Virus record (IMG/VR): IMGVR_UViG_3300045988_110030
Span: 90,200-154,199 of that record
Length of the DNA: 64,000 nucleotides
Direction: 5' to 3' (one strand)
DNA from: a virus
A program made the position numbers and the translations under genes. Below, one piece after another: positions 1-64,000 of this stretch. The notes below the pieces were generated by a model. It had not been told where the DNA came from. It ran no database searches and was given only the letters and a program-made list of their open reading frames with translations. Positions within the stretch are counted from its first letter, which is position 1. Every line of letters begins with the position of its first letter.

Positions 1-7
1 GTTAAGG

Positions 8-1651
8 ATGAAAAATGGGGAGCCAGATCCGGATATGCTTGATACCAACATATATGATTGGGATGATCCGAAAGTTTTCAGGGATGCAAAGTATTTTTTA
101 GGAGATGAATACTCTGATGATGAGATAAGGGAGATAATAGATGAAATATCTGGATATGGGGTATTAAATGGAAATATAATCAGGTCTAAAAACGTTGATA
201 AGTTCATTGATTTATTTCTCGAAGGAAACCCCAATATATCTAACAAGGATGTAGAGAATTTTGTGAAAAGTCACGAAGTGGAACACAAAATTCATTATCC
301 AGATTCAGGCGCAGATAAAAACGGATTTGATTTGAATAAGATAGATGATGATGAAGTAAAAGATTATTTCAAAGAGGATCATTTTACGGAAATGGCGGCC
401 AGAGGAACTCAGATTAAAAATTATTTTGGTTTGACCGATGATGCTCAAGAAGTGACGCCTGAAATGTTAGAATATGCAGCCAGAAATTACTTGAAGGATT
501 ATGGGTATGATAATGAGATGAAAGAATATTTTGAATCCATATCAGACTATAAAAAGGCTGCCAAATGGATAACAGATCACGCTTCAGTCGGAATAGGAGC
601 CTACTATGTAGGGGATAGGATTGCTAATCCTAAAAAAGAAAAGAAAAGAAACGGAGGGAAGCTTACTCCATACAAGGTTGGTTTTCATTTTATTGATCAT
701 AAAAAAGAATACGGAGATCCGAAAGATGCATCACATAGATTACCCGGTAGGAAATTCATGTATTTCTACGAAAACGATAAGCCGAGTAAAAGCATTGTGT
801 TTGCTGAAGAAGGTGGCGTAATTGGCAAGCAGCGTGAAGCATATGATTACTTTACTAATAAGCGAGGTATGTCTAAAATACAGGCGCTCGCCATCATAGG
901 TAACCTCATGGCTGAATCCGGTCTTAAAGATGACATATACGGAGACAACAGAACGTCATACGGCATACAACAATGGCATAATGAGCGCATGGATAAGTTG
1001 TTCAAGCACGCCAAAAAGAAAGGTCATTCTACACCCACATTCAAAGACCAACTTGAGTTCTTAGCTGACGAATACGAAGGGAAAACCGGATATTCTAATT
1101 TCTTATACACAAGAAAAGGGAAAAAAGGACCAGGGTATTACAACTACAGCCGGCAGGATTTTATGAACGCCGATAACCTTAAGGATGCTGTAGTAGCTTG
1201 GAACCAAGGGGCAGGACGCCCTCATAAAAGTGTGATACGAAACGATGACCGTTATAACTATGCTATGGAAGTTGCTAAAAATCTTGGTTTGGATATTGAA
1301 GAAAATTCCGTATCTTCGTATGGTCAAATGGGATTCGGAGATGATGGAGAAATAGCAGCATCGGTAACACTTCCAGAGGTAGAAGTGGCAGCCGCCCTCC
1401 CTAACCCGGAAGCTCCGTCCCCGGAGAGACAGTCCGAGGAAGAGAGATTCCGTACATGGACTGAAACGTATGGTAAGGACATCGTAAATCATTTACTGAC
1501 GTTAGACGGGAAAAAGGATGGTGATGACAGTGATTACAGCATGATGTATAAACAGCATGAAAAAGAAAGCGAAGAGGATAAGAAAATGGCTTTGATTAAT
1601 GCCGTGCTTCCCAATATACAACTTCGCATTAAAGGCGTCACTGACAATTAG
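8..1651 (+). CDS. Virion/tail-associated protein with a phage tail-lysozyme (peptidoglycan hydrolase) domain. Probably 5'-truncated by the window edge.
   Basis: 547-aa ORF. The reading frame is open back to position 2, so the true start probably lies upstream of the window. Residues ~270-400 carry the phage tail lysozyme signature (…SKIQALAIIGNLMAESGL…YGIQQWHNERMDKLFKHAKKKG…DQLEFLADEYE…), which matches the GNLxxES / GIxQW pattern of the tail-lysozyme (Phage_lysozyme2-like) family. Immediately upstream of the giant virion protein operon. Confidence 0.7.
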   Translation: MKNGEPDPDMLDTNIYDWDDPKVFRDAKYFLGDEYSDDEIREIIDEISGYGVLNGNIIRSKNVDKFIDLFLEGNPNISNKDVENFVKSHEVEHKIHYPDSGADKNGFDLNKIDDDEVKDYFKEDHFTEMAARGTQIKNYFGLTDDAQEVTPEMLEYAARNYLKDYGYDNEMKEYFESISDYKKAAKWITDHASVGIGAYYVGDRIANPKKEKKRNGGKLTPYKVGFHFIDHKKEYGDPKDASHRLPGRKFMYFYENDKPSKSIVFAEEGGVIGKQREAYDYFTNKRGMSKIQALAIIGNLMAESGLKDDIYGDNRTSYGIQQWHNERMDKLFKHAKKKGHSTPTFKDQLEFLADEYEGKTGYSNFLYTRKGKKGPGYYNYSRQDFMNADNLKDAVVAWNQGAGRPHKSVIRNDDRYNYAMEVAKNLGLDIEENSVSSYGQMGFGDDGEIAASVTLPEVEVAAALPNPEAPSPERQSEEERFRTWTETYGKDIVNHLLTLDGKKDGDDSDYSMMYKQHEKESEEDKKMALINAVLPNIQLRIKGVTDN

Positions 1652-1678
1652 AACAATTATTTTATTTCTCATGAAGCG

Positions 1679-1750
1679 AAGCCGGATTTGAGACTCGTTA
1701 TGCGGATACCGAAGGTTGAAGAACGATATCAAGATAATCCGGCTTTTTTG
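1679..1750 (+). terminator. Terminator-like structure after the lysozyme-domain gene: a 10-bp stem (aagccggatt / aatccggctt) enclosing a 47-nt structured loop, followed by a T6 run.
   Basis: Directly read. AAGCCGGATT at 1679-1688 pairs with AATCCGGCTT at 1736-1745, and TTTTTTG follows. It lies 28 nt after the stop at 1651. Confidence 0.5.
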
Positions 1751-1905
1751 TGCGATTTCGTGAAGGATGGAACTATCATCGCCTTGGTTTAACAGAACAG
1801 ACCTACGTACCTCTACTGTCCTGACGGGCATGGACGCCCGTCTCGCCTACCAGCCTGCCTAATTCTCCACTGGCTACCTAATATAACTATTAACGTCACT
1901 CCATC

Positions 1906-2079
1906 ACCTATCTCCCTTCAGTCGATAGGTTCAGTCGTTTTTAAATATTATAAGTTTTTTCGCATCGTTCCCTTCGGTCACGATACTCAATCTTTTAACA
2001 CAATTAGGCAAACAATACAATAGACGAAAAAAGTAATTTGTCAATCCGTTCACTCACTTAACTCCCTTCGGTCGTTAAG
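1906..2079. repeat. Three paralogous stem-loops (1906-1930, 1964-1984, 2057-2079). Each has a different 5-6-bp stem but the same 11-nt loop, TCCCTTC(A/G)GTC.
   Basis: Hairpin 1 is acctat-cTCCCTTCAGTCg-ataggt. Hairpin 2 is atcgt-TCCCTTCGGTC-acgat. Hairpin 3 is cttaac-TCCCTTCGGTC-gttaag. The stems covary while the loop is conserved, and all lie inside a 650-bp non-coding region. Confidence 0.6.
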
Positions 2080-2290
2080 TTCATTCACTGCAAACAATTA
2101 TATGAATAAATGGTAAAGTATATAAAATAATATAAATAATATAATGAGTAAGATCATTAAAAATGGTCTTAATATTAAGGAAAACGGAGACTATTTATAG
2201 GCGTAGTTTTAATTCAAGATTTGTTGTCCCACTCCTGACGGTCAGACGGTTACGTTTCGAGCCGTTCTTTTGTCTCTTATCTAAACCGTC

Positions 2291-2338
2291 ATAAAATAAA
2301 AAACCTTGTATCCTATTTCTCTCAAACCGGATACAAGG
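2291..2338 (-). terminator. Strong intrinsic terminator on the minus strand. A perfect 10-bp stem (ccttgtatcc / ggatacaagg) with a 15-nt loop is followed, on the minus strand, by TTTTTTTATTTTAT.
   Basis: Directly read. The stem spans 2304-2313 and 2329-2338, and the A-run at 2291-2303 on the plus strand equals a T-run on the minus strand. No annotated minus-strand gene lies upstream of it. Confidence 0.5.
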
Positions 2339-3421
2339 CCGTGCATTTTCTTATTTGAACATATGATGAAAAATCATATCTTTGCACTAAAGAACATAAT
2401 TATGGAGACAAAGTTAATCGAAATAATAGATCCTCACAAGTTACACGACGAACTCTTTAAGAAAGAGCAAGTCTCTCCGATAGAAGTTATCTACAATAGT
2501 TTCAGTAATTTAGGGTACAATGTGGTACGCCGCCCAGCTGGTCAATGTTTAGGAAATTTGAGATATTTTAACCTGTTTTACGATAAGAATACTCATCATT
2601 TTTATCAGAAGGATAAGAAGTTGAGATATTTTAGTAATTTTCTGATATCCGATTATTGGAAAGATAGGGTGAGGTGTTTTATAGTTTGGAATTTTGGTTT
2701 TGGGAGATTCTTCCCGTACAATGACTTCATAGAGGCTATGGTCTATGACTATCTCCGATATGGGAGGAAGTCAGTTCCTTATCTTAAGAGTGTGCAAGAA
2801 GCTGAAGAAAAGTGTGTAAGGTTCTACATTAGATCTCAAATAGATATGCTTCGTAAGGAAGGATATGCTGCATACCGGGCTAAGTTCAAGGAAGAATGTC
2901 CTCAGTATTTTATCGGAGACGATAGGACGGTGTTCAGATGTCTTGACAGCTCTTTAAAAAGAGAAGAGAAGATTGCCGCATGCGTAGCTCACAAAAGAGC
3001 TTTAAAAGAGGTGGTTATAACTTCTTTTATTAACCATCTCAAGAAACATCCTACCACCTTGTATTCCTGGTTTTCATCAGAGGTAGACAGCGAAGGGAAG
3101 AACAGGCTTTGTTTATCTGATAAGGCTGTTTCTTATTTAAACAAAAGATTGGTTCGCAATGGGTTAAAGGTTCTTTCAGCATCATATCTTTTTAGACTAT
3201 TTAGGAAAATGGTCAAGAATTTGTTTGGCTCCAATGTTAGGTCGTTCTTGAATGGCTGTCTTATGTCTGTTTCAACAGAAGAGGTTTTAACCAAGTCTAT
3301 AAAGAAAATAGTTTCCAAGACGGTATTGTTTTTATACAAGAGAGTACTCAAGGCTTATCGCAGGGCATACGGACTCAAGTACGATCCCGATTCAGGAGGT
3401 TTGTCCGCTATACATACCTGA
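2306..3421 (+). CDS. Hypothetical protein. The true start is possibly an internal Met (MMKNH… at ~2363), because the first codons overlap the hairpin at 2304-2338.
   Basis: A 371-aa uninterrupted ORF in an AT-rich genome. No recognisable domain. The basic, aromatic-rich composition could partly be AT bias. Confidence 0.45.
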   Translation: MYPISLKPDTRPCIFLFEHMMKNHIFALKNIIMETKLIEIIDPHKLHDELFKKEQVSPIEVIYNSFSNLGYNVVRRPAGQCLGNLRYFNLFYDKNTHHFYQKDKKLRYFSNFLISDYWKDRVRCFIVWNFGFGRFFPYNDFIEAMVYDYLRYGRKSVPYLKSVQEAEEKCVRFYIRSQIDMLRKEGYAAYRAKFKEECPQYFIGDDRTVFRCLDSSLKREEKIAACVAHKRALKEVVITSFINHLKKHPTTLYSWFSSEVDSEGKNRLCLSDKAVSYLNKRLVRNGLKVLSASYLFRLFRKMVKNLFGSNVRSFLNGCLMSVSTEEVLTKSIKKIVSKTVLFLYKRVLKAYRRAYGLKYDPDSGGLSAIHT

Positions 3422-3467
3422 TTTTTAAACCTATCCCATAACGTTGGATTTTCTCGTTTGTTTCTCT

Positions 3468-3475
3468 TATCTTTG
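3468..3475 (+). promoter_or_regulatory. TATCTTTG, matching the Bacteroidetes sigma-A -7 consensus TAnnTTTG, 16 nt upstream of the ATG at 3491.
   Basis: Directly read. The same motif class sits before the ORFs at 16043 (TATATTTG, 16020-16027) and 27714 (TACCTTTG, 27684-27691). Confidence 0.4.
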
Positions 3476-3490
3476 TGAAAAAAGATAAGT

Positions 3491-6322
3491 ATGAAATTAC
3501 GAATCATAAAAAATCGTCCGGTATTCGCTCCTGGTGGTAGTGTTCAGGATAAAAAACAGGATATTAATGTATCCTCTACTCAGCCTATTCTTGATTATGG
3601 AACACCTGTTAATAAATGGGGTAAATCTGATATTCAGAATATATATATGCCTTATGATGTGACTTTAGAAGCAGAGGAGGGGGAGATAAATCCATTTAGC
3701 AATATGCCTACATCTGATCCATTCTTTGAAAATCATGATGCAGGATATGCAGGATATCTTGCTGATAATAGGAGCATGGTTAAAAACGTAGAGAAATCAG
3801 TTGTTAATAATGCAATGAATGTAGGTGGCTCTGATGCTGATTCTTCTAAAGAAAAGCGATCACAAGATGGAAATCCTTTGGATCCTATGACTGCTCCTTA
3901 TTATTCTTCTGATCTTGCTGGTAGGTCCCAGATGTTTGGTGCGAGTTTGGGAAGAATAAGGGCTGGAAACAAAACCGGTGCTAACATAGCGGAGGCGGCT
4001 TTATCCGGTCTTAGTCTTGGGATGGGTCTTACCCGTAATATTATGGGGGCTTCTTCTGAGGCTTATGCCGCCAGTAGAGACGAACAAGCGGCAAGAGAGA
4101 AACTTGCCGAGAATCGCCGTCAGCAGTTTATCCGATGGGAGCGTGAAGGGGGAGGTATTAATCTTGGAAATGGTCAGAGAATAGATACGTCTGATATGAC
4201 AGGGGAATATATTTATCCTCTTCCTAAATCTATGGAGGATAATGCCAATGTTGAGATAGAAAAAGGAGAATATGTTTCGACTCCGGATGATGTTGGCCCT
4301 ATGGAGGCAAAAGGTAGCAGGCATGAAGACGGCGGCACTCCTGTTGATTTACCCGAAGCTCATATTATTTCAGATTACCGTACTATCGATGATGATTTTG
4401 CTTCTTACATAAGGGAAAATTATGGCATTAGAGCTACGGAAAAAGATACGTATGCTACGCTTCTTGATAGGTACAAGAAAAAAATAGGATTGTCTGAAAA
4501 GTATGATGATCAGGAACGTGTTTTCAAGAGGTTGGAAAAGAATAAGGATGTTAAGGATAAAAACACTTCTGAGTTAAATAAGTCCATTCTTTCTAAGTAC
4601 GTAAATGATAATCAAAAGGAAATAGACGAACTTGAGGCGCAATTCAGGTCTTTTGCTGACATCGTTTATAACAAGCAAGAGGAATCCAAGCGCCAAGAAA
4701 AGATAGATGCTTTCTTTAGAGATGGCGGAAAAGTTGATTTAAATGCTGTGAGAAAACAAGCTAAGGCTCTTAACGTATCTGAATCTGATGCTAAAAATTG
4801 GATATATGATGAGTATGTAAAGAGAGTTAGGAAAATGGCTGAAGGCGGTCCTACCAAGGAACAGATAGAGTGGGGTAAGAAAGTACAGCAGCTTTTAATG
4901 AAGCAGTTTGGACGTACTCTTAATATGTCTATAGTAGATGTTGCGGACAGAGAGCAGATTCTTAATCCTGATTCTGGTGTAAATTCTAATCAAAATCTGC
5001 AACATAGAAGTAGTGCCGGTTATGGTAGGGTAAATAACAAGGCTATTTCTAATTTGCTTGATATTAACCGTTGGGCTAATAAATACAATACGGATGGTGA
5101 TTTTAATACAGAAGGATTCCAGACTGGATACAATAGCCAACTAAATAGCCTATGGGCTTTGGCGGAATCAGGTGCTATAGCCAATGCCGAAAAAGCCAAG
5201 AAATTTAGAGACGAATACGGATTTTGGGGAGAAGATGCCGGTAAGTACGACCAAGGAAGTAAATCGGCATATAACTCATTTGCCGTAGATGACAAATTTG
5301 GACAAACTACGGCAACCAGATCATTTTATGGATTGGATGTAGTTACTCCTGAACAAAAGAGATTGTTGAATGAAAAAGGGATAAAGAATTATGTTGACTT
5401 ATTTGGTGATAAATCTGATGCAGCTAAGAAGATTCTGGGTGCCGATTATAATAAGTTTGCTGCTTTAAGAGATAGTGGTTTGATGTCGGAAATGGACTTC
5501 GTATTGGAAGCCGTAAACCCAGCATCAAAACCTATAGAAGCTGAACCTGTAGGAACCGATCCTAAATTTCCCAACCCAGGTTCTCCAGGCAGGATAGAAG
5601 TGAAGAAAGAAAATCCTGTTATTGATACTACTGTAGAAACGGAAGAAAAGGAAGAAGATGATACAAACGGAAGAAAAGGCGTCGGCCCTGCTTTATCAGG
5701 CCCTATATTCCCTGAGATGTTGAGGATGCTTGATACCGGATTAGAGATAGAGGGATTGGAAAGGCATCAGGCTCCGAGAATAGATCCGGTTCTTCAATCT
5801 GCTGATCAGTATATCAACGAGCTCAACCGCGCGACATCGGCTCAGTTGGACACAATAGGTGACGTGCCCGACTCTCAGCGTTCCGCTATTCTGGCTAATA
5901 TGAACGCCATAGCCGGAAGCAATATAGCCAAGTACATTAACGAAGTAAATTTCAATAACGCAAGGCAAATAAACGAAGCTGATAGATTTAACGAAATGGC
6001 TTATGTTCAAACAGATGATAAGAACATAGCGGAAAGGCAACGTTATGAATCCGGATTATTGAAGGCTATGGCTATAAGGGATGAAAATCTTGCTCGTTAT
6101 TATGACAGTATAAACAGCGAGATACAGAATAAGTTTAATGTTAGAACTTCATTGAACACCATAGCTTCCATAGCTCCGAATATGAGAATGCTTCCAAGTG
6201 GTCAAATTATTTACGTTCAAGGTGATCAGGATGTGATGAATATGGGTGATTATTCCACACCTTACTTGAGAAGTTTAAATGAAGAAGATGATGAAACTAA
6301 AAGAAGAAGGAGGACCAAATAG
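3491..6322 (+). CDS. Giant virion/ejection-type protein (943 aa).
   Basis: A long ORF containing low-complexity, coiled-coil and Gly/Ala-rich segments. Its stop (TAG at 6320-6322) shares one nucleotide with the GTG start of the next gene, giving translational coupling. It is the first gene of a four-gene operon of very large proteins that follows the tail lysozyme gene. Confidence 0.7.
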   Translation: MKLRIIKNRPVFAPGGSVQDKKQDINVSSTQPILDYGTPVNKWGKSDIQNIYMPYDVTLEAEEGEINPFSNMPTSDPFFENHDAGYAGYLADNRSMVKNVEKSVVNNAMNVGGSDADSSKEKRSQDGNPLDPMTAPYYSSDLAGRSQMFGASLGRIRAGNKTGANIAEAALSGLSLGMGLTRNIMGASSEAYAASRDEQAAREKLAENRRQQFIRWEREGGGINLGNGQRIDTSDMTGEYIYPLPKSMEDNANVEIEKGEYVSTPDDVGPMEAKGSRHEDGGTPVDLPEAHIISDYRTIDDDFASYIRENYGIRATEKDTYATLLDRYKKKIGLSEKYDDQERVFKRLEKNKDVKDKNTSELNKSILSKYVNDNQKEIDELEAQFRSFADIVYNKQEESKRQEKIDAFFRDGGKVDLNAVRKQAKALNVSESDAKNWIYDEYVKRVRKMAEGGPTKEQIEWGKKVQQLLMKQFGRTLNMSIVDVADREQILNPDSGVNSNQNLQHRSSAGYGRVNNKAISNLLDINRWANKYNTDGDFNTEGFQTGYNSQLNSLWALAESGAIANAEKAKKFRDEYGFWGEDAGKYDQGSKSAYNSFAVDDKFGQTTATRSFYGLDVVTPEQKRLLNEKGIKNYVDLFGDKSDAAKKILGADYNKFAALRDSGLMSEMDFVLEAVNPASKPIEAEPVGTDPKFPNPGSPGRIEVKKENPVIDTTVETEEKEEDDTNGRKGVGPALSGPIFPEMLRMLDTGLEIEGLERHQAPRIDPVLQSADQYINELNRATSAQLDTIGDVPDSQRSAILANMNAIAGSNIAKYINEVNFNNARQINEADRFNEMAYVQTDDKNIAERQRYESGLLKAMAIRDENLARYYDSINSEIQNKFNVRTSLNTIASIAPNMRMLPSGQIIYVQGDQDVMNMGDYSTPYLRSLNEEDDETKRRRRTK

Positions 6323-9300
6323 TGGCTTCACAGTATAGTATTTTAAGGCAATATGCCCCGTATGTTAGTCCTTACAACATAGATCTTGTTAAGGACGTTA
6401 TGATGTACAAACAGCAGAAGGTTGATGCTGCTCGTGAAAAGATCTATACCCAGGTAGATTATCTTATGGGTCAAGAGATAGATAAGCCTGAAGCCCGTGC
6501 TTATATGGAAGATAAGATGTCAGGTGTGATTGCTAACATCAATCAAAAATTCAAAGGCGTGGATCTTTCTTCTGATGGTGTTACGAGAGCCATACAAGGA
6601 GAAATAAGTTCGGTGTTGGATGATACGGTCATTAACGCGATTGCCGGCACCAAAGAAGGTAAGAGGGTTATGAAGGAAATAGAATCTATAAAACAGAATC
6701 ATCCTGAACTTTATTCTCCTATTAATGAATGGCATGCTTTGGATCCTTATTATAAATGGCGATCAGATGGTAAAGCCGGATCGAGGCTTGGAGGTCTTCA
6801 TTATTCTCCTTATATTGATTATACTAAGGAAATAAATAAATTGGTTAGTGATTTTAGGGAAAACAATAAAGGAAGGAAGATTCAGACTACAGAATATGAT
6901 GTAGAGGGTAAACCTACTGGTGGAATTATAGAAGTCAACGTAGATGAACTTACTGATTCCCAGATAAGGAATTTCGTGTCTGCTAACTTATCTGAAAACA
7001 TGAGGAATCAGATGAGAATAGAAGCATCATACATGGCAGCTACCAATCCAGTATTCAGTAATCCGGATTTGGTTAGCCAATACATTGGATCTTATGTCGA
7101 AAGATACGATAGGCATATAGGAGCATTGGAAGCAAAAAAGAAATCAGTAGGGGATAATAAGGATATTATTGATCGTATCGATAGTCAGATACAGGAAGCT
7201 AAAAATCAGAAAGCAGAAGCCAAGAGGGAGGCAGATATGATAATAGCTTCATCAGATCCGGTAGCGGCTGCTAATTTTGTTGTTACCAATAATCTTTTCG
7301 ATAAGATGACTGATGCATGGAGATACGACAATACAAGTTTTGAAAGGAAGAAAGATGATCTTTATTTTGCAAGATTGGCAGAGGATAGGGCTCAGCAAAA
7401 GTTTTTGACTGACAATGCCAAGTCTATGGTTGAAATATCATTGGCGAATGAGCAGCTTGCTCAGGCTAAGATTGAAACCGAATACATGCGTACTTACGGT
7501 TCCAAGATGGGCACTGAAAGCTCATCCGGAGGCACAAGAGGAGCAGGCGGTGTAGGAGTGCCGATGGCTCCTATGGACGGGCCTACGGCTATCAATTCTG
7601 GAACGGGTAAGATAGGATCTGTTAATTTGGCTAATATCCCTTATGAACAACTCACATCTTCTTCCACAGAGCGTAGAGCAAATTTATTGAAACTATATAA
7701 TTCATTATCTCCTACAGACAGAAGCAATATCGTTGCAGCATCATACGAAGAAGAAAAGACTGACCCAGGATTGTATGCTAATATGACTCCCGAAGAACGA
7801 GTGTATTCGTATTTAAAAAATAATGGAGGTCAGAAAAATGGATATTTCGGACAAGGCAATAACAGATTATCGGAAGCTTATGACGCTTTATTGGTTTCTG
7901 ATTCTAAGGCAAATGGAGCTTCGAAGGCTATAAATAATATAACTGATTATCAAATAGATAATATAGTTACTGAAAAAAATAAGGATATTATCAGGAAAGT
8001 TCGTGATGCTAAGTTCATGAAAGGAAATTCTTTTATGAATCTTACTGATACTGATGATAAGGCTGGAGCTTTCCTACTCGCCACGGCCATAACAACTGGT
8101 GTATCTGATGCCGTAGGGTTTAGAGAATACATGATGAACCCTTCAAGAGGAATAGATATTCTTAGTGCTATATCTCCGTCATTAGGAGCTAAGGCGAGTG
8201 CCGGTAAGTTGGGGAAAAACATATCTGATGCTATTACAAGCGATGGCAATAGTTCTTCTACTGGTACGTTGGCTCTTATTAATGGAATGAAGAAACTCAA
8301 TGGCGATCCTGATTTTAATATATCTGATTATATGACCATAGATAAGGACGGTGATATAGATTTAAAAGATTATCAGGAAGGTGAACCGTTAACTATTACC
8401 CAGCTAAGATATGCTGAGAAAAACAGTAGGGTGTCTGATATGATAGCAGGTCAGATGCAGGATGAGATAAAAATGTCCGTGTCTCCCGATCAGATTTCTG
8501 ATAAGTTATCTCAGTATCATTACCTTGATTCTTACAAAAGATACAATTGGAATGCTGATTCACCGGAAAAGTCTTTACAGAAGGCTCAGTTTAGAAGATT
8601 GTCTGGTTACATGGCAGGAAAGGTAAACAATCTGGATCCTACTGCTATTAATACCATCAACATGGACGCCGAGATAGATAATGGCACTGTCAGAAGATTT
8701 TTGACTGCTCAAGTAGGATCCGGTAGAGACTCTTATGTTACAGAAAGGGTAGAGATTACGAATGATGAGCTTCTTAAGGCAGGCATAGATCCTTCAGTTG
8801 AAGAGCGCAATTATCCGGTAGATGGTTACAAATCAAGTTTTGGAACCTGTGATTTTGTAGATACGGGAAAGAAGGAAGGTTATTCTTATGATAAGTATCT
8901 TATACGTAATGGTCTTCCCCGTTTGGCTTCTAAGGCTGATGTCAAGAATGATCTTTATGATATAGTAAAAATACATGGTTCTTACCTTAAGCCAGAAGAA
9001 ATGAATGTTGTTAAAACCCTTGTTGATAATTTTATTGACATGTCTGATAATATATCAGTTCAGTTGGAAGGAATGGATGATAGGGGTTCGAGAGAGGTAG
9101 CGGTCAATTTCTATGACAAAAGGACTAAAAATTCTAAAAATCCTGCATTGTTATTCTCGGATTTTGTTCCTTTGGATCCAGGTAATGATGAGTATGCGGA
9201 TTACTGGAATAACATTCACCAGAAGTGTCCTCAGTATTTCTTTGTAAAATACGTGAAGGAAGCTGTTCAGGAGCGTCTTGATCAGATGAGGGATCCATAT

Positions 9301-9387
9301 ATGAGAGGGATGGATATTACGCCCAACAATAACGATAAGTTTAGTAAGTTGAACGATTTTTTGCAAAAGCTTTATGGCAACAGATAG
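6322..9387 (+). CDS. Giant virion/ejection-type protein (1021 aa) with a GTG start.
   Basis: An AGGAGG Shine-Dalgarno-like sequence precedes the GTG at 6322. The 3' end overlaps the next gene by 14 nt. Contains coiled-coil and Gly-rich segments, and a DKDGD pentapeptide (see the rejected items). Confidence 0.7.
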   Translation: MASQYSILRQYAPYVSPYNIDLVKDVMMYKQQKVDAAREKIYTQVDYLMGQEIDKPEARAYMEDKMSGVIANINQKFKGVDLSSDGVTRAIQGEISSVLDDTVINAIAGTKEGKRVMKEIESIKQNHPELYSPINEWHALDPYYKWRSDGKAGSRLGGLHYSPYIDYTKEINKLVSDFRENNKGRKIQTTEYDVEGKPTGGIIEVNVDELTDSQIRNFVSANLSENMRNQMRIEASYMAATNPVFSNPDLVSQYIGSYVERYDRHIGALEAKKKSVGDNKDIIDRIDSQIQEAKNQKAEAKREADMIIASSDPVAAANFVVTNNLFDKMTDAWRYDNTSFERKKDDLYFARLAEDRAQQKFLTDNAKSMVEISLANEQLAQAKIETEYMRTYGSKMGTESSSGGTRGAGGVGVPMAPMDGPTAINSGTGKIGSVNLANIPYEQLTSSSTERRANLLKLYNSLSPTDRSNIVAASYEEEKTDPGLYANMTPEERVYSYLKNNGGQKNGYFGQGNNRLSEAYDALLVSDSKANGASKAINNITDYQIDNIVTEKNKDIIRKVRDAKFMKGNSFMNLTDTDDKAGAFLLATAITTGVSDAVGFREYMMNPSRGIDILSAISPSLGAKASAGKLGKNISDAITSDGNSSSTGTLALINGMKKLNGDPDFNISDYMTIDKDGDIDLKDYQEGEPLTITQLRYAEKNSRVSDMIAGQMQDEIKMSVSPDQISDKLSQYHYLDSYKRYNWNADSPEKSLQKAQFRRLSGYMAGKVNNLDPTAINTINMDAEIDNGTVRRFLTAQVGSGRDSYVTERVEITNDELLKAGIDPSVEERNYPVDGYKSSFGTCDFVDTGKKEGYSYDKYLIRNGLPRLASKADVKNDLYDIVKIHGSYLKPEEMNVVKTLVDNFIDMSDNISVQLEGMDDRGSREVAVNFYDKRTKNSKNPALLFSDFVPLDPGNDEYADYWNNIHQKCPQYFFVKYVKEAVQERLDQMRDPYMRGMDITPNNNDKFSKLNDFLQKLYGNR

Positions 9388-12300
9388 TAATGTAAATAGA
9401 TATAATCCTGCTGCTAAAACCACTTACGAAGATGTGGCAAGGCAAAGGAAATTAGCCGAAGAAGAAAATTACACTCCGGCTACATTACCAGAGACGACAA
9501 CGCCTCTGGTTCCTAATTATATGCCGGGAGAGGGCGTGTATGCCCAACCTAAATTTCCAGATTATGCATCAAGGATAGCTGCTGCCCAGTATGAAGAACC
9601 GTATATAGCCAAGGAGATAAGCAACAGCTACTCAGAGGCACTGGCCCGCAACAGCTACAGGGGGGCTACACCCGCCCCGCCGCCTCTTAATCCCTATGGA
9701 CCAAAGGTAAGTATCCGTGAAAGTCATCAGATGGGTAATGATGGGGTATGGCGCACAAAATATCCCAATTATATCCCAGGTATAAATAATGAGGATTATT
9801 ATGCCAGAAGGCAAAGTGGTTGGAGTAAGTTTTGGAATGGTGTAGGTAAATTTGCCTTAAAGTCTGCATTGTATGGGGCCCAGGGAACTATATCATTACC
9901 CGACAAGCTTATTAATATGGCATCTGAGGGAAGTTATAAGGCAGCTTTGAATACGAACATGGATAAGTTTGTTGGTGATCTTGATCAGCGAATAGACATG
10001 CTTCTTCCACATTATTACAAGAAAGAAGTAGAAGATTACAATTTTGGTCAGAAGCTTTTTAAGGATACTGGTAATTTTTTATGGAATGACGTCCTTGGCA
10101 ACGGAATGTCTTTTACCGTAGGAGCCATGATATCAGCATACATGACCGGAGGACTGGGAGTTGGTTCATTAGGTAACATAGGCGCAAAATTAGGTGGAAG
10201 AGTCGGAGCTAAGCTGGCAGCAAGACAAGCTGCCAATAGAGGTATAGGAAGTCTCAAAAGTGTGTTTAACGACTATGTAAGGAAAGGAGTTGCTACCGGG
10301 AGGAATGTAGGAGAGGCTGCTAAGACCATGACGTTGTTGGCTACCAGTGCCGGCTTTGAGTCATCGGTTGAAGCAAATTCTTTTATGAAACAATCCGAAT
10401 CCGACTTCAAGGATTATTATCGTAAAATTTATGGTCGTGATCCTAATGCTGAGGAAATGGCTGTTTTTCGTAATTCTAATGCTGATGTAGGTAGTGCGAT
10501 ATTTGCAGCTAATATGGGTATAGTAGGATTGTCCAACTGGCTCTTGTTTGGTAAATACATAGGATTAGGAGGAAAGGCTATACCAGGACTGGAAAAGAAA
10601 CTTAATAAGCATCTATTTGGATTAGGGACGGAAGTTACAAAGCCAGGAGAGATGGCTATTAAGATAACCAACCCTAACATAGGGCAGAAGATAGCTGGTA
10701 ATGTTTTCAATATCATGAAAAGACCAGTGTCCGAAGGTTTATGGGAAGAAGGGTCTCAAGGTGCTGTCCAGAACACGGCTGAAGAATATGTTAAGTCAAG
10801 ATATGACAATGTGGCTATGAATGGAGCCGTCGATGTTCTTGATGCTATTTCTGACGGATTTAAAAAACAATATACGTCTAAAGAAGGATGGACTGAAATA
10901 GGAATAGGTGCTATTATCGGTTCTTTGTTCGGCATGAGAGAAGGCTTCTTTGGGGTAAAAGAGTATAGTAATAGTCAGATATTACTAGAGAGGCAGGTGG
11001 ATGAATACAACAAAGCATCTTCTAATCTTAATACGGCGGCTTTGAATACGTTGAAGAAGTCAATGAGTTTAGGTCCGCAAGTTCGTTCCGATGCTCAGTC
11101 TATGACCGGCAAGGAGCTTGATGATGCTATGTTTGAAAAGATGTCTATTGACAACCAAATGGGAACCTTAGAGGATTCGGCTGAGAATTTCAGGCAGATG
11201 GTTGATATGATGCCTATTTCAGAAATAGCTGAAGCTAATGGGATGTCTTTAGAAGAGGCAAAGAAATACAAGGACTCTATTATTGATAATTATAATAATC
11301 GTCTTTCTGATTTCAGATCTGCTCAGAGTTTTGCTGAAGATCTTATAGGTGATGACTCTAAGATTGAATTTAGGAAATACGTGGCTCGTAATGCCTTCCT
11401 TGGTCTTCAATCAGAATCAAGGATGAAAGACATAGCTTCTGTCATAGAAACGCTTTCAGGACAGCCTCGCGTGGCAGATGCGCTAAGTACGTTCTCCCGG
11501 CTGTCGGACAGAGCGAGGGAGCGGGCGATGGCTATCCGTGGCATACGATCAAGAATAGAAGAACTTGAATCCGAAATAGAAGATCTTGCCACCCGTCCTC
11601 GTAACGTAGATGGAAAAGACCCACAAGCTGAATCTATACAACGAAAAACCAAAGAATTGGAAGATCTTAGAACCAATTACAATAATTCGTTGTCTGAGTT
11701 ATCAACGTTAATAGGAAAAGAGTTTTCGATAGAAGAGTTGGTAAGTAAAACCGAATCTGTTTTATCATCACCTCTTTCTCCCATAAGTTCACAAGATGTA
11801 ATAGAAGCCTATGATGCTCTTGTGGCTTTTGATGATTATTTTAATGTAAAATCAAGACAGGAAAAGAAGTTTACGGCCAAAGACAAAGCCATGAGATCCT
11901 TGGTAAATGAATACCGTAGGAGTTTGATGGACTATAGGAATATGAATAATTTCTTGTCTAAGATGCTTGATAAAAGATTCTTAGATGAGGAAAACAGGGG
12001 ATTTTCAAAAGCGCTGTCTTCTCTATGGTCTACTCCTTATAAGGAGGATGACAAGGTTCCTGATTTTGCAGAGCCTAATAAAGTCGGTGAATATGATACT
12101 GATGAGGTAGTAGATCAAGCTGTGTCAGAAGGTAAGATTTCGGAAGACGAAGCTTGGACTATCAAAGCATTTATGCATGCTCTTGATAAAGTAAGAGAAG
12201 ATAGGATGAAGGAAGCGGAAGATAATATAAAAGAGTCATCGCTTACGGAGTCTGTATCAGATGAAGATTATGAGGCTGCTATGGATAATCCTATTATGGT

Positions 12301-15300
12301 TCCGGTAGTAAGGCAGTCTATAATTGATAAATTATATACAGGGAATGCTGATCTTCTTACTGCGAGAGAAAAAGATGTGTATGATAAATACAAACAAGAT
12401 TTTGATGATCATGTGTCGTCTTTAGGTGACAGTCCTATTAATCTCATAAAATCATTATCTGAAAAGGCTGACAGACTTACAAGTCCGAGATCAGTATATG
12501 AGGAAAATAAAGCTATTATTGACATGGCTAAATCCAATTTAGAACCAGATCAAAGGCAGGAGCTTGATGATGCTATTTCTTCGTATGTGGATATAATGAA
12601 CAGACGGGACAAAGGGGAGAAAGTTGACGAAGATAAGCTTGCCGATTCGGTATTTACCATAGAAGATCTTGGCCAGGTTGGAAACATCACGGATCTCCTT
12701 CCTTATATCGAACAAAACAGGATTATTGACAAAGGTCGTATCTCTGAATCTACGTTGAGTAATTTTGGGGAAGATGATGTTAATATAGATTCTCTTGTAA
12801 ATGAATTAGACGAATCCGATAATACGCCGGGGGTCAACATAGATAGTGCTCAGAATCCAGAGACGTTGATGGTAAGAAAAATATCCAACGATGGCAATGA
12901 AAGGTATGAAATTGCGGGTCTTAGAGCCGATAAATTTATATCTTCAATAAAATCATTGGTTCCTATTCAAATAAGTTCTGAAACGAACGCTAATGGCACT
13001 AAAAGGTATTCCCTTAACATAGGTGGAGAAACAGCTACTATAATGGAACTGCCTTATCATGCAAGATGGTCTATAGACAAAGAATCGGCTCGTGTTCTTA
13101 ACCGTTACACAGATGTGTCTATCCAGGACGTGGGTAATTCATATTCTTTGGTTTATAAGCGTCTTGATTCAGATGAGTTGGTTCCGTACAGAACAGGTGT
13201 TGGATTCGGGGAGAATGAAGTAGATAAAATAGACCAAGAAGCATTATCTTCTTTGAAAAAAGGAGATAAGGTTAATCTTGAGATAGATGTCAATGATACT
13301 TATAATCAGTCTCTTTTTACTGAATATGATAATGCTGTTCAATCCGGCGATAGAAATAAAATAGAATCTGCCGAGAATAAGTTGGTATCCAATATGGTTA
13401 TCAAGGTCATGAGTGGAAACAGATTCGTTTCTGTTGTAAAAGCTGACACAGGAGGCATAGATGGTATAAGTAAAATAAGAAGAACGGCTTTCAACAAGTG
13501 GAAGAAGGATGCCGGCCGGTCGGCTACCATCGGCGTCGGCACGCATGTTGTTGCCCAGACCCTTCCCGGAAGACCGGTGTTTAACATGAAGGTGAACGGT
13601 CAAGGATATGGCCAGGTAGAAAATCTCCCCATTACCGAAAAAGGTGCTGAAAAAGTATCTGATGTCGGATATGTATTAAATGGCAAAGTCGTGCTTAAGA
13701 ACGGATCTAAATACACAGGCTTCCCATTTGCTTATTCTATATTAAATGACAAGGGGAATAATTACAAAAATGTAAGAGTTCCGATAGTTGTCATCAAAGG
13801 TAAAAACGGTCTTAATTATCTTTTCCCAGTTAGCCTGCGTTCTGTAGAATCAGAGGAAGGGCAGAAATGGATGTCTTTTATAGATATGCTGCTTGAATCC
13901 GGTGATTCTGAATTGCTACAGATGGGTCAAGATGATATACAAGATCTTAATGCGTATCTAACCAAGTTAGGTCTTGATCCAGCTTCGTATCAAGTATCGT
14001 ATTTGAATCCTATTTCAGGGCTTAGAAAAGCTCGTGAGGCTATAGAAAAATTATCTACGGTTCCTGATGTTGTTAAGTGGGTAGAAGATGAGAATAGGAG
14101 TGTGAAAGACATTGTGACGTCTGAAGTAGAATCTGGAATAGATTTCGAAGGTGAGATGTTTGTTGCTCCTAAGATCAGGATCCAGTTTGGTAAATCATCT
14201 TCCAGCCCTAAATCGCTTATAGAGGATGATCTTCCTTTCTCTGATGAGGGTAAGACCGTTACTTCTAAAGAAGATGTGGATGTTTATGAAGAGGAAATGC
14301 CAGAGGAAGGAGCTGTCCGGGGGACTCAGACGGCGCCATTGGCTCAGCCGGCTCCTGCGGCACAAGATGCGCAGTCTTTACCTGGCAAGAAGCGTACCTC
14401 CAGGAAAAACTTCTCTCTTATGTTAAACGAAATAGAATCTCATATAGAAAAAGAGGGATTGCCGCCTTATGCTAATATTTTTGATTTTATAGCAAGGAAG
14501 ATTGTAGGAGGCGACTTAAGGTTTCTTCGTGAGAGAGGTAATCCTAAAAGTCTTAAGGAGGAAATGGGATTAGAACCTAAAGGAACAGTAGGTGATAAGA
14601 TATCCACTCCTTCCAAGAAAGGTGGTAAGACCTTAGATGAATATGTTTCTTGGCTTCGTTCTCAAACAGATCAGGTGGTGGTTGATTATGTTGGGCCAAG
14701 ATCTGACGAACAAATTATATCAGAGTTGAAAAACTTTTTGAAATATATTAATTTTGTTCCAAGCAAGGCTTTGAATTATTCTCTTAGAGTCAATGGCATG
14801 GATACCCTAAAAGAATATGGCACGAAAGAGGAGGTAGAAAAAATGGAATCTGACGTCAATAGTTTGGTTTCTAAAGTTTTACCTACGGTGGATAATCAAA
14901 CTGTAGAAGATGTTTCTACTGCAATAAAATCAAACAACTTGCCCGCCATATGGGGGCCCGTGGAAAGCCTTGATATGACAAACGAGGAAAAAATAGAGTT
15001 TTTGAATAACGTAGCAGATTTCCTTAGCGGCATTCCAGAGTATGATGCTGTTGTGGAGTCTATAGAGTCAGAATCAGATAATATTTTAAATAATGGAAAA
15101 GAAGGAAGTGCAGAAGGCGGTGCAGTACGCACTGAGGAAGATGGCGATAAAAAGGGAGATGGAGAAGGCAAAGGACAATCCAGAACAAATGTCGAAGTTA
15201 AAGGAAATGTCGAATTACCTGGATCTCAAGAAGGAAGAGTAGATAACTATAGGAAGAACGGAGATAAGTTTTCTGACATTTCTGAAGTTACCTTATGGTT

Positions 15301-16018
15301 ACTTAGAAGGGCTGCCGGCATAACCTCTATCTCGGAAGGAGAAGAGGTTTATGTAGAGGGAGATGAGGTTAATAGCATTATGACCGATATGGAATCAAGG
15401 TACGGGATAGACACCATCAACCACTCGCATACGACTAAGGCTATAAGGGATCTTAACGGCGTATCAGGTTATAAAGTAGAATACGGCTTAACCTTTTTAA
15501 CATACGATCCTTTTATTAGGATATCCAATCCAAGGAAAGAATCTAAGACTGCAAAAGATGAACCTCGTATATCCGAAGAGCCGCTTGCTCACATATCAAG
15601 GGTGACAACCCCTTATTTCCTGTACGGCGGTGATGAAGCATATACATCTGTTCCGGCTAAGGTAGAACCTATACCAGAGAAGATAATGGGTCGTAATGGC
15701 ATTAAATTTGGTATGAGCGTAGTCGAGCTGACCAAATTAGGGTACAAAAAAGCCGGTGGAAACTGGATATACAAATTCTACATGAACTCAGGTGTTTATG
15801 ATTTGTATAATATCGGTACCGGCGAAGCGTTTAGAGCAAAACCGGATCTTGGAGTTAAGATAAGTTCCAGTGCATTCATCCGTTCTTTATCTCAATCTGG
15901 TAGAAAAATACAAAATATGATGAGTAACATGAGCCAGGAAGAGATAGATAGGAATAAGAATCTTGTAGAAGGTTCTGATAATTCGGATTCAAATAGCGAG
16001 CTGAATAAAGATTGTTGA
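9374..16018 (+). CDS. Giant virion internal/ejection protein (2214 aa).
   Basis: A 6.6-kb uninterrupted ORF. The N-terminal region has glycine-zipper-like hydrophobic segments (…GGLGVGSLGNIGAKLGGRVGAKLAARQAANRGIG…), which are typical of phage ejection and tape-measure-like proteins. Coiled coils and an acidic, low-complexity C-terminus are also present. This size class is characteristic of podovirus cargo/ejection proteins such as N4 and crAss-like phages. Confidence 0.7.
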   Translation: MATDSNVNRYNPAAKTTYEDVARQRKLAEEENYTPATLPETTTPLVPNYMPGEGVYAQPKFPDYASRIAAAQYEEPYIAKEISNSYSEALARNSYRGATPAPPPLNPYGPKVSIRESHQMGNDGVWRTKYPNYIPGINNEDYYARRQSGWSKFWNGVGKFALKSALYGAQGTISLPDKLINMASEGSYKAALNTNMDKFVGDLDQRIDMLLPHYYKKEVEDYNFGQKLFKDTGNFLWNDVLGNGMSFTVGAMISAYMTGGLGVGSLGNIGAKLGGRVGAKLAARQAANRGIGSLKSVFNDYVRKGVATGRNVGEAAKTMTLLATSAGFESSVEANSFMKQSESDFKDYYRKIYGRDPNAEEMAVFRNSNADVGSAIFAANMGIVGLSNWLLFGKYIGLGGKAIPGLEKKLNKHLFGLGTEVTKPGEMAIKITNPNIGQKIAGNVFNIMKRPVSEGLWEEGSQGAVQNTAEEYVKSRYDNVAMNGAVDVLDAISDGFKKQYTSKEGWTEIGIGAIIGSLFGMREGFFGVKEYSNSQILLERQVDEYNKASSNLNTAALNTLKKSMSLGPQVRSDAQSMTGKELDDAMFEKMSIDNQMGTLEDSAENFRQMVDMMPISEIAEANGMSLEEAKKYKDSIIDNYNNRLSDFRSAQSFAEDLIGDDSKIEFRKYVARNAFLGLQSESRMKDIASVIETLSGQPRVADALSTFSRLSDRARERAMAIRGIRSRIEELESEIEDLATRPRNVDGKDPQAESIQRKTKELEDLRTNYNNSLSELSTLIGKEFSIEELVSKTESVLSSPLSPISSQDVIEAYDALVAFDDYFNVKSRQEKKFTAKDKAMRSLVNEYRRSLMDYRNMNNFLSKMLDKRFLDEENRGFSKALSSLWSTPYKEDDKVPDFAEPNKVGEYDTDEVVDQAVSEGKISEDEAWTIKAFMHALDKVREDRMKEAEDNIKESSLTESVSDEDYEAAMDNPIMVPVVRQSIIDKLYTGNADLLTAREKDVYDKYKQDFDDHVSSLGDSPINLIKSLSEKADRLTSPRSVYEENKAIIDMAKSNLEPDQRQELDDAISSYVDIMNRRDKGEKVDEDKLADSVFTIEDLGQVGNITDLLPYIEQNRIIDKGRISESTLSNFGEDDVNIDSLVNELDESDNTPGVNIDSAQNPETLMVRKISNDGNERYEIAGLRADKFISSIKSLVPIQISSETNANGTKRYSLNIGGETATIMELPYHARWSIDKESARVLNRYTDVSIQDVGNSYSLVYKRLDSDELVPYRTGVGFGENEVDKIDQEALSSLKKGDKVNLEIDVNDTYNQSLFTEYDNAVQSGDRNKIESAENKLVSNMVIKVMSGNRFVSVVKADTGGIDGISKIRRTAFNKWKKDAGRSATIGVGTHVVAQTLPGRPVFNMKVNGQGYGQVENLPITEKGAEKVSDVGYVLNGKVVLKNGSKYTGFPFAYSILNDKGNNYKNVRVPIVVIKGKNGLNYLFPVSLRSVESEEGQKWMSFIDMLLESGDSELLQMGQDDIQDLNAYLTKLGLDPASYQVSYLNPISGLRKAREAIEKLSTVPDVVKWVEDENRSVKDIVTSEVESGIDFEGEMFVAPKIRIQFGKSSSSPKSLIEDDLPFSDEGKTVTSKEDVDVYEEEMPEEGAVRGTQTAPLAQPAPAAQDAQSLPGKKRTSRKNFSLMLNEIESHIEKEGLPPYANIFDFIARKIVGGDLRFLRERGNPKSLKEEMGLEPKGTVGDKISTPSKKGGKTLDEYVSWLRSQTDQVVVDYVGPRSDEQIISELKNFLKYINFVPSKALNYSLRVNGMDTLKEYGTKEEVEKMESDVNSLVSKVLPTVDNQTVEDVSTAIKSNNLPAIWGPVESLDMTNEEKIEFLNNVADFLSGIPEYDAVVESIESESDNILNNGKEGSAEGGAVRTEEDGDKKGDGEGKGQSRTNVEVKGNVELPGSQEGRVDNYRKNGDKFSDISEVTLWLLRRAAGITSISEGEEVYVEGDEVNSIMTDMESRYGIDTINHSHTTKAIRDLNGVSGYKVEYGLTFLTYDPFIRISNPRKESKTAKDEPRISEEPLAHISRVTTPYFLYGGDEAYTSVPAKVEPIPEKIMGRNGIKFGMSVVELTKLGYKKAGGNWIYKFYMNSGVYDLYNIGTGEAFRAKPDLGVKISSSAFIRSLSQSGRKIQNMMSNMSQEEIDRNKNLVEGSDNSDSNSELNKDC

Positions 16019-16019
16019 T

Positions 16020-16027
16020 TATATTTG
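16020..16027 (+). promoter_or_regulatory. TATATTTG (TAnnTTTG -7-like motif) 16 nt upstream of the ATG at 16043.
   Basis: Directly read. Confidence 0.35.
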
Positions 16028-16042
16028 TAGAAAAAAAAAGAA

Positions 16043-18301
16043 ATGGGATTAAAATGTCAGATAGAAAAAAGGAATAATATTGTAGAACGGGTTGAGGCTC
16101 CTAACGGGGAGCCTTCCGTTCTTTACGAAAGTGCCTTAAAATTATTGGGAAATAGCGAGCGGGCTCTTCAGGTATGGGCGAAGGCTTACACTCCTGATTT
16201 TTTATCGTATTACGGTCATTGGAATAACCCTGCCCCTGGGGAGATGTTTAATACAGACTCCAATGGCGAACCTCTTTTGGATGACGTACTGTCGTATATG
16301 AAGCGTCAGACTTATTTTGCTGATCCTTTAACTGCTCAGGATGTTAAGGATGTAAGAGATTTTCTTTTATCTACCGATGGTGTTTATACGGCACCATCAT
16401 TATCCAACATCATTCTTCATTATTTTTATGTAGATGGTAGTTTGATACTGAACGAGCAGAATTTAAGAAGATCAGGCTTGTATAATGAAACAGAGATAAG
16501 TAGAATCTTATCTGATCCTTCTGTTCTTAATGAAGTTTCGACATCCATGAGGAAGCTATTGGATTATTCCAATAACGAACATGATAGGGAAAAAGATAAT
16601 TATTTTATGTCTATTGACTATCAGTATGATCCTATTGTTTACAAGGAGGGAGTGTTTAACCAATTTGGTAAAAAAGTACCATATAATCCTTCTGAGCTTT
16701 ATTGGGCCATGGGCAAAACAGTAGCCGGCATAAAAAACTTTTCTGAATTTTCATCTGCTTTTGAATCGTTGAGAAACTCATACCCTGAACTGGTTGAGAA
16801 ATTCGTTTCTGATAAAGAATTTGCCGAATCTATGTTTGATGAGTTCTCATCTACGAATAAGATTCCGGTAATAAACATAGAAGGGGATGATGTGGTAGAA
16901 GGCAAGAGAAGATCCTTGTCTAAGCTACAAGATCTGTCTTATTACAATCCTGGCAAAATAGAGTTCCTAAGAGCTCGTATATCGGCTTATTTACATAGGG
17001 CTAATGCCGACACCGAATCCGATTTAAGAAGCATGATATGGGATATAGAAGAGGCTTGTACGTGGTTTGGCATAGATATAATAGGGACATCGGAAACTTA
17101 TGATGGCACAGAAGAATCTTTGAATAAGATAGATAATTTGATGCTGGATCTTGATATTTATGTGGCCAGGCATAATGATGTAAATTATGCTCCAACGCTG
17201 GCATCTTCTATAGATGATGTTCTTGGTGATAGCACAGATTATTATTCTGAATTATTGCCGGAGTATATGGATAATTTGAATATCGTTTATTCTGAATCCG
17301 ATATAGACCCAGTAGAGGCATTTGAGAAACATTCATTGCTTAAGGTAGGAGATAATCTATATCAAAGGATCAGCAAAGATGATATTAACGAGATGTATCA
17401 AATATCAACAGTGTTAGCCAAGCACAACCTAACTCATTTTTCTACTAAAATATATCCTGAATCTTGTTTTAAGAACGGCGTTTTGGATAAAGAGAAAGTA
17501 CGGAACGTAGATAATAATACGCTCATGGATTCCATTAAAAAATACGTCAGATCGTTCATGGATTCTCAGAACACGGAGGACATGATAATGACCAGGATGG
17601 CGTTTGGTCACCCGGCGGTACTTGACGTTCCTTACGTGGATGTGGATCGGGAGTATAGTCGATACATGAACAAAAAACAAGATAGCGAAAACCCATTATC
17701 CTTATTCGATTTATACCAATCTTACCTTGACAACAAACTCCATAAAACAAAATTATATGATAATGCCTATAAGTATCTTGACTTCAAACCTGGTCCATCT
17801 TTGGGCCTTATTTCTGATGATCCTGATATTTTGAAATCAATAGAATTATCTTTATCTGGAAAAGACAGGTTGATGTTGTTTGATTATAGCATGACCAGTA
17901 CCGACCCTTCTTTATCAGAATTGTTTTATTTGGAGAAGTATGACCCTTCGTATGCCGGGAATGATTTTGAACACTATTTTTACACCAGGCACCCGTATTT
18001 GTTAAAAGAAAAATCGGGCCCTAATATCGTAGAGCAAGATGGTGTTATAACAGCCGAAGGTATTTATGATAATTTTATAAGAGTAGGTAATAAGATATGG
18101 TCTAAAGTAAGCGAGAGTAGTTCCGGCTCTATCTACCAAAATCTGACAGGAACCGAATCAGAGGTGAAATACGATTCTACTCAGAAGGCTAAGACGGTAG
18201 AAACCGATTACGCTCCATACCAAAACAGATCTGGCTTGACGCAAGACATGACCGTAAGCAAGCCTGAATTGGATGATCTTAATAAATTGGAATGTAGGTA
18301 A
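16043..18301 (+). CDS. Large virion protein (752 aa), the last gene of the giant-protein operon.
   Basis: A long ORF followed by an intrinsic terminator. No recognisable catalytic motif. Confidence 0.65.
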   Translation: MGLKCQIEKRNNIVERVEAPNGEPSVLYESALKLLGNSERALQVWAKAYTPDFLSYYGHWNNPAPGEMFNTDSNGEPLLDDVLSYMKRQTYFADPLTAQDVKDVRDFLLSTDGVYTAPSLSNIILHYFYVDGSLILNEQNLRRSGLYNETEISRILSDPSVLNEVSTSMRKLLDYSNNEHDREKDNYFMSIDYQYDPIVYKEGVFNQFGKKVPYNPSELYWAMGKTVAGIKNFSEFSSAFESLRNSYPELVEKFVSDKEFAESMFDEFSSTNKIPVINIEGDDVVEGKRRSLSKLQDLSYYNPGKIEFLRARISAYLHRANADTESDLRSMIWDIEEACTWFGIDIIGTSETYDGTEESLNKIDNLMLDLDIYVARHNDVNYAPTLASSIDDVLGDSTDYYSELLPEYMDNLNIVYSESDIDPVEAFEKHSLLKVGDNLYQRISKDDINEMYQISTVLAKHNLTHFSTKIYPESCFKNGVLDKEKVRNVDNNTLMDSIKKYVRSFMDSQNTEDMIMTRMAFGHPAVLDVPYVDVDREYSRYMNKKQDSENPLSLFDLYQSYLDNKLHKTKLYDNAYKYLDFKPGPSLGLISDDPDILKSIELSLSGKDRLMLFDYSMTSTDPSLSELFYLEKYDPSYAGNDFEHYFYTRHPYLLKEKSGPNIVEQDGVITAEGIYDNFIRVGNKIWSKVSESSSGSIYQNLTGTESEVKYDSTQKAKTVETDYAPYQNRSGLTQDMTVSKPELDDLNKLECR

Positions 18302-18347
18302 TTTTTGTGTACATATATATAGTTTTTTCATAGTTATAATTTGGGAA

Positions 18348-18376
18348 GTGAGGCTTGTGAAAGTCTCACTTTTCTC
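18348..18376 (+). terminator. Intrinsic terminator. The stem gtgaggc/gtctcac has a ttgtgaaa loop and is followed by TTTTCTC.
   Basis: Directly read. Lies 47 nt after the stop at 18301. Confidence 0.6.
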
Positions 18377-18805
18377 ATATATGCACGTATATCAATAACA
18401 TACAAGAAAAGTTAGATTTTCATTGTTTATGAATTATTTTTATTAAGTTTGCAATATTAGTTTCAGGAAGGGATTATAGAAATAGGAAAAAGTAAGAACC
18501 GGACGTAACTAATAACAGTAGGAAATGAGAATCAGTACCATCAAACGTAATAACAGCATTCATCTTATGTATAAAAACATTATGAATGATTTAGGTCAAT
18601 TAAGAACTGTAGTTTCAAAATCCTATATTTATAATCTGATACAAAATCAAACCGGATTAAGTATCAGAACTATATCCCATGTCTTGAATCATACAAAAGA
18701 ACAGGATACAGATTCTTTGTGAAAGGCATACATTTTCATATATTTGTGTGTTCTTTAGTTTTTAGATTTAAGTTTTTCATGGTATTAGTTTAGATTAGTG
18801 TAGAT

Positions 18806-18831
18806 CAGGGTTCGCAGTGATGCGGGCCCTG
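18806..18831 (+). other. An 11-bp GC-rich hairpin with a GUGA (GNRA) tetraloop (cagggttcgca-gtga-tgcgggccctg) in a 700-bp non-coding gap.
   Basis: Directly read. Followed by GGTTTGATTT, a weak U-tract. Confidence 0.4.
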
Positions 18832-19009
18832 GTTTGATTTAAAAAGTATTAAAATATTTGCTATTTAAAATCCTGTTCCTATCTTTGCTCCAGAAACAAT
18901 GAACAACGAGATCCCACCTCTGGTTGTTTGATGTTGAAAGATATTTTTGGCTCATTAGGGTTTGTCATAGTGGGATCTGACATTCTCTTTTGGGCCTATT
19001 TTTTTTATC

Positions 19010-19894
19010 ATGGATAAAGTTTCTGTTTTTGAAAGTTCGGATTTTGGAGAGCTTAGAATTATTGTAGATCCAAAAGGAGATGTTTGGTTTGTGGCGTCAG
19101 ATGTGGCTAAATCTCTTGGATATATAAATGCTAAAGATGCGGTAAAAAGACATGTAGATGATGATGATTCTATGCTTTTGCAAGTATCTGATAATCAATG
19201 GGGCGTAAAACGATCTATATTGAAAACCAGATATATAGATAGTATAAGAATAATTAATGAATCTGGTTTATATTCTCTTATATTATCTTCAAAATTAGAG
19301 TCTGCTAAGAGATTTAAGAAATGGGTAACATCTGAGGTTCTTCCTTCTATTCGTAAAACAGGAGAATATAAAACAAGTTCCGGTGGAAAGGGAATTTTGG
19401 TCCCTGACTTTTCTAATCCGGCAGATGCAGCAAGAGCCTGGGCTGATCAGTATGAAGCTGCTCAGAGAGCTATAGCCGAAAAGTCGCAGGCAGAGGCAGA
19501 GAAGCAACAAGCTTTGAAAACAATAGAAGAACACAAGCCCGATGTAGAATTTGCCGAGTCTTTTAGGAAAGTAGACCATAACAATATGTGGCTGATTCGT
19601 GATATTGCAAAGAAGTTAGAGCAAAATGGTGTTATTATTGCTGAAAAGAATCTTCGCTCATTCCTTGAAGAAGCTAAATTCATGTTTAGGAACGGTCTTG
19701 GCAAATGGGAGCTATATAGTAATGTTGTAGTTAAAGGGTATGGAGTGTATAGGTCTTATTTCATAGACAAGTATTCTGGTGATAGAATCAATCAACAAAC
19801 CATATACATGACAGGCTCCGGATATGAAGTGACCTTAAATGGTATAAAAGGAAAACTCAAAAATGTGTTTCTAAAATATGGCAAGTTTGCTTAA
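19010..19894 (+). CDS. Bro-N domain / KilA-C-type phage antirepressor-like protein.
   Basis: The N-terminus has the Bro-N signature (…FGELRIIVDPKGDVWFVASDVAKSLGY…ESGLYSLILSSKLESAKRFKKWVTSEVLPSIRKTGEY…). An Ala/Gln/Glu-rich linker follows, then a C-terminal KilA-C-like region. Confidence 0.7.
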   Translation: MDKVSVFESSDFGELRIIVDPKGDVWFVASDVAKSLGYINAKDAVKRHVDDDDSMLLQVSDNQWGVKRSILKTRYIDSIRIINESGLYSLILSSKLESAKRFKKWVTSEVLPSIRKTGEYKTSSGGKGILVPDFSNPADAARAWADQYEAAQRAIAEKSQAEAEKQQALKTIEEHKPDVEFAESFRKVDHNNMWLIRDIAKKLEQNGVIIAEKNLRSFLEEAKFMFRNGLGKWELYSNVVVKGYGVYRSYFIDKYSGDRINQQTIYMTGSGYEVTLNGIKGKLKNVFLKYGKFA

Positions 19895-19905
19895 GTTTAT
19901 TTACA

Positions 19906-19945
19906 GGTGGTGTTTTGAAAGAATAAAAAACACTACCTTTTTTTT
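19906..19945 (+). terminator. Intrinsic terminator. An 11-bp stem (ggtggtgtttt / aaaacactacc) is followed by T8.
   Basis: Directly read. Lies 12 nt after the stop at 19894. Confidence 0.65.
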
Positions 19946-20014
19946 GTTTCTGTTTTTGCTGAAAATATTTCTCTTCTATAAGAAATAAACACACCTATAT
20001 TCCACCTTACAATC

Positions 20015-21079
20015 ATGAACTTTGTTACGTGCTTCATGCACGTATGTTTAACAATTAAATACTATAAAATTATGGGTGGTGATAAAATCGTCCTTTTAGA
20101 TGGAGCCGGGGCTAACGGTGGTGGTGCAGCCACTAACGGTCTTCTTTCAATGATTCCCGGCATGTTTGCTAATTTGATAGGTGGTAATAAAATGGATCCG
20201 AATCTGGTGGCGGCTTTGATGAACGGTCGTAACAACCAGGACGGTTTCGGTGGGGCTAACGGTTGGTGGCTCTGGATAATTGTTTTGTTCTGGCTGTGGG
20301 GTGGACGCGGCTTCGGTAACGGTTTTGGAAATGGCGGTGATTGTTGTGCCAATGGTTTGCCGGCTCAGTTGAATAACGATTACGGTCGTGAACTTTTGAT
20401 GCAGGCAATTCAAGGTAATCGTAGCGCCATAGATCAGATTGCTTCTGCTTTGAACTGTTCTACTACTCAACTTCAGAACGCTATCTGCAACGTACAGGGT
20501 GCTATTGATAAAGTAGCTGGTCAGGTAGGTATGACTTCTCAGGCTGTTATCAACGCAGTTCAACAACAAGGTTGTGAAATAGGAAATCAAATCAGCTCTT
20601 GCTGCTGCAATCTGAGTTCGTTGATCAATCAAAGCACTTGCCAGACTCAGGGAATGATTACTCAGCAAGGTTTTGATAACCAGCTTCGCACGTTGGAACA
20701 AACCAATATCTTGCAGAACGGTCTCAACCAAGGTCTGGCTAACAATCGTGAGCAAGCTACAAGCCAATTCAATATCTTGTCTGCGAAACTTGACGCCCAA
20801 ACCGTTATGATCAACGACAAATTCTGTCAGTTGGAAATGAGGGAGATGCAGAACACTATTGCTCAACTTCGTGAAGAAAAAGCGGCTTTGACAGCTTCGG
20901 CATTATCTCAGCAACAAACCCAGAATATCGTTGGTCAATTACGCCCGACGGCCGTCCCGGCCTACCCCTCTTGTTCTCCTTACCAGGCTTATACTTGGGG
21001 ACAGGTATTCGGAGGAGGTTGCTGCAATAACGGATGTGGATGTAACAACGGATGTTGCAATAACAACGCTGCTGTCTGA
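20015..21079 (+). CDS. Highly unusual low-complexity protein. It has a Gly/Asn-rich N-terminus, a Trp-rich transmembrane segment (GWWLWIIVLFWLWGG), GFGNGFGNGG repeats, a long Gln/Asn-rich helical region and a Cys/Asn/Gly C-terminal tail (GGGCCNNGCGCNNGCCNNNAAV).
   Basis: A 354-aa ORF. The start could instead be the internal MGGDK at ~20072. Directly read composition. No recognisable family. Confidence 0.55.
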   Translation: MNFVTCFMHVCLTIKYYKIMGGDKIVLLDGAGANGGGAATNGLLSMIPGMFANLIGGNKMDPNLVAALMNGRNNQDGFGGANGWWLWIIVLFWLWGGRGFGNGFGNGGDCCANGLPAQLNNDYGRELLMQAIQGNRSAIDQIASALNCSTTQLQNAICNVQGAIDKVAGQVGMTSQAVINAVQQQGCEIGNQISSCCCNLSSLINQSTCQTQGMITQQGFDNQLRTLEQTNILQNGLNQGLANNREQATSQFNILSAKLDAQTVMINDKFCQLEMREMQNTIAQLREEKAALTASALSQQQTQNIVGQLRPTAVPAYPSCSPYQAYTWGQVFGGGCCNNGCGCNNGCCNNNAAV

Positions 21080-21102
21080 TTTTATTAAGAGAGGAGGCTA
21101 AT

Positions 21103-21516
21103 ATGGCTTGTGTTTCTAAAATAGGATCGTTGTATGAGATGGTTACGAAGAATGTTATTGTCAGTACGACAAATACAATCTTCGGTATTAACCCACGGGC
21201 TTGGATCGCCCTTCCGTGTGAGGGTCTTATCCTTCTTAAGATAAGGCAAGTAGTCCCCACAGCCGGAAGTGCTCTACCGGTACAGATTGCGGTCCCGGCA
21301 AACAGCACAGTTTCAACAGTAGGAGCCGACACCTGTTGCTCGGTTACGGGAGTGAATGTCGTGAACCCTATTAACGTAGCTGTAACGGGTGCTGCTATGG
21401 TAAATGGCACAGAACGCCTTCTGTACTTCAATAAAGTTCGTGGCGTGTTAAGATTAATGGATTGCTGTGTTCCAGTAGCGGCAGCCCAGGCGTCTGAAGT
21501 TAAAGCAGGTAAATGA
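21103..21516 (+). CDS. Hypothetical protein (137 aa), rich in Val/Ala/Thr with paired cysteines.
   Basis: Preceded by a strong Shine-Dalgarno sequence (GAGAGGAGG, 8 nt upstream of the ATG). Sits in a cluster of co-oriented small genes. Confidence 0.55.
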   Translation: MACVSKIGSLYEMVTKNVIVSTTNTIFGINPRAWIALPCEGLILLKIRQVVPTAGSALPVQIAVPANSTVSTVGADTCCSVTGVNVVNPINVAVTGAAMVNGTERLLYFNKVRGVLRLMDCCVPVAAAQASEVKAGK

Positions 21517-21566
21517 TTTCAGTAGGGTGATGGAGATCATCACCCTATTTTCACCTAAATAATATT

Positions 21567-22061
21567 TTGATCATGTTTTCAGATTTGAAGAAAGGGTTTC
21601 AGGTACATACCCTTGATACTAATACAGTACCTAAATACGAATTGGGAAAGGTAGTAGCCGTATCCGAACCCAGGTATCTTCCTCCTCAGCCGGGTCAGTA
21701 TCAGGCGATGCAGACCCGCGTGGTGGATCTGACGGTAGAGCTCACTGGCGAAACCAAGACCTATACGGTTCCGGAATCCCAGAATGTGGCTAAGGCTATG
21801 GGTATAACATTATCTACCAGCATAGATCCGATTATGAACGAACTGAATGCTATAAAAAACACCAGTCAAGACATAATAAACAGCGTAGATGCCCATCGTG
21901 CCAAGATAGAGGCTTGTGAATCTATATTAGAAGACATCAATCCGGCATTCAAACAAACGAGAGAGCAGGATCGTAAAATAGCTGGTATAGAAAATAAGGT
22001 GAATGACCTTACTGATTCATTCGAAGATTTAAAGAAGTTGATTGTAGAACGTTTGAAATAA
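21567..22061 (+). CDS. Hypothetical coiled-coil protein (164 aa).
   Basis: An ORF with a heptad-like C-terminal half, tightly spaced with its neighbours. Confidence 0.5.
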   Translation: MIMFSDLKKGFQVHTLDTNTVPKYELGKVVAVSEPRYLPPQPGQYQAMQTRVVDLTVELTGETKTYTVPESQNVAKAMGITLSTSIDPIMNELNAIKNTSQDIINSVDAHRAKIEACESILEDINPAFKQTREQDRKIAGIENKVNDLTDSFEDLKKLIVERLK

Positions 22062-22068
22062 GTATAAT

Positions 22069-22440
22069 ATGATAGTATATGATTTAAATTCAGGGCAAAG
22101 AGAATATCCTGGATATGATGAGATAGAAGATAGACGAGGCAGAGGCCGTAGTCGTCGTTCTGATGGGACGTACATGGGTTACGGACATGGATTCCTTCCT
22201 CCTTATGACCATTATGGTATGCATGAAAAAATGAAAGAGATGGAAGAACGCGAAAACGAGTTGGAAGAAAGAGAAAGAAGACTCGAAGAACGCGAACGTC
22301 GTCATGAAATGGAGGACCGGGAATACCGGAGGATGGGTTACGAATCTTACCCGACCGATTATTATGGAGACGACAGATACTACGGTGACGGACCTCAGAT
22401 GCGTAGAGGTCGCGGACGTGGCAGAGGTCGTTCTTATTGA
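22069..22440 (+). CDS. Hypothetical low-complexity protein. It is RG-, Tyr- and ER-rich (RGRGRS…, EERERRLEERERRHEMEDREYRR, C-terminal RGRGRGRGRSY).
   Basis: Directly read. It resembles eukaryote-type RGG/RG nucleic-acid-binding low-complexity regions. Confidence 0.5.
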   Translation: MIVYDLNSGQREYPGYDEIEDRRGRGRSRRSDGTYMGYGHGFLPPYDHYGMHEKMKEMEERENELEERERRLEERERRHEMEDREYRRMGYESYPTDYYGDDRYYGDGPQMRRGRGRGRGRSY

Positions 22441-22533
22441 GGAGCAGACGCAGAGGATCCAGCTTATCAGAAATATGTAGATACTTACGGCTACCATTTT
22501 TCTAATGCTCTCGCTGATGAGGCGGTAAAGAAG

Positions 22534-22827
22534 ATGGTCAACGTCGATGGATCCAAGAGGATCTGGAAGCAGCCGGAAATAAAAGATATTTTTGAAAAGT
22601 GCGGAGCGAAGAAGCCGGATAAAGCGACATGGGGCGATGTCCAATATGTCTTTGCAATGTACTATTCGGATGGTTTTCCGAAGGTCTTCAAATGTGAGAA
22701 CGAGTTGGTGAAAGCTACGTTAATGTATTTGGATGATCCGGATGCTCCCGAAGGAGTAGCCTTTATAAGATGGCTTGCCGTGCAAGATTACCTCGGCGAA
22801 AAAATAAACTGGAAGGATCTGACCTGA
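22534..22827 (+). CDS. Hypothetical protein (97 aa).
   Basis: The ORF ends ~100 nt before a GC-rich hairpin plus T-run at 22930-22985. Confidence 0.4.
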   Translation: MVNVDGSKRIWKQPEIKDIFEKCGAKKPDKATWGDVQYVFAMYYSDGFPKVFKCENELVKATLMYLDDPDAPEGVAFIRWLAVQDYLGEKINWKDLT

Positions 22828-22929
22828 GATCCAGATCCAGGTCCTTCCGGTGGTGCGGGAGCCATAGTGAAAAATATGATTCCCGCATTCCCGTTTTTCC
22901 CGTTTGGAAAAAAAGAATAAAAATGTTAT

Positions 22930-24562
22930 ACCGGTCGGCGGGCAATAGAATACCCGTGGCCGGTTTGTTTCACATAACTTTTTTTGGATATGAATATAGC
23001 ACACGAATCTAAATCGAATAAAACCCCATTGTATTTAATAGGAGAGTTGATTGGCGTACCGAATACGGTTATGGACTCAGCATTGCATGAACTGAAAGAT
23101 AGAATAGACAAAGACCCTAAATGGGTGATTATATACCACTTTACACCAAAAGCGTAAAGTAATACACATTTATACGGAAATTCGTACCGGGTTACACCAA
23201 AACCCTCTACCTTCTGGTAACATCGTTACATCAAAGGATTCTTTTTCCGATTTACGGATGATGTTAAAAGCACCATTGATATCAGCATTAATTGTCTTAC
23301 CAGAAGAGGTTTTAAACAATCCTCGTTTGATCCTTCTTCCTTTGTAGGATTCATGTTTGCAAATCCGTTCATTATCTAAAAAGCTACATTTTGAAGTATA
23401 AGATTCTTCAACGATCTTAACATTAATACCTTCTAATGTAGCTTTATACGATATCATACTGATAAACGAATTAAAAGGAATAGATACAAAGTTCTGATTA
23501 TTACGCTTTCCAATATTGATCTCTTGTTTCCAGTATTTGTTATGACCGATTATGATCGTATTAATACCATTGGAAACTACATGATTAACCAATATTCTAC
23601 TTGCTTTATGCAGATAGTCTTTGATCTTGTTATTCCTTTTGTCGGTTAATGACCTTATTTGTTTTGAAATCTGTTTATTGTCTTTTAACTTAGATTTTAA
23701 GAATGCTAACCTTTTGTTATAATATTGGTTAATAGACTTTAGTGGCCTACCATTGATGATAAAACAAGAACCGGTGTTTGAAACACAAGATGCTAAATTA
23801 TCCAATCCTATGTCGATGCCAAGATAGTTCCCATTATCGGACATAAGATTCTTTTCCTTCTTATTGTAAACTATTTCAAGAACAATATACCCATTCTTAG
23901 GAATGAATCTAAGTTGTTGAATATTTTGCTTGTTAGTTCTTGTTGTAAAGGAAAACTGTTTTGGTAACTTAACAATGCCTTGTTTTATCCATTTTTGAGA
24001 AAAAGCATTTGTTGCAAAAACAGCAGGAAACAAACCACCCTTGTTGAGATACCTTGGCATTCTTACTTCCTCAGAATACTCACCTCTATTCTTTTTATTA
24101 AAGAGATTGAAGAAAGATTTAAAGTTTCTATCAACCATCATCAACACTTGTTGAGCAACCGGTGCTGGTAAAGCACGATAGTCAACATCATTTTCTGTTC
24201 TTAACTTCTTTTCAAGAGAATAGTAGTTTAGGTACTTATACTTTACAGTATTATCATCCTTGTATTGAAAATAATACTGTCTAACAACATATAACCCTTT
24301 ATTGTATAAGTTTTTACACTTATGCAATAGATCATAAAGTTCATTGTAATAAACAGAACTTGGTTTGATCGTATGTTGTTCGACTAATCTCATGACACAA
24401 ATATAGAAATTATTATTTATATATGAAAACAAATTGGCGTATTTGTGGTGTAAAGTTGTATATAATTACCTAAAGATGTTAAAAATTGGCTCGAATCTTT
24501 ACCCAAGATCTGAACCTATTTTTTTTCAATACCGGGCCCGATGCGATTTTAACGTATCGGGT
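22930..24562 (-). mobile_element. IS200/IS605-family tnpB-only (IS1341-like) insertion element. Boundaries are approximate. The tnpB 3'-flanking 150-250 nt (≈22930-23170) would encode the TnpB guide RNA (reRNA/omega-RNA).
   Basis: The tnpB ORF is flanked by GC-rich subterminal hairpins in an AT-rich background. One is 22930-22964 (accggtcggcggg…cccgtggccggt). The other is 24528-24553 (cccgatgcg-attttaa-cgtatcggg followed by TTTTT). There is no TnpA (HuH) ORF. TTCCCG-type short repeats occur at 22880-22915. Confidence 0.55.
23170..24432 (-). CDS. tnpB: TnpB (OrfB) RNA-guided nuclease of the IS200/IS605 family.
   Basis: RuvC-I is YLGIDIGLDNLA. RuvC-II is …TIIIGHNKYWKQEINIGKRNN… with its Glu. 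A zinc finger (CSFLDNERICKHESYKGRRIKRG…) is followed by RuvC-III (INADINGAFNI). The likely true start is the internal MRLVEQ…. Confidence 0.85.
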   Translation of the reverse strand: MFSYINNNFYICVMRLVEQHTIKPSSVYYNELYDLLHKCKNLYNKGLYVVRQYYFQYKDDNTVKYKYLNYYSLEKKLRTENDVDYRALPAPVAQQVLMMVDRNFKSFFNLFNKKNRGEYSEEVRMPRYLNKGGLFPAVFATNAFSQKWIKQGIVKLPKQFSFTTRTNKQNIQQLRFIPKNGYIVLEIVYNKKEKNLMSDNGNYLGIDIGLDNLASCVSNTGSCFIINGRPLKSINQYYNKRLAFLKSKLKDNKQISKQIRSLTDKRNNKIKDYLHKASRILVNHVVSNGINTIIIGHNKYWKQEINIGKRNNQNFVSIPFNSFISMISYKATLEGINVKIVEESYTSKCSFLDNERICKHESYKGRRIKRGLFKTSSGKTINADINGAFNIIRKSEKESFDVTMLPEGRGFWCNPVRISV

Positions 24563-24641
24563 TTTTATTTTAATTCATATTGTTTTATTTTAAATCTAAT
24601 TAATTCATGAATGTCGTACTTTTGTTGAAAAAGTATTCTAT

Positions 24642-24869
24642 ATGGAAAATAAGGAAGATTACGTTGGTTACGAAGATCAAGAACTGTGTAACCGGTATTA
24701 CAAAGAGGCTGAAGCCATGAGGCAAAAGCAGGACTGGTCTCGTCTTAGGGCTGTCCCTGCTCCGGCCAAGGGAACGCCATCGCCCGGCTGGGGACAGCTT
24801 GGACGTGGAAATGATGTCCGTGTTAAGTACGTTAGCATCAATTCAGGATTAGGAGGGGACAGATTATGA
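24642..24869 (+). CDS. Small hypothetical ORF (75 aa) between the two IS-type nuclease genes.
   Basis: ORF only. Could be non-coding. Confidence 0.25.
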   Translation: MENKEDYVGYEDQELCNRYYKEAEAMRQKQDWSRLRAVPAPAKGTPSPGWGQLGRGNDVRVKYVSINSGLGGDRL

Positions 24870-25230
24870 CCGTAGAAGAATTAGCTAATAAAAGATACGG
24901 TGGCGAATTTGTTTTCATAATTGTGAATAATACATAACTCATACAAATCATAACCAATTTGTATTGTATTATGTATAATAGCCAAAAGCTATTCCGATTA
25001 TTAGCCTAAGTGTTGAAACAAACACTACGTTATTTAAGAATAGATAGTTACCTACGGATGTTTGCCCAAGTTCGTAGCTCTAAGGTAAGTGATTAAACAA
25101 TGGTTGTATTCGAGCTATAGTGTTGCTTACTAAAAACCTTAAATAACATTGGCGATGGGTACTAACAGAGTTTTACTCTGACTTATGTTGAATAAACATT
25201 AAAAACGTTTGTAGATATGGTGTACGTACA
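24870..25230 (+). ncRNA. Putative IscB omega-RNA (guide plus scaffold). It lies immediately upstream of, and overlaps, the iscB start.
   Basis: A 350-nt ORF-free region with nested GC-containing stems (for example ctacgga…ttcgtag and gttacc…ggtaag). It is located exactly where IscB omega-RNAs are encoded. Boundaries are not determinable by eye. Confidence 0.45.
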
Positions 25231-26437
25231 AGACATAAATGGTAAACCTATGATGCCTACAACAAGGCATGGTAAGGTTAGGAGACTGCTCAAATCAAAC
25301 AAAGCAGTCGTTGTAAACCTATGTCCGTTTACCATCCGATTGACGTACATATCCGATAGTTACAAACAAGAAATCGTGTTAGGCGTTGATGCTGGGACTA
25401 AACATGTTGGTTTATCAGCTACGACGAAAAGCAAAGAACTTTACAGCAGTGAAGTGATCCTTAGAAATGATATCGTAGATCTTTTGTCTACCAGAAGAGA
25501 GCTACGGAAAGCAAGACGGAACAGGTTAAGATATAGAAAACCTCGTTTTAATAATAGAGTAAAAAACAAGCGTCCAGGATGGATAGCACCTTCGGTGCGG
25601 TACAAAGTAGACGCCCATATTCGTGTTATTGACAATGTATGTTCTATATTACCAATATCTCGTATTGTTATTGAAGTAGCTCAATTTGATACTCAAAAGA
25701 TTAACAATCCTAATATATCAGGTAAGGAATATCAGGAAGGAAACAAACTTGGTTTTTGGAACGTAAGGGAGTATGTTTTAGCAAGGGATGGGCATAAATG
25801 TCAGTATTGTAAAGGAAAATCGAAATCCAAAATCCTTAATGTCCATCACATCGAATCCCGAAAAACGGGAGGTGATTCCCCTTCTAATCTTATTACCTTA
25901 TGTGAAACTTGTCATAAAGAATACCATAAAGGTAATATAGATTTAAAGATCAAACGGGGATCGTCGCTTCGCGACGCAGCCGTAATGGGAATTATGAAAT
26001 GGAGGTTGTATGAAGAGTTAAAATCCAGATACGACAGAGTTTTTATGACGTTTGGTTACATTACGAAACATAATCGGATTAAATACGGTATTGAAAAATC
26101 CCATACATCCGACGCGTTTGTCATTTCTATGAACATTAATGCGAAACGGATCGAACGTCAATATTTAAAACGTTTAATTCGTAGACATAACAGGCAAATA
26201 CATAAAATGAAAATTTTAAAAGGAGGAAAGAAGAAAAACAATCAAGCTCCTTTTGAGGTTTTCGGTTTTAGATTGTTTGATAAAGTGTTGTATAACAATG
26301 AAATATTCTTTGTTTATGGAAGGAGAAAATCGGGGAGTTTCAACATCAGGGATTTCAACGGAGAAAATTCAAAAGATGTTTCACGCAAAAAGTTTAAACT
26401 CATTAGAGGGAAGAGGCATCCGATTATATTAAAGTAA
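25217..26437 (+). CDS. iscB: IscB (OMEGA system RNA-guided nuclease, the Cas9 ancestor), with PLMP, RuvC-I, an Arg-rich bridge helix, RuvC-II, HNH and RuvC-III.
   Basis: The N-terminus MVYVQDINGKPMMPTTRHGKVRRLLK is the PLMP domain. RuvC-I is IVLGVDAGTKHVGLSA. The bridge helix is RRELRKARRNRLRYRKPRFNNR. RuvC-II is IVIEVAQFD. HNH is HKCQYCKGKS…NVHHIESRKTGGDSPSNLITLCETCHKEYH. RuvC-III is HTSDAFVISMN. At 406 aa it is a typical IscB length. Confidence 0.85.
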   Translation: MVYVQDINGKPMMPTTRHGKVRRLLKSNKAVVVNLCPFTIRLTYISDSYKQEIVLGVDAGTKHVGLSATTKSKELYSSEVILRNDIVDLLSTRRELRKARRNRLRYRKPRFNNRVKNKRPGWIAPSVRYKVDAHIRVIDNVCSILPISRIVIEVAQFDTQKINNPNISGKEYQEGNKLGFWNVREYVLARDGHKCQYCKGKSKSKILNVHHIESRKTGGDSPSNLITLCETCHKEYHKGNIDLKIKRGSSLRDAAVMGIMKWRLYEELKSRYDRVFMTFGYITKHNRIKYGIEKSHTSDAFVISMNINAKRIERQYLKRLIRRHNRQIHKMKILKGGKKKNNQAPFEVFGFRLFDKVLYNNEIFFVYGRRKSGSFNIRDFNGENSKDVSRKKFKLIRGKRHPIILK

Positions 26438-26474
26438 ATGAATAGATTTAATAAATTTAATAGAAAAACGTATC

Positions 26475-26780
26475 ATGTATAATAAAGAAATAGTAATATG
26501 CGCGGCTATATGGGTACAGGACAACAAGAAGCGTCCCCATCAGCCCACCAACATACCATCCGGTACCGTGTTCTGTGGACTAAGACATTGTTCTATCATT
26601 TCTCAGTTTGTAGCTTATGGTATTGCTCATAAGAACCGTAGTGTGCAAGGATTTTTAACAAGCAAGAATCGGTTTTTAACAAGAGAGGAGGCATCTGAAC
26701 TTGTTAAGAACAATAATCAGGAGATGATAGTAGATAGGAATGCTATTAGAGAACAATTGTATTCAGAAGATTTATATTGA
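26475..26780 (+). CDS. Hypothetical protein (101 aa).
   Basis: ORF, co-oriented and tightly spaced with its neighbours. Confidence 0.4.
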   Translation: MYNKEIVICAAIWVQDNKKRPHQPTNIPSGTVFCGLRHCSIISQFVAYGIAHKNRSVQGFLTSKNRFLTREEASELVKNNNQEMIVDRNAIREQLYSEDLY

Positions 26781-26796
26781 CTAAAAACAAAATAAT

Positions 26797-27147
26797 ATGG
26801 GATTTATAATCAAGAAGTCAATCACTTATAATATGATGGACGGCAATCAGTTAGAGTATGTATTTGACAACATTAATTTAGATCATATCACATTTAAAGG
26901 TAATGGTAAAGAATCTTTTTCATTTAACAGAGCCCTTGTTGAAAATTTAATTGAGACATTTGATACTATGCAGGATATATACTCTGATAATTACGGAATT
27001 AAGGTTTATACCGGTAATTGCATAATTCAACTGAATGTAAATCCAAAGAACTTAAGTGAATCCTTTTTTGACGTATATGATAGAGATGGGATGAAATTGA
27101 TATATAGCATACAAAATAGTGTCTTGAAAGAAATGTTTATAATATGA
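26797..27147 (+). CDS. Hypothetical protein (116 aa).
   Basis: ORF. Confidence 0.4.
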   Translation: MGFIIKKSITYNMMDGNQLEYVFDNINLDHITFKGNGKESFSFNRALVENLIETFDTMQDIYSDNYGIKVYTGNCIIQLNVNPKNLSESFFDVYDRDGMKLIYSIQNSVLKEMFII

Positions 27148-27216
27148 TTACCAGGCAGGACATGTCATAAAAAATGGCGTAATTGAACTATTTAAACAAA
27201 TAATGAAGTCGGGTAC

Positions 27217-27573
27217 GTGAGTTATCCGACTTTTTCGTATATTTGTGGCATGGCAAAAGGTTATTATTGGATACCACAAACAGATGAAACGTTAAATGGC
27301 ATAAGCTATTACGTGACTAAGGTAGTAGGAGATATAGTGTTTGATACTAAACGAAAAAGAATAGTGTTTCAAACTACCAGGTATTTCCCAGTAGGCTCCG
27401 TATTCCATTTTACTCACAACTGCTTTAAATACGTCATAACCTGCCGGCTCCGTAAGCCGGGGCTGTGGTATGAGGCAAGGAGGGAAGACTGCGGACCTAT
27501 TGGACCGGATGATGTGGAAAGGTTCGAATCAGGAAGGTTTATTCATAGAAATGGGTACAAATATAATGCGTAA
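27217..27573 (+). CDS. Hypothetical protein (118 aa).
   Basis: ORF. Confidence 0.4.
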   Translation: MSYPTFSYICGMAKGYYWIPQTDETLNGISYYVTKVVGDIVFDTKRKRIVFQTTRYFPVGSVFHFTHNCFKYVITCRLRKPGLWYEARREDCGPIGPDDVERFESGRFIHRNGYKYNA

Positions 27574-27683
27574 GCGTAACTTGACGATTTACGTCAGATT
27601 ATAATTATTTTTTCATATGTATATTAAGCCGTCAGACTGGGAAGTTAGACGGCTTTGTTTTTATCATGTGCCTGATTTTTAAT

Positions 27684-27691
27684 TACCTTTG
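27684..27691 (+). promoter_or_regulatory. TACCTTTG (TAnnTTTG -7-like motif) 23 nt upstream of the ATG at 27714.
   Basis: Directly read. Confidence 0.35.
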
Positions 27692-27713
27692 TGTCAAAAC
27701 AAAATAAATTCTT

Positions 27714-30700
27714 ATGGCGTCAACGTGTATTATTAAAAGAGATAATAAAAAGAAAGTTGTTTCTGTCTCTACCAGATCAGGGGACAGGTCTATGTTGTTT
27801 GATAAAATAGCATCTATTCCTCTTATGGAAAATAGGGAGCGGGCTACTACTGTTTTTAAAACCGTATTTTCTAATAAGTTCTTAAAGGCTTTTGGCGACT
27901 GGAGAAAGAGAGTGCCTATCAACAAACCGGCTTATAATAAGGTAAAATCCAACATCGATCTTATTCCGGAAGCCTATAGAGAAAGGGTGCTGGATAAGGC
28001 TTCTAAGATGAGTAATCCTGTTCTTGTGTCAAAATCAGATGCACCTTATGAAATCCGAGAATCGGGCTTTGGATTCTACAGCCAAGATCTGGGTGATAAT
28101 ATTATGTTGGTGGATGCTATGGTTCCGTCAAGGATCTCCGTGCCGGAAGAACCAGGAATAGACTCAGGGCAGTATCTACAAGATGCTATATCTTCGGACT
28201 TCACTCCCGTATCTATGGTACAGGATAATGATGTTAATTATATGGTTATAAAAGACGGTCTTAAGATATTTAGTCCAGAAGAGCTACCAGAAACAGATTC
28301 TAATCCTGTGGGTGTAACGTATCAGACTGGAGAACCTCGTTTGTTTTTTATGAATGATCGTAATCAATTATTTGAAGATTACGGAGAAGCTCTTCGCTCT
28401 GGCGGGAATGATATCAGAATAGGATTCTTATCTGGCACCGTTCAAGAATCTGCCTGGGATGGCGTGGCAGACATTACTTACAAGGCTGGAAAGTATGTCC
28501 TTAACAACCCCAAATCTTTTATACCTGTTATGACCGCCTCTGCTTCCACTTCTTTATCAACAAAAGGTGGGATAATAAACTACCTTATAAAGAAAGGTCT
28601 TTTGTCAGGATCCAAGATATTCGATCCGGAAACAAGAAGCTATTATCTTACAGGAGAAGGACATGCAGGACAAATTAGACTTTTCAATTCAGCCTTAGCT
28701 TATACCGAACTTCGTAATCATTTCAGTTCTGATGTTTCCATGAATGATCAAGGCATGATAACCATAAATTCATTGGATAATAGTAAGGTGACTATGAGAC
28801 TCGCCACCGGAGGAACAGAAAGAGTTAGCAAGGAGCAGATAAAGAGCGATCTTAAGTCTGGAAGATACAATGAATTGGATGCTAAATACGATCACTTTGA
28901 TGCGCTTGTAGTTTCATTTATATTAGAAGACAATGATCTTTATGCTGATACTAAAGCTAAGATAGTATCGGATTATAGCCAAGAGGAACGTAATCAACGA
29001 AATTCTATTGTTGAGATACTGAAAACGCTGGGCGTTAGTGTCGTTGGCATGACCGATTATATAGAGAAGTACCAAACTAAATACGGACACGAACCTTCTG
29101 CTAAAGCATTGGCGGATATTGCCAATAACGTAATAGCAGTCGGTGAAGATGCTACTTTGTCTGACTTAGTAGAAGAAACAGCCCACTTCCTTGTAGAGGC
29201 GTACAGAGATCAGAATGCTGTTGAATCTGTTTTGCAAGACGTAGAAGGCACTGAAGAATGGAATCAGTATGCAAATCAGTATTATAATACATACGGTAAG
29301 GTATATGAAGGAACTGAACTTGACAATGTAGTTAGGAAAGAAATTCTTGGAAAGATCCTTGCCAGGGAGATGCAGGACAGAACGGCGCCCATAGAGCCCA
29401 CCTCCTTCCTGGGACGCGTCCGGCAGCTTCTCTCTGGAATCGTAAACTGGCTTAAATCAGCTTTATCTACCCAAAGACAAGATTTGAATAACGTTATTAA
29501 AAACATTCGTGATCTTGCTATTACCGACATAGATAAAGGATTTGATACTTCTCTTTTAAAGGATAATGATTTTACATTATACTCTCTTTCCTCTATGAAC
29601 AAGAACAAGTTTCTTGAGTCTAAGATCCGGGCATTGAGAAAAACATTGAGAGACTTACGTCAGATAAGCTCTGATAGGGCTGTAACTACATCTATGACCC
29701 TTGCTCAACTTAAGACCATAGAAGATAAGATAAATAAGGTAGAGACCGAAATAGACAAAAATGAGATGGCGGCTGCCATGAATAGCATGATCTCCACAGC
29801 CGAAGCTCAGGTCAGATACTTAAGCAATGTAGTAAATACTATCCTTCATGGTGATACCAAAGACGGTAAACTTCATTTCAATACCAATGATCGAAAGAAC
29901 GTAGATATTATCAACAATCAGGTTCTTCCGATCATGAACGATCTTCGAGGATATATCCGTAATAGAAGTACCGAATTTGACGAACGTGAAAAGCAAGATT
30001 ATACAAATAGGATCAATACCGTCATTGCCGACATCAATGGTATTCAGTCTGATATTAAATCAGTACAAGATCTTGATGAAAGTACGTTGCTTGACAAGTT
30101 AATGAACGAACTTCATGTGCCGGTAGATAAGGTAAAGAAAGTAAAAGAGTTCTTTGATAAAGTCCAACACGATGTGTCCTGGATAAGTAGGTGGTTTGGT
30201 ATATTAGAACATTCTTCCAGCCCGTTTAATAACGCTCTTGGAGCTATGATTGCCAAAGACAATTATAATGCGATGGTGAATGCCCAGCCAGCCATATCCG
30301 ACTTCCTGGCATATGCGAAAAAACATGGTTTCAATAAATCTGAATTTGAAAAACTGCTTCAGAAAGTAGACGGCAAGACTTCTAATTATCTTCGTAGTGT
30401 TCTTGATATGGCTAAATACGATCGTAATAAGAAGCTGGCGCAGATGCGAGCGTTTGCAACTGCCATGAACATAGAGATATCAGAAGAAGAAATCAATGAT
30501 GTGGTTGACAATAACCGTAATTATGTGTTTAAAAGAGAAGTAGTTGACAAGGACGGAAATACGGTTACTGAGAACGCTAAATTCAAACCTTCTTCTGATA
30601 GGGTTAATACCGACATCTTTACCATCGAGCAGGAAAGGATTTATACAGAACAGATGGAGAAGTGGGATGCTGAAAATTCAGAACTGGAATTTAGTGAAAG

Positions 30701-33700
30701 TTATGCCACAAGAATGGAATCCATATACAAAAAGGCTGAAGAAGAATTGGGGTATCCGGTTTCTCAAACAACTAAAGAATATCTTAATGCTCTTTCCCGG
30801 CAAAAACGGATATTGAGGCAACCTTTTATTGATAGCAATGGTAATTTTGATGAAGTTGCTTACTTCAAGAGCAGTAATTATGAAGAAGAAGGACTGCTTC
30901 GTAAACAACGTAAGGAAGCAGCTTCAGAATACATATATGTAGGAACCAGAAGAGTCGATAAAACCGGTGATCAACTCAAGATGGCTAAAGAAATACAAGC
31001 TATAAATGAAGTATGGAGAAAAGAATCAAATAATGTTACTAATGCCGTATCAGAATCATTTTTGGAAAGATTGAGAACGATTCAGCGTGAGTCTGGAGGG
31101 GAGGCTGCACTGAGAACGCTTATGTTAGGAGGACACCTGGCTTTTAATGATCAGTTTTGGAATGATATAGAGTCAGATCAGTCGGCACGCACCGAATCAA
31201 ACAACAAGGCTTCGTATCTTAAAATGGCGCATGATATCATTAATTCTACGACAAGTGATAGAGATGCGACAGACGTAGAAGCTATTGTGAAAGATATAGA
31301 AAAAAACAGAGCTATCATCAAGGAAATAATTGGGAATAACCGCGATGTGGCTGACATCGGAGAAATCAATGAAGCGACATTTACCTCATCTGAAAGAGAT
31401 GCTTTTAGGGCTGCATCTGAAGCTATTGAAACCGATTACGCTATTTTAATAGATTATGCTAAGATGGTGGGTCTTGAAGATATTGATAAATACCTTACTA
31501 AAAGCAGTAAGGCTGAAAACGAAGTCAATCAATCTTATTTAAATGCTCTTGCTGACTCCAAGGAAGTGGAATGGAAGTTTGTGCAACGTCATACTACGGC
31601 AAAGAAAGCAAAAAGGATTCAAGCCTTAAGGGATAAACTATTTAAGGCTGCTGATAACCGATATTTGTTTACTGTATCTGAAACCAACTACTTGTCAGAA
31701 AAGCTTGGAATAAGCAAAGAATTAGACGGTAGAGATTTTAGGAATGCTGTCAATACTAAGATGGCCAGCTTGTTTTTAAATAACACAAGAGAATCAGGTA
31801 TAGAAGAGGCTAATGCTATTGTTAATGAATTTGCCAGAAGTCAAGTCTTTTCATATTACAAACGCATGACTCCTACCGGATATGCGGCTATGCTTGGTAA
31901 AATAGGTCGAGGTGAGATAGACGTGGCACAGATGGTTAAAGACGTACAGAACGGGACATCCACACAAGATTATGGTATGAATATATCGTACCTGTCTTTC
32001 GACCCTGCAAGAGCGTGGGTGGCTGAATCTGAAGCTGAAAATAGCGGTCGTAACCCAGATTATGTAAAAGATCATGGGTATGGTTATCGTATGCCCAAGA
32101 AGAGCCTGTATCGTGATGAATCGTATTTCAATGACTTCGGCATTAGATATGATGCTGATGGTAATGAGATTGCTACTAAAAACGTAGAGCAATGGAATAT
32201 GATTCAAAAACTTAAGGAAATAAAAAGACAATCCCTTTCCTTATACAAAGAGCAGAGCCCCAATTTGTATGCTATTCCACAGATATCCAAACAAGATATA
32301 GAACGTATGGAGGGATTGGGTATCAACTTCAAAAATACGGTTCGTAATTTTGTATCAGATCTCTGTCTGGACAGAGTAGACGATTCTCTATACGGTAAAA
32401 CCAGACAAGGGGAAGTATATGATCCAGAAGATAGGATTAGGTCTATACCTAAATACTACATATATGAATTAGAGAACCAAGATGACGTATCTCATGATTT
32501 TGGTTATTCTTATTCGATGCTTATGATGCAATCATCGTTATACAACGAAAAGCAGAAGTCTATAGAGCTTGCCCAAGGACTGGAGCAGATGTTACTGAAT
32601 AAGCAATTTGAAGGCGGTAAGAAAGCTGAGGCAACTCAAGCATACCAGATGTTTAGAGACTTCTTTAATGACCATTATTATGGCATTAGGATGAACACCA
32701 AGAAACTTACGGTTAACATCGGTGGATACACGATAGATCTTACAAGAATTATGATGGCCGTTGAAAGATTTATGTCGGTCATGAACTTAGCGCTGTCCCC
32801 GTTTGTGGCAGCTACCGGCGCTCTGACAGGTCATATTAACCTCATCATGGAATCTGCCGTAGGACAATATATAAGCAAAGATTCCCTTAAATACGCATCG
32901 GCTGAGTTTTCACGTCTTGCGCCATCTTGTATAGCAGAAACCGGAGACATAGATAGAAAAAGCAAATTATATGTCATAGGTGAGAGAATGGGGATATTCA
33001 ATATCCGAAATCGTATGTATGGTGCCGGATATAATAGAGTGGCCAGGACCTTAATGCGTTCACCTATGTATGCTTTTATGGAAATCCTGAACTACCCTCT
33101 TGATCCGCAGGTTATGATTGCTACTATGGACAATGTTCGTTATTACAAAGGTCGGTTCTACACGTTCCAAGATTTCAAGATGGAAAAAGAACGCAATAAA
33201 GAACAGAGTACCATAAAAAGAGAATGGAACGCATTAAAAGATCGTACTTTATGGAGTATGGTAGACGTCGTGGATGGAAAGGTGGTTGTAAAGCCGGGAT
33301 CGGGTGTTACTGTTGAGGAAGTTGAAACCCAGATGGCTATAACCAGGAATCAAGTCCGTAGCTTGTCGCAGATATGTAACGGATCTTTGAATGAAGAAAA
33401 CCGGACCGCCGCATCACGTAACTGGATAGCCAGGTTCATGACTGCCCACCGAGGATGGCTGGTGCTGGCGGCTCAACGTCTGTGGAAAAGAAGGGGGTTC
33501 AATTTCCAGACAATGCAAGAAGAAGAAGGGCTGTCAATTACGTTAAAGAATATGATAGCCAAAACATTTAGCTTAGCTTCCGAGCCTGGTATGAAAAATA
33601 TCATAGATGCCTGGAACGAAAATAAAGATAAGATGGGTGAGGTGGAAAAGACTAATCTTAAACGCCTCAGTGTTTATGCCGGCACGTTCCTCATCATGCA

Positions 33701-34130
33701 GGCCGTGTCTATGCTTCTTGCCGGATGGCGTGATGATGATGAAAACGAGGAAAGCTGGCTTACTCAATTCGGATCCTATGTAGGATTCAGAACCATAAAT
33801 GAAATAGCATCTCAGATGCCGTTTATTATGGAGCTTAATGTGGTGGATATCATTAATGACCCTTTTGTTATGGGACGGAAACTGAAGGATCTCACCGATC
33901 TCAGGAACTACTCACTTGATAAAGTAACATCTGGTACATACAAAGGTGAGTCTAAGTTATTTAGACAACTCGCTAAACAGACGTTTATCAAACAATGGTA
34001 TAACATTAAGACGCCGGAAGACGTAGCACGCGCCTATAACTGGTGGCAGCAGACGAACAATAAGTCAATGATGTTCTTCATCGGCGCCACTCCTGATTCG
34101 GAAGGAGACGATGATGTGAGCTACAAGTAG
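27714..34130 (+). CDS. Giant virion/ejection-type protein (2138 aa).
   Basis: A 6.4-kb uninterrupted ORF with extensive coiled-coil regions and a C-terminal hydrophobic, TM-like segment (…ALSPFVAATGALTGHINLIMESAVG…). No recognisable catalytic motif. Confidence 0.7.
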   Translation: MASTCIIKRDNKKKVVSVSTRSGDRSMLFDKIASIPLMENRERATTVFKTVFSNKFLKAFGDWRKRVPINKPAYNKVKSNIDLIPEAYRERVLDKASKMSNPVLVSKSDAPYEIRESGFGFYSQDLGDNIMLVDAMVPSRISVPEEPGIDSGQYLQDAISSDFTPVSMVQDNDVNYMVIKDGLKIFSPEELPETDSNPVGVTYQTGEPRLFFMNDRNQLFEDYGEALRSGGNDIRIGFLSGTVQESAWDGVADITYKAGKYVLNNPKSFIPVMTASASTSLSTKGGIINYLIKKGLLSGSKIFDPETRSYYLTGEGHAGQIRLFNSALAYTELRNHFSSDVSMNDQGMITINSLDNSKVTMRLATGGTERVSKEQIKSDLKSGRYNELDAKYDHFDALVVSFILEDNDLYADTKAKIVSDYSQEERNQRNSIVEILKTLGVSVVGMTDYIEKYQTKYGHEPSAKALADIANNVIAVGEDATLSDLVEETAHFLVEAYRDQNAVESVLQDVEGTEEWNQYANQYYNTYGKVYEGTELDNVVRKEILGKILAREMQDRTAPIEPTSFLGRVRQLLSGIVNWLKSALSTQRQDLNNVIKNIRDLAITDIDKGFDTSLLKDNDFTLYSLSSMNKNKFLESKIRALRKTLRDLRQISSDRAVTTSMTLAQLKTIEDKINKVETEIDKNEMAAAMNSMISTAEAQVRYLSNVVNTILHGDTKDGKLHFNTNDRKNVDIINNQVLPIMNDLRGYIRNRSTEFDEREKQDYTNRINTVIADINGIQSDIKSVQDLDESTLLDKLMNELHVPVDKVKKVKEFFDKVQHDVSWISRWFGILEHSSSPFNNALGAMIAKDNYNAMVNAQPAISDFLAYAKKHGFNKSEFEKLLQKVDGKTSNYLRSVLDMAKYDRNKKLAQMRAFATAMNIEISEEEINDVVDNNRNYVFKREVVDKDGNTVTENAKFKPSSDRVNTDIFTIEQERIYTEQMEKWDAENSELEFSESYATRMESIYKKAEEELGYPVSQTTKEYLNALSRQKRILRQPFIDSNGNFDEVAYFKSSNYEEEGLLRKQRKEAASEYIYVGTRRVDKTGDQLKMAKEIQAINEVWRKESNNVTNAVSESFLERLRTIQRESGGEAALRTLMLGGHLAFNDQFWNDIESDQSARTESNNKASYLKMAHDIINSTTSDRDATDVEAIVKDIEKNRAIIKEIIGNNRDVADIGEINEATFTSSERDAFRAASEAIETDYAILIDYAKMVGLEDIDKYLTKSSKAENEVNQSYLNALADSKEVEWKFVQRHTTAKKAKRIQALRDKLFKAADNRYLFTVSETNYLSEKLGISKELDGRDFRNAVNTKMASLFLNNTRESGIEEANAIVNEFARSQVFSYYKRMTPTGYAAMLGKIGRGEIDVAQMVKDVQNGTSTQDYGMNISYLSFDPARAWVAESEAENSGRNPDYVKDHGYGYRMPKKSLYRDESYFNDFGIRYDADGNEIATKNVEQWNMIQKLKEIKRQSLSLYKEQSPNLYAIPQISKQDIERMEGLGINFKNTVRNFVSDLCLDRVDDSLYGKTRQGEVYDPEDRIRSIPKYYIYELENQDDVSHDFGYSYSMLMMQSSLYNEKQKSIELAQGLEQMLLNKQFEGGKKAEATQAYQMFRDFFNDHYYGIRMNTKKLTVNIGGYTIDLTRIMMAVERFMSVMNLALSPFVAATGALTGHINLIMESAVGQYISKDSLKYASAEFSRLAPSCIAETGDIDRKSKLYVIGERMGIFNIRNRMYGAGYNRVARTLMRSPMYAFMEILNYPLDPQVMIATMDNVRYYKGRFYTFQDFKMEKERNKEQSTIKREWNALKDRTLWSMVDVVDGKVVVKPGSGVTVEEVETQMAITRNQVRSLSQICNGSLNEENRTAASRNWIARFMTAHRGWLVLAAQRLWKRRGFNFQTMQEEEGLSITLKNMIAKTFSLASEPGMKNIIDAWNENKDKMGEVEKTNLKRLSVYAGTFLIMQAVSMLLAGWRDDDENEESWLTQFGSYVGFRTINEIASQMPFIMELNVVDIINDPFVMGRKLKDLTDLRNYSLDKVTSGTYKGESKLFRQLAKQTFIKQWYNIKTPEDVARAYNWWQQTNNKSMMFFIGATPDSEGDDDVSYK

Positions 34131-34256
34131 ACGAAGAATATTGGGCTTATATTACTACAATATGGCCCTAATATGCTATCTTAGCATTGTCAAAGAGTAG
34201 ACTATACGTTTTTTGTTCTTACTTTAAAGGTTATGTAGGTTTAATTTTTTCTGAAA

Positions 34257-34808
34257 TTGTTTTCTTACCAGTTCTCAGTCAGCGATGATAGAGAACTGGT
34301 TTCTTTTGTTATGAAAAAAATGCTATCTTGCAAAAAAAATAAAATAATGAGAAGAAGGTTTTTGTCATATGATTTATTTCAGACGATAATTCCCGTTTTC
34401 GCCGTTAGTATATCTGCACCTCTTTCCACTTGGAAAAATGCCGTTCATATACTTACCACGAGATCGAGGGAAAGTGGTGGTATAAATGTTGGAAAATATG
34501 CGGTTGATATTGCCAGTTCCAATTACGTGTGTACTATGGGAGATACCCAAAGTATAGATTGCCATATGACTCCATCTGGGTCCGGCATCAATTGCTATTT
34601 CAATAATGGAAATGTCACAGAGGATATTTATCTTACATTTTATCTGGAGGATGTTCTGTACTATTTCTATATAACAGATAAGACAAACGATTCAGATCTT
34701 CGTCCTCAACTTTCTATGGATGTTGATAAATATTTTATAGATACTATACATATAATAAAGACAATAAGTGATTTTGTTGCACCTGATACTTACTTAAAAG
34801 GAATATGA
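34257..34808 (+). CDS. Hypothetical secreted or membrane protein. The true start is likely MKKMLSCKK… at ~34311, because the first codons overlap a 9-bp hairpin at 34264-34294.
   Basis: A signal-peptide/TM-like N-terminus (LFQTIIPVFAVSISAPLS). Confidence 0.45.
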   Translation: MFSYQFSVSDDRELVSFVMKKMLSCKKNKIMRRRFLSYDLFQTIIPVFAVSISAPLSTWKNAVHILTTRSRESGGINVGKYAVDIASSNYVCTMGDTQSIDCHMTPSGSGINCYFNNGNVTEDIYLTFYLEDVLYYFYITDKTNDSDLRPQLSMDVDKYFIDTIHIIKTISDFVAPDTYLKGI

Positions 34809-35539
34809 GAAGAAGATTTGAAACATCATTAAAAATATATGAATATCAAATAGTTAGCAACTGTATAGGGGGGGGGGTAATCATTGATGATGAAATAGTC
34901 GGTACCGTTCCACAAAGTGGTGTATTTACCTTTCTTTCTATAAAACAACGTCTGGGTTCTATAAGTATCCAAGGAGGAGTCCCATCTAATACAAAAGAGA
35001 CTATCAGCGAACAAACAGAATCTACGAAAGAGCTTGTAGAGAAGGATGACATTAAACTTATTATAGGTAGAGTAGAATCTCCTTCTTTAGGTTTTTTGAT
35101 ACGTCTTTATTTGCCTGACCAGTTTACAGTGAGAGAACAAGAAAAGAAATATGTAACATATCGTGAAATACTATATACTGCTCCTGGTAAAAAATACAAT
35201 GTAAACAATGATAATCCTATTGTAATGAATTACACCAGTGAGCAACATGAGTACCCAGATACGATAATAGGAGATCCTGTAGATAAGATCTACGAAACCG
35301 GCTCAGATACATCATGGAGTTGCGAACTTGTTGAAACTAATATTGAACCAGAGCCTTCTCCTACATCTTTTCAAAATTTGACCCTAACATCAATAGTCAG
35401 ACCTATTATAACCAGGTTGGGTCAAGGCACTTTATATGCCACCTATTCCGCTCATATAAAACTTGAATTATATTCTAAAGCGTATGGAAGTATAGGTGAA
35501 TATGTGGTAACATCGGAGACAGTTACGTTCGACAATTAA
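34805..35539 (+). CDS. Hypothetical tail-fibre/receptor-binding-like protein (244 aa) containing a G10 homopolymer tract.
   Basis: An ORF at the 3' end of the structural block. The G10 run at 34868-34877 encodes GGG. The functional assignment is inference from position only. Confidence 0.45.
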   Translation: MRRRFETSLKIYEYQIVSNCIGGGVIIDDEIVGTVPQSGVFTFLSIKQRLGSISIQGGVPSNTKETISEQTESTKELVEKDDIKLIIGRVESPSLGFLIRLYLPDQFTVREQEKKYVTYREILYTAPGKKYNVNNDNPIVMNYTSEQHEYPDTIIGDPVDKIYETGSDTSWSCELVETNIEPEPSPTSFQNLTLTSIVRPIITRLGQGTLYATYSAHIKLELYSKAYGSIGEYVVTSETVTFDN

Positions 35540-35542
35540 AAC

Positions 35543-35585
35543 AATTCTGCATATAGAATCTATACTATCATCTATATGCAGAATT
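35543..35585. terminator. Bidirectional terminator. It is a perfect 15-bp inverted repeat (aattctgcatataga / tctatatgcagaatt) with a 13-nt loop, sitting between convergent genes at the strand switch.
   Basis: Directly read. Lies 4 nt after the plus-strand stop at 35539 and 16 nt after the minus-strand small ORF stop at 35601. Confidence 0.7.
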
Positions 35586-35600
35586 GTATATATAACTGCC

Positions 35601-35765
35601 TTAATCATTTGGAATAACTCCCACTACTTCTTCTGTTGCAGCTTTTTGTTTAACAAAATCTTCTGCCTCATCCCAAGAAGTAGCCCATATTTCACCAGCG
35701 TATTTTCGCCCGTTGATTTCAAATTCTGTCAAAAATTTCTTTTGTTTTTCTTCTTTTGTTTTCAT
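35601..35765 (-). CDS. Small hypothetical protein (54 aa; MKTKEEKQKKFLTEFEINGRKYAGEIWATSWDEAEDFVKQKAATEEVVGVIPND).
   Basis: Translated by hand. It is below the ORF-track size cut-off, and it ends just before the bidirectional terminator. Confidence 0.4.
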   Translation of the reverse strand: MKTKEEKQKKFLTEFEINGRKYAGEIWATSWDEAEDFVKQKAATEEVVGVIPND

Positions 35766-35821
35766 AACTATAATTTTTAAAAGTGAATAATTAATTGAGA
35801 TATATAATTATCTTAATTGAT

Positions 35822-36301
35822 TTATAAAAAATGTACCCTATCTGTGAAAACTAAACCAATACCTTCTATAATATATCCTACTACAGGAGCTTTGTCAAAT
35901 TCCTCCTTCGTAGCCCAAGTAGCATTATCAGGCATCAGTTCCTTAAATGCGTCCGAAACATCACCTTGGCACCAGCAGTTATTTGATACAACAACGCCTT
36001 TCCCTTCGATATTGACATACATTTTTCTTCCACCACATCCAAGGCCATTCCATCCTCTTGGCACGTTTTCCACCATAGGCTTAAGCACCCAGCTTTCACC
36101 GTCTATCCTAACCCATCCCGGATCGTCTTTGTGTTTGTCGTACATATTTTGCCAAAAAGAGCATTCGTAGCACCATCCCTTGTCTTCCATGATAGTTCTT
36201 ATCTCACACCTTTCAAATCCATCTGCATCCATCGTGTGCGGAGAATGAGGCTGGTGAGGGGTGCCACATTTCGGACATACGAGTTTTAAATTCTTTTCCA
36301 T
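35822..36301 (-). CDS. Hypothetical zinc-ribbon protein (159 aa) with an N-terminal CPKCG…H…H motif.
   Basis: ORF, the first gene of the minus-strand block. Confidence 0.5.
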   Translation of the reverse strand: MEKNLKLVCPKCGTPHQPHSPHTMDADGFERCEIRTIMEDKGWCYECSFWQNMYDKHKDDPGWVRIDGESWVLKPMVENVPRGWNGLGCGGRKMYVNIEGKGVVVSNNCWCQGDVSDAFKELMPDNATWATKEEFDKAPVVGYIIEGIGLVFTDRVHFL

Positions 36302-36302
36302 A

Positions 36303-36536
36303 TTATTTAATTTTTACGATCTTAATGGAATCTCCTATATTGTATTCCCCTTGGTGCCCAACGAATTTTATTAACCTATTACTGTGAGCTATTGAAACTC
36401 TTTCGTCTTCACCATAATACATTATACATCCACCACGTAAAGGTTTTAAATCGTATATAACCCATCCGTCATTAACTTGATTATCATATTTGCATGATGA
36501 TAATACAAGTGTCATCAATAAAACAAAATATTTCAT
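36303..36536 (-). CDS. Hypothetical secreted protein (77 aa) with a signal-peptide-like N-terminus.
   Basis: ORF. Confidence 0.35.
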   Translation of the reverse strand: MKYFVLLMTLVLSSCKYDNQVNDGWVIYDLKPLRGGCIMYYGEDERVSIAHSNRLIKFVGHQGEYNIGDSIKIVKIK

Positions 36537-36543
36537 ATTATTT

Positions 36544-36735
36544 TCAACATAAAAATTTATAACCTGGTTTTACCGCTTCCGCTTCTTCTTTTGTATCAAA
36601 CATTAAGGTAGTAACGGCTCCCATGCCATAACAATCGTAAGACACTTTCACCCACCACCTGAAAATTCCCGATCCGTAATCATCATAATACGGCTCGGAA
36701 AGAACCTCTTCTACGTACCCATCTAAGTAATTCAT
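36544..36735 (-). CDS. Hypothetical protein (63 aa).
   Basis: ORF. Confidence 0.3.
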   Translation of the reverse strand: MNYLDGYVEEVLSEPYYDDYGSGIFRWWVKVSYDCYGMGAVTTLMFDTKEEAEAVKPGYKFLC

Positions 36736-37454
36736 GATCGTTCCTCCTTATTTTTAGATTCTGCTTCTTCGAGTATGCTAATTACTTTGTCAACAATATC
36801 TGAATCGGACATTTTCTCAATAAAAATATCCATTGCCTTAGTTATGTCATTGGCTTCTTTTTCCTCAAGAGCTATTTCTCCACCGGTAATAGCATCAGAT
36901 AATGATGTAGATAAGTGTCTTATCTTATCAATGCTCATAAACGTAAATGGATTACCACCTTGACCCCCACCCATTTCTTTCATGATCTGATATCCACCTG
37001 AGATAAGTCTGCCTGATGTCGTGGCCAAGGAGGATACGATTAGGGACAGTACCGCCGCTTCCGTCCGCTCCTCGGACACACCCCTCGACCACACGGCTGC
37101 CCTTATAGCGCCGGCCAGGTTGTCTATGTATGGCATGAGGCAATCTTCCATCGCTTGTGTTATATCAGCTATAACCTCACTACGCTCTTTATTTATGTAG
37201 TAGATAGAAGCATTGTACTTCTTTATCTCTTTGTCCATGTCATTTAAAAGACGCTTGATATTGTGCTTATACATAGGACTGGTTTTAATTACTTCCTTTA
37301 GCTTAAGAATGTAATTATAAGCCTGGTCGTTTACGAACAACGTCATGGTCTCAACCGTTGAATGAAGCGTGTTAAGACTGTTAAGAATCTTATCGAAATT
37401 ATTTATCAAATAAGCTTTTCTGGCTTTTGCTGCGTAATTAATCATCGCATTCAA
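36732..37454 (-). CDS. Hypothetical protein (240 aa).
   Basis: ORF; 4-nt overlap with the downstream gene. Confidence 0.5.
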   Translation of the reverse strand: MNAMINYAAKARKAYLINNFDKILNSLNTLHSTVETMTLFVNDQAYNYILKLKEVIKTSPMYKHNIKRLLNDMDKEIKKYNASIYYINKERSEVIADITQAMEDCLMPYIDNLAGAIRAAVWSRGVSEERTEAAVLSLIVSSLATTSGRLISGGYQIMKEMGGGQGGNPFTFMSIDKIRHLSTSLSDAITGGEIALEEKEANDITKAMDIFIEKMSDSDIVDKVISILEEAESKNKEERS

Positions 37455-37968
37455 ATTTTAGATTTTCAAGTTCATTCAATTTTTTCTTAATAGATTCGAT
37501 CAGGTGCGCTCTCCGTTCCTCTGCATGTTTTAAAGCTTCTTCTTTGCTCTCAAAAGCATCCATTCCTATTTCATAAGGAGTGAACCTATCAGGGATGTCG
37601 GCTAACAAAAGACCACCATACTCTTCTATTTTAGCTTTTACTTTTCTTATTATACCGTCTCTCAGGCACGCATCCGTAACCCATATAAATCTATCACATT
37701 CTTCTAATTCCCTTTCGTACAATTCATACCATTCCGGCTTAGGGAATCTTAATGTGAATCTAATTTCGGTATCTTTCTCTAAGACATTAATATCATACGC
37801 CTCCGGCCACAGTTCTTTTATGCTGTCTTCATCTTCAGCATACGCTACCAATACAAATGAATTACTGGATTCTGCACTACACCAATATGGATATTTTATA
37901 GGCCATTTGACTGGACGGTAATTATTGTTACAGTCATCCTTTCTAATGTAAAATCTTGCTCTAATCAT
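37438..37968 (-). CDS. Hypothetical protein (176 aa).
   Basis: ORF. Confidence 0.5.
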   Translation of the reverse strand: MIRARFYIRKDDCNNNYRPVKWPIKYPYWCSAESSNSFVLVAYAEDEDSIKELWPEAYDINVLEKDTEIRFTLRFPKPEWYELYERELEECDRFIWVTDACLRDGIIRKVKAKIEEYGGLLLADIPDRFTPYEIGMDAFESKEEALKHAEERRAHLIESIKKKLNELENLKFECDD

Positions 37969-37969
37969 G

Positions 37970-38278
37970 TTATTCTACTTTTTTGATTTCGCTTAAATCG
38001 CCTTCATACACCAAATAAGATCCTCTTCCAGGTCTTCCTTCTTTATTAACTTCCTGGATTGTAAATATAACTGTTCCAGTACTCATGATTTGAACGCTCT
38101 TGAAGAAACCAACAAGAGGTTCTTTCGAACGTTTGTAAAGAACGCTTACCTTATCTCCCTTCTTGAATCCATAAACAGAATCGAAATATTCCTTTTTAAT
38201 TCTTTCAATATTATTTCTATGTTTGTTCATTGCATCAAGCTCTGTGTCTAACAGTTGAATCATTTGTTCTTTTGTCAT
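37970..38278 (-). CDS. Hypothetical protein (102 aa).
   Basis: ORF. Confidence 0.45.
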   Translation of the reverse strand: MTKEQMIQLLDTELDAMNKHRNNIERIKKEYFDSVYGFKKGDKVSVLYKRSKEPLVGFFKSVQIMSTGTVIFTIQEVNKEGRPGRGSYLVYEGDLSEIKKVE

Positions 38279-38832
38279 TTCTTTTCCTCCTTATCTAATG
38301 GTATTAATCCTTTCCCGTGCTTATCATACCACAGCATAGCAATACAATTCCATGCGCATTGTGCAAGATGAAAAGCTCCTGTATCTGAGTCTATTCTTTT
38401 TCCTTTCATGTATTCCATTAGGTGTCTGGCAGCCGCAGCACGATACCGTTCAAACCCATTGTCAAGGTTCTGCCATTTATTGGGTCCGTACTTCTTGGCG
38501 CCAGCATGATAGACTCTTACAATGTCTTCAATCTCCTCCATTGGAAGCAAGTCCCATCGTAGTTTGTCGTCTATGATGTCATTCTTCACCGATTTATTTT
38601 CTACGGGGTCTTTGGAAAGAATAATATCCATAATATCCGTTTCTATGACGAACGTCTCCCCATTACAACAAACCTCAGCATATTTATCATTTACTTCTAT
38701 GTCTGATACTGCCTCCGCTATAGCTCCTTTGGCTATTTTAAATTCTGCACTGATTATATCATCTTTCAATATGCGAAAAATAGATCCTTTTGGATAAAGG
38801 ATATTTTTAGTGTTATCATCCATCTTTTCCAT
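38275..38832 (-). CDS. Possible MazG-like dATP/dGTP pyrophosphohydrolase-domain protein (185 aa).
   Basis: The C-terminal half, …VYHAGAKKYGPNKWQNLDNGFERYRAAAARHLMEY…, resembles the phage dNTP-pyrophosphohydrolase N-terminal domain family. The resemblance is weak. Confidence 0.4.
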   Translation of the reverse strand: MEKMDDNTKNILYPKGSIFRILKDDIISAEFKIAKGAIAEAVSDIEVNDKYAEVCCNGETFVIETDIMDIILSKDPVENKSVKNDIIDDKLRWDLLPMEEIEDIVRVYHAGAKKYGPNKWQNLDNGFERYRAAAARHLMEYMKGKRIDSDTGAFHLAQCAWNCIAMLWYDKHGKGLIPLDKEEKK

Positions 38833-38884
38833 TGTTTTATCGTTGTTTTACCTCATTTCTATAGTAATATAATCCATCTTCGTC

Positions 38885-39172
38885 TTACACTCTATCATTC
38901 CTGTTATTCTCAAAATATTGTCTTACGGCTTCAATCGCCTTATCGTCATCAAAAACCTCTACAAATTCCTCATAGAATCTATTTCGTTCCATAGAGAACG
39001 TGTTGCTTCCTTCCGGAATGGTCCTGAATACAACTACCTTCTCTCCATCTACGTTCGTTCCTATGATGTTATTGTGAAGAATAATAGAATACCGCCCAGA
39101 GTTTTTGTTCTGGACGACACTATGTTCGAGATTGTAGAGTCTAAGTAGTTCTCTTATTTCTTTTACTCCCAT
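38885..39172 (-). CDS. Hypothetical protein (95 aa).
   Basis: ORF. Confidence 0.4.
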   Translation of the reverse strand: MGVKEIRELLRLYNLEHSVVQNKNSGRYSIILHNNIIGTNVDGEKVVVFRTIPEGSNTFSMERNRFYEEFVEVFDDDKAIEAVRQYFENNRNDRV

Positions 39173-39173
39173 A

Positions 39174-39941
39174 TTATTTTACGTTTTTAGAAGTTACAGC
39201 CTCTTCTCCCCATTTCTTTACATATATAGATCTCATCATGTTCATTAAATTAGAGAAAGAAGAGATGGTTCCCATCTCTATGCAGAATGCAAGATTAGAC
39301 TGTAGGGTTTCAAGTTCTTTCAACTGCTCCTGTGTAGCCCTATTTCTTATCATGCTTTCATGCTCATTAAATACAATCCAATTTAAGCCTTTAGCCATCT
39401 TGGAGTAATCGGCATCCGGAAATCTTGATATAGCTCTTGACAAGACATTGTATTTATCACCTGCCTCTATTCGGTTTAAGATAAGCTTATCTGTTAACCA
39501 CGTAACAACCTCAGCATACAACATAGGGTTTAGTTCCATAGCTACAAGCACCCATATATATGGATTACACATAGTTCTCCTATTCTCTCCTCTACCCATT
39601 GTCTTATAAGCTCCCATTTTTTTCATCACTTTTATAAGTGACTCTTTTTCAACAGATTGTATAAAACCAGGAAATCCTGATTCTATCTTATATCCTTGTT
39701 TTTCAAGGATATAGTAAACACGTTCCGCACTCTCCTTATTAGATAGGATATTCTCTATTCTCTTTTCATTCCACCCCATCTCAACCCTCTTCTTCGTATA
39801 GGCTTCCTGAAGGTCTGTTAAGGACATAAACGAAGTTTTAGTGTCCTGCTTAATTATTACGCCAAATAATTCTCGGTCTTTTGATACCATTGTAACATTT
39901 GTTTTCATAAAATATAACACATAAAAAATAATACGATACAA
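39174..39941 (-). CDS. KilA-N-like DNA-binding-domain protein (255 aa).
   Basis: N-terminal region …FMSLTDLQEAY…GENRRTMCNPYIWVLVAMELNPMLYAEVVTWL… resembles KilA-N/APSES-type domains. Assigned with low certainty. Confidence 0.4.
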   Translation of the reverse strand: MYRIIFYVLYFMKTNVTMVSKDRELFGVIIKQDTKTSFMSLTDLQEAYTKKRVEMGWNEKRIENILSNKESAERVYYILEKQGYKIESGFPGFIQSVEKESLIKVMKKMGAYKTMGRGENRRTMCNPYIWVLVAMELNPMLYAEVVTWLTDKLILNRIEAGDKYNVLSRAISRFPDADYSKMAKGLNWIVFNEHESMIRNRATQEQLKELETLQSNLAFCIEMGTISSFSNLMNMMRSIYVKKWGEEAVTSKNVK

Positions 39942-40005
39942 AAATATGTATCGTATTATATCTATACAAATATATTGTGTTAAATTTTATGGTTGTATTT
40001 TTATA

Positions 40006-40368
40006 TTATGCGCCTATGGCTGCCTCTAAATTTCCTATAATATCAGTTTCTATCTCATCGATTTTATCATCAATGGTTGAAACCGCATTCTCTAAATCCC
40101 CTACAATACTTTCCATATCATCAACAACCGCCTCCATATTAGCTACAGCCTCATCTGATTGATAATATCTTTCTGTATCTTGTAACGACTCCGGCATATT
40201 GTCTCTTGATTCTGTCTCTTCATCTAAAATCATATCAACATCATCCTTGGCTGAATCCAAATTATGCCTAACCTCTGACAGCTTTGATTTGATAAACTCA
40301 AGATCTGTTTTATGCTTTTCCAAATTGGAAATAATATCCTCTATTTTCTTACGTCTTTTGCTGTTCAT
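40006..40368 (-). CDS. Hypothetical acidic coiled-coil protein (120 aa).
   Basis: ORF. Confidence 0.45.
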   Translation of the reverse strand: MNSKRRKKIEDIISNLEKHKTDLEFIKSKLSEVRHNLDSAKDDVDMILDEETESRDNMPESLQDTERYYQSDEAVANMEAVVDDMESIVGDLENAVSTIDDKIDEIETDIIGNLEAAIGA

Positions 40369-41786
40369 GCTTTTATTCTATTATAATATTCGATAATCTT
40401 TTCTTTTCTATCTCCTGGTTTTACTGCCATATTCTCAGCCAAGAACCTAAAATACGACACCGGTATGTCCTTGAATCTAATTCCTTCATATTTTCCAAAC
40501 CACATTATTATACTGTCAAGATCGTCTTCTCTCCTACCATCTCCATTTACGGATTTAAGCGAGGCTGCCCGGCGAAGGATCTCGTCTTTGGTAATAATAT
40601 CACCCATCCTTATATTGGACAGAAGTTGATCGCCGGCAAACATACACCATCCCTTAGAAGGAAATTGTTCGATCGTTAAATCTTCTATCCGGCCGAAACG
40701 CCTCATGTTGTCGCAGCAATCAACTATCAGTGCCTCTTTCTTGTCAGGATGGATGCGGACGGCTCGGCCTACAATTTGATAGAATACTGAATATGAGAAC
40801 GTTGGTCGTCCAAACATCACACAATCAAGTTCAGGAAAATCAAATCCGGTAGCAAGCGTTGAATAATTAAACACGACCTTTAACTTACCTTCTTTGAAAT
40901 CGGATATGATTTGCTCTCTTTTCTTTTTGGTTGTTAGCGATGTTACGACACCTGTTATGGCTCCCATCCTGGCATTCATGAACTCGGATATTCTATTACA
41001 TGATTCGATAGAATCCATGCAAACCAAAATGGCTTTACGCTCGTTCATAAGTTGAAGAAGGCGCTTGTAGATAGAGTTGTTTAAGCCGTTTCGTACAATG
41101 CTTTCTTTAATAGATTCGTTGGTGTATTCGGCTCCGGTACTGTTTAACATCAGAGCCGATTCATCAAACGACCATCGTTCGTACTTAAGTGGACACCAAA
41201 ACCCTTGAGAAGTTAGTTCTTGTATTTGAGTCACATGAACTATTTTCTTGAAGAAGTTATGCTCGTCTTTCGTCAGCATATTGAGCTTGCTGTAGTTTCC
41301 TTCCAGCATGGAACTGTAGGTTCGGAGGCGGCAGGGAGTGGCGGTGAAGCCCAGCACCTTCGCCTCTGGGAACCTGTTCATAAACTCCATAAATTCAGAA
41401 CCTTCTTCAGGAGAATACCCGCTATGCACCTCATCTATCAATAATGTGTCTATCCCTATATCTTTCAACCTTGCTACGTCTTTCTTTATGCTTTTAAGTG
41501 TAGCATAAGTCATAGCCGATAACTCTTTTTTTTTACATGAAGCAGAATATATGGTAGGTTTAGAACCGAATGATACAGCCTTCGCATAATTCTGCTCCAG
41601 AATCTCTTTAGATGGCTGTAATACAAGGATAGGTCTTTTTAATTCATGAGCTATCTTGCTAATTATCAAAGACTTCCCCGCTGCACACGGCAAGACTTCT
41701 ATGCCAGGCTTCTTAGATCTTCCTGTAAGGAACTTAAGCCCGGCATCTACTGCCTCTTTTTGGTAAGGTCTAAGTTCAAAGCCCAT
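40365..41786 (-). CDS. Superfamily-2 DEAD/DEAH-box helicase (473 aa).
   Basis: Walker A is LPCAAGKS. The DEAH-like motif is LIDEVH. Motif III is GFTATP. Motif VI is QIVGRAVR. Confidence 0.8.
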   Translation of the reverse strand: MGFELRPYQKEAVDAGLKFLTGRSKKPGIEVLPCAAGKSLIISKIAHELKRPILVLQPSKEILEQNYAKAVSFGSKPTIYSASCKKKELSAMTYATLKSIKKDVARLKDIGIDTLLIDEVHSGYSPEEGSEFMEFMNRFPEAKVLGFTATPCRLRTYSSMLEGNYSKLNMLTKDEHNFFKKIVHVTQIQELTSQGFWCPLKYERWSFDESALMLNSTGAEYTNESIKESIVRNGLNNSIYKRLLQLMNERKAILVCMDSIESCNRISEFMNARMGAITGVVTSLTTKKKREQIISDFKEGKLKVVFNYSTLATGFDFPELDCVMFGRPTFSYSVFYQIVGRAVRIHPDKKEALIVDCCDNMRRFGRIEDLTIEQFPSKGWCMFAGDQLLSNIRMGDIITKDEILRRAASLKSVNGDGRREDDLDSIIMWFGKYEGIRFKDIPVSYFRFLAENMAVKPGDRKEKIIEYYNRIKA

Positions 41787-42153
41787 CGCAATCTATTTTA
41801 CTGTTTTTTGAAAGTTCTATTATCGCCTCTTTCAACATCTCCCTTGCTTTATCTTCGTTATCTTCAAGCAAGCATACACTGCACGATATGCCCATACGAT
41901 CCCCATAAGCCTCGGCATTACCTAATGTGAATGCGCAGCAGTAATCATAATCCATGTTTTTTGCTACGGCAATAAACTGATTATCTTCTATCAGTACAGC
42001 ATATTCAGCATCAGTTTCACACATGATAATGGCTTTATCTTTTTTTATAGACAACACCTTGTTTCTGAAAAGTCCGTTATAAATCCATAGTTCTTTTCCT
42101 GTATTTTTATAAAACACAGCCATATCTTCCTTGATTGTGACTTCTTTTTTCAT
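41776..42153 (-). CDS. Hypothetical protein (125 aa).
   Basis: ORF. Confidence 0.45.
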   Translation of the reverse strand: MKKEVTIKEDMAVFYKNTGKELWIYNGLFRNKVLSIKKDKAIIMCETDAEYAVLIEDNQFIAVAKNMDYDYCCAFTLGNAEAYGDRMGISCSVCLLEDNEDKAREMLKEAIIELSKNSKIDCDGL

Positions 42154-42156
42154 GAC

Positions 42157-42486
42157 TTACTTGTGTTTAACATCAGTAATTAAAATGTATTTTTTAACAA
42201 TATCTTCAAGACTCACAGAAGAACGTATATATGGTTTTTCTTCGTACTCATATAGAACGTACCCTTCTTTTATGTCTAATATCTTAATCACATGCTTGCC
42301 TCTTTCAAATGGATCCTCAAAGTAGTTCTTATGTTCGTATCTTTGACCTACTTTGATTTTGTCAGTTTTCTTCTTCATCTTATAACGATCTACTGCTCTA
42401 CCTGTTTTTATGAAAGCTGTCGTGAGCAAGTATAATAAAACTAAATACAAAAGGATCGCTACTCCACATATTAGATCTTCTTTCAT
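42157..42486 (-). CDS. Hypothetical membrane-anchored protein (109 aa) with an N-terminal TM.
   Basis: ORF. Confidence 0.4.
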   Translation of the reverse strand: MKEDLICGVAILLYLVLLYLLTTAFIKTGRAVDRYKMKKKTDKIKVGQRYEHKNYFEDPFERGKHVIKILDIKEGYVLYEYEEKPYIRSSVSLEDIVKKYILITDVKHK

Positions 42487-42652
42487 TGGACTCCCTTTAA
42501 GTAGTTAAACCATATATCCTCCAGCTTCTCCTGAAGTTCAAATGCTTTCTTGAAATTCCCACATCTTACAGCAACGTCTCTCATGTATTCTACGTTTATA
42601 ACTTCCGGATCTTGCCGGTATTTTGTTCTTAACTTTTGAACGTCCTCGTATT

Positions 42653-43672
42653 TCATCGTTTTATCTTTTTAGACGGATCCCAATCCGAAGAGAAAGGGCA
42701 TTCGTTTTTGTTATGTAATCCAAAGTCACAATAGTAACACAGTGCTGACGGGCAGGGTAGCTTGTTTTGCGGAACAGGCTGGCTTAGGGTGGCACGCCGC
42801 TTGCTATACCTGGCTCCTTCTGCTCCCTGGATGTATGCCTGAAATGTTTTTACACTATTATCTTCAAAATCATACATTTTAGACAAAGTGTCATTTAGCA
42901 TCTCTATAGATTTTGTTTTACGTTCCTCATCCACCTTAACCTTTTGGTATTGTCTGGTCCTGGTAAAGAAATAGATGTTCATATCTGGAAGAACTCCACC
43001 ATATTTTCTATAGATGTAAAATGAATATATAGGATGCTGTAAATTCGTTTCCAACTTCTTAGAATCAAAAACCTTATTACCTGATTTCCAATCTATGACA
43101 TAATGGTGAACTACGTTCTTGCTTTTTATAGCCAGATGAAGGTCTACCGATCCTACTATGTACACATGAGTATGAATTACTCCATTTATGTTAACAGGCT
43201 TAGGAAGACGGTACGGCAGCACAAAATCTTCTTCGACTCCAACTATAGCGCCGTGTCTGATAAGTTTCTCGCAGGGATTAAGATCACTATCAGCTATCAT
43301 AAACCTATTGCCGTCTTTTTTGAACAGATCCACAATCCAAGCAAGAAGCTCTCCAGATTGCTTCATGGCTATCATCATATTTTCCGGTGATTGCCAAGGT
43401 ATGTCTTCTTGGTAAGCATAGTAACTTATAGCTTCCCCCAGGTCTTTGCCAGAAGGCTGTCTTCCGTTCTTGAAGAAGTATTCCAGTGTCTTATGAATAA
43501 CCGTACCATAAGACGTAGCTTCTTGTTTTTCCGTAGACCTTTTGCCCTCCACGTAAGTTTTATACCATTTCATTGGACAAGTAAGAAACGTATCTATCTG
43601 GGAATAAGATATGGCAAGACGTTTCACACCATTAAACTCCTTATATAGCAAATGCGTTTCCGGGACCATCAT
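42653..43672 (-). CDS. RecB/Cas4-family PD-(D/E)XK nuclease with a C-terminal Cys cluster.
   Basis: The N-terminal motif is YSQIDTFLTCPMKWY. The DxK motif is VIDWKSG. The C-terminal cysteines (CPSALCYYC…ECP) resemble the Fe-S-binding tail of Cas4/AddB-type nucleases. Confidence 0.65.
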   Translation of the reverse strand: MMVPETHLLYKEFNGVKRLAISYSQIDTFLTCPMKWYKTYVEGKRSTEKQEATSYGTVIHKTLEYFFKNGRQPSGKDLGEAISYYAYQEDIPWQSPENMMIAMKQSGELLAWIVDLFKKDGNRFMIADSDLNPCEKLIRHGAIVGVEEDFVLPYRLPKPVNINGVIHTHVYIVGSVDLHLAIKSKNVVHHYVIDWKSGNKVFDSKKLETNLQHPIYSFYIYRKYGGVLPDMNIYFFTRTRQYQKVKVDEERKTKSIEMLNDTLSKMYDFEDNSVKTFQAYIQGAEGARYSKRRATLSQPVPQNKLPCPSALCYYCDFGLHNKNECPFSSDWDPSKKIKR

Positions 43673-44028
43673 AAGTCATTGTCTTTAAATCCTTCCGGGT
43701 AATATACGACATACTTCTTACCGTCTTCTGGTGTCATGGCAAACTGCATGTAGTTATTACGATTACGATGCTTGCCATCCAATCCTCGTTTCCAATACAG
43801 GATACCGTCTATATCCACATAAGATCGGCCGCGGTCGGCTCTAACCACGTCCGTGTGTAGCAGATACCCGTCGGAAGACACAATCCATGCTTTATCCCCT
43901 TTGTTTAAATAAGATATTCTTTTTCTTACAACAACCTTTTTCTTATTATCCAATACAAATTCCTCATCCGTCATATTCTTCATCCTCCTCTTCTTCTGTT
44001 TCAAAATCAATTCCATAACACTGATCAT
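43669..44028 (-). CDS. Hypothetical protein (~100-119 aa). The likely start is the internal MTDEEFV….
   Basis: ORF. Its start is overlapped by a 35-aa acidic mini-ORF (MDFGQDLEPEELTGHYDQCYGIDFETEEEEDEEYDG) at ~43980-44087 on the minus strand. Confidence 0.45.
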   Translation of the reverse strand: MISVMELILKQKKRRMKNMTDEEFVLDNKKKVVVRKRISYLNKGDKAWIVSSDGYLLHTDVVRADRGRSYVDIDGILYWKRGLDGKHRNRNNYMQFAMTPEDGKKYVVYYPEGFKDNDL

Positions 44029-44071
44029 AATGTCCGGTCAGTTCTTCTGGTTCTAAATCTTGTCCAAAATC

Positions 44072-44113
44072 CATATTAAAAATATATTAATACATATTAA
44101 AAATATATTAATC
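44072..44113. repeat. Tandem 21-bp direct repeat (CATATTAAAAATATATTAATA / CATATTAAAAATATATTAATC) in the intergenic region upstream of the 43669-44028 gene.
   Basis: Directly read. Two perfect copies apart from the last base. Confidence 0.6.
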
Positions 44114-44212
44114 AATAAAGCACTAAAAATCACTATTCCTGCTGGCATGAAATCTATAAATGCAGCTTTTGCTTCTTCAATTAGGCCCAAGTGTAACCTT
44201 GGGCCATTGTAT

Positions 44213-45913
44213 TTATTTTTTGTCATCTCCTTTTAACTTCTTTAAAGTATCTGCAATCGGAAGCTGATCAATGACTCCCAATGCCGGAGCGACGGTCTTA
44301 ACAACATTGTTAAGGAAATTACCGGTACTGTTCTGACCGCCGTCAAATACCGTGATGTTTCCGAGGTTAATGTGCTCGAACGCCTTAACCTGTTCTCCAG
44401 CAATTTCTTTCCACTGATTAACCATCTTGTACTGGATGGCTATCTGAGGATTGGATTCTGCTGCTTCCACCATAGCCTTAAATCCGTCGGCTTCTGCCAT
44501 CAACGACTTTTTCTTACCTTCGGCTTCTGCCTCCAGCTTCATCTGAATAGCTTTTGCTTCCGCTTCTGCTTTTGCCAAATGTGCTGCTGCTTCGGCATCA
44601 GCCCGGCGTTTGATCTTCTCAGCTTCAGCATCAGCTTGCAACATAGCCTCCTGCTTCTGAATTTCAGCCGGCACAATCTTTTCAGCTTTAAGCGCAGCTT
44701 GAACCTTCTTAGCTTTAGCTTCTTCCACTTCTTTATCAGCAAGCTCTTTTGCCGTTTTTACAGCCGCTTCCGACTTAACCCTCTCTTCTCCAGCCTTCTT
44801 TTCTGATTGAGCTTTGATAACCTGTAATTCTGATTCTGATACAGCAACCTCTTTCTGGGCATTGTTATAACCCACAGATGCGTTTTTCTCAGCTTCAGCT
44901 TTCTTGATCTGAGCTTCGGAGTCTTGGATTGCTATAGCTGCTTGTTTATCAGCCTCAGCCTTATTCTTTCCGACTTCTTCCATTCTTTCAGCCTCAGCTT
45001 TGTTTACCTCAAGTTCTGCCTTAGATCTTGCGATCGCTGATTCCTTATCAGCCAAAGTCTTTGCAATAACCGCAGCCCTATCTCTATCGGCTTGAGCTAC
45101 ACCGATCTGTTTTTCTTTATCGGTTAAAGCCAAAGCTACTTCTTTTTCTTTCTTTGTTTCAGCTACTACCGTTTCCTTTTCTTTTTCAGTATAGGCAATT
45201 TGAATCTCTTGCTCTTTTTGGGTATTAGCTACAGCCGTTTCTTTTTCCTTTTGCTGTACAGCAATCTTAATAGCACCCAGCTTTTCCTGTTCTTCGATAT
45301 TAGCCTGTGCTTCGTTCAGGGCCTTACTTTCAGCTTCTTTGCCAAGATTCATGATATAGCCGGCTTCGTCTCTGATGTCACTGATGTTGATATTTAGGAG
45401 GTAAAGGCCTAACTTATTAAGTTCGTTATCAATGTTTTTTCTTGCCTTATCCAAAAACTCATCCCTGTCAGAATTAAGTTTTTCAATCGTCATTTCAGCA
45501 ATGATCAAACGCATTTGGCCATAAACGATATCCGTAATAAGATTTTCAGTAGATTCAGTATCCATCCCCAAAAGCCTTTCTGCTGCATTCTGCATAATTT
45601 CAGGATTTGTGCTGATTGCTACTGTAATAGTAGTAGGTACATCCACTCTGATATTTTGAGACGACAAAGCACCGGTGAGCCTACAATCTATTTGCATAGG
45701 CTCCATAGACAAAATATCATAGCTTTGAATAATAGGCAAGACGAATGCCGCTCCACCATGATATAATTTCGCCGATTTCTTTTCCCCACCTGTCTTACCA
45801 TAAACGACCAAGACTTGATTAGGCTTACATCTACGATACCTTGATAAGACTCCGATGATTGTCAAAATAATCACTACAGCTAAAATAGCTGACACGTACA
45901 TGATTGTTGTCAT
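44213..45913 (-). CDS. Flotillin-like SPFH/band-7 domain protein (566 aa), bacterial FloT/YuaG-like.
   Basis: An N-terminal TM is followed by an SPFH domain (…VLVVYGKTGGEKKSAKLYHGGAAFVLPIIQSYDILSMEP…). A very long Glu/Ala/Lys-rich coiled coil (EA repeats) and a flotillin-type C-terminal domain follow. It sits directly downstream of an NfeD-like gene, as in yuaF-floT operons. Confidence 0.8.
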   Translation of the reverse strand: MTTIMYVSAILAVVIILTIIGVLSRYRRCKPNQVLVVYGKTGGEKKSAKLYHGGAAFVLPIIQSYDILSMEPMQIDCRLTGALSSQNIRVDVPTTITVAISTNPEIMQNAAERLLGMDTESTENLITDIVYGQMRLIIAEMTIEKLNSDRDEFLDKARKNIDNELNKLGLYLLNINISDIRDEAGYIMNLGKEAESKALNEAQANIEEQEKLGAIKIAVQQKEKETAVANTQKEQEIQIAYTEKEKETVVAETKKEKEVALALTDKEKQIGVAQADRDRAAVIAKTLADKESAIARSKAELEVNKAEAERMEEVGKNKAEADKQAAIAIQDSEAQIKKAEAEKNASVGYNNAQKEVAVSESELQVIKAQSEKKAGEERVKSEAAVKTAKELADKEVEEAKAKKVQAALKAEKIVPAEIQKQEAMLQADAEAEKIKRRADAEAAAHLAKAEAEAKAIQMKLEAEAEGKKKSLMAEADGFKAMVEAAESNPQIAIQYKMVNQWKEIAGEQVKAFEHINLGNITVFDGGQNSTGNFLNNVVKTVAPALGVIDQLPIADTLKKLKGDDKK

Positions 45914-45944
45914 AACTTTTAAAATTTAATTGTTGATAAAAAAA

Positions 45945-46439
45945 TTAGATACTTAATTCTCCTTCTTCGTATTTTATATTCACCTTGTCACCGTTTTTGT
46001 AATTTTTCCCAGACAAGCATCTTACTCTTATTTGTTCCTGTCTTCCATTTCTGGTAATATTTACCATATAATGATCTTTCCCTGATCTAAATATTATTTC
46101 CACTTCTCTACCATTTAAATCTTCTGGACATTCGTATATTGTTTCTTGTTTTAGCTTAAGAAGTAACTTATATACATAAAACAAAACGATAAAGAAAAAT
46201 AACCCTATTACGGCCCCTACTAAATGGGAACCTGAAAAGTAGGTAGTCCAGCTATATCCAAGAATAAAATGCGTTATACCTTTGAATGATATGATGTCCG
46301 ACAAAGACATACTTAAATCAGAAGCGCCATCAATGTCAATATCCGTATCCAGATCAGATCCTAATATCGACAATAAAAACTGTATAACAAAAGCAAATGA
46401 TGCTATTAAAGCCATGCATAAAATTATATCATTTCCCAT
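45945..46439 (-). CDS. NfeD-like membrane protein (164 aa), the short YuaF-type flotillin partner.
   Basis: Hydrophobic N-terminal TM helices are followed by a C-terminal beta-rich, OB-fold-like domain. The gene is immediately upstream of the flotillin gene in the same orientation. Confidence 0.65.
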   Translation of the reverse strand: MGNDIILCMALIASFAFVIQFLLSILGSDLDTDIDIDGASDLSMSLSDIISFKGITHFILGYSWTTYFSGSHLVGAVIGLFFFIVLFYVYKLLLKLKQETIYECPEDLNGREVEIIFRSGKDHYMVNITRNGRQEQIRVRCLSGKNYKNGDKVNIKYEEGELSI

Positions 46440-46680
46440 GTCCTTCTGTTTTTATTTTGTAAACAAGATCAGTCATATCTTTGATGGATTTAATATTGTC
46501 ATCATTAACAACAATATTGAATTTTTGTTCCACCATCATCTCGAGTTCAATTTGATCAAGAGAATCTAATCCAAGTTCTTCAAACGACACATCTTCTTCA
46601 TGAACTATATCCATTTCCGAATTAAGAAACTGAGTAATAATTATATCCTCTATTATCTTTCTGATTTCTACTTTTTCCAT
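46429..46680 (-). CDS. Acyl carrier protein (83 aa).
   Basis: The phosphopantetheine attachment motif (…EELGLDSLDQIELEMMVEQKF…) is present on a small acidic protein. The gene overlaps the NfeD start by 11 nt. Confidence 0.7.
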   Translation of the reverse strand: MEKVEIRKIIEDIIITQFLNSEMDIVHEEDVSFEELGLDSLDQIELEMMVEQKFNIVVNDDNIKSIKDMTDLVYKIKTEGHGK

Positions 46681-47381
46681 TGCTTTCTAATTTTATTAAA
46701 TAAATACGTTTTTATGTTTTTCAACCTCTCTTTGTCTGTTTCCGAACTTCCGGTAAACAAATAATCCGGATTTCCTTTAGCCGGCGGCGTAGGCAATTTA
46801 GATACGGCAAACAACCAATCCATTTCCTTATTCTTCTTAGACTCCAAATAAGGCTCGGTAGCGATCTTAAATTTTTCAGCTATTAAGTCAAAGAGCTTTG
46901 AGTTTTTAAGGTTCATATGGACTGAAAAAGCCTGAGAAGGCGGTTTCCATATGAAGTTACATAAGCTCATTGTGTAATCTCCTGACTCTGCTATATAAGA
47001 TTCTGTTACCTGAAGTATGACCTCTTTCTTAAATGAGGTGTTACCCATAAACCAACACAATCTGGATTCCGCTTCTTTTCTGCTGACACCTATGTCTTTT
47101 GAATATGATTCGTACATTCCTATCATAATCTTCAACGTTTCCAGAATCTCGTCCGTCATTTCCGGTGTCTCTATATAATTCACAAAAGACGTTCCTTTGT
47201 TGGTTAATCTCATCACGCCTGATTTTAATTTCTCAACCAGGCCAAGTTCTATATATCTACCAGTATCTTCTTCCGGCATGGCTTCGATCATAACCGTATC
47301 CTTCTGTCTTATGGCAAGAAGATTGGCAAGATCATTAGGAGTCATATCTGATGCTGCAAGTTGTCTGAAATTGATGTACAT
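46668..47381 (-). CDS. Hypothetical protein (237 aa) in the same operon as ACP–NfeD–flotillin.
   Basis: ORF; 13-nt overlap with the ACP gene. Confidence 0.5.
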   Translation of the reverse strand: MYINFRQLAASDMTPNDLANLLAIRQKDTVMIEAMPEEDTGRYIELGLVEKLKSGVMRLTNKGTSFVNYIETPEMTDEILETLKIMIGMYESYSKDIGVSRKEAESRLCWFMGNTSFKKEVILQVTESYIAESGDYTMSLCNFIWKPPSQAFSVHMNLKNSKLFDLIAEKFKIATEPYLESKKNKEMDWLFAVSKLPTPPAKGNPDYLFTGSSETDKERLKNIKTYLFNKIRKQWKK

Positions 47382-47383
47382 AC

Positions 47384-47674
47384 CTAATCAGCTTTAATGA
47401 AAATAACATCCTTGTCATCCTCCCTCTCTGCGTGATTACACGGACCTGCAATCACATCCACTGCCCCGCATGTAAAGTAATTAAATATACATCCTTCACA
47501 TCCTGAATCTGGTGCCGGAGCTTCCACACATTTTAATCTTACAAGTCCGGCAGTAAACGTTTCTCCTACTTTAAATTCCTTCTTTTCCATATATCCTCCT
47601 TGTTTTTTAACTGTTGTACCCTTCTTTGATAATCGAATTTCTACCGGTAGATACCGACTGTCGAAGATCGTCAT
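47384..47674 (-). CDS. Hypothetical Cys-rich small protein (96 aa).
   Basis: ORF. Confidence 0.35.
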   Translation of the reverse strand: MTIFDSRYLPVEIRLSKKGTTVKKQGGYMEKKEFKVGETFTAGLVRLKCVEAPAPDSGCEGCIFNYFTCGAVDVIAGPCNHAEREDDKDVIFIKAD

Positions 47675-48209
47675 GTACAGAATCTACCGTAGAATACTTG
47701 TTTCTGGTTGTAAAAATCACTTCCAGCATCTCCTTGTAATCACCTAAAGCTACTTCGTATCTCGGATCTACTTTGGCTTTCCTTTCGGCCTCGGCATTAC
47801 TTTTAGCCAGCTCTCGGTCAAGAAGATCTTCTTTGATTCGGTCAGCAATCATATCAAGTTCTTTTTTAATAACTTCTCCTGCTGCCCGAAGTTGACCTTC
47901 TACGTCACCAAGCTGGTCTTGAACGGTGCCTATTTCTTTCTTTAGACGATCGTATTCGTTAATCATACCCATATCACCTGCATAGCCAGAAAAGTCCTTG
48001 ATTATTCTGGTTCCTTCTTTAAGGAGCTCAATAACTCGTCTTTTACGTTCTCTGCTTATTAAAGACGGAAGACGATAATTCATATCCGCCACCGCCTTAT
48101 CATGTATGGAGTTGATTAAAAACATCTCTCTTTCATCTCCTTCAAACTCAGTAAGAACCAAAAGGAACTTACTTATCAGGTATTCGTTTTCTTCTACGGT
48201 AAGTCTCAT
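47607..48209 (-). CDS. Hypothetical coiled-coil protein (200 aa).
   Basis: ORF. It overlaps the previous ORF in another frame, so one of the two may be miscalled. Confidence 0.45.
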   Translation of the reverse strand: MRLTVEENEYLISKFLLVLTEFEGDEREMFLINSIHDKAVADMNYRLPSLISRERKRRVIELLKEGTRIIKDFSGYAGDMGMINEYDRLKKEIGTVQDQLGDVEGQLRAAGEVIKKELDMIADRIKEDLLDRELAKSNAEAERKAKVDPRYEVALGDYKEMLEVIFTTRNKYSTVDSVHDDLRQSVSTGRNSIIKEGYNS

Positions 48210-48224
48210 ACGTTTCTTTTTTTT

Positions 48225-49358
48225 TTAATATACTGACTGTTCTTCCTTTACCTCTTGTTCTTGATCTTGATTGTCCGTAACATCTTCCACAGTATAGAGC
48301 TTAGGCGGCGTCGGCGGCTGGTTGGGGTTCACGAACTTCGTCCCGCCCTCCCCGTACATCCATCCATGCCCCGGCAGAATCTCTGGGTGGATTGTGTTAG
48401 TAAGCTCTTCCATACTAACCTGCCTTACTTTCAGTATATGATGAAATACCAGTCCGGCTGTTCTGAATGATGTTTTGTTTTCAGTTTTGAACCTATCAAG
48501 AGTCTGATACCAGTCTTTCCCAAATATCATATACTTATCCAGCCCGTACCTACGAGGATTGTGCAAACCTATCATTAACGTACATAACTGACCCAGCGTA
48601 TCAGACTGATAAAAATCAGAAAGACGCGGAGGCTGCTCTTGTGGGCTTTTTATCCTTCCTTCTATCTCTCTGTTGAATTGGGATATGATGAGGAAAAATA
48701 TGTTTTTATATACTAATTTAGCCTCGTTCATAACCGCCACCAAATCATCTATAGCCGACTTAGGATCTAATCCCATTCTTTTTATTAAAGCAATATGATC
48801 GACTTTAAATATTATAAGACGTTTGTCTTTGTGTTTGTTGGCTATATGATACACAGCCGCCTCAAACTCTTTTACCGTACATGGAGCATCTATGTATATT
48901 ATATTATTTCTGATTTCACCTTGAAGGATTTCAAACATCCTCATCTCTTCTACTGTATTAGAATCTTGCCTTCTTAATATTTCAGGAGCCCGCTTTTTCA
49001 TATCCTGGCTCATTCTACGAAGAAGAAGATCTTGAGGATTCATTTCGAACTCGCAATTAACAAGAAAATAATCTTCTGCTTGCGGGTTGATCATCGGATT
49101 CATCACATTTTCCAATATCTTTTGGGCCACATACGATTTACCTACAGATGGCCGGGCTCCTATGGCAATAGCATGTTGAGGGAAAATACCTCCAAGCAGA
49201 GCCTCATCAATATAATCGTATCCGGTTTTAGCGGGGATAAGCTCTCCCCGCCTGTATTTCAAGATATTCTCATACGCCTCTTCCATGACCTGTTTAGAGG
49301 TCTTGAATATCCTTCTTATATCTATTTTATTTTTCAGATCCTCTTGCATTTTTGTCAC
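48225..49358 (-). CDS. DnaB-like (SF4) replicative DNA helicase, C-terminal RecA-like domain.
   Basis: The motif …TGYDYIDEALLGGIFPQHAIAIGARPSVGKSYVAQKIL… is the typical DnaB-family sequence around the Walker A (H1) region. Length is 377 aa. Confidence 0.75.
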   Translation of the reverse strand: MTKMQEDLKNKIDIRRIFKTSKQVMEEAYENILKYRRGELIPAKTGYDYIDEALLGGIFPQHAIAIGARPSVGKSYVAQKILENVMNPMINPQAEDYFLVNCEFEMNPQDLLLRRMSQDMKKRAPEILRRQDSNTVEEMRMFEILQGEIRNNIIYIDAPCTVKEFEAAVYHIANKHKDKRLIIFKVDHIALIKRMGLDPKSAIDDLVAVMNEAKLVYKNIFFLIISQFNREIEGRIKSPQEQPPRLSDFYQSDTLGQLCTLMIGLHNPRRYGLDKYMIFGKDWYQTLDRFKTENKTSFRTAGLVFHHILKVRQVSMEELTNTIHPEILPGHGWMYGEGGTKFVNPNQPPTPPKLYTVEDVTDNQDQEQEVKEEQSVY

Positions 49359-49650
49359 CTTTTGTATCCGATTTGGATCCCCTATTAGCTTTTACTGATT
49401 TATACCTAAGACCGTTCTTGGTATGAGAACAATCCTTGCCTTTCCTCCAGCCCTTGCCCTTTTTCTTGTCCGTTTCGTAGTTTTTACGACCAAGTTCCCG
49501 GCGTTTTGCTTTCTGTTCCGGTCTGGCATTTATTTCCTTGTCCTTTTTAGCCTTTTTCTTCCTGGCTTCGGGATGAGTCCTGTAGTACTCTGTTGATCTG
49601 CCCATCTTCTTACATTTTTTTTTGATTGATAATAGCACAAAGATAGGCAA
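49327..49650 (-). CDS. Lysine-rich, highly basic small protein. A DNA-binding role is inferred only from composition.
   Basis: KKKAKKDKE…KKKGKGWRKGKD…. The likely start is the internal MGRSTEYY. Confidence 0.35.
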   Translation of the reverse strand: MPIFVLLSIKKKCKKMGRSTEYYRTHPEARKKKAKKDKEINARPEQKAKRRELGRKNYETDKKKGKGWRKGKDCSHTKNGLRYKSVKANRGSKSDTKGDKNARGSEK

Positions 49651-49658
49651 TTCGCGCC

Positions 49659-50225
49659 CTATTTCAACCTGCCGTAGCTCATATCAGGATCACACCAGAC
49701 ATACCCGTCTTTCTCATCATGAAGATACTCAGGACATCCTCTGCATGCGCTACTGCCTGACACTATTTGATTGTTTTTATTAGGGCACTTATCTCCAGGC
49801 TTATGCCATTCTATTCTCGAACCTGATCGCTCTTTGTTTACATGACAGAACTGAAAGACTTTTCCCATCGTCTTCTCGCCAAACATACCTATATGTGTGT
49901 ACTCTTCCGGTATAGCGAGAAATTCAGATAAATCTTTATACATCCTTTCCCGTTCCTCCGGCGTAGACCATAGTCTGTCAAGTTCGGCATGGACTCTTAT
50001 CTTAAGAGATCTCAGTGATGGCCCTGCAAGCCGGCCTTTAGCTTTTCCCTTATTCGGCCCTGATTCATGAACACCGACATAAGCGTTGCATGGTTTGCAC
50101 ATCATAACCATCCCTAAGCCTTTTCTGTTATATACTTTATCGGCATTGATCAACTCGGTTTCTCTTCCGCAATAAGGACAAATTTCGCCTCTTAAAACCC
50201 GTTGTTGGCGCTCATTAAGTTCCAT
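49659..50225 (-). CDS. Hypothetical multi-zinc-ribbon protein (188 aa).
   Basis: CPYCG…CKPC… and C-terminal CRGCPE cysteine pairs. Confidence 0.45.
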   Translation of the reverse strand: MELNERQQRVLRGEICPYCGRETELINADKVYNRKGLGMVMMCKPCNAYVGVHESGPNKGKAKGRLAGPSLRSLKIRVHAELDRLWSTPEERERMYKDLSEFLAIPEEYTHIGMFGEKTMGKVFQFCHVNKERSGSRIEWHKPGDKCPNKNNQIVSGSSACRGCPEYLHDEKDGYVWCDPDMSYGRLK

Positions 50226-50467
50226 ACCCTATTCTTTTGTTTTTCTTTAAACTTTTCATACAAACTGCTCTCAGTTTCCATTTCCGAAATCTCTACCTCT
50301 ACGTCCTCTCTTTTGAAAATTACTTTCTTGGCTGTCGGATACGCACATTTAGAGATACGAATAGCATTACGAATAGCGTAAACAAAATACGTTTCTGGTG
50401 ATGATTCGATCACCACTACCTCATTTAAAGTGTTTTTATAATTTTCCATATTATCTACTTGCTTCAA
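50192..50467 (-). CDS. Hypothetical protein (91 aa).
   Basis: ORF. Confidence 0.35.
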   Translation of the reverse strand: MKQVDNMENYKNTLNEVVVIESSPETYFVYAIRNAIRISKCAYPTAKKVIFKREDVEVEISEMETESSLYEKFKEKQKNRVWNLMSANNGF

Positions 50468-50804
50468 TTATATAACCCGGATGATCTTCACACGCCTCTT
50501 TATATTCGATAAGAAACTTAAGAAATGAATCATAAGACCCCCATCCGTTTTTCGGCTCGTATCTCAAAAGACTTTTTCTCTTGGAGACCATAATACATAT
50601 ACCTTTTGTAAGTACATTCTTCATCTCATTGGTATATATTTCTCTATACAATTCTTCTGGTCTCCAAACATAATCGTATAGTGTTTCTTTATTTTCTGAT
50701 ACGAATATTTTTTGTGCCATCTTGTTCATGTTGTGGGTGATGTTTGCAACCCATTTACGATCCTCTTCTTTCTTCTTGCTCTTAATATAAACGTCCAGGC
50801 TCAT
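50451..50804 (-). CDS. Hypothetical protein (117 aa).
   Basis: ORF. Confidence 0.4.
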   Translation of the reverse strand: MSLDVYIKSKKKEEDRKWVANITHNMNKMAQKIFVSENKETLYDYVWRPEELYREIYTNEMKNVLTKGICIMVSKRKSLLRYEPKNGWGSYDSFLKFLIEYKEACEDHPGYIIEASR

Positions 50805-51795
50805 AATATTTCTCTTTTACTTTGTTATTAATTATCAAATCTGCCACGTCATCTCCGTCCCCTACATTCTCAACACTCTGAAGATAGTCCGATACTTTTA
50901 TCCTTGACTTCATCATCATCCCATCTATCTTTTTACTCCATGTGTCAAATGCTTGTCCTTTGTCCGGAAAAACTACAGTCTTTCTATCTTTTAAAACATC
51001 TATCACTTCCGGTCTTAAGTTCTGCAACCCACCGGTAGCGACAAATAACTCATCTGGTTTATTCACGGCGCATATAATAGCCGTCTTTTCTGACTCCACC
51101 AAATTAACTACCTTATCCGGATACTGGCTTAGAAGATGTTCTCCAAACAGGCATTGTCTAAACAAGAAGTCTCTTGCATGCAACGAGTGATAAAACATAA
51201 CATGAGGCCGCTCATTGTCACCGTCTTTTTCCTTCACTCTTTTCACATCAATCTCATTCCCCTGGCTGTCGGTCTTTATGTAAAAATCCATAATCTTGCC
51301 GGTTCTACATACAAAGTCCTTATCTATCTGCCAGAATATACAACACCCTTTCCATCCCCATAAGTCCATTGTTCCGACATGATACCTTCTGAACACATCA
51401 GATACCCTTTCTTTTCCCCATAGAGACGATAAAAACCTAAATACGGTGTTTCTATCGTCCGGAACCACAGTCCTCTCAAACTCGCTAAAAGGTATGTAAT
51501 TTACAACGTCAGGATTTACAGGAGGGCGATAAGCCCTTATGCACTTATTTCCCGAAATCCAAAGATCTTTGTCACCTACATCCTTACCAGTAGGTCGTTT
51601 ATCGTAACCGCAAGTCCGTTCATGATCGCATCTTCCGAACTCGTTGCCAACAACCTGACCTGTTGCCACATCAATATAAGGAGTGAGGCACCGGCTTTTC
51701 CCGCAAGCCGGGCAGGTCAGCTTCAGTCGACTCCTGCCGGGTCTGCGGTCAAGTTGAAACCTGGGTACGTTTTCGTATCTTCTAAAATCAAGCAT
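50782..51795 (-). CDS. DNA primase-like protein with an N-terminal zinc-ribbon and a TOPRIM-like core.
   Basis: The N-terminus is CPACGKSRC…C. Acidic TOPRIM-like motifs appear further in (…LVESEKTAIICAV…FPDKGQ…GDGDDVADL). Encoded adjacent to the DnaB-like helicase. Confidence 0.55.
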   Translation of the reverse strand: MLDFRRYENVPRFQLDRRPGRSRLKLTCPACGKSRCLTPYIDVATGQVVGNEFGRCDHERTCGYDKRPTGKDVGDKDLWISGNKCIRAYRPPVNPDVVNYIPFSEFERTVVPDDRNTVFRFLSSLWGKERVSDVFRRYHVGTMDLWGWKGCCIFWQIDKDFVCRTGKIMDFYIKTDSQGNEIDVKRVKEKDGDNERPHVMFYHSLHARDFLFRQCLFGEHLLSQYPDKVVNLVESEKTAIICAVNKPDELFVATGGLQNLRPEVIDVLKDRKTVVFPDKGQAFDTWSKKIDGMMMKSRIKVSDYLQSVENVGDGDDVADLIINNKVKEKYYEPGRLY

Positions 51796-51804
51796 AATGC
51801 TTAT

Positions 51805-53121
51805 TTATATTACAAATCTTTTAGACATTTCCTCAGCAATATCATATACGACAATATGATCCTCTTCATTGTAAGGCTTATTGATATTCAGCACTCCCTT
51901 TCTCACTTTGAACCTCTTGTCTTTTCTGATATGATTCAACATCCCTTGTTGGAATACACAGTCTGCCTTCTCCATAGCAGCATTTTTATCAGACCATTCT
52001 TTTAGCGTATAACCTTTACTGTTCGTGCTTTTTGGAGAAAAATTCATAATACGTGCATCAATTCCGTACCAGTTTTTAACCATTCTCCTTTCAGCCTCCA
52101 ATTGAAAAGCATGTTCATTTCGTATGTCACCTGATTTAAAATCTAAGATAACAATCTCTTCTTTCTCCACTTCTCTCACTTCCTTCTTCGGATCTCCTTT
52201 TTTGAACTGCCCCGTAGCCCTTTGATACACGGCTCCAAAATAACCTTCTTCTTTGTATTTGAATGTCATTTTAACCATCGCATCTATCGGCGTAGCTACC
52301 AAATAATCTTCTAATGACAATATTCTTTCAATCATCATCGGCTTAACCTTATACTCCGAACAAAACTTAGCAAACTTCATAACTCTGACAATCATATCGT
52401 CAAGATCATCTATGCTACCAAAGAATTTGTCAAGATTCTTTTTTGATATTTTAAGCTTGCCTTCTTGCACTGTCTTAACTATAAAACTTCGATTTAAGAC
52501 CATATCTCTACCCGTCAAGTACAATCCGTATAGGTAGTGCATGATCGTTCCTTTATCTGCATCATATTCTGATACTTCTTCCGGATTGCGACCAATCATC
52601 CTCATCTCCTGTCTCCATTCTTGAAGAGCCGTCTTGTCATCTACGAATCCGTCTCTAATCATGGTTGTTACCGAGGCGTATATCTTGGCTGTCCCATCGT
52701 CCATCTTTCTTACATAAAAACGATTACCGTCTAATGTCAATCTTACGAATTTGGGAGTCTCGATCTTCTTTAACTCATCACAGATATAAAACGGCTCTAA
52801 CGTTTCCTGATTTTCTGTAAACAGATTCGAATCCTCTTCTCCAGGGTTAGGAGCGGCTTCCTCCGCCGGAGCTTTCGGTTCCTCCTTCTGGGCCTGCTCT
52901 GGCTCAGGCGCCGGCTCTTCAATTACTGGAACCTGTCCGCCTCTTTCTGCTATGTCTCTGTTCTTTATTAAAGACATAACCTCCTTCTTCAACTGCTCTG
53001 GTGTTTGGTTAGGATCTGACACCGACATCACAACATCGTTCATTCTAAACAACGTATTTCCTTCTCCTTCCACCATAGGGACAAATCCTAAATCTGTCAA
53101 TATTTTTATTTTCTCTTTCAT
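51805..53121 (-). CDS. Second PD-(D/E)XK-family nuclease-like protein (438 aa) with a Pro/Glu-rich linker.
   Basis: C-terminal …EEIVILDFKSGDIRNEHAFQLEAERR… carries a DxK motif similar to the IDWKSG of the 42653-43672 protein. The linker reads EEPAPEPEQAQKEEPKAPAEEAAPNPGEE. Confidence 0.45.
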   Translation of the reverse strand: MKEKIKILTDLGFVPMVEGEGNTLFRMNDVVMSVSDPNQTPEQLKKEVMSLIKNRDIAERGGQVPVIEEPAPEPEQAQKEEPKAPAEEAAPNPGEEDSNLFTENQETLEPFYICDELKKIETPKFVRLTLDGNRFYVRKMDDGTAKIYASVTTMIRDGFVDDKTALQEWRQEMRMIGRNPEEVSEYDADKGTIMHYLYGLYLTGRDMVLNRSFIVKTVQEGKLKISKKNLDKFFGSIDDLDDMIVRVMKFAKFCSEYKVKPMMIERILSLEDYLVATPIDAMVKMTFKYKEEGYFGAVYQRATGQFKKGDPKKEVREVEKEEIVILDFKSGDIRNEHAFQLEAERRMVKNWYGIDARIMNFSPKSTNSKGYTLKEWSDKNAAMEKADCVFQQGMLNHIRKDKRFKVRKGVLNINKPYNEEDHIVVYDIAEEMSKRFVI

Positions 53122-53303
53122 GATCTTCCTCTAATCAATTCTTCTTTAATACAATGTAACACTGTTTCCACTTCATCTTTATCTCTATCTTTCACTGCGA
53201 TAGCTATATCCTTACCATAACTCTCTCTCTGTATGTGAGCATAAAAGATAGTTTCATCGTCAGCTTCTATTCTTATTTTATAAAGTTTTCTCATATCTGT
53301 CAA
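53118..53303 (-). CDS. Small hypothetical protein (61 aa).
   Basis: ORF. Confidence 0.3.
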   Translation of the reverse strand: MTDMRKLYKIRIEADDETIFYAHIQRESYGKDIAIAVKDRDKDEVETVLHCIKEELIRGRS

Positions 53304-53802
53304 TTATTTCAATAATTAATCTACCTCTTTCTTTAATCATTCCCCTGCTTTCCATATCCAGCACCTTCTTTACCGCATACTTCCACACGAAAGGAAATTC
53401 TGTTTCAAGTTTATCAAATTCCATCCGGTCAAGATACATGTCGAATACCGTATGCTCTGATTCATGAAGGAAAACTATATTATCCCTGCAAGTAGCAACC
53501 GACTTATATATCCTTTTCGGAAGTATGTGACATACGTTACATACTGTAGGAAAATGAATAGCCTTACCAGTCATAGACATTCGAATAGTACTCAACTCCT
53601 CCAACATAAGACGAAAAAACCCGGATAAATCCGGGTTCTCTAACTTTTTCTTCTTGCTGCTGTTTTTAATGGATGTAATTCTGTCTTTTTTCTTCGGAGT
53701 CAACTCTTTGCTCCTACAAGCCTGGCATAAGCCATGACTTCTTATCATCACTTTTCGTCCGCATCGTTCGCAGACGTATAGCTTCTTTTCCTTGCTTTCC
53801 AT
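53278..53802 (-). CDS. Hypothetical zinc-ribbon protein (174 aa).
   Basis: CERCGRKV…CQAC; later CNVCH. Confidence 0.4.
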   Translation of the reverse strand: MESKEKKLYVCERCGRKVMIRSHGLCQACRSKELTPKKKDRITSIKNSSKKKKLENPDLSGFFRLMLEELSTIRMSMTGKAIHFPTVCNVCHILPKRIYKSVATCRDNIVFLHESEHTVFDMYLDRMEFDKLETEFPFVWKYAVKKVLDMESRGMIKERGRLIIEIIDRYEKTL

Positions 53803-53987
53803 TCGAATAATAATGATATTATTGAAAAGAATAATCCCGCTGAAGCCAGTAGATAAGGTACGTTCATTAATAATTTAGATACCTCGTCTGTCTTAATCAC
53901 TATCAGAAGGAAAGCGCCTGCTGAAAGCAATGATATTATCGCCACAACAAGCGCTATGTTGGAAACTACATCAGCCTTACTCTTCAC
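53748..53987 (-). CDS. Small two-TM membrane protein (79 aa). It is a possible holin-like protein, inferred from topology only.
   Basis: Two hydrophobic helices with a charged C-terminus. Confidence 0.35.
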   Translation of the reverse strand: MKSKADVVSNIALVVAIISLLSAGAFLLIVIKTDEVSKLLMNVPYLLASAGLFFSIISLLFEWKARKRSYTSANDADEK

Positions 53988-54447
53988 TCTTCTTCTCGCC
54001 TAATTTTTCAGCTCCCTTCTGAAGATCGTATTTGAATACGTCAATGATCTTCGTTTCAGCAATAGCTTCGCAATTCCAGTCGCCCAACGTACCCTGCATG
54101 CCTTTAGTCAACACAGCTTCGGCATCCTTGGGATTGCCGGCCTGGACATACATATAGCATGGTGTTTTCTTTTCTTTACCTTTCTTTTCATCCAGTGTAA
54201 TGTAATTCACCTTACACTTATACCAGTACTCAGCCTCTCCGTTGAAGAAGATTTCCGACACTTTAATAGGATTAATTTTTACAACCTCGAAAGAATTGTA
54301 CAAATCCTTGAAGATCTCCAACGATCTTGATTCTGCCTCTGTGTAAGACAAGGCATCCACTAAATACTTTTCAGTTACCTTCTTTTTTTTGCCGTTCTCG
54401 ATATTGTCAATCTCGGCTTTTACCGTAATTTCAAACCAGCGATTCAT
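53977..54447 (-). CDS. Hypothetical protein (156 aa).
   Basis: ORF. Confidence 0.45.
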   Translation of the reverse strand: MNRWFEITVKAEIDNIENGKKKKVTEKYLVDALSYTEAESRSLEIFKDLYNSFEVVKINPIKVSEIFFNGEAEYWYKCKVNYITLDEKKGKEKKTPCYMYVQAGNPKDAEAVLTKGMQGTLGDWNCEAIAETKIIDVFKYDLQKGAEKLGEKKSEE

Positions 54448-54458
54448 GTTATTAATAT

Positions 54459-54710
54459 TTAATTAGTTGACTTCTTTTTATCTATATTATTTTTAAGTCT
54501 GGCAGAGCACCACTGCAAAACATCCATCATCATCATCTCATTATTAGATAAGATGCCTTTTATAACTAAGGCCAATTGATGCTGTGACATTCGTTGGCTC
54601 ATATCAAACCTTCTTTCCTCTTCATTTACTATCGTAGCCACGAAATACTTACACCCCTCCAAATGCGTCAGGGCTTCAGTCATAGCTTCTTTTATTTCCT
54701 TTTCTTCCAT
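54459..54710 (-). CDS. Hypothetical protein (83 aa).
   Basis: ORF. Confidence 0.35.
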   Translation of the reverse strand: MEEKEIKEAMTEALTHLEGCKYFVATIVNEEERRFDMSQRMSQHQLALVIKGILSNNEMMMMDVLQWCSARLKNNIDKKKSTN

Positions 54711-54788
54711 CTTGTTTGTTTTTTGGACAAAGATATATCTTTTAATAATAAAAAAGATTTTAAATAACTTAATTTAGCTTATTTTTTT

Positions 54789-55454
54789 TTACTCTTCTGG
54801 CTCAACTGGTATGGACATGTTGAACTTTTTCCTGATAAATACCTCTGTTTCTTCATTGAATGGATAGGCCTCCTTAATGAAATTCATAGCCACCTCCATG
54901 TCGCCATCTGCTATATCCTTATACCTCTCAAAGATGCCAACCATGTCGTTGTTATATGAACGCTCTTGTTTTATATTGTACACGTATTTCAATACCCTAT
55001 CTTTGATTTCATTGGCTTTTTTCACGGTGTCATTGAAGGTATTTATACTTGTCAATTCAGGGTTTTTATTTTTCTCATCTATCTTATCAAACTCTTTCTC
55101 GCTATATCCTGTTTCTCCTTTAACAGCCGGGCAAACACCCTCCTTTATGATCCAAAACCGTTCATACGATCCTGTTAGATACTTTGATTCTGTTTTAAAT
55201 GCATTATACTTGACAAGCAAATTAGCCACCTCAGTTGCACCTTCTATGGTTCTAAAACCGATGCCGATATCTTTTAACATAAATACTGGAACTCCCGTTC
55301 TTGGATACGCGACTTCTTTTTCGTCCTTTATATTCCAGTTTTTAGCTTCAATTGGAATACCTTTATTAGCAAGCTCTTTGTCTATATACAGACTTATGTC
55401 TTCGTCTGTCAATGCCGTAATCTCATCTCTGCTTAAATCAAAAATTGTTTTCAT
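54789..55454 (-). CDS. Hypothetical protein (221 aa).
   Basis: ORF. Confidence 0.5.
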   Translation of the reverse strand: MKTIFDLSRDEITALTDEDISLYIDKELANKGIPIEAKNWNIKDEKEVAYPRTGVPVFMLKDIGIGFRTIEGATEVANLLVKYNAFKTESKYLTGSYERFWIIKEGVCPAVKGETGYSEKEFDKIDEKNKNPELTSINTFNDTVKKANEIKDRVLKYVYNIKQERSYNNDMVGIFERYKDIADGDMEVAMNFIKEAYPFNEETEVFIRKKFNMSIPVEPEE

Positions 55455-55654
55455 TTTTCTTTATTTATTAAATTAAACAACTTACTTCTTTGTTCAGGCT
55501 CCGTATATTCCACCCATATATCGGCCGCCACATTTCTAAGAAATTCCATAAAGTCTTGATGATCCCTGTATTCAGTAGAATCGACTTTTCTCACAAAACT
55601 TAGAATTTCCTTTAACATCTTATTGTTTTCTTCAAGAAGTTCTCTGTCAGTCAT
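55451..55654 (-). CDS. Hypothetical protein (67 aa).
   Basis: ORF. Confidence 0.3.
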   Translation of the reverse strand: MTDRELLEENNKMLKEILSFVRKVDSTEYRDHQDFMEFLRNVAADIWVEYTEPEQRSKLFNLINKEK

Positions 55655-55673
55655 AACCTTTCAAATTTTCTTC

Positions 55674-55910
55674 TTAAGGTGTTGACGCTTCACAGCTCCG
55701 ACTACCGCCGACAACTCCACGTCCCCTTCCATTGTTACCCGAAAGATCTTCTTCTGTTAAAGAAAAAGACATAGTTAACGTAGGAGTATCCTTAAAATAC
55801 CAATCACATAATTCTTTTAACTCTTTACGTTCATCCTCGTTTTTACATTTATGGATGGTAAGGTAATTCATTCTTTCCTCTTTTTCTTTGTCTGTTAAAT
55901 CTTTTTTCAT
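55674..55910 (-). CDS. Hypothetical protein (78 aa).
   Basis: ORF. Confidence 0.3.
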   Translation of the reverse strand: MKKDLTDKEKEERMNYLTIHKCKNEDERKELKELCDWYFKDTPTLTMSFSLTEEDLSGNNGRGRGVVGGSRSCEASTP

Positions 55911-55937
55911 AACTCTAACTTTTAAAAATGAATATTA

Positions 55938-56201
55938 TTACCAATCTCCGCCATCATTTGGTATTCCATCAATGATGGTTATACTATTTTCAATGTTACT
56001 GCCTCCATATTGCGTAAATTCCGGTGTGGGATTATAGTTTGTATCTCCATGCATCATTACATGTAATGTTCCGCTTGCTGAATATATCCATAATCGTTTC
56101 CCATCTTTCTTCCATTTTTTGGCAAGCCTCTTAAATGAATCAATTAGCTTGCATTCTTCTTCCGTGCATTCTATTCCGGCTTCTGTTCTGTATTTGCTCA
56201 T
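55938..56201 (-). CDS. Hypothetical protein (87 aa).
   Basis: ORF. Confidence 0.35.
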   Translation of the reverse strand: MSKYRTEAGIECTEEECKLIDSFKRLAKKWKKDGKRLWIYSASGTLHVMMHGDTNYNPTPEFTQYGGSNIENSITIIDGIPNDGGDW

Positions 56202-56242
56202 ATCTCTTTATATTATTTTAGGTATATAATTACCTTACTAAT

Positions 56243-56626
56243 TCATTCTACGTCAAAAAGTTGATCTAGCACCAACAATTCCGCATCCATATCTTCATCT
56301 TTCGGAAAACGAACTTTTATATTTCCGAACTTAGATGTTTTGAATAAGATGTAGGGGTTCATGTCTTCGGCAGTCACCGGCTTATATTCCTTAACTTCCG
56401 ACATCTTGAGATACCAGTCACCTATTTTTACAAACCCAGAAAAGATAGAACACAGATGCGCTTTTACAGACTGTATCTCCTTTTTATCTTTGAAAGGTAT
56501 AATTTCGTCCTTTCCCCTTATCCTGATTGACAGAAAAGGACGAATGTTATCTGTTTCATTTTGAAATTTGAAGCCTGTTATAGCTTGTTTGGGAATCCTT
56601 CTCCCCATTAATATGAAATAAGCCAT
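56243..56626 (-). CDS. Hypothetical protein (127 aa).
   Basis: ORF. Confidence 0.4.
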   Translation of the reverse strand: MAYFILMGRRIPKQAITGFKFQNETDNIRPFLSIRIRGKDEIIPFKDKKEIQSVKAHLCSIFSGFVKIGDWYLKMSEVKEYKPVTAEDMNPYILFKTSKFGNIKVRFPKDEDMDAELLVLDQLFDVE

Positions 56627-56649
56627 TGCGATAAGTGATTTTATTTATG

Positions 56650-57000
56650 TTATATTGATTTCTTTCCAATCTTCTTAATCTTTGTTGGTCTTGACAATCG
56701 ATAATCCTTTTCTATCGGTCTATCAAATACGTCATTCCTGTATCCTTTATATCCTTTCTCGTAAACACTAACCCTTGCGCAGAACTCAACCACATCGCCT
56801 GGTGACAAATCGGCGCTTTTGAATCCTTTTGTCAAATCAAACCACAAATGGTCTGTTACCACTTTACCATTGAGTAACACGTCTTGCAAAAGTATTGTCT
56901 CTACGGATCCTTTATACCCATCCCTAAATCCAAAACGAATGAATATCGCTGTGAATATGTGTCGATCTTTTGATCCTATCATTTTCAGTTCTTTTCTCAT
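56650..57000 (-). CDS. Hypothetical protein (116 aa), downstream partner of the ABC ATPase.
   Basis: ORF. Confidence 0.4.
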   Translation of the reverse strand: MRKELKMIGSKDRHIFTAIFIRFGFRDGYKGSVETILLQDVLLNGKVVTDHLWFDLTKGFKSADLSPGDVVEFCARVSVYEKGYKGYRNDVFDRPIEKDYRLSRPTKIKKIGKKSI

Positions 57001-57006
57001 GATCTT

Positions 57007-57813
57007 TCATTTATTTGTTTCGTTTATAAAATTGGTAATATCCTTTAGATACCCTTCTGTCATCTCTATGAAATTCACACAATCTAATTTACTTAATTTG
57101 TAAATCAATGCCGGATTGTGTATTATGGCTATAATTTGTGTTTGTGGTTTATGGAATGACAATACATTATAAATTTGCATTATGTTGTCAATGTCAAGAT
57201 TCCTATCTGGCTCATCCATGAGAACCGTGTATTCAAAACTGCTTTCTGTTAATGTTATGCGGTTTCTTTCATAATACTTCAACAGGTTATCAATTCTTTT
57301 AATCCAAAACGCATTTGATTTTTTCTTGTATTCTACAAGATCTTGTATTGGAAATGTATAATCCTTTTGACCGAACATTAAATTGAAAAGTGATTCCAAT
57401 GATAACACCACTTTCTCTCCATAAGATCTTCGAATATTATTCACATACAAATCTAAGTTGCTGATGTTTTTCAATACGCTATCTCGATTCATCTCCGCCG
57501 ATGGCAATAAACGGAATACTTTCCCTGCATAATCGGATGATATGTCAATCCCATCAAGAACCTTGTCATCATCATCAAATATAGGTGGAAAATCCAGTGC
57601 CTCGATCGGTATTTCAGAGCACATGGATTTCTCGCATAACGCATACATTGATATGATGTTAAGTAAAGTTGATTTTCCACTACCGTTTTTCCCTATAATC
57701 ACATTCACTCCTGGCTTGAAAATAAATTCTCTGCCATTTTCAAACGCCTCTATGTCAAAAACATATTCAAATGGAGTTTTTGTGTTGTCTTTTATTTTTA
57801 CTGATGTTATCAT
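57007..57813 (-). CDS. Small ABC-type (RecF/SMC-like) ATPase (268 aa).
   Basis: Walker A is PGVNVIIGKNGSGKSTLLN. A Walker B/D-loop-like motif is VLMDEPDRNLD. A conserved His (AIIHNPALI) may be the H-loop. Confidence 0.65.
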   Translation of the reverse strand: MITSVKIKDNTKTPFEYVFDIEAFENGREFIFKPGVNVIIGKNGSGKSTLLNIISMYALCEKSMCSEIPIEALDFPPIFDDDDKVLDGIDISSDYAGKVFRLLPSAEMNRDSVLKNISNLDLYVNNIRRSYGEKVVLSLESLFNLMFGQKDYTFPIQDLVEYKKKSNAFWIKRIDNLLKYYERNRITLTESSFEYTVLMDEPDRNLDIDNIMQIYNVLSFHKPQTQIIAIIHNPALIYKLSKLDCVNFIEMTEGYLKDITNFINETNK

Positions 57814-57824
57814 TGTAATCCTTT

Positions 57825-58661
57825 TTAAAAATCAATTACCGTCCGAACCCTGTAATTGTAGCACTTGTTGTCGCTGAGCGTGCCGCCACTGGAGAAGTAC
57901 ACGTACCACGCGTAGTTCTGGCTGTTCTCAGTACTGGACCAATACCCAGCCAAGGAGAGAAGAGATGCCGAAACATAAGCGAATGCTTTGTTTAGTTCGT
58001 CCATATAATGGTTCATTAAATTTAATTGGCTAAGAGATGGTATATACTCGCCATCTTTCAGCATATTTTTCAACTTTGGATTTCTGGCTACAAGGCGTTC
58101 CGTATTGCCGCGTCCGTCAATGTCAAACAGCGCATCACATTCACGTTCGTAATATGTCCCACCTCCGGATTCTTCACGGCTATCATCGTCAAGCAATTGT
58201 ACGCTATCATGCTCCGTCAGTGAGATAGCAAATGACATGTATCCGTGCTTCAACCCGATGTATCGTACACAATCTTTGGAGTTATCGCCGGTAAACAGCT
58301 CAGCGTGTCCGTCTCTGTAGATTAAATACAAGCCATTTTCTCTTGATGGCACTCTATTTTCACATACGCATCTTTCATTTTTGGGTCTTACAATTATGTT
58401 CAACTCATTCAACACATAATCTTTTATGACTTCCTTACTTATTCTTTCTACAAAATCATAATCCCTTTGTTTAAGCTCATCATTTACCATACATCTGATC
58501 CAATTTTCTATCTGATTGTTTCCTCCGTATGTATTATGCATGCACCTTTTTACAAGCTTTTCCAATAATGGTTCTATGTCTTTGATTATGTCTTCTTTGG
58601 TAAGGTGAAGTTCATTTAGTATGCAGTTCCTTACCGCCTTATATTCTTTACTCGCACTCAT
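57825..58661 (-). CDS. Hypothetical protein (278 aa).
   Basis: ORF. Confidence 0.5.
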   Translation of the reverse strand: MSASKEYKAVRNCILNELHLTKEDIIKDIEPLLEKLVKRCMHNTYGGNNQIENWIRCMVNDELKQRDYDFVERISKEVIKDYVLNELNIIVRPKNERCVCENRVPSRENGLYLIYRDGHAELFTGDNSKDCVRYIGLKHGYMSFAISLTEHDSVQLLDDDSREESGGGTYYERECDALFDIDGRGNTERLVARNPKLKNMLKDGEYIPSLSQLNLMNHYMDELNKAFAYVSASLLSLAGYWSSTENSQNYAWYVYFSSGGTLSDNKCYNYRVRTVIDF

Positions 58662-58683
58662 AATATTCTGTTATTTTTTTTAA

Positions 58684-59355
58684 TTAATCCCATCCTCCAT
58701 CAGCATACAAAGAAACATCTTCATCTTCTACATTTACACCCTTAAGAGCCTGTAGAAGTTTTTTCTTTGTCTCCCGGCACATATTATAACCATATCCCTT
58801 ATACCGATATGAGCGCTCCCATGTACTTACCGGAAAAGGAATATTTTCGTCAATGACCAGCCTCTTCATATGAAGATGTTCAAAGAATTTCTCATGATAG
58901 AGTAGTTTGTACTCGTATGCCACTATACTTGCAGATGAGAATGGAAAATAATCATCTTCCTTTTCTTCGTATTTAGGCTCCTTATAGTAAGCCATTTTTG
59001 CCACAGTAAAGTCGAAGCTCCTGAGAATCTCTTCTGGCTTTCCGAACTCTGACTCTATGAACTCTACCCATACCTTTTCTCCCTCTTTCTGGAACGCACA
59101 TACCTTCTCATTTCTATATTTAAATTTCCATCCTTCTTTCTGATGTTTTTCATCATTGAACAAATCAATAGCTTCCTGAAAATCGCTTTCGCTTTCAAAG
59201 AAAATATCAATATCTTTTACTTTTTCTCCGGAAAGGATATTCTTAAAACATCCACCAGCTATGAACCCTTTGTGACCTTCCATATACTTGTCAAGCCATC
59301 TTATTTGCCAGAAATTGTCTGGAGTATCTATTATAAAATTGTTCATATCATTCAT
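58684..59355 (-). CDS. Pol-beta-superfamily nucleotidyltransferase-like protein (223 aa).
   Basis: …GFIAGGCFKNILSGEKVKDIDIFFE… matches the hG[GS]x(9-13)[DE]h[DE]h nucleotidyltransferase signature. Confidence 0.5.
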   Translation of the reverse strand: MNDMNNFIIDTPDNFWQIRWLDKYMEGHKGFIAGGCFKNILSGEKVKDIDIFFESESDFQEAIDLFNDEKHQKEGWKFKYRNEKVCAFQKEGEKVWVEFIESEFGKPEEILRSFDFTVAKMAYYKEPKYEEKEDDYFPFSSASIVAYEYKLLYHEKFFEHLHMKRLVIDENIPFPVSTWERSYRYKGYGYNMCRETKKKLLQALKGVNVEDEDVSLYADGGWD

Positions 59356-59364
59356 ATTTTACTT

Positions 59365-59619
59365 TTACCATGCGAGATAAAAATTCCGCTTTACGATAAT
59401 ACAGTGAGTGTAATTGCCCAGGTCAATGCCATTGTCCGTAAATGTATCCAGGACCCGTTTTTCAACATATTTCAGTTTTACTATTATTCCTTTCCGGAAC
59501 TCTTCTAACATCTTTTCATTACACTCAATAGGTCCAATAAGACAGTATCTATTCGAAGGACTGTCTGATATACAATATGTCTGACATCCTAACATGTTGC
59601 TTAAAATATTCTCATACAT
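59365..59619 (-). CDS. Hypothetical protein (84 aa).
   Basis: ORF. Confidence 0.3.
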   Translation of the reverse strand: MYENILSNMLGCQTYCISDSPSNRYCLIGPIECNEKMLEEFRKGIIVKLKYVEKRVLDTFTDNGIDLGNYTHCIIVKRNFYLAW

Positions 59620-59744
59620 ATTTTCTATATTTTACAATTCTTAGCTATGTTACTTAATTCAGCGGTCATTATCAAATCTGATAGTGACCGCCCCGCATGC
59701 ACATTTTTGAATAAATTTTACTTTTAATAATTTTCTCATTAGAG

Positions 59745-60020
59745 TTATCCTCTATTTACTTTTTTCTTTATTTCTTCCGCGATCTTTTCTAATGTTGTTG
59801 GAGATAAATAATCATCTACCCTCAACTCTCTTCCATAATCTAAGCAAACCAGACCCTTAGCATCTATTTCCTGCCTCTCTTCGTCGACCCATCTTAAAGT
59901 GCCATTTTCTCCACATTCCGGGCATTTATCTGCCCCACATGGAAGAAGCATTTGCGCCCCACATAAGACACATCTCACCCAGTCTCCATGCTGCACCCCT
60001 TCGTATGTTATTGTTTTCAT
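59745..60020 (-). CDS. Hypothetical zinc-ribbon protein (91 aa).
   Basis: CVLCGAQ…CGADKCPECG. Confidence 0.4.
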   Translation of the reverse strand: MKTITYEGVQHGDWVRCVLCGAQMLLPCGADKCPECGENGTLRWVDEERQEIDAKGLVCLDYGRELRVDDYLSPTTLEKIAEEIKKKVNRG

Positions 60021-60025
60021 ATTTG

Positions 60026-60820
60026 TTATCCATTTTTATTAGTTCCTAAAAGATGTTCGTTCCCTTCGTATGGGATACACTGACCAAATCCTACCCCTCC
60101 TAAGCATTCGTATTTATTATCTCCTACTGATTCTCTGGAAAATAGATGCAATTTCCATCTCTCTTGATTAGTTCTTCTTACCAATACTCGTTCAAATGGT
60201 TTGAAGTCATGTTTCGGCATCTCATCTAATAGATACTCATATTCACTTAAATATCGTTTTATTATATCTATTTTTCTACTGTCTTCGACTTTTATAATCT
60301 TTTCTGCTAAAAATTTCTTCTCTTCTTCTATAGCCTTTCTTACATACCGTTTTTTATCTTCGTCATACACATGAGTCCATAATTTGTAATCAAACCTAAT
60401 ATCTCCAGATGTTGCCATTCCGCATATACATCCCATTATCCCTTTGGTAATAATTCCATCATATATGAATTGATATCCATTAGTTCTTGTTAATACATCT
60501 CCTTTCTTGAAATACGCTCCAGCCTCTACCCTCAATTCCAGAGTGGTGCCGCCAATAGTACAACCTTCCGTGTTGGCATATATAGCACTTATCCCATATC
60601 CATCTTTTCTTACAAAAAGTAAATTATAAGGACCGGCGCAGTCTTTCGACTCATATACAAATTCTATCTCAATATTATCAATTAATACCGAACCTTCTAT
60701 TTCTCCGCTTTTAATTTTTCTCGCCGTATTTAAATCAAACGGAACAATAATTGGATTTTCCATATTTTTTTTATTTTTAATTATGTAATCAATAAAACAA
60801 GATGGACTACTTACACCCAT
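60026..60820 (-). CDS. Hypothetical protein (264 aa).
   Basis: ORF. Confidence 0.5.
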   Translation of the reverse strand: MGVSSPSCFIDYIIKNKKNMENPIIVPFDLNTARKIKSGEIEGSVLIDNIEIEFVYESKDCAGPYNLLFVRKDGYGISAIYANTEGCTIGGTTLELRVEAGAYFKKGDVLTRTNGYQFIYDGIITKGIMGCICGMATSGDIRFDYKLWTHVYDEDKKRYVRKAIEEEKKFLAEKIIKVEDSRKIDIIKRYLSEYEYLLDEMPKHDFKPFERVLVRRTNQERWKLHLFSRESVGDNKYECLGGVGFGQCIPYEGNEHLLGTNKNG

Positions 60821-60912
60821 CCCAGTTGTTTTGCTATTCTCTCCATTTCGTTATATGCTATCCTATGACATCCAGCGGTTAGCAAATCGTTTTCGTACCG
60901 ATTTAGACTCCA

Positions 60913-61872
60913 CTAGTGACCGGTGACGTCCTCCACCAGACCGTGCCGAAACTCGGCGCCCCGGTGCATTGCCGACACAGCCCGCCACAGTTTTCTGGCT
61001 TCTGCTATTCCAATCTTTATCTGTTTACTTGTCTCAATAATATTTCCTTTTATACGAATCCAGGCGTTAGGTTTTTCACCAGGAATATAGAAAGGTGTAT
61101 TCAAGAAATTGATTTCTCCTGACTTCCACTCTTCCAGTTTTTCATCAAAATCCTTGTAACGGGCTTCTTCTTCCTTTCTTAATCTCTCTAATTTTATTCT
61201 TTCTCTTTCTTCCTCACCCTTTCTCCATCTTTCAGATCTTTCTGAATACTTAATCCATGTACCTTCCCCGCAAACTTCATCAACAATCACATTTACGGTC
61301 CCTAACACTTTTAATCCTTGATGATCCAATAAAATTTGAAAGATGCGTTTTAATTCATGTACGTGCTTACGCTTGATACTATCTCCGCTCTTGGATAATT
61401 CATGATTGGTTCCAAGCCAATCATTAGCACTCTTTTTAAGGATACTCTTAGCAGTCCCCATGTTAAAGAACTGAATGTAATCCATCATATTCCCAAAAGC
61501 GCCCCAAATATCTGTATAAGATAATTCTGTTTTAGCTCTTTTGTATTTTTCAATAGACTTCTTAATTGATTCCAGTTTGCTGGCAACAAACCTCATATTA
61601 CCAGTATCCGATATATTATCCCCTACACTGAAAACCATTGCCCAAGTTGGTATCGCATTACGAACATAGCATTGATGTTTGCTCGTGGTAGCAGAATAAT
61701 AATCTTCATTTATCAGGTATGCTTTCTTCCCTTGTTTGTTTTTTACTATTCTCCCGACTTCAAAGTGATGCCCATAAGAATAAATACTTGTACCTTCAAA
61801 GAAGAAATTGCTCCCTGATGCTGATTCTTCTTGTTCATGAGCCCACAAGTGAGCGACCATTGAATTGTTCAT
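60913..61872 (-). CDS. Hypothetical protein (319 aa).
   Basis: ORF with an ER-rich coiled-coil segment. Confidence 0.5.
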   Translation of the reverse strand: MNNSMVAHLWAHEQEESASGSNFFFEGTSIYSYGHHFEVGRIVKNKQGKKAYLINEDYYSATTSKHQCYVRNAIPTWAMVFSVGDNISDTGNMRFVASKLESIKKSIEKYKRAKTELSYTDIWGAFGNMMDYIQFFNMGTAKSILKKSANDWLGTNHELSKSGDSIKRKHVHELKRIFQILLDHQGLKVLGTVNVIVDEVCGEGTWIKYSERSERWRKGEEERERIKLERLRKEEEARYKDFDEKLEEWKSGEINFLNTPFYIPGEKPNAWIRIKGNIIETSKQIKIGIAEARKLWRAVSAMHRGAEFRHGLVEDVTGH

Positions 61873-61884
61873 ATAAATATCTTT

Positions 61885-62199
61885 TTAATTGTTTAACTTA
61901 CCTTTATCATATGACATTCTCTTTTCGTATTTTTCAATACGTTCGGTTATCATATCGCAGAAGATTTGCCCTTCTTTTTCGGAACCTCTGAAGTAACCAA
62001 TCATCTTCAGGATATTCCCGTCAAATTCATGGATAAACTTGTTATAATAATGTTCACCCATAACTTTCCCGTATTTTCCCATAAACAAATCCTTGTCTAA
62101 CGACTCATCCTTGAAACAACGGTTGTAATCCCATCTTACGATACGAAACAATGTTTCAAAATTCAATCTTTCCATATCTAATATTTTATTTAAGTTCAA
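61885..62199 (-). CDS. Hypothetical protein (104 aa).
   Basis: ORF. Confidence 0.4.
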   Translation of the reverse strand: MNLNKILDMERLNFETLFRIVRWDYNRCFKDESLDKDLFMGKYGKVMGEHYYNKFIHEFDGNILKMIGYFRGSEKEGQIFCDMITERIEKYEKRMSYDKGKLNN

Positions 62200-63082
62200 A
62201 CTTGATTCCCTCCGGCAACTTGGAGCGGTCTACGTTCTTTACGAAGTCGTCAAACTCTTCCTGTGTGATTTTCTTTTCGTAACTACCCCAGTTGAAAGAC
62301 AAAGTGTTCGTGTGAGAATAATATATAACATTATCAGTAGACAGCCCATAATCAAACACACAGAGTATTATCTTCTTTTCCGCTTCTGCTTGTCTGATTT
62401 TCTTATCGTATCGCTCACAAATTTCAGCACGCTTTTTCAACATCTTTGCCTTATGAGCCTCTTCCCTACGTTTTTCGATACTTTCTGCGGAATAATACCC
62501 AGCTTTAATGCGCTCTTCAACAAGCAAACGTTCCTCGTCCGTTAATGTCAAAGTAAACCTTTCCTTTTCCGGCATATACGGATTTACCCATTTCTTGCCA
62601 CACAATTTTTCAAGTTCCGCAATAAGTTCTTCTGATTCTCTTTTCCATCTATCTACGATTCCAAGACTGAAAAGTAGATACTTGAAATACAGCTCATCCT
62701 CAGAAGCTATATATAATTCTGCGCATTCTTGTTCTGATATACGCAAATACTTCATTGCGATAGACATACCACTTTTTCTAATATGATATATGCCATTTCT
62801 AACCGGATACATAGGAGCACCATAATGATTACAACAATGCAATGGTATAAATTTCGCTAATTCCGGAAAATGTTTTGCAACTTCATCGTGACAGCAGCCT
62901 CCCATATACTCCTCGTATTGTCCACGTTGATTTTTCCATCTAACATCGGCTGTTACGCTCCAGTCACACATATTGTTATGACAATCATCATCTAAAGATA
63001 TTGTGACTGTTATTCTGTATTTTTCTTTGTTTTCTGTAAAGAATTTTGTACTTAAATAAGTTAGTTTGTTTGTAGTTTCCAT
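62186..63082 (-). CDS. Hypothetical Cys-rich protein (298 aa).
   Basis: Multiple Cys/His pairs (CHNNMC…GGCCHDE…HCCNHYG). Confidence 0.5.
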   Translation of the reverse strand: METTNKLTYLSTKFFTENKEKYRITVTISLDDDCHNNMCDWSVTADVRWKNQRGQYEEYMGGCCHDEVAKHFPELAKFIPLHCCNHYGAPMYPVRNGIYHIRKSGMSIAMKYLRISEQECAELYIASEDELYFKYLLFSLGIVDRWKRESEELIAELEKLCGKKWVNPYMPEKERFTLTLTDEERLLVEERIKAGYYSAESIEKRREEAHKAKMLKKRAEICERYDKKIRQAEAEKKIILCVFDYGLSTDNVIYYSHTNTLSFNWGSYEKKITQEEFDDFVKNVDRSKLPEGIKFELK

Positions 63083-63093
63083 ATTATTTCAAT

Positions 63094-63330
63094 TTAATCA
63101 TTACACTTATGAAAAATAAAATCTGCACACTCTCCGGGAAGTGTTCCCGCGTCATTACAACCGTAAAACCCCTGCGTTCCCCAGTCTACATCTACCGGAT
63201 AACCTTCTGCTGCTTCCAAGAAGCGTTGGATTTCCTCACATTCTTCATCCGTTAATCCAGTGTAATCATCATTGATTAACGGACAAGCCCAATAAGATGG
63301 CAACCTGTATCTTATTACTTTTATGCTCAT
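63094..63330 (-). CDS. Hypothetical small Cys-containing protein (78 aa).
   Basis: ORF. Confidence 0.35.
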   Translation of the reverse strand: MSIKVIRYRLPSYWACPLINDDYTGLTDEECEEIQRFLEAAEGYPVDVDWGTQGFYGCNDAGTLPGECADFIFHKCND

Positions 63331-63423
63331 AGTTTTATGATTATTTAACCAACAAAACCACCATACTTTAGTAGGTAGATGAATTGGTTTGATTAATTTT
63401 GAATCAAAATTACAGATAAAAAA

Positions 63424-64000
63424 ATGATTTCATACAAATACAACATATACCATTCCAGGAAAACGAAGTATCTGGAAAAGATGCTTCGTGAATGTTGTTT
63501 TGTATGGAATCATGCGTTAGCTCTACAACGTAGATACTATAAACTATTTGGAAAATATATCTCAGTTGGTAAGATGAAGAAGTATTTTGCCAAAAGAATT
63601 AAAAGAAATCTTCTTCATTCTCAAACAACACAAGAAATACTTGAACGTCTTGATGAATCTTATAATCGTTTCTTTAAGAAGTTAGCTAAACGACCTCCTA
63701 AGTTTAAATCACCGGAGAAATTCAACTCTTTTGTTTTCAAACAAGGTGGGTTTACCCTAAATGGGAATTGTCTAACAATTAACAAAGGAAACAAACGATT
63801 TAGATTCTCATACAGTAGAGGCTACGAAGGTAATGTTAAACAAATTAGAATAGTTAGAGAAACCTGTTCACGTTTTAGTTTGATTGTAGTTACAGATCAT
63901 AATCCTATAAGCTCTTATAGAAAGACACATGATGGTGCATCTATAGGATTGGATTTTGGGCTGAAAACTTATCTAACTAAAAGTGATGGTAGCAAAATCG
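63424..64000 (+). CDS. tnpB: Second TnpB (IS200/IS605 OrfB) gene, 5' portion, running off the window end. This is another IS-type insertion.
   Basis: Translated by hand from the ATG at 63424. It is absent from the ORF track because it has no stop in the window. The N-terminus is MISYKYNIYHSRKTKYLEKMLRECCFVWNHALALQRRYYKLFGKYIS…. The RuvC-I motif is …GASIGLDFGLKTYLTKSDGSKI. Confidence 0.75.
   Translation, partial: MISYKYNIYHSRKTKYLEKMLRECCFVWNHALALQRRYYKLFGKYISVGKMKKYFAKRIKRNLLHSQTTQEILERLDESYNRFFKKLAKRPPKFKSPEKFNSFVFKQGGFTLNGNCLTINKGNKRFRFSYSRGYEGNVKQIRIVRETCSRFSLIVVTDHNPISSYRKTHDGASIGLDFGLKTYLTKSDGSKI

Follow-up and report, generated by a model that had tools for sequence, protein, structure and literature searches.

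Bottom-strand tandem-G·A mini-hairpin boxes linked to an orphan gene in a gut Epsilon crAss-like phage

The early promoters of bacteriophage N4 lie before the early genes at the genome end that enters the cell first, with RNA 5′ ends about 11 nt from the centre of the hairpin loop. There are three of them, each a GC-rich heptamer centred on a GNA loop and set within variable flanking inverted repeats, and they function on the template strand (PMC4496689, PMC13037366). Heptamers of this kind form a class described as an "extraordinarily stable DNA mini-hairpin," which includes CCGAAGG in ssiA of RSF1010, where the primase RepB′ recognises it, GCGGAGC in the N4 promoter, and GCGAAAGC at the complementary-strand origin of G4 (PMC13037366). 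The virion polymerase gp66 of crAss-like phage accepts single-stranded DNA as a template for transcription, but not double-stranded DNA. Some of the most strongly transcribed early RNAs of the crAss-like phage phi14:2 come from long intergenic regions (bioRxiv 10.1101/2020.03.07.982082).

Here we describe a gene-free stretch of ≈750 bases in a human-gut Epsilon crAss-like phage, analysed within a 64-kb window (the whole stretch of DNA under study, 64,000 nt of the IMG/VR record IMGVR_UViG_3300045988_110030) and compared across ≈130 related sequences. The stretch carries an array that is conserved, strand-specific, and built on the same 7-nt mini-hairpin as the IncQ primase signals and the N4 promoters, and that comes with one orphan gene and can duplicate within genomes. 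Epsilon crAss-like phages are common inhabitants of the human gut; to our knowledge there is no cultured representative, and they have neither a DNA polymerase gene nor the usual crAss transcription block. The cassette is a concrete candidate for an initiation element or for a new RNA–protein pair.

The stretch spans positions 1652–2401, between a tail-lysozyme gene (Pfam Phage_lysozyme2) that ends at 1651 and the next gene, and its longest open reading frame is no more than 43 amino acids. Because all three stop codons are present in all six frames, recoding of TAG or TGA rescues no reading frame, and the first-pass annotation was right that coding capacity is missing after the tail-lysozyme gene. 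Its right edge at 2305 has to be moved: the TTG reading frame from 2306 is spurious, the downstream gene begins with the ATG at 2402, and the noncoding DNA extends to 2401. A small bottom-strand reading frame called in two relatives (L082 and L090) was rejected, since the boxes described below fall in different frames. Neighbouring genes are all on the top strand. Neither tRNA nor tmRNA was found in the region, positions 1500–2500 gave no Rfam match either at the gathering threshold or at E values up to 10, and a diversity-generating retroelement (DGR) was ruled out because its VR, TR, and RT are located elsewhere. The left border of the cassette is an intrinsic terminator on the top strand at 1679–1751, which lies outside the array; its arms (1679–1688/1736–1745) are complementary at 10 of 10 positions and are followed by the T-run TTTTTT, and it is kept in lineages A and A′ only. 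The "long-range terminator-like stem" reported earlier at 1679–1750 is a terminator indeed, but it is simply that of the lysozyme gene.

The 11-mer TCCCTTCRGTC occurs exactly three times in the window, starting at 1913, 1969, and 2063, always on the top strand and within 160 nt, against 0.03 occurrences expected from shuffled sequence; none of 100 shuffles reached three. The inverted repeats around the three copies are unrelated in sequence (ACCTATC/GATAGGT, ATCGT/ACGAT, and CTTAAC/GTTAAG). The 43-nt units that contain them are 73% alike, irregularly spaced (56 and 94 nt), and share conserved flanks, CGTTC..TC upstream and TCAnTCAC downstream; box copy number varies. A covariance model of the unit (R1) finds these three copies and none elsewhere in the 64-kb window or in the 150-kb crAssE-Sib genome, and a pattern scan of IMG/VR returned mostly chance single matches plus the known cassette B loci. 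The search for genome-wide use of the motif that had been proposed therefore places it in the cassette only.

The initial picture of three hairpins with differing stems and a shared 11-mer describes this lineage well as far as the three copies and their unlike inverted repeats go, but the 11-mer is neither an invariant nor an open loop, nor is the top strand the one that matters. Among relatives the 11-mer varies (e.g., TCCTTTCAGTC, TCCTTCGTC, TCCCTTTGGTC, TCGCTTCGCTC, TCCCTACGGTC, and TCACTACGTTC). Its positions 3 and 9 covary (C-G, G-C, A-T), positions 4 and 8 run through C-G, C·A, and T-A, and one variant has precisely the 4/8 pair deleted. Read on the bottom strand, the unit begins with an outer stem of variable sequence, continues with tandem G·A, and ends in the 7-nt mini-hairpin N-C-(GNA)-G-N′, so that the core is laid out as GA / N-C-(GNA)-G-N′ / GA with CCGAAGG or CTGAAGG as the heptamer here. 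Across the boxes the heptamer takes the forms CCGAAGG, GCGAAGC, CCGGAGG, CCGTAGG, and ACGTAGT, with C-GTGA-G in the distant relative L173, and depending on box and lineage there is A, T, or G at the centre of its loop. It is the sole part common to all boxes, even those with poor outer stems (z ≈ 0).

We tested covariation on 24 box variants, paralogues and orthologues together. Pairing was found in 84% of cells and the covariation score was 0.569, compared with 0.258 in shuffles, none of 500 of which reached the observed score; partners slid out of register scored at most 0.13. The compensatory stem changes noted at first are real and, together with a noncoding stretch that is more conserved than the flanking genes, they uphold the view of a selected structured element as opposed to decayed repeat DNA. 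The selected fold is, however, on the minus strand and not on the plus strand on which it had been read. The consensus fold has 61 pairs and −47.3 kcal/mol on the minus strand versus 35 pairs and −17.0 kcal/mol on the plus strand, and about 15 of the non-Watson–Crick states are G·U/T on the bottom strand versus 1 on the top. Over a 601-nt region, the fold has z = −4.8 on the minus strand versus −1.6 on the plus strand. In lineages A, A′, and B and in L173, every box is on the bottom strand; the noncoding regions of the distant relatives L178 and L179 have diverged beyond alignment, and their strand signal is ambiguous. Folding with DNA parameters was not informative, as the special stability of the mini-hairpin does not seem to be credited in the parameter set. 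Apparent "conserved loops" can thus be cryptic structure on the opposite strand.

Each of the three units shows this preference. Unit 1 (1897–1939, bottom strand) has its outer stem at 1906–1912/1924–1930 and its core, GA-CTGAAGG-GA, at 1913–1923; it matches the R1 model with 48.5 bits (E = 9e-9) and folds as RNA to −10.9 kcal/mol on the minus strand versus −7.3 on the plus strand, and at the inner pair 4/8 the bottom strand has U·G here and U-A or C-G in relatives. In unit 2 (1953–1995, bottom strand; 50.3 bits), an outer stem with one bottom-strand U·G at 1962–1968/1980–1986 encloses the core GA-CCGAAGG-GA at 1969–1979, the fold reaches −11.8 versus −5.0 kcal/mol, and the stem covaries between lineages (ATCGT/ACGAT, ATATC/GATAT, and ATATCG/CGATAT). 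The same core stands at 2063–2073 in unit 3 (2047–2089, bottom strand; 53.5 bits), within an outer stem at 2056–2062/2074–2080 that gives −9.8 versus −6.8 kcal/mol. All four stem substitutions seen in relatives of unit 3, three in the outer stem and one in the inner pair 4/8, lead to G·U on the bottom strand.

The gene that follows (2402–3421, top strand) encodes a basic protein of 339 amino acids (pI 9.6) from an orphan family and always lies downstream of such a gene-free region: its homologues, down to ≈20% identity, are all preceded by 540–1100 nt of gene-free DNA. Region and gene are co-inherited in every lineage examined and have been duplicated together, with a paralogous copy of the cassette ≈35 kb away in some genomes that is absent from crAssE-Sib, a presence/absence polymorphism. 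Positions 1652–2401 are a cis-acting control region that makes up one cassette with the 339-aa gene. Because the array is real, selected, and always found with one gene, we regard the locus as an undescribed control cassette and not as junk or an intron. The protein has no match in Pfam, PHROGs, PADLOC, or NCBIfam, a sequence profile search of the PDB gave nothing, and tblastn against cultured phages found only crAssE-Sib and one fecal contig. A conserved acidic motif is lacking, and fold comparison gave no match to RepB′ or to AEP primases. An HUH motif was rejected, as it is not conserved (HAH in lineage B), and so was a tyrosine recombinase/attP arrangement, for which the RHRY pattern is missing; comparison of filled with empty sites revealed neither target duplication nor terminal repeats, and transposon ends were likewise dismissed. 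It is possible, if doubtful, that the cassette as a whole is an undescribed two-part mobile module, in which an orphan nucleic-acid-binding protein would go with a bottom-strand tandem-G·A/mini-hairpin array recognised as single-stranded DNA or RNA; such a module might be either a portable, self-contained initiation (origin or priming) unit or a new phage ribonucleoprotein, and its hairpin code would have arisen without descent from the N4 and IncQ systems.

The array is embedded in further conserved elements. To its left, base counts, the lineage alignment, and genome skew delimit a stretch at 1790–1900 whose top strand is C-rich and G-poor, so that the bottom strand is G-rich. Its conserved blocks are CTGTCCTG, CTCGCCTAC, CCTGCC, and CACTGGCTAC, and its GC skew is opposite to that of the rest of the plus arm. 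The counterpart in the paralogous cassette is an 89-nt tandem repeat in two to four copies (89 nt × 3.2 in L095); as a folded RNA this C-rich repeat was rejected, since it does not fold on either strand (z = +0.3 and +1.9). To the right of the boxes lies an AT-rich stretch (2090–2215, with no C in 2100–2149) that is the most conserved part of the region, at 99–100% among ≈74 relatives, with blocks such as AAAATAAYATGAATAAC common to the paralogue. It is followed at 2222–2253 by a block that is conserved in the alignments, TTGTCCCAC..CTGA-N3-TCAG..GGTTAC; because the half-sites of its palindrome (2235–2245) are invariant across lineages, the palindrome looks like an operator.

Two transcription signals stand between the array and the 339-aa gene. 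One is a leftward intrinsic terminator, T1, on the bottom strand at 2293–2338 (stem 2304–2313/2329–2338; U-run 2293–2303), in which a GC-containing hairpin is followed by UUUUUUAUUUU. It folds to −19.6 kcal/mol on the minus strand (z = −5.2) versus −14.3 on the plus strand, and to −15.3 versus −5.8 in L088. T1 has many compensatory changes, with wobble pairs on the bottom strand only, and its inner G·U/U-A helix is capped by GAGAG here and by GCGA, GAGA, or GUGA (GNRA) in other lineages. It occurs in all lineages, with the same layout in the distant relatives L173, L178, and L179, and it shows that leftward transcription signals exist in the cassette. The other is a promoter of the host (Bacteroidetes) type for the 339-aa gene, on the top strand at 2354–2384. 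The Bacteroides promoter consensus is TTTG / TAnnTTTG; here TTTG (2354–2357) and TATCTTTG (2377–2384) are separated by a 19-nt spacer with a lineage-specific palindrome (2361–2367/2373–2379). On the bottom strand, the search for host-type promoters gave only weak, non-conserved matches, and none upstream of the boxes.

We tentatively read the boxes as bottom-strand single-strand initiation signals in an origin-like region, a reading that we favour without holding it probable. In its favour are the covariation of the hairpins and their bottom-strand bias, the confinement of the unit to a cassette that is inherited and duplicated with its gene, and the heptamer, whose form CCGAAGG is identical to that of ssiA. 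Leftward transcription is also shut out from the right, since T1 would end transcripts arriving from that side and no leftward promoter of the host type stands between it and the boxes. Like the ssi signals (RSF1010 ssiA/ssiB and G4-type), the cassette has hairpins that are specific to one strand and carry a mini-hairpin of the C-(GNA)-G or GCGNAGC type at the apex (PMC13037366); it also lies next to an AT-rich stretch and repeats and is linked to an element-specific protein gene. The conserved AT-rich, C-free stretch adjoining the boxes, the variable number of unfolded C-rich repeats, and the operator-like palindromes are consistent with origin-like surroundings. In such a scheme, the ultra-conserved AT-rich DNA beside the boxes would be opened, either by supercoiling or by an R-loop; in the latter case leftward transcription over the C-rich template at 1790–1900 would yield a G-rich RNA, with T1 gating entry. 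The displaced bottom strand, DNA rather than RNA, would then fold into mini-hairpins, at which a priming enzyme might start and copy the bottom strand rightwards, and the neighbouring basic protein could serve as a specific recognition or regulatory factor. Transcription that enters an AT-rich region and one where a C-rich template yields G-rich RNA, hairpin signals on the displaced strand, and a terminator or attenuator that gates entry recall transcription-primed origins (ColE1 RNA II with its pas sites, T7 phi1.1A/B with its AT-rich region, and the T4 oriF/oriG R-loops); unlike these, the cassette offers parallels drawn from sequence alone, with no homology in layout or sequences.

Several observations weigh against single-strand initiation. 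The cassette differs from the ssi signals in having three copies on one strand, whereas those of RSF1010 are paired on opposite strands, and in its extra tandem G·A step. No primase or polymerase was identified as a partner, the neighbouring protein showing no primase fold. The cassette lies in the late structural arm of a double-stranded DNA phage, its copy B is dispensable, and GC skew does not switch there; the cumulative extremes are at ≈17 and 110 kb, which puts the main origin near 17 kb. T1 is a sign that transcription in the cassette does run leftward. G·U pairs, tandem G·A, and GNRA caps are no less characteristic of RNA than of DNA, and in lineages A′ and B the palindromes are imperfect and should be poor at extruding from duplex DNA.

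The main rival is that the bottom strand acts as a leftward noncoding RNA, with a G-rich tail and three protein-binding hairpins, each made of tandem G·A and a helix capped by GNA or GNRA, and with the adjoining basic protein, for which it would serve as scaffold, sponge, or antidote, or a host RNA-binding protein as ligand; we consider this possible, though again open to real doubt. Paralogous small RNAs, raised in the first pass, are likewise a possible reading. The fold z score of the region, the consensus structure, and the wobble pattern all favour the bottom strand, and G·U pairs, tandem G·A, and GNRA belong to the classic repertoire of RNA; in box 3 of lineage A′, a 10-bp outer helix encloses a non-canonical CGAAUC/GUGAG in register. 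The bottom strand is purine-rich, as sense strands are in this genome, and T1 points to leftward transcription. Against this, T1 separates the boxes from the one plausible source of upstream transcription, no promoter of the Bacteroidetes type precedes them on the bottom strand, and the left end has no terminator. Sigma-70-like matches do occur on the bottom strand upstream of box 3 (TTTATA-18-TATAAT) and box 2 (TTGACA-16-TATTGT), with similar hexamers in lineage B by eye, yet such matches are no commoner than in shuffles (8 versus 6.1). An RNA of ≈560 nt would have only ≈61 pairs, its AT-rich and G-rich parts would be unstructured, its universal core is a 2-bp helix with a 3-nt loop that is not stable alone as RNA, and it matches no Rfam family. 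The strongly transcribed intergenic regions of phi14:2 (g004–g006) set a precedent of long gene-free crAss-like DNA that functions at the nucleic-acid level, but their RNAs run in the gene direction and the structured strand of the cassette is the opposite one. With type III toxin–antitoxin systems (ToxIN and relatives) the cassette shares a repeat array, a terminator, a protein gene, and the character of an accessory cassette on mobile DNA; however, its repeats are neither contiguous nor identical, the fold is on the opposite strand, and the 339-aa gene is driven from a promoter of its own, its product being without conserved catalytic residues and matching nothing in PADLOC or Pfam. Were the RNA instead to run along the top strand, as all neighbouring genes do, the boxes would be, as first described, hairpins with an 11-nt UCCCUUCRGUC loop; within a leader or read-through transcript they would serve as small RNAs or as sites bound at the loop. 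In this lineage all three outer stems are complementary on that strand too, and C-rich, unstructured RNA resembles a rut site, so the C-rich top strand (z = +1.9) might load Rho. This version is very improbable: folds are weaker there by 3–7 kcal/mol, the common form of box 1 has a C·A mismatch, little pairing is left in the boxes of lineages A′ and B, every non-Watson–Crick state except one is a top-strand mismatch, and the 11-mer "loop" is not invariant.

A different use of hairpin DNA, N4-style promoters, had also been proposed in the first pass. Extruded mini-hairpins would recruit a single-strand-dependent phage RNA polymerase, so that the AT-rich leader and the 339-aa gene would be transcribed early, with the host-type promoter acting later. 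The anatomy bears this out in part: as in N4, a conserved GC-rich heptamer occurs three times, each time with a triloop of the GNA type and a sheared G·A pair, the flanking inverted repeats are free to vary, and the folding strand is the template, here toward the 339-aa gene downstream. AT-rich flanks, such as those beside the boxes, would help hairpin extrusion, gp66 provides a crAss-like precedent of single-strand-dependent transcription, and a regulatory region would naturally be duplicated along with its gene. We nevertheless think such promoters unlikely. No T7-like or DxDxD virion polymerase was found for this phage: the DxDxD motif occurs in no reading frame of at least 500 aa in the window or crAssE-Sib (the search for a T7-like fold was not exhaustive), and PHROGs labels the giant reading frames as virion structural or unknown. 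Yutin et al. reported the Epsilon group to be without the transcription gene block (PMC7886860). The boxes do not conserve the fixed recognition bases of N4 (a loop-centre purine and −8G), their loop centre being A, T, or G, and the box hairpin is longer (≈11 steps versus 5–7 bp) and contains the tandem G·A. The boxes stand in tandem within 170 nt in the middle of the genome, in the late arm, 330–480 nt ahead of the one gene that they would serve. Such promoters give no account of T1 or of the conserved G-rich part, and palindromes that are imperfect, as in lineages A′ and B, speak against extrusion. More improbable still is that the boxes are duplex DNA sites, iterons or operators bound by the neighbouring protein as an autoregulator or Rep-like initiator, the inverted repeats being incidental. 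The conserved box flanks, the adjoining AT-rich region and basic-protein gene, the variable copy number, and the invariant CTGA-N3-TCAG would suit such sites, but the compensatory changes at 3/9, 4/8, and the outer stems and the 15:1 strand bias of wobbles are not predicted by them, and spacings of 56 and 94 bp are irregular. We give almost no credence to a degenerate group I intron, a Y RNA for a phage Ro60 homologue, or decayed repeats. Introns do occur in crAss-like phages, and crAssE-Sib has a Ro60-related gene ≈4.5 kb upstream, but the Rfam search suggested earlier drew a blank in 1500–2500, the flanking genes are complete with no split gene, and conservation is above that of neighbouring genes. 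The only YrlA-like match is weak (28.5 bits, E = 0.0055) and lies at 72601–72705 of crAssE-Sib, beside rsr; a Y RNA was rejected.

Three smaller features complete the region. The GC-rich hairpin GACGGGC/GCCCGTC described previously at 1823–1842 is present, but only in this lineage, being missing in A′ and B; it is weakly constrained and gives mixed strand signals, with two variants that wobble on the minus strand, two on the plus strand, and two other mismatches. The patch at 2254–2292 is little constrained (conservation of 0.91–0.93 versus 0.97–1.0 elsewhere in the region), and its variability equals that of flanking coding DNA. Within the AT-rich stretch, the RNAalifold pair tables contain a small covarying hairpin at 2192–2201, which is CTAT/ATAG here, CGAT/ATCG in lineage B, and AAAT/ATTT in lineage A′.

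Region 1400–2600 of the window is 93.6% identical to the phage crAssE-Sib (OR575929), a 151-kb Epsilon crAss-like phage from the human gut (PMC11054128), whose published description does not mention the gene-free interval found here (PMC11054128). This interval (1652–2401) separates a tail-lysozyme gene (Phage_lysozyme2) ending at 1651 from a hypothetical gene encoding 339 residues, whose true ATG lies at 2402. As first described, it has no coding capacity: all frames are closed, even with TAG or TGA read through. The region contains no tRNA and matches no Rfam family at E values up to 10, so the earlier suggestion of a degenerate group I intron fails. A second long stretch (≈700 nt; 18301–19010) lacks an ORF of at least 80 residues, and in crAssE-Sib its counterpart is occupied by two genes, one small and repressor-like and the other for an antirepressor.

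In 64 kb, the 11-mer TCCCTTCRGTC has exactly three occurrences (1913, 1969, and 2063; 0.03 copies expected from shuffles), each flanked by inverted repeats of unrelated sequence, as the first-pass annotation had noted. These copies are portions of a longer repeated unit of ≈45 nt, referred to here as boxes 1 to 3. Across 80 IMG/VR relatives and crAssE-Sib, per-column conservation is 97 to 100% in 1680–2230 versus 88 to 93% in the flanking coding and promoter DNA. The 11-mer is not invariant as originally claimed, since relatives also carry TCCTTTCAGTC, TCCTTCGTC, or TCCCTTCGGTA in box 1 and TCCCTTTGGTC in box 2. When the window and the complete crAssE-Sib genome were searched with a covariance model built on the 43-nt unit, only the three copies were recovered (next best E > 1), indicating that the phage does not use the unit generally as a promoter or terminator. 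The number of boxes per cassette ranges from two (L123) to four (L113).

Five tests agree that the bottom strand is the one that folds. The folding z-score of a 601-nt region is −4.8 for the bottom strand and −1.6 for the top strand, and the consensus structure of 13 representatives reaches −47.3 kcal/mol with 61 pairs, 14 of them compensated, compared with −17.0 kcal/mol and 35 pairs for the top strand. Single boxes give −10.9, −11.8, and −9.8 kcal/mol (bottom) versus −7.3, −5.0, and −6.8 kcal/mol (top). Among the non-Watson–Crick states in the stems of the boxes and of T1, a hairpin beside the gene, ≈15, not all independent, are G·U/T on the bottom strand, which would be A·C on the top strand; one is of the opposite sense, and no other kinds occur. 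Finally, a pattern scan of the non-coding parts of the window and of three relatives (L082, L084, and L173) finds the motif on the bottom strand only.

To describe the boxes, we aligned them over three lineages: A (the window), A′ (L082 and L090), and B (a paralogous copy). On the bottom strand the 11-mer reads G-A-N3-C4-(G5-N6-A7)-G8-N9-G-A, in which positions 3 and 9 covary (C-G, G-C, and A-T), positions 4 and 8 form C-G, U·G, or U-A, and the apical loop is GAA, GUA, or GGA. One variant has lost exactly the 4/8 pair, and in the distant relative L173 the core is GA-C-(GUGA)-G-GA. Because 3/9 and 4/8 pair within the 11-mer, what was taken for a loop is a mini-hairpin that stacks on tandem G·A; the covarying outer stems of the first description stand, and its open 11-nt loop does not. 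Box 2 illustrates the outer-stem covariation, with ATCGT/ACGAT, ATATC/GATAT, or ATATCG/CGATAT. Across 24 box variants 84% of cells pair, and the covariation score is 0.569 versus 0.258 in shuffles (0 of 500 reach 0.569) and at most 0.13 for slid partners, figures that are indicative only because the sequences are related. The structured element is thus real, selected, and strand-specific, although only part of its initial description was correct.

The gene-free stretch forms a unit with the gene that follows it. The 339-aa protein has few homologues: a word search retrieves 16, and 22 clusters are found among 1.84 billion representatives. A paralogue of ≈61% identity lies ≈35 kb upstream in the same genomes (e.g., IMG/VR contig 3300045988_099418) where its surroundings differ: it follows lysis-like genes and lies a few kilobases upstream of a DGR. 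Here too, ≈750 nt of gene-free DNA, arranged in the same way, precede the gene. This cassette B, comprising the non-coding region and a 350-aa gene (L084–L089 and L092–L127; e.g., L085 4241–6085), occurs in some Epsilonunovirus genomes and is absent from crAssE-Sib, where 40 bp (L172 41637–41676) stand in place of ≈1.85 kb in L085; comparison of these two sequences revealed no target duplication or terminal repeats at its ends. Its C-rich part is an 89-nt tandem repeat in two to four copies (L095 1672–1952). Distant homologues of 41, 22, and 20% identity follow 560, 1095, and 540 nt of gene-free DNA, respectively. The element is part of an accessory cassette that had not been described in Epsilon crAss-like phages. 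The 339-aa protein is basic (pI 9.6) and mostly helical, with weak hints of sigma-like or helix-turn-helix domains and no acidic or catalytic motif conserved across its family.

T1 (2293–2338, minus strand), which adjoins the gene, is a leftward intrinsic terminator: its inner G·U/U-A helix is followed by a U-run on the bottom strand, it covaries with wobble pairs confined to that strand, and in L088 it folds at −15.3 kcal/mol (bottom) versus −5.8 kcal/mol (top). Its cap is a GNRA loop in most lineages (GCGA, GAGA, and GUGA), and the hairpin is kept even in the distant relatives L173, L178, and L179. To its right, a Bacteroidetes-type promoter (TTTG-N19-TATCTTTG) is conserved in all lineages, with a spacer inverted repeat (2361–2367/2373–2379 and equivalents in L082, L084, and L088) that is lineage-specific in sequence and consistently palindromic; it looks like an operator or the hairpin of a short leftward RNA ending at T1. 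A bottom-strand TAnnTTTG-type −7 box (2409–2416, with equivalents in L001 and L084: TAACTTTG, TATTTTTG, and TATATTTG) overlaps the first codons or ATG of the 339-aa gene and could drive a ≈100-nt antisense RNA terminating at T1, although the match may be due to chance in this AT-rich region. The interval separating T1 from the boxes holds four elements: a patch under weak constraint, an invariant palindrome (CTGA-N3-TCAG), a small covarying hairpin, and a 125-nt AT-rich stretch showing the highest conservation of the whole region. The top strand to the left of the boxes is rich in C and poor in G, a skew inverted relative to the rest of the plus arm, and this part folds on neither strand.

From sequence comparison, the element may be a novel form of mini-hairpin initiation signal or else part of a new phage RNA–protein pair. 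Its universal core heptamers (CCGAAGG, GCGAAGC, CCGGAGG, and CCGTAGG) belong to a class of extraordinarily stable DNA mini-hairpins (GCGNAGC/GCGNNAGC). A recent review places CCGAAGG in RSF1010 ssiA, the signal for the primase RepB′, GCGGAGC in the N4 virion-polymerase promoter, and GCGAAAGC at the G4 complementary-strand origin (PMC13037366). The three N4 promoters carry a GC-rich heptamer centered on the loop, flanked by inverted repeats of free sequence, and act on the template strand (PMC4496689). Because box anatomy matches this class and rightward copying would use the folding strand as its template, we rank first, though tentatively, the possibility that the boxes act on the bottom strand as signals for single-strand initiation within a region resembling an origin. 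A version involving an R-loop would account for most cassette parts: leftward transcription gated by T1 would traverse the AT-rich DNA and the C-rich template, where G-rich RNA would favor an R-loop; the displaced bottom strand would expose the mini-hairpins as priming entry sites, and the neighboring 339-aa protein might serve as the specific factor. Against such initiation signals, no enzyme has been identified, the cassette is partly dispensable, and GC skew places no origin there. Cumulative skew over the crAssE-Sib genome (L172, L175, and L176) has its minimum at ≈17 to 18 kb, where two gene arms diverge, and its maximum at ≈110 kb, likely the main origin and terminus, and it tracks gene orientation throughout. 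Nor does this phage have a recognized DxDxD virion polymerase (cf. PMC7886860). The giant virion-protein ORFs (9374–16018 and 27714–34130, and those of the whole crAssE-Sib genome) lack the DxDxD/DFDxD polymerase motif, although the crAssE-Sib paper, relying on weak HHpred evidence, names one such ORF a virion RNA polymerase.

Nearly as likely is a leftward non-coding RNA. G·U pairs, tandem G·A, and GNRA caps are hallmarks of RNA, box 3 of lineage A′ has an extra 10-bp helix enclosing the non-canonical segment in register, the cassette contains leftward transcription signals, and prominent early intergenic RNAs are present in the crAss-like phage phi14:2. Such a transcript would, however, have no recognizable host-type promoter or left-end terminator, would meet T1 in its path, and would include long unstructured stretches, and the conserved core is so small that it would not be stable as RNA. 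Duplex binding sites, a top-strand RNA, an intron, a Y RNA, and a type III toxin–antitoxin system were each contradicted by a test.

Outside the window, crAssE-Sib may encode a phage Y RNA: the candidate is a weak YrlA (Y RNA-like) match at 72601–72705 (+) (L175 22601–22705; 28.5 bits, E = 0.0055, short of the gathering score), which immediately precedes tRNA-Tyr, tRNA-Lys, and a Ro60-related gene. Within the window, a HEARO/omega RNA (24975–25166, +; Rfam RF02033, 103 bits) directly upstream of a 406-aa IscB-like ORF (25217–26437, +; RRXRR and HNH) constitutes an RNA-guided nuclease element within the phage. Just upstream, on the opposite strand, lies a TnpB gene (23170–24393, −; OrfB_IS605 and a Cas12f1-like TNB domain), separated from the IscB-like ORF by 823 nt.

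Follow-up and report, generated by a model that had tools for sequence, protein, structure and literature searches.

The block of five open reading frames (ORF1–ORF5) at 20072–22827 on the plus strand of the analyzed stretch of DNA (64,000 nucleotides, here called the window) is the epsilon-crAss version of a conserved module of Bacteroidales-infecting phages. This module is widespread in gut Bacteroidales phages and previously undescribed, and the unusual compositions of its proteins are conserved hallmarks of five co-travelling protein families, designated here A to E. As to function, we tentatively infer, at somewhat less than even confidence, that the module assists lysis or egress as an accessory directed at the envelope. 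A sequence-only reading of the region had suggested that the block is accessory cargo. In the sense of strain-specific cargo this view is not sustained, as the block is present in csAssE-Sib itself, in more than 60 near-identical viral contigs and in many other lineages, with 4237 homologues of gene A that form 935 clusters at 50% identity.

Genomic setting and coding capacity of the block

The window derives from an epsilon crAss-like phage with 98.5% identity to csAssE-Sib. As the sequence-only reading had placed it, the block lies between an antirepressor gene, whose product carries Bro-N and ANT domains, and two insertions. A TnpB-type IS insertion (23123..24470, minus strand; PF01385 and PF07282) sits immediately 3' of the module, outside it, and is missing from csAssE-Sib at the matching point. 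Also outside the module, a segment at 24919..26471 on the plus strand, which carries an IscB-like gene (25217-26437; RRXRR PF14239, 3e-59, plus HNH), has been replaced or inserted relative to csAssE-Sib. Upstream of the block, a small HTH-like ORF (18525..18722, plus strand), labeled "lactose operon repressor" in csAssE-Sib, has no match in Pfam; it may correspond to the regulator found in other lineages, where a DnaA_C-like or HTH_17 gene occupies the position just upstream of A.

ORF1–ORF5 are genuine genes: purifying selection acts on them, and only in the annotated frame, which counters the possibility, raised in the sequence-only reading, that they are not translated. An origin as untranslated low-complexity DNA with chance reading frames would fit their extreme composition and the long minus-strand ORFs that cross the block (20147-20866, 20856-21431, and 22090-22644), but this explanation is refuted. 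The dN/dS of ORF1 is 0.038 in the annotated frame versus 0.14-4.2 in the other five frames, and the proteins of ORF2–ORF5 are conserved although synonymous sites are saturated. Homologues number in the thousands and keep their order, B and C have confident predicted folds, and a TRF search of 19900-22900 returned a single short DNA tandem repeat, located inside gene D.

Searches of the ORFs against Pfam, PHROGs, NCBIfam, PADLOC, and the PDB were negative or returned "unknown function" throughout, in agreement with the earlier observation that none belongs to a standard structural or lysis family. The extreme compositions are likewise borne out by residue counts of ORF1, ORF2, and ORF4, and the strings GWWLWIIVLFWLWGG, GFGNGFGNGG, SSCCCNLSS, the tail GGGCCNNGCGCNNGCCNNNAAV, and RGRGRGRGRSY, all quoted in that reading, are present in the ORF translations.

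Gene A

Gene A (ORF1; 20072..21079, plus strand) is open from 20015, where the sequence-only reading had begun it, but most likely starts at M20 (20072), as judged from homologue alignment and a 335-aa cluster of 1072 members. It matches phrog_16490 (PHROG 16490, unknown function) with E=3.3e-43 over residues 56-347 of the protein and positions 6-284 of the 286 in the profile, and contains 12% Gly, 11% Asn, 10% Gln, and 19 Cys. From its N-terminus, the protein consists of a region of ~64 aa, a single Trp/Phe-rich hydrophobic segment flanked by Gly/Phe/Asn, a long helical region that is rich in Gln and Asn, lacks Pro, and contains conserved Cys, and lastly a Cys/Gly/Asn tail.

The hydrophobic core WWLWIIVLFWLW (20264..20299, plus strand) is a putative lone TM anchor on the Wimley-White scale. 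The Trp-packed TM segment proposed earlier stands on this scale, where the best 19-residue window has an octanol dG of -14.4 kcal/mol, but its Trp content brings it under the Kyte-Doolittle threshold. A has no other strong hydrophobic segment, and every family member has one. The membrane-active role proposed in the sequence-only reading is plausible for ORF1. The ~200-residue helical region described there is supported by a Pro-free stretch of 194 residues, but strong 3.5-3.65 periodicity is limited to residues ~106-170 from M20 (20387..20581, plus strand). In this amphipathic, heptad-like stretch the period is 3.55-3.65, and its power reaches 30x the median. A nearly invariant CCC motif (20600..20608, plus strand) is at least 90% conserved among 21 diverse sequences of family A, and is found in an archaeal-virus homologue as well. 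The hypervariable C-terminal tail (21011..21076, plus strand) follows a conserved RPxxxPAY motif; tails range from 24 to 52 aa and vary by indels even between close relatives, but retain paired Cys, Gly, Asn, and aromatics. Other clades carry a second tail type, …CVAAQYGLGFG…WG.

The assignment of A as a class I fusion glycoprotein or coronavirus spike was considered and rejected. The Gln/Asn-rich heptad region aligns weakly to HR1 of the coronavirus spike S2 (E = 0.03-0.15, not significant); the family profile against the PDB gave a best E of 0.034 over ~45 residues of HR1, and the single sequence found nothing among PDB sequences. The coronavirus S2 C-terminus has an aromatic, Trp-rich membrane segment and a Cys-rich tail. 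In A, however, the order of these elements differs, with the TM segment N-terminal and the Cys tail ~240 residues away at the other end, and A lacks a signal peptide, a receptor-binding part, and any homology to fusion peptides. The likeness is a compositional analogy, not membership.

Genes B and C

Gene B (ORF2; 21103..21516, plus strand) encodes a predicted small beta-sandwich rich in Val (16%), Ala (12%), and Thr (8%), with three Cys features, two of which are CC pairs. Its N-terminus, MACVSKIGSLY, has neither a hydrophobic leader nor a lipobox. Gene C (ORF3; 21573..22061, plus strand) is predicted to form an SH3/Tudor/KOW-type beta-barrel at its N-terminus, with two long helices after it; its start is the ATG at 21573, which replaces a TTG at 21567. 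The protein matches PHROG 28898 (unknown function) with E=3.9e-19 (residues 3-158 on positions 1-162 of 181). A scan of ORF2–ORF5 for hydrophobic segments found none.

Genes D and E and the TGA between them

Gene D (ORF4; 22069..22440, plus strand) encodes a charged Arg/Glu/Gly/Tyr protein (20% R, 15% E, 14% G, 12% Y; 45% charged) that is net acidic and carries RGRGRGRGRSY at its C-terminus. Its ER-repeat is encoded by the tandem repeat detected by TRF, 2.9 copies of 21 nt at 22235..22296 (plus strand). The gene is constrained, with pN 0.30 versus pS 0.81 in comparison with a clade at 88% identity. ORF4 is the window's version of a small charged protein that fills the D slot in all lineages; across ~20 loci these proteins are 36-56% charged and are Arg-rich at the C-terminal end (GERRGVxGTGRYSRYRR or RRGRRRRR).

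Gene E as called (ORF5; 22534..22827, plus strand) corresponds to the C-terminal three-quarters of the Pfam domain DUF7841 (PF25223; 37.2 bits, E=3.8e-9, against a gathering cut-off of 25.2 bits). Its ATG aligns to a conserved internal Met of the domain, and by sequence ORF5 as called is an incomplete gene, with DUF7841 extending 5' of the called start. The 31 codons at 22441..22533 (plus strand; GADAEDPAYQKYVDTYGYHFSNALADEAVKK) form the conserved N-terminus of DUF7841: their translation fits the DUF7841 consensus, and the tblastn alignment of full-length DUF7841 reaches into them. Inspection of these codons for ATG, GTG, and TTG found none. In the D/E frame they are stop-free and constrained (pN 0.20 versus pS 0.82), whereas the other frames contain stops and have pN > pS. 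ORF4 and ORF5 occupy one frame, across a conserved in-frame TGA (22438..22440, plus strand) and constrained start-less codons, which implies a read-through D::E fusion.

D and E therefore appear to be joined by read-through of the UGA, a candidate event for which sequence analysis finds a conserved in-frame stop, a start-less extension, and coding constraint, the sequence criteria of programmed UGA read-through. All 14 loci of the 88% clade, as well as 66 near-identical loci, have an identical D-TGA-E arrangement, and the window contains no other junction of this kind. In Suoliviridae, a D-like tail is natively fused to DUF7841 (E=2e-43 and 2e-39), and in PD691P6 DUF7841 bears a His/Asp/Glu-rich N-terminal extension. 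No suppressor tRNA for the TGA was found in the phage. The closest known cases are the UGA read-through of the Qbeta coat/A1 protein and fixed-ratio recoding, as in the frameshift of tail chaperones. The likeness lies in a single conserved in-frame UGA and a constrained start-less extension, and the D-E junction would likewise yield two products from one frame. Unlike Qbeta coat/A1, it lies in a dsDNA phage of Bacteroidales and has no identified read-through-stimulating element, and its extension is a complete folded domain, which most relatives encode as a separate gene.

The composition of D had suggested an RGG box of the eukaryotic RNA-binding type. D does share RG repeats, Tyr-Gly motifs, and mixed-charge blocks with FUS-like RGG/RG-box proteins, but it is net acidic, has no RRM, KH, or other RNA-binding domain in Pfam or NCBIfam, and is the conserved partner of DUF7841; the analogy is compositional only. 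We regard as very improbable the broader explanation that the block encodes condensate-forming, RNA-binding, or metal-binding low-complexity proteins, with D as an RGG/Tyr "sticker" and A as an FG-like, Q/N-rich protein with a metallothionein-like Cys tail. It would account for the conserved Arg, Tyr, and Gly repeats of D, the GFGNG repeats and Q/N richness of A, and the paired-Cys tails. Also in its favor, D is a disordered arm on a folded DUF7841 in several lineages, and such an arm on a folded domain is the usual architecture of scaffold proteins. Against it, searches for RNA-binding or metal-binding domains detected none, and the net charge of D is acidic rather than basic. This explanation concerns a physical property, not what the proteins do biologically, and could hold alongside the others.

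The module across phages

The module comprises five to seven genes in the co-linear order A-B-C-D-E, to which most other lineages add a gene F and the upstream HTH gene. Carriers include several Crassvirales families, tape-measure-bearing phages, 40-50 kb phages, cultured Bacteroides and Parabacteroides phages, and Bacteroidales prophages; they differ in virion type yet share one host order. The odd compositions return in same-slot homologues at dozens of distant loci. F, which the window lacks, is a small zincin that conserves its HExxH together with a Glu further downstream (GEE motif). The GenBank label of F in C3_41T2LP as a PolyVal metallopeptidase was rejected: a scan of 15 F sequences gave no match to Pfam MPTase-PolyVal, and only single sub-threshold matches to SprT-like, M78, and DUF6782.

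Linkage to lysis genes and late expression

Holin, endolysin, or spanin-type genes were found within 3 kb of the module at 21 of 39 loci, in several gene orders; the count rests on few seeds, some flanks are short, and the other 18 loci have no nearby lysis gene. Neighboring lysis genes were checked by Pfam (PF05105 holins; M15, GH24, Amidase_2, and DUF5675 putative endolysins; DUF6549), and u-spanin-like proteins were recognized by a lipobox plus a C-terminal TMD. The arrangements include holin-lysin-spanin-HTH-A..F; holin-DUF6549-E::D-A-B-C, followed in cr1_1 by a 169-aa coiled-coil protein and DUF5675; A'-x-C-D::E-holin-amidase-DUF6549; and E-holin-x-M15. E directly adjoins the holin gene in two cultured phage groups. 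That these arrangements differ argues for a functional, not merely inherited, adjacency, although lysis cassettes themselves lie among late and tail genes, so that late-gene clustering partly confounds it. In this phage the recognizable lysis genes are ~55 kb from the module; csAssE-Sib has genes for an M15 endopeptidase, a TM protein, and a signal-peptide protein at 40.1-41.6 kb and the module at 96.6 kb.

The module is very probably expressed late, to judge from codon usage in TAG-recoded relatives, where in-frame TAGs occur in A and especially in C, as they do in the neighboring lysis genes. Among Gln codons, TAG has a share of 0.44-0.56 in C versus 0.40-0.54 in the adjacent DUF6549 gene. 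In these relatives both A and C depend on the code switch. Such recoding is described by Borges et al. as a mark of late structural and lysis genes.

Structural genes being marked in the same way, these TAGs would also suit a virion-associated module, in which A would be a trimeric coiled-coil fiber or an ejected membrane-penetrating protein, B and C fiber or adaptor parts, D and E either internal or ejected components, and F a protease for processing. On the late-gene strand the module is surrounded by tail-fiber, tape-measure, and large structural genes, GenBank calls homologues "outer capsid protein/viral fiber," and A shares a predicted long helical stalk and a late-gene setting with tail and head fibers (the reovirus sigma-1-like label; Pa193 gp47). 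The conserved Cys and Cys-rich ends of A could make interchain knots in an extracellular trimer, and D could bind packaged DNA through its Arg-rich C-terminus. We nevertheless consider a virion role unlikely. A has no significant sequence or profile match to fibers, its strongly hydrophobic anchor would be unusual in one, and the fiber and spike labels are built on non-significant heptad similarity. C matches no solved structure significantly, those of virions included. The module was not found in PhiCrAss001, PhiCrAss002, or DAC15, cultured crassviruses whose virions are solved or proteomically defined, and it crosses morphotypes within one host order, a pattern typical of host-directed rather than structural functions.

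The module could instead be an autonomous accessory cassette, unrelated to lysis, at the late-operon boundary with its own regulator, serving superinfection exclusion, anti-defence, or some other form of host takeover. Its distribution in related phages is patchy, it often stands at the end of the late operon beside oppositely oriented early genes, and many loci have a dedicated HTH gene just upstream. Here, the block lies between the antirepressor and IS elements, far from the lysis genes, with GC and GC3 slightly above those of its neighbors. Conflict systems commonly pair a membrane protein with a small zincin. No PADLOC defence model was matched, however, with only coiled-coil noise returned (best E=7e-4 over a partial ZorA region), and six conserved genes are many for exclusion. 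Through their in-frame TAGs, A and C are connected with the late code switch, and repeated linkage to lysis genes in varied gene orders would be unexpected of an independent moron. We assign this explanation a low probability.

Proposed role and comparison with known lysis systems

In the lysis or egress role that we tentatively favor, A would be anchored in the cytoplasmic membrane and form an oligomeric helical stalk, which the conserved Cys may staple via disulfides or a metal. With B, C, and D/E as its soluble partners, it would act on the host envelope late in infection and assist the holin-endolysin-spanin pathway, either by controlling the timing of lysis or by helping with its execution or with egress. 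No export signals were found in B-F, so these proteins could contact A only on the cytoplasmic side. E would most likely be a holin-proximal regulator and D its disordered charged arm. In this phage, some ribosomes may pass the UGA, producing a 252-aa D::E fusion beside free D. A bolder form of the proposal, which strikes us as doubtful, is that the module, whose carriers include several families of the most abundant viruses in the human gut, is an unrecognized multi-protein machine to control or complete lysis or egress, composed of a Trp-anchored, Cys-stapled coiled-coil membrane protein A, two small folded adaptors, and a DUF7841 protein with a disordered Arg/Glu/Tyr arm, arm and domain being joined at a set ratio by programmed UGA read-through in epsilon crAss-like phages.

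A resembles spanins and lysis accessories (the lambda Rz i-spanin, the T1 gp11 unimolecular spanin, the T4 RI/RIII antiholins, and the single-TMD holin T) in its putative single TM anchor, long helical region, and conserved Cys, and the module resembles them in its very probably late expression and, in many lineages, in its place in or beside the holin-endolysin cassette. Rz requires intermolecular disulfides, and in T4 holin T a short N-terminus and one TMD precede a large C-terminal domain. The differences are considerable. No homology of any module member to a known lysis protein was detected; A in particular has no sequence or profile similarity to spanins, holins, or antiholins in Pfam, NCBIfam, or PHROG, including Rz, LysB, and DUF6549. 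A is roughly twice as long as an i-spanin, with a region of 40-80 aa ahead of the TM segment (64 aa in the A examined here for spanin topology), and it has no lipobox, no C-terminal TMD, and no lipoprotein partner, B lacking a lipobox or leader. Known lysis systems have nothing that corresponds to five further cytoplasmic-type partners of A, and the module is outside the lysis cassette in csAssE-Sib but inside it in other lineages. A u-spanin-like protein or DUF6549 is often present in the carriers already, and several have a full holin-endolysin-u-spanin set, with separate u-spanin-like lipoproteins at two loci (L087 and L085), making the module dispensable for the canonical three steps.

Conclusions

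Several GenBank labels given to these families are wrong or unsupported, namely "spike protein/glycoprotein," "outer capsid protein/viral fiber," "RNA polymerase sigma factor/ubiquitin-like protein," and "PolyVal metallopeptidase." The candidate D–TGA–E read-through fusion is new here and, if true, would be a rare programmed stop-codon read-through in a dsDNA phage. Lysis and egress are almost unstudied in Bacteroidales phages, which dominate the human gut virome. The module offers a concrete experimental target, a lysis-gene-linked set of protein families without known function in hundreds of lineages, with cultured carriers in C3_41T2LP, PD691P6, the BF503P4 group, and prophages of type strains. 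Should its function prove not to be lysis, the module would be a still less expected and categorically new system.

Module genes and their surroundings

The window belongs to an epsilon crAss-like phage; its stretch 19900-22900 aligns end to end with csAssE-Sib (OR575929, 151 kb, human gut) at 98.5% identity. The ORFs that the sequence-only reading had singled out as an extreme low-complexity cluster exist, and every peptide string quoted from them was found in the translations. Their composition is as extreme as described, with ORF1 containing 12% Gly, 11% Asn, 10% Gln and 19 Cys residues and ORF4 containing 20% Arg, 15% Glu, 14% Gly and 12% Tyr. The flanking genes were likewise correctly recognized: the antirepressor upstream possesses Bro-N and KilAC domains, and the two downstream elements carry TnpB (PF01385/PF07282) and an IscB-like RRXRR+HNH gene. 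Relative to csAssE-Sib, the TnpB-type IS is a clean insertion at 23123-24470 (gene 23170-24432, minus strand), and the IscB-like gene (25217-26437) is part of a replaced stretch, 24919-26471, which displaces the region of the csAssE-Sib DUF2829 gene.

Three gene boundaries were revised: ORF1 probably begins at M20 (position 20072), the start of ORF3 was corrected to 21573, and ORF5 as called is an incomplete gene. The module (20000-23000) has a GC content of 0.42-0.47 versus 0.36-0.40 in neighboring genes and a GC3 of 0.35-0.53 versus 0.27-0.38, which may reflect amino acid composition or a separate evolutionary origin. A promoter and terminator scan gave no signal exceeding shuffled expectation. 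Elsewhere in the window, a small minus-strand ORF at 36303-36536, located at the start of an oppositely oriented gene block, opens with MKYFVLLMTLVLSSCKYD, a lipobox-bearing signal of the lipoprotein type.

Selection was assessed by comparing the window with the related clade L070, in which ORF1 is 88-89% identical. The dN/dS of ORF1 is 0.038 in the annotated frame and 0.14-4.2 in the other five; for ORF2-5, synonymous sites are saturated (pS 0.81-0.89) while pN is 0.13-0.30. ORF1 has 4237 homologs at E ≤ 1e-3 in a large protein collection, forming 935 clusters at 50% identity, and profile searches returned 1187 homologs for ORF2 and 179 for ORF3. ORF1-ORF5 are real genes, and the idea that they are artefacts, refuted by these substitution patterns and homolog counts, retains a negligible probability. 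Only the ER-repeat of ORF4 stems from tandemly repeated DNA (21 nt × 2.9 copies), and the long antisense ORFs arise as side effects of composition. The protein collection also holds many abnormally long "fusion" calls joining module genes to neighbors such as Bro-N, DUF7841 and TnpB (e.g., P0003, P0004, P0133, P0229); these were left out of the alignments and probably reflect gene calling under alternative genetic codes, or short assemblies that are chimeric.

Protein families of the module

In sequence comparisons the odd compositions are hallmarks of the families. Members of family A (ORF1) always possess an N-terminal region containing DPNL, a single Trp/Phe-rich hydrophobic segment between Gly-rich GFG/GNG motifs (with a Wimley-White dG mostly between -9 and -16 kcal/mol), and a stretch free of Pro and rich in Gln/Asn that contains an almost invariant CCC, to which most clades add INDKFCQLEMREMQN. 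The A tail is of two types, one short and Cys-rich, as in the window, and one longer and Gly/aromatic-rich with a WG end. Even between close relatives the Cys tail differs in length, from 24 up to 52 residues, with the paired Cys, Gly and Asn retained. The D slot (ORF4) is always occupied by a protein of 57-123 aa that is 36-56% charged, with one half acidic and helical, repeats of the GYGER type and a C-terminus rich in Arg. A purely physical role for such compositions, in condensate formation or in RNA or metal binding, would be compatible with the other readings considered here, but as the explanation of the module it is very improbable.

The sequence-only reading had found no likeness to standard phage structural or lysis proteins, and searches of all module proteins against Pfam, PHROGs, NCBIfam and PADLOC agree, returning nothing beyond DUF and unknown-function families. 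Neither single-sequence nor profile searches gave a significant match to solved structures. The A profile resembles the HR1 heptad repeat of the coronavirus spike only below threshold (E 0.03-0.15), so that homology is not established; this resemblance accounts for the GenBank label "spike protein/glycoprotein". Family F, a zincin of 125-165 aa present in most other lineages, has a conserved HExxH, a GEE motif and C-terminal Cys, and did not match the PolyVal metallopeptidase model.

Conservation and distribution

The block had been suggested to be accessory cargo. In the sense of strain-specific cargo this is not borne out, as a check of related phage genomes found it both in csAssE-Sib and, in co-linear versions, in many other lineages, where ORF-by-ORF comparison gives the order A(ORF1)-B(ORF2)-C(ORF3)-D(ORF4)-E(ORF5). 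Besides crAss-like genomes, it drew on the cultured Bacteroides uniformis phage C3_41T2LP, further metagenomic contigs, and 28 loci of bacterial genomes and MAGs, among them scaffolds from Alistipes putredinis DSM 17216, Parabacteroides segnis and P. leei. The crAss-like carriers fall in the Steigviridae, the Suoliviridae and the epsilon group; on another contig the module lies directly 3' of a TMP_3 tape measure gene, and C and/or E also occur in cultured Parabacteroides and B. fragilis phages of 40-54 kb.

The carriers differ in phage build yet share one host order, a pattern typical of host-directed functions rather than virion parts. An alternative in which the proteins are virion-associated, as fibers or ejected proteins, is considered unlikely. 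An autonomous accessory cassette, acting for example in superinfection exclusion or anti-defense, is similarly unlikely; the PADLOC search of the module proteins recovered no defense family.

Several occurrences carry host labels outside this order. A clear family A homolog (L115, 4857-5780), with a Gly-flanked TM segment, two CCC motifs and DQFCQIKSRE, adjoins a tail gene in Caudoviricetes sp. vir335, whose listed host, Methanomassiliicoccales, is a methanogenic archaeon; B-F are not detectable in this locus. Unless this host has been assigned wrongly, A functions in the absence of its module partners and of a bacterial envelope. Modules with 52-72% identity to gut-phage versions were also found on very short contigs from isolate assemblies of unrelated Proteobacteria, labeled Vibrio olivae (L084, 2.3 kb) and Thauera sp. 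(L104, 1.4 kb), most likely as sequencing or assembly contamination.

Coupling of D and E

The Suoliviridae protein annotated as "RNA polymerase sigma factor/ubiquitin-like" consists of DUF7841, the family of E (E = 2e-43 and 2e-39), and a D-like tail ending in RGRSVRYIRY. Such DUF7841 proteins with an acidic, Arg/Tyr-rich tail lie at 4141-4740 in L112 (cr52_1), 4138-4743 in L114 (cr109_1) and 4015-4758 in L113, and are without a name in cr1_1. By this domain content the GenBank sigma factor label is unsupported, and a regulatory role for the upstream "sigma factor-like" gene was rejected, as the gene is a DUF7841::D fusion. In phage PD691P6, DUF7841 has a low-complexity, His/Asp/Glu-rich N-terminal extension, and one module (L121) contains two DUF7841 genes (7803-8222 and 8674-9219), one on either side of the F gene.

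In the window, ORF4 and ORF5 share one frame and are separated solely by the TGA at 22438-22440. The 31 codons 3' of the TGA (22441-22533) contain no ATG, GTG or TTG but encode the conserved N-terminal motif of DUF7841, and in alignment the ATG of ORF5 at 22534 corresponds to a conserved Met within that domain. The arrangement recurs unchanged in 66 near-identical loci and in 14/14 loci of the 88% clade. Between clades the 93 nt after the TGA are 67% identical, with pN 0.20 versus pS 0.82 and no stops in the ORF4/ORF5 frame; the other two frames contain stops and have pN > pS. Non-canonical initiation of ORF5 was rejected, as no candidate start codon is kept between clades. Genome-wide TGA recoding was rejected because TGA, TAG and TAA all terminate genes in this phage and no second in-frame stop junction of this kind occurs within the window. 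A phage opal suppressor was rejected because none is present among the six csAssE-Sib tRNAs (four anticodons were read, and the annotation gives Tyr and Lys for the rest). The TGA followed by constrained, start-less codons suggests programmed UGA read-through to a D::DUF7841 fusion, and as the simplest reading we infer that site-specific read-through would yield a 252-aa D::E fusion beside free D.

Late genes, lysis genes and possible function

In cr52_1 and cr109_1, TAG is used as a sense codon, and its share of Gln codons differs strongly between genes. In C it makes up 44-56% of Gln codons, comparable to the adjoining DUF6549 gene (40-54%); A has two in-frame TAGs (a share of about 0.1), and B and the E::D fusion have none (a share of 0). 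Borges et al. reported that late structural and lysis genes are marked by such recoding. Two cr52_1 genes, one glycine-zipper and one GIY-YIG, have shares as high as 0.75-0.8.

Of 39 loci, 21 have recognizable lysis genes, checked against Pfam, no more than 3 kb from the module; some loci are close kin, so that independent lineages number fewer than 39. The gene orders differ: Parabacteroides prophages have the order holin-M15 endolysin-u-spanin-like lipoprotein-HTH-A..F, Suoliviridae holin-DUF6549-E::D-A-B-C, phage PD691P6 A-like-x-C-D::E-holin-Amidase_2-DUF6549, and phage BF503P4 E-holin-x-M15; in cr1_1, genes for a coiled-coil protein and a DUF5675 protein (putative endolysin) come next after A-B-C. 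Against a specific linkage to lysis, lysis genes themselves group with other late genes. Several carriers already possess a full holin-endolysin-spanin set, and in csAssE-Sib the recognizable lysis genes are ~55 kb from the module. Putative lysis genes lie there among tail genes (L125, 40137-41636); their products are an M15 endopeptidase, a TM protein of 195 aa and a protein with a signal peptide, and no holin of the PF05105 type was identified in this phage.

The reading we favor, though it is short of probable, is that the module works late in infection at the host envelope and assists the holin-endolysin-spanin pathway, either by setting the time of lysis or by aiding its execution or egress. 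A would then be the membrane-anchored component, and E a holin-proximal soluble component with D as its disordered arm. Classing ORF1 as a spanin was considered and dropped, given that no lipoprotein partner accompanies it and that u-spanin-like proteins are already present in carriers; ORF2, which has neither leader nor lipobox, was rejected as an o-spanin or lipoprotein. In Bacteroidales prophages, lipoproteins encoded immediately 3' of the endolysin (L087, 5979-6383; L085, 5988-6458) have a lipobox and a C-terminal TM helix, an architecture shared with unimolecular spanins, and match no Pfam or PHROG family.

The csAssE-Sib paper (Babkin 2024) does not discuss the module genes, no description of the module appears in Yutin et al. 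2021, the Crassvirales review or the C3 phage paper, and a full-text literature search for DUF7841 found no account of it; its families are catalogued solely as "unknown function". If a lysis-linked function is true, the module belongs with lysis-cassette-associated late functions; a function outside lysis would make it categorically new.

Follow-up and report, generated by a model that had tools for sequence, protein, structure and literature searches.

The gut (epsilon) crAss-like phage analyzed here carries a discrete TnpB-only mobile insertion of 1,347 bp. With a probability of about 0.72, we interpret it as a non-autonomous IS1595 transposon with tnpB that derives a guide RNA from the 3′ end of this gene and likely directs cleavage of alleles lacking the element. 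The stretch of viral DNA under study (hereafter the window) comprises 64 kb. The first-pass annotation had assigned a TnpB-only mobile insertion to positions 22930-24562. Its proposed comparison with an uninterrupted phage genome bears out the insertion and corrects the span: in the close relative crAssE-Sib (OR575929.1) the same site is empty and reads CATCTTTATATTTAGGGTCTTTGTCTATT, which places the insertion limits at 23123/4 and 24469/70 (flanks are 96-98% identical).

Homology among 181 IMG/VR copies breaks off at exactly these two ends. At least 575 copies of the element are present in IMG/VR, and the element family occupies at least 41 distinct insertion sites. Terminal inverted repeats of ∼28 bp are found at both ends (two matches in the window versus 0.03 expected), and tnpB is the sole gene of the element. 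The right end folds into a hairpin (z = −5.9) and its last 88-124 nt are retained in internally deleted derivatives; the left end, together with the remaining 49 nt before the ATG, has no significant fold (z = −0.6). The GC-rich hairpins previously taken for subterminal IS ends do exist, at 22931-22964 (z = −2.5) and at 24534-24564 (terminator-like, z = −3.5), but they lie 64-190 bp beyond the element in sequence that the empty-site phage has too. A near-identical hairpin occurs at L001:6195-6225, and we regard both as terminator-like phage features. The small overlapping ORFs had been dismissed as artifacts of an RNA gene; the plus-strand ORF ending at 23157 is a true phage gene homologous to WOZ57312 and truncated by the insertion. 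Its native last 13 codons have been replaced, and its last 11 codons and stop now come from the right end of the element.

Table 1. Positions of the element, its putative RNA and the adjoining phage features in the window
Feature	Position	Strand	Remarks
Whole mobile element (non-autonomous IS1595-type transposon with tnpB)	23124..24470	-	Empty in crAssE-Sib; ends common to 181 IMG/VR copies
Left terminal inverted repeat	24443..24470	-	GGTAATTATATACAACTTTACACCACAA on minus strand
Right terminal inverted repeat	23124..23151	-	Plus strand reads GGTGATTATATACCACTTTACACCAAAA; inward portion supplies the 3′ arm of the hairpin that ends the RNA
tnpB coding sequence	23170..24393	-	407 aa + stop; D194, E330, D371; no C4 zinc finger
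Omega/reRNA scaffold (putative)	23124..23270	-	Conserved structured part 23124-23237, perhaps to ~23270
Scaffold hairpins (four)	23237-23210, 23205-23189, 23187-23172, 23168-23130	-	Fold and covariation
Guide (putative)	23103..23123	-	23122-23103 read ATTTAGGGTCTTTGTCTATT; 23123 (C): first base of the right duplication, still present
Left copy of the original 8-bp duplication	24471..24478	-	CATCTTTA on minus strand
TAM-like T-W-A motif	24479..24481	-	TAA on minus strand, directly 5′ of the left duplication copy
Small phage gene	22990..23157 (ORF 22984/22990..23157)	+	Homologue of WOZ57312; 'DNA binding protein' in the crAssE-Sib annotation

The same inverted repeats bound sibling elements of 2.4-5.5 kb, which encode an IS1595-family DDE transposase (Pfam, 2.8e-42; NCBIfam transpos_IS1595, 192.7 bits with a cut-off of 75) together with variable passenger cargo; one such transposase, of 307 aa, is encoded at L107:11068-11991. 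The siblings reside in phages 90-96% identical to the window, and the two types of element occur together on at least 8 contigs; no element containing both tnpB and the transposase was found. Both element types have the same end architecture, and the sibling transposase, often encoded in the same phage genome, would move the tnpB element by cut-and-paste; the 41 or more insertion sites and the shared contigs lend this indirect support. Of the 53 ORFs in the window that encode 100 aa or more, none specifies a Y1 TnpA, a resolvase or an IS1595 transposase. Since tnpB is its only gene and the 64-kb window contains no IS1595 transposase, the element is non-autonomous. The first-pass annotation was thus right that TnpA is missing (there is no Y1_Tnp in the 64-kb window) and that mobility depends on a partner in trans; it named TnpA as this partner, and the siblings encode an IS1595 DDE transposase instead. 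The element ends follow GGnnATTAT, which we take to be ISNwi1-like by the ISfinder end consensus. IS1595 family members have inverted repeats, create A/T-rich 8-bp direct repeats and favor A/T-rich targets (PMC12561309). Our element family shows the shared inverted repeats and an A/T-rich 8-bp duplication, with the transposase gene of its own missing. When bacterial genomes were searched for the inverted repeat, no autonomous copy emerged; the matches consisted of short pairs resembling MITEs, in Butyricimonas, Rikenella and Parabacteroides, and of scattered single matches.

Perfect or near-perfect 8-bp target-site duplications are found at 21 of 50 junction pairs, at independent sites in related phages, and are backed by empty alleles at no fewer than 9 sites. 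In the 29 junction pairs without duplication, one flank often recurs in a different allele, a sign of rearrangement, and junctions are not always simple. The window copy lacks an intact duplication, CAT alone (23123-23121) being left of the right copy. The best reading of this junction appears to be a duplication followed by an 8-bp loss from the right copy. An alternative, duplication-free insertion after TTTA was considered and dropped, because the left flank obeys the rule of T-W-A plus 8 bp described below and because the window allele is the only one among 48 right flanks to begin with C, a base that matches its position −8. A second, independent insertion into the same small phage gene (L062/L064) is flanked by the duplication TAGGAGAG.

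The mechanically called tnpB ORF has 420 codons (23170..24432, minus strand); translation likely starts at the ATG at 24393 (407 aa, MRLVEQH...), as this start is kept in all homologues. The protein matches OrfB_IS605 (4e-22) and Cas12f1-like_TNB (1e-12) in Pfam, TIGR01766, and guided_TnpB in NCBIfam (187 bits, cut-off 100), and scores only 41.5 bits with the IS200_TnpB model (cut-off 425). Searching the PDB with the single sequence gave no match. The family profile detects 8bf8 at 7e-9, and a Foldseek search with an AlphaFold2 model (pLDDT 84.3) returned Cas12f (1e-17) and ISDra2 TnpB (8h1j, 2e-15), as well as ISFba1 TnpB and Fanzor2. As annotated before, the RuvC motifs are intact: the D194/E330/D371 triad is invariant in an alignment of 20 homologues (50-93% identity). 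The zinc finger ascribed to the protein is absent throughout this 20-member family alignment, which has no CxxC...CxxC C4 motif between RuvC-II and RuvC-III and only C336 conserved. TnpB branches without the finger are known and considered active (PMC10691335), so its loss does not exclude membership; as the whole family lacks it, activity is not to be assumed from ISDra2. TnpB is under strong purifying selection (dN/dS between copies at different sites is 0.05-0.11), and the ORF is intact in every copy examined. The protein is probably an RNA-guided DNA nuclease.

The nearest TnpB relatives outside the inverted-repeat clade are, as judged from gene order, IS607-type genes adjoining a serine recombinase. 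A 57%-identical homologue (P0099) lies directly 3′ of a resolvase gene, which is the IS607 arrangement; this arrangement is seen in P0099 only, and the 64-kb window has no resolvase. IS607 elements also differ from ours in lacking inverted repeats and a duplication. The inverted-repeat architecture was not found around two homologues of 51-52% identity (P0085 and P0106), which are solo genes, and a 59%-identical one (P0043) occupies one fixed locus without inverted repeats. Among these homologues, capture by the transposon is therefore confined to the sub-clade of the window.

Several features of the tnpB 3′ end suggest that it also specifies a guide RNA. Third-codon diversity drops from ∼0.25 to 0.085 over the final 50 nt of tnpB. 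In the scaffold alignment 98.6% of the cells are paired, compared with 38-43% in slid controls, and the covariation score is equaled by 0 of 500 shuffles, in copies that are closely related (82-100% identity). In the terminal hairpin 13 of 16 pairs vary via G·U/A-U/G-C changes; double changes are found in 4 pairs only. The G·U-tolerant covariation fits an RNA on the tnpB-sense strand. A candidate pseudoknot between a loop and the 3′ tail (GGUG/CACC) is 94.7% paired, with no compensatory changes and hence no support from covariation. Conserved synonymous sites, hairpins and covariation therefore agree with the earlier proposal of a scaffold overlapping the tnpB 3′ end. Its placement at 22880-23170 does not hold, as 22880-23123 is phage DNA common to crAssE-Sib and the conserved structured region begins at 23124. 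The suggested alignment to reRNA covariance models gave nothing, no TnpB guide-RNA family being matched in Rfam (E up to 1, positions 20000-29000). The sole strong Rfam match in this interval is HEARO, upstream of a neighboring iscB gene.

TnpB guides lie immediately 3′ of the right end of the element, and we therefore place the putative guide of ∼20 nt inside the small phage gene, in line with the prediction that the adjoining phage sequence would determine it. This 20-mer occurs only once in the window and matches the empty crAssE-Sib allele at 20/20 positions, where it adjoins TTTAT. In the occupied genome the corresponding target is preceded by ...TCACC, and thus the guide should not self-target. 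Of the 41 unique left flanks, 27 have T-W-A at positions −11 to −9, versus 8% in the background (p = 4e-20). At sites with a duplication the motif is present upstream in 18/21 cases and downstream in 4/21, and across independent insertions T-W-A(T) abuts the 5′ side of the target duplication, along the tnpB-sense strand only. The transposase-bearing siblings, which served as a control, show 3/16 upstream and 3/16 downstream (Fisher p = 6e-5 and 3e-5). T-W-A looks like a TAM positioned for empty alleles. In an element-free genome, T-W-A(T) would adjoin the guide-matching sequence; the position of the motif fits the empty allele only, because an excision scar would put the duplication, and not T-W-A, beside the guide match.

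The motif need not be a TAM. The same transposon may have a target or orientation bias toward T-W-A(T), with TnpB acting, for example, in donor-site restoration or transcriptional control. The A/T-rich target preference of IS1595 (PMC12561309) would be in keeping with such a bias, as would a weak preference in the transposase-bearing siblings for T/A in the first and A in the last position. We consider this explanation unlikely, because the motif is one-sided and siblings with the very same repeats do not share it, because the excision scar just described would not present it to the guide, and because the RuvC triad is intact, unlike that of nuclease-dead TnpB repressors.

Less probable still is an inactive relic, in which TnpB is dead without its zinc finger, the conserved 3′ region is a transposase-binding end and copies are spread by phage recombination. 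The missing finger and the many rearranged junctions agree with this, and carriers of an identical junction are wholly different past 450 bp on one side, consistent with mosaic recombination. It is difficult to reconcile with the dN/dS values between copies at different sites and the intact ORFs, with the number of distinct insertion sites, with covariation of a kind expected for a tnpB-sense RNA, and with the left end, which must of necessity also be bound by transposase, yet has neither hairpin nor extended conservation; zinc-finger-less branches are, moreover, considered active (PMC10691335). The original assignment to IS200/IS605, as a TnpB-only IS1341-type element with subterminal hairpins at its ends, which a trans-acting Y1 TnpA would mobilize as ssDNA and insert 3′ of a TAM without duplication, draws on the OrfB_IS605 and TIGR01766 matches, on a duplication-less window copy whose left flank ends in TTTA and on hairpins near 22930 and 24562, but is scarcely tenable given hairpins that belong to the phage, ∼28-bp inverted repeats and duplications at 21 sites that are foreign to this family, an IS200_TnpB score far below cut-off, and partner elements with an IS1595 DDE transposase in place of the Y1 TnpA that the window lacks.

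The reading as an IS1595-type transposon with captured tnpB relates the element to several known systems. IS1341-type IS200/IS605 elements resemble it in having a lone tnpB (∼400 aa) in an element of ∼1.3 kb, in requiring a transposase in trans and in a guide-RNA scaffold, putative here, that overlaps the tnpB 3′ end. Members of IS200/IS605 lack terminal inverted repeats and insert without duplicating the target (PMC13565253, section 5.1), whereas our element has both, repeats of ∼28 bp and a duplication of 8 bp, and a DDE partner instead of a Y1 HUH enzyme. Six TnpB branches associated with DDE transposases have been described (Altae-Tran et al. 2023; PMC10691335), with IS630 as a named family; ISL2/IS1031 are named in PMC13565253. 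As far as these accounts go, such branches share with our element symmetrical inverted terminal repeats, a TnpB 3′ end less than 250 bp from the transposon end, and solo TnpBs bearing the same ends as transposase-bearing copies. IS1595 is absent from the DDE families named in these accounts, and, unlike in those branches as described there, TnpB and transposase were never found in a single element here. The Fanzor2*/Fanzor1 case (Yoon et al. 2023; PMC10711439) is similar in that an IS607-lineage TnpB was captured by a duplicating inverted-repeat transposon that is non-autonomous, multi-copy and viral, and in that the guide-RNA scaffold, putative in our element, incorporates an inverted repeat at its 3′ end. 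Our element differs in its bacteriophage host and prokaryotic IS family and in a TAM-like motif outside the duplication; the 8-bp duplication is variable, which rules it out as a constant portion of the scaffold. With ISNwi1-type IS1595 passenger elements (Siguier et al. 2009) it shares GGnnATTAT-type ends, an A/T-rich 8-bp duplication and siblings with passenger cargo, and it differs from them in having lost, or never had, the transposase and in a cargo predicted to be an RNA-guided nuclease. The predicted cut of an element-less allele and copy-in by repair recall what is called 'transposon non-restorative homing' (PMC13565253, section 6.1) as well as the free-standing homing endonucleases of phages, such as T4 Seg/Mob; unlike in Seg/Mob, recognition would use a guide RNA re-programmed at each new insertion. 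Homing by a re-programmed TnpB is a theoretical proposal that has been shown for IS605 on plasmids.

The motif position and the guide match suggest that the element homes, guided by RNA, from one co-infecting phage to another. Processing of the tnpB transcript at its 3′ end probably releases the guide RNA, whose scaffold (23237-23124) ends in the right-repeat hairpin. TnpB would cleave empty alleles in co-infecting phages; the break would then either be repaired by recombination, which would copy the element in (non-restorative homing), or lead to destruction of the competing genome. While the transposase may place the element anywhere, only copies 8 bp downstream of T-W-A(T) and in the correct orientation would cut empty alleles, and such copies would sweep through the phage population. 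That the captured nuclease makes each insertion a self-programming homing element in crAss-like phages is a tentative extension, for which we see somewhat less than an even chance. We know of no demonstration of TnpB homing in phages or for DDE elements. A co-conversion gradient in the 13 carriers with identical junction was uninformative, one flank being a hypervariable cassette past 450 bp and the other uniformly similar.

TnpB is the ancestor of Cas12, and its benefit to the elements that carry it is still debated. In the accepted model, Y1 or serine transposases excise the element without a scar and TnpB restores the donor site, which leaves unexplained why a DDE cut-and-paste element should retain it. 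The locus described here is a natural test case, being a multi-copy, phage-borne DDE element with empty alleles at hand, and the position of its TAM-like motif suits an attack on empty alleles, not repair of the donor site. It also provides a compact TnpB of 407 aa that has no zinc finger, whose putative scaffold is short and whose predicted TAM is A/T-rich. In annotation terms, what has been reported as 'transposases' in epsilon crAss-like phages is TnpB carried as cargo by IS1595-type elements, and a different gene encodes the true transposase. Capture of an IS607-type TnpB by a DDE transposon, as recorded here in a prokaryotic virus, parallels the route proposed for Fanzors of eukaryotic transposons. 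If our interpretation is correct, homing among co-infecting phages would supply a selective reason for the association of TnpB with DDE transposons, and the element family would be natural evidence for gene-drive-like, 'non-restorative' TnpB homing in viruses.

The epsilon crAss-like phage crAssE-Sib (OR575929.1; PMC11054128) is 96–98% identical to the window on both sides of tnpB. Because it aligns there without the gene, the insertion is 23123/4–24469/70 (about 1,347 bp) and not 22930–24562, as the first-pass annotation had proposed. The GC-rich subterminal hairpins previously taken for IS ends do fold, but both lie in sequence common to the empty-site phage and are phage terminator-like hairpins. 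The small ORF at 22990–23157 (+), earlier considered a likely RNA-gene artefact, is instead a homolog of the annotated crAssE-Sib gene WOZ57312, and its last 13 codons have been replaced through the insertion. This 56-amino acid "DNA binding protein" gene was twice independently the target of the element, in opposite orientations, and is presumably dispensable. The second insertion is found in the compared sequences L062/L064, for which the window is the empty site (L146 contains the L062 copy again, not a separate insertion).

Close TnpB relatives are encoded in 575–578 IMG/VR stretches, and several contigs contain two or three element copies each. Homology to the window element ends at the same two positions in 181 full copies, and these ends form ∼28-bp terminal inverted repeats (TIRs; GGTGATTATATACAACTTTACACC... 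and ...GGTGTAAAGTGGTATATAATCACC). An 8-bp target-site duplication is perfect at 18 of 50 distinct junction pairs and has one mismatch at 3 of 50; for at least nine sites, the 8-mer is single-copy in the empty allele of another contig. Inverted repeats and target duplications are both lacking from IS200/IS605 elements (PMC13565253), and the original assignment to that type fails because both features contradict its definition.

A scan for the window-type inverted repeat revealed sibling elements of 2.4–5.5 kb, in which the same TIRs bound a 307-residue IS1595-family transposase (Pfam DDE_Tnp_IS1595, 2.8e-42; NCBIfam transpos_IS1595, 192.7 bits, cut-off 75) and variable passenger genes. These elements sit in phages 90–96% identical to other parts of the window, and a TnpB and a transposase element occur together in at least eight contigs. 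We found no element containing both tnpB and the transposase, and no Y1 TnpA, resolvase, or IS1595 transposase within the 64-kb window. Inverted repeats and an A/T-rich 8-bp duplication are the IS1595 signature, and duplication loss at rearranged copies is on record (PMC12561309). Internally deleted, MITE-like derivatives of 166–332 bp share the TIRs, and some match, exactly in site and duplication, a full-length TnpB element of a different phage.

At the L074 site, where the junction reads TATTCTTTTA-element-TACCCTAACA, a different contig carries TATTCTTT-GGTAATTA-TACCCTAACA. In this allele, the left TIR is reduced to its first 8 nt, which resembles a footprint of excision or repair. A solitary TIR copy lies ∼175 bp upstream of a glycine-rich 260-residue phage gene (L046 ∼1861, +; L031 ∼5272, −). 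Immediately downstream of it, full TnpB elements have inserted in one or the other orientation, so that the region is a local hot spot that retains a remnant end. Window-type TIRs are also present in Bacteroidales genomes, as short MITE-like pairs of about 100–215 bp in Butyricimonas (L209, L213, L214; Butyricimonas MAG) and Rikenella (L216, Rikenella microfusus) and as a single copy in Parabacteroides sp. (L211). Together with an 89%-identical TnpB fragment on record from Parabacteroides goldsteinii (P0031), they give a hint of the phages' host range.

An earlier description of epsilon crAss-like phages mentions TnpB "transposases" but does not analyze their ends (PMC11054128). In a 20-member family alignment (50–93% identity), the conserved tnpB start is the ATG at 24393, yielding a 407-residue protein. 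It scores 187 bits against NCBIfam guided_TnpB (cut-off 100) and only 41.5 bits against the IS200/IS605-specific model IS200_TnpB (cut-off 425). The alignment bears out the RuvC motifs reported at first pass, with an invariant triad of Asp-194, Glu-330, and Asp-371, but not the zinc finger: a CxxC...CxxC pattern is absent from all 20 members, and Cys-336 is the sole conserved cysteine. An AlphaFold2 model (pLDDT 84.3) matches Cas12f (1e-17), ISDra2 TnpB (2e-15), ISFba1 TnpB, and Fanzor2, and ISDra2 TnpB is also reached by sequence with the family profile (7e-9). Copies at different sites have a tnpB dN/dS of 0.05–0.11.

In eight contexts, the TnpB homolog P0099 (57% identical) is located directly 3′ of a gene with a resolvase domain, an IS607-type arrangement, and other homologs at 51–59% identity are solo genes lacking window-type TIRs around them. 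These observations suggest that an IS1595-type element captured an IS607-lineage TnpB, paralleling the route that has been proposed for Fanzors (PMC10711439). A second, unrelated TnpB of 410 residues with a canonical C4 zinc finger (IS200_TnpB, 408 bits) lies between the same TIRs in L055 (4942–6272), flanked by an 8-bp duplication (TATTGCAC/TATTGTAC), and recurs in L174, L105, L060, and L013; the transposon family has thus captured TnpB at least twice. The literature already describes TnpB branches that are DDE-associated and have inverted terminal repeats (PMC10691335); the families named are IS630 and ISL2/IS1031, with IS1595 not among them. At the window edge, which truncates the gene, the N-terminal part of a further TnpB-like gene (63412–64000, +) is 24% identical to the L055-type TnpB over 210 residues (tblastn E 5e-8).

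Rfam returned no match to a TnpB guide-RNA family. Third-codon diversity among copies falls from a mean of ∼0.25 to 0.085 over the final 50 nt of the tnpB ORF. The last ∼114 nt (23237–23124) form four hairpins in a consensus fold, in which 98.6% of cells are paired, versus 38–43% with partners slid (45 distinct sequences). The covariation score was reached in 0 of 500 shuffles, in a sample of close relatives with double changes in only four pairs. In the terminal hairpin (z −5.9), which involves the inner half of the right TIR, 13 of 16 pairs vary via G·U/A-U/G-C changes, and this fits an RNA on the tnpB-sense strand. No comparable fold is seen at the left end of the element (z −0.6). A guide-RNA scaffold at the tnpB 3′ end, as initially suggested, is thus supported as a prediction, but at about 23124–23270 instead of 22880–23170. 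Also in support of a scaffold, the MITE-like deletion derivatives keep 88–124 nt at the right end, where the putative core of the guide RNA lies, and might still be guide-RNA sources for TnpB made elsewhere. The predicted guide occurs nowhere else in the window and agrees at 20/20 positions with the empty allele of crAssE-Sib, adjoining TTTAT.

Coordinates of flanks, predicted features and MITE-like derivatives (window positions unless a sequence is named)
Feature	Position	Strand	Evidence
Left-coordinate flank	20000–23122		crAssE-Sib (L001) 3001–6130
Right-coordinate flank	24471–24918		crAssE-Sib (L001) 6132–6579
Hairpin	22931–22964		fold z −2.5
Hairpin, terminator-like	24534–24564		fold z −3.5; near-identical at L001 6195–6225
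tnpB, mechanical ORF call	23170–24432	−	Pfam OrfB_IS605 4e-22, Cas12f1-like_TNB 1e-12
Predicted guide (ATTTAGGGTCTTTGTCTATT)	23122–23103	−	
HEARO/omega RNA, 5′ of iscB	24975–25166	+	Rfam 103 bits, GA 83
IscB gene	25217–26437	+	Pfam RRXRR 3e-59 and HNH; NCBIfam guided_IscB 358 bits
MITE-like derivatives	L085 3615–3937; L164 6736–7067; L111 1853–2124; L157 6058–6223; L112; L162		same TIRs

A second OMEGA system (24975–26437, +) lies 500 bp from tnpB in divergent orientation. It occupies a hypervariable cassette (24919–26471) that contains other genes in crAssE-Sib and many IMG/VR relatives, homology always ending at 24918 and returning at about 26472. Since the sequence shared among IscB-bearing relatives begins only at about 24993, the predicted IscB guide would be about 24973–24992. 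A sub-threshold Rfam match to a ribosomal S15 leader (28874–28988, +; 31 bits versus GA 39.5, E 3.5e-4) is probably due to chance in a phage genome.

On the tnpB-sense strand, a TAM-like motif, T-W-A (W is A or T), directly precedes the left duplication copy in 27 of 41 unique left flanks, compared with 8% background (p 4e-20); position −9 is A in 37 of 41, and the first duplication base, which is the first base past the right end, is T in 47 of 48. Among TnpB elements with a duplication, T-W-A is found upstream in 18/21 and at the mirror position downstream in 4/21 (Fisher test, p = 3e-5). Because transposase-bearing siblings with the same TIRs and a duplication show 3/16 and 3/16 (TnpB versus transposase elements, p = 6e-5), the motif tracks the presence and orientation of the TnpB cargo and not the transposase. 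The left flank of the window copy, TTTTTAA followed by CATCTTTA, conforms to this rule; on its right, CAT comes first and phage sequence resumes 8 bp further on. The simplest reading of this junction is an original duplication of CATCTTTA and a subsequent 8-bp loss. The match between the present guide and the empty allele is retained, though its register is shifted; T-T-A-T again precedes it.

In an empty genome, T-W-A would lie directly 5′ of the guide-matching sequence (duplication plus flank), which would not be the case in an excision scar. This placement fits a targeting of empty alleles, by which the element may home into co-infecting phages or exclude them, an idea raised as theory (PMC13565253).
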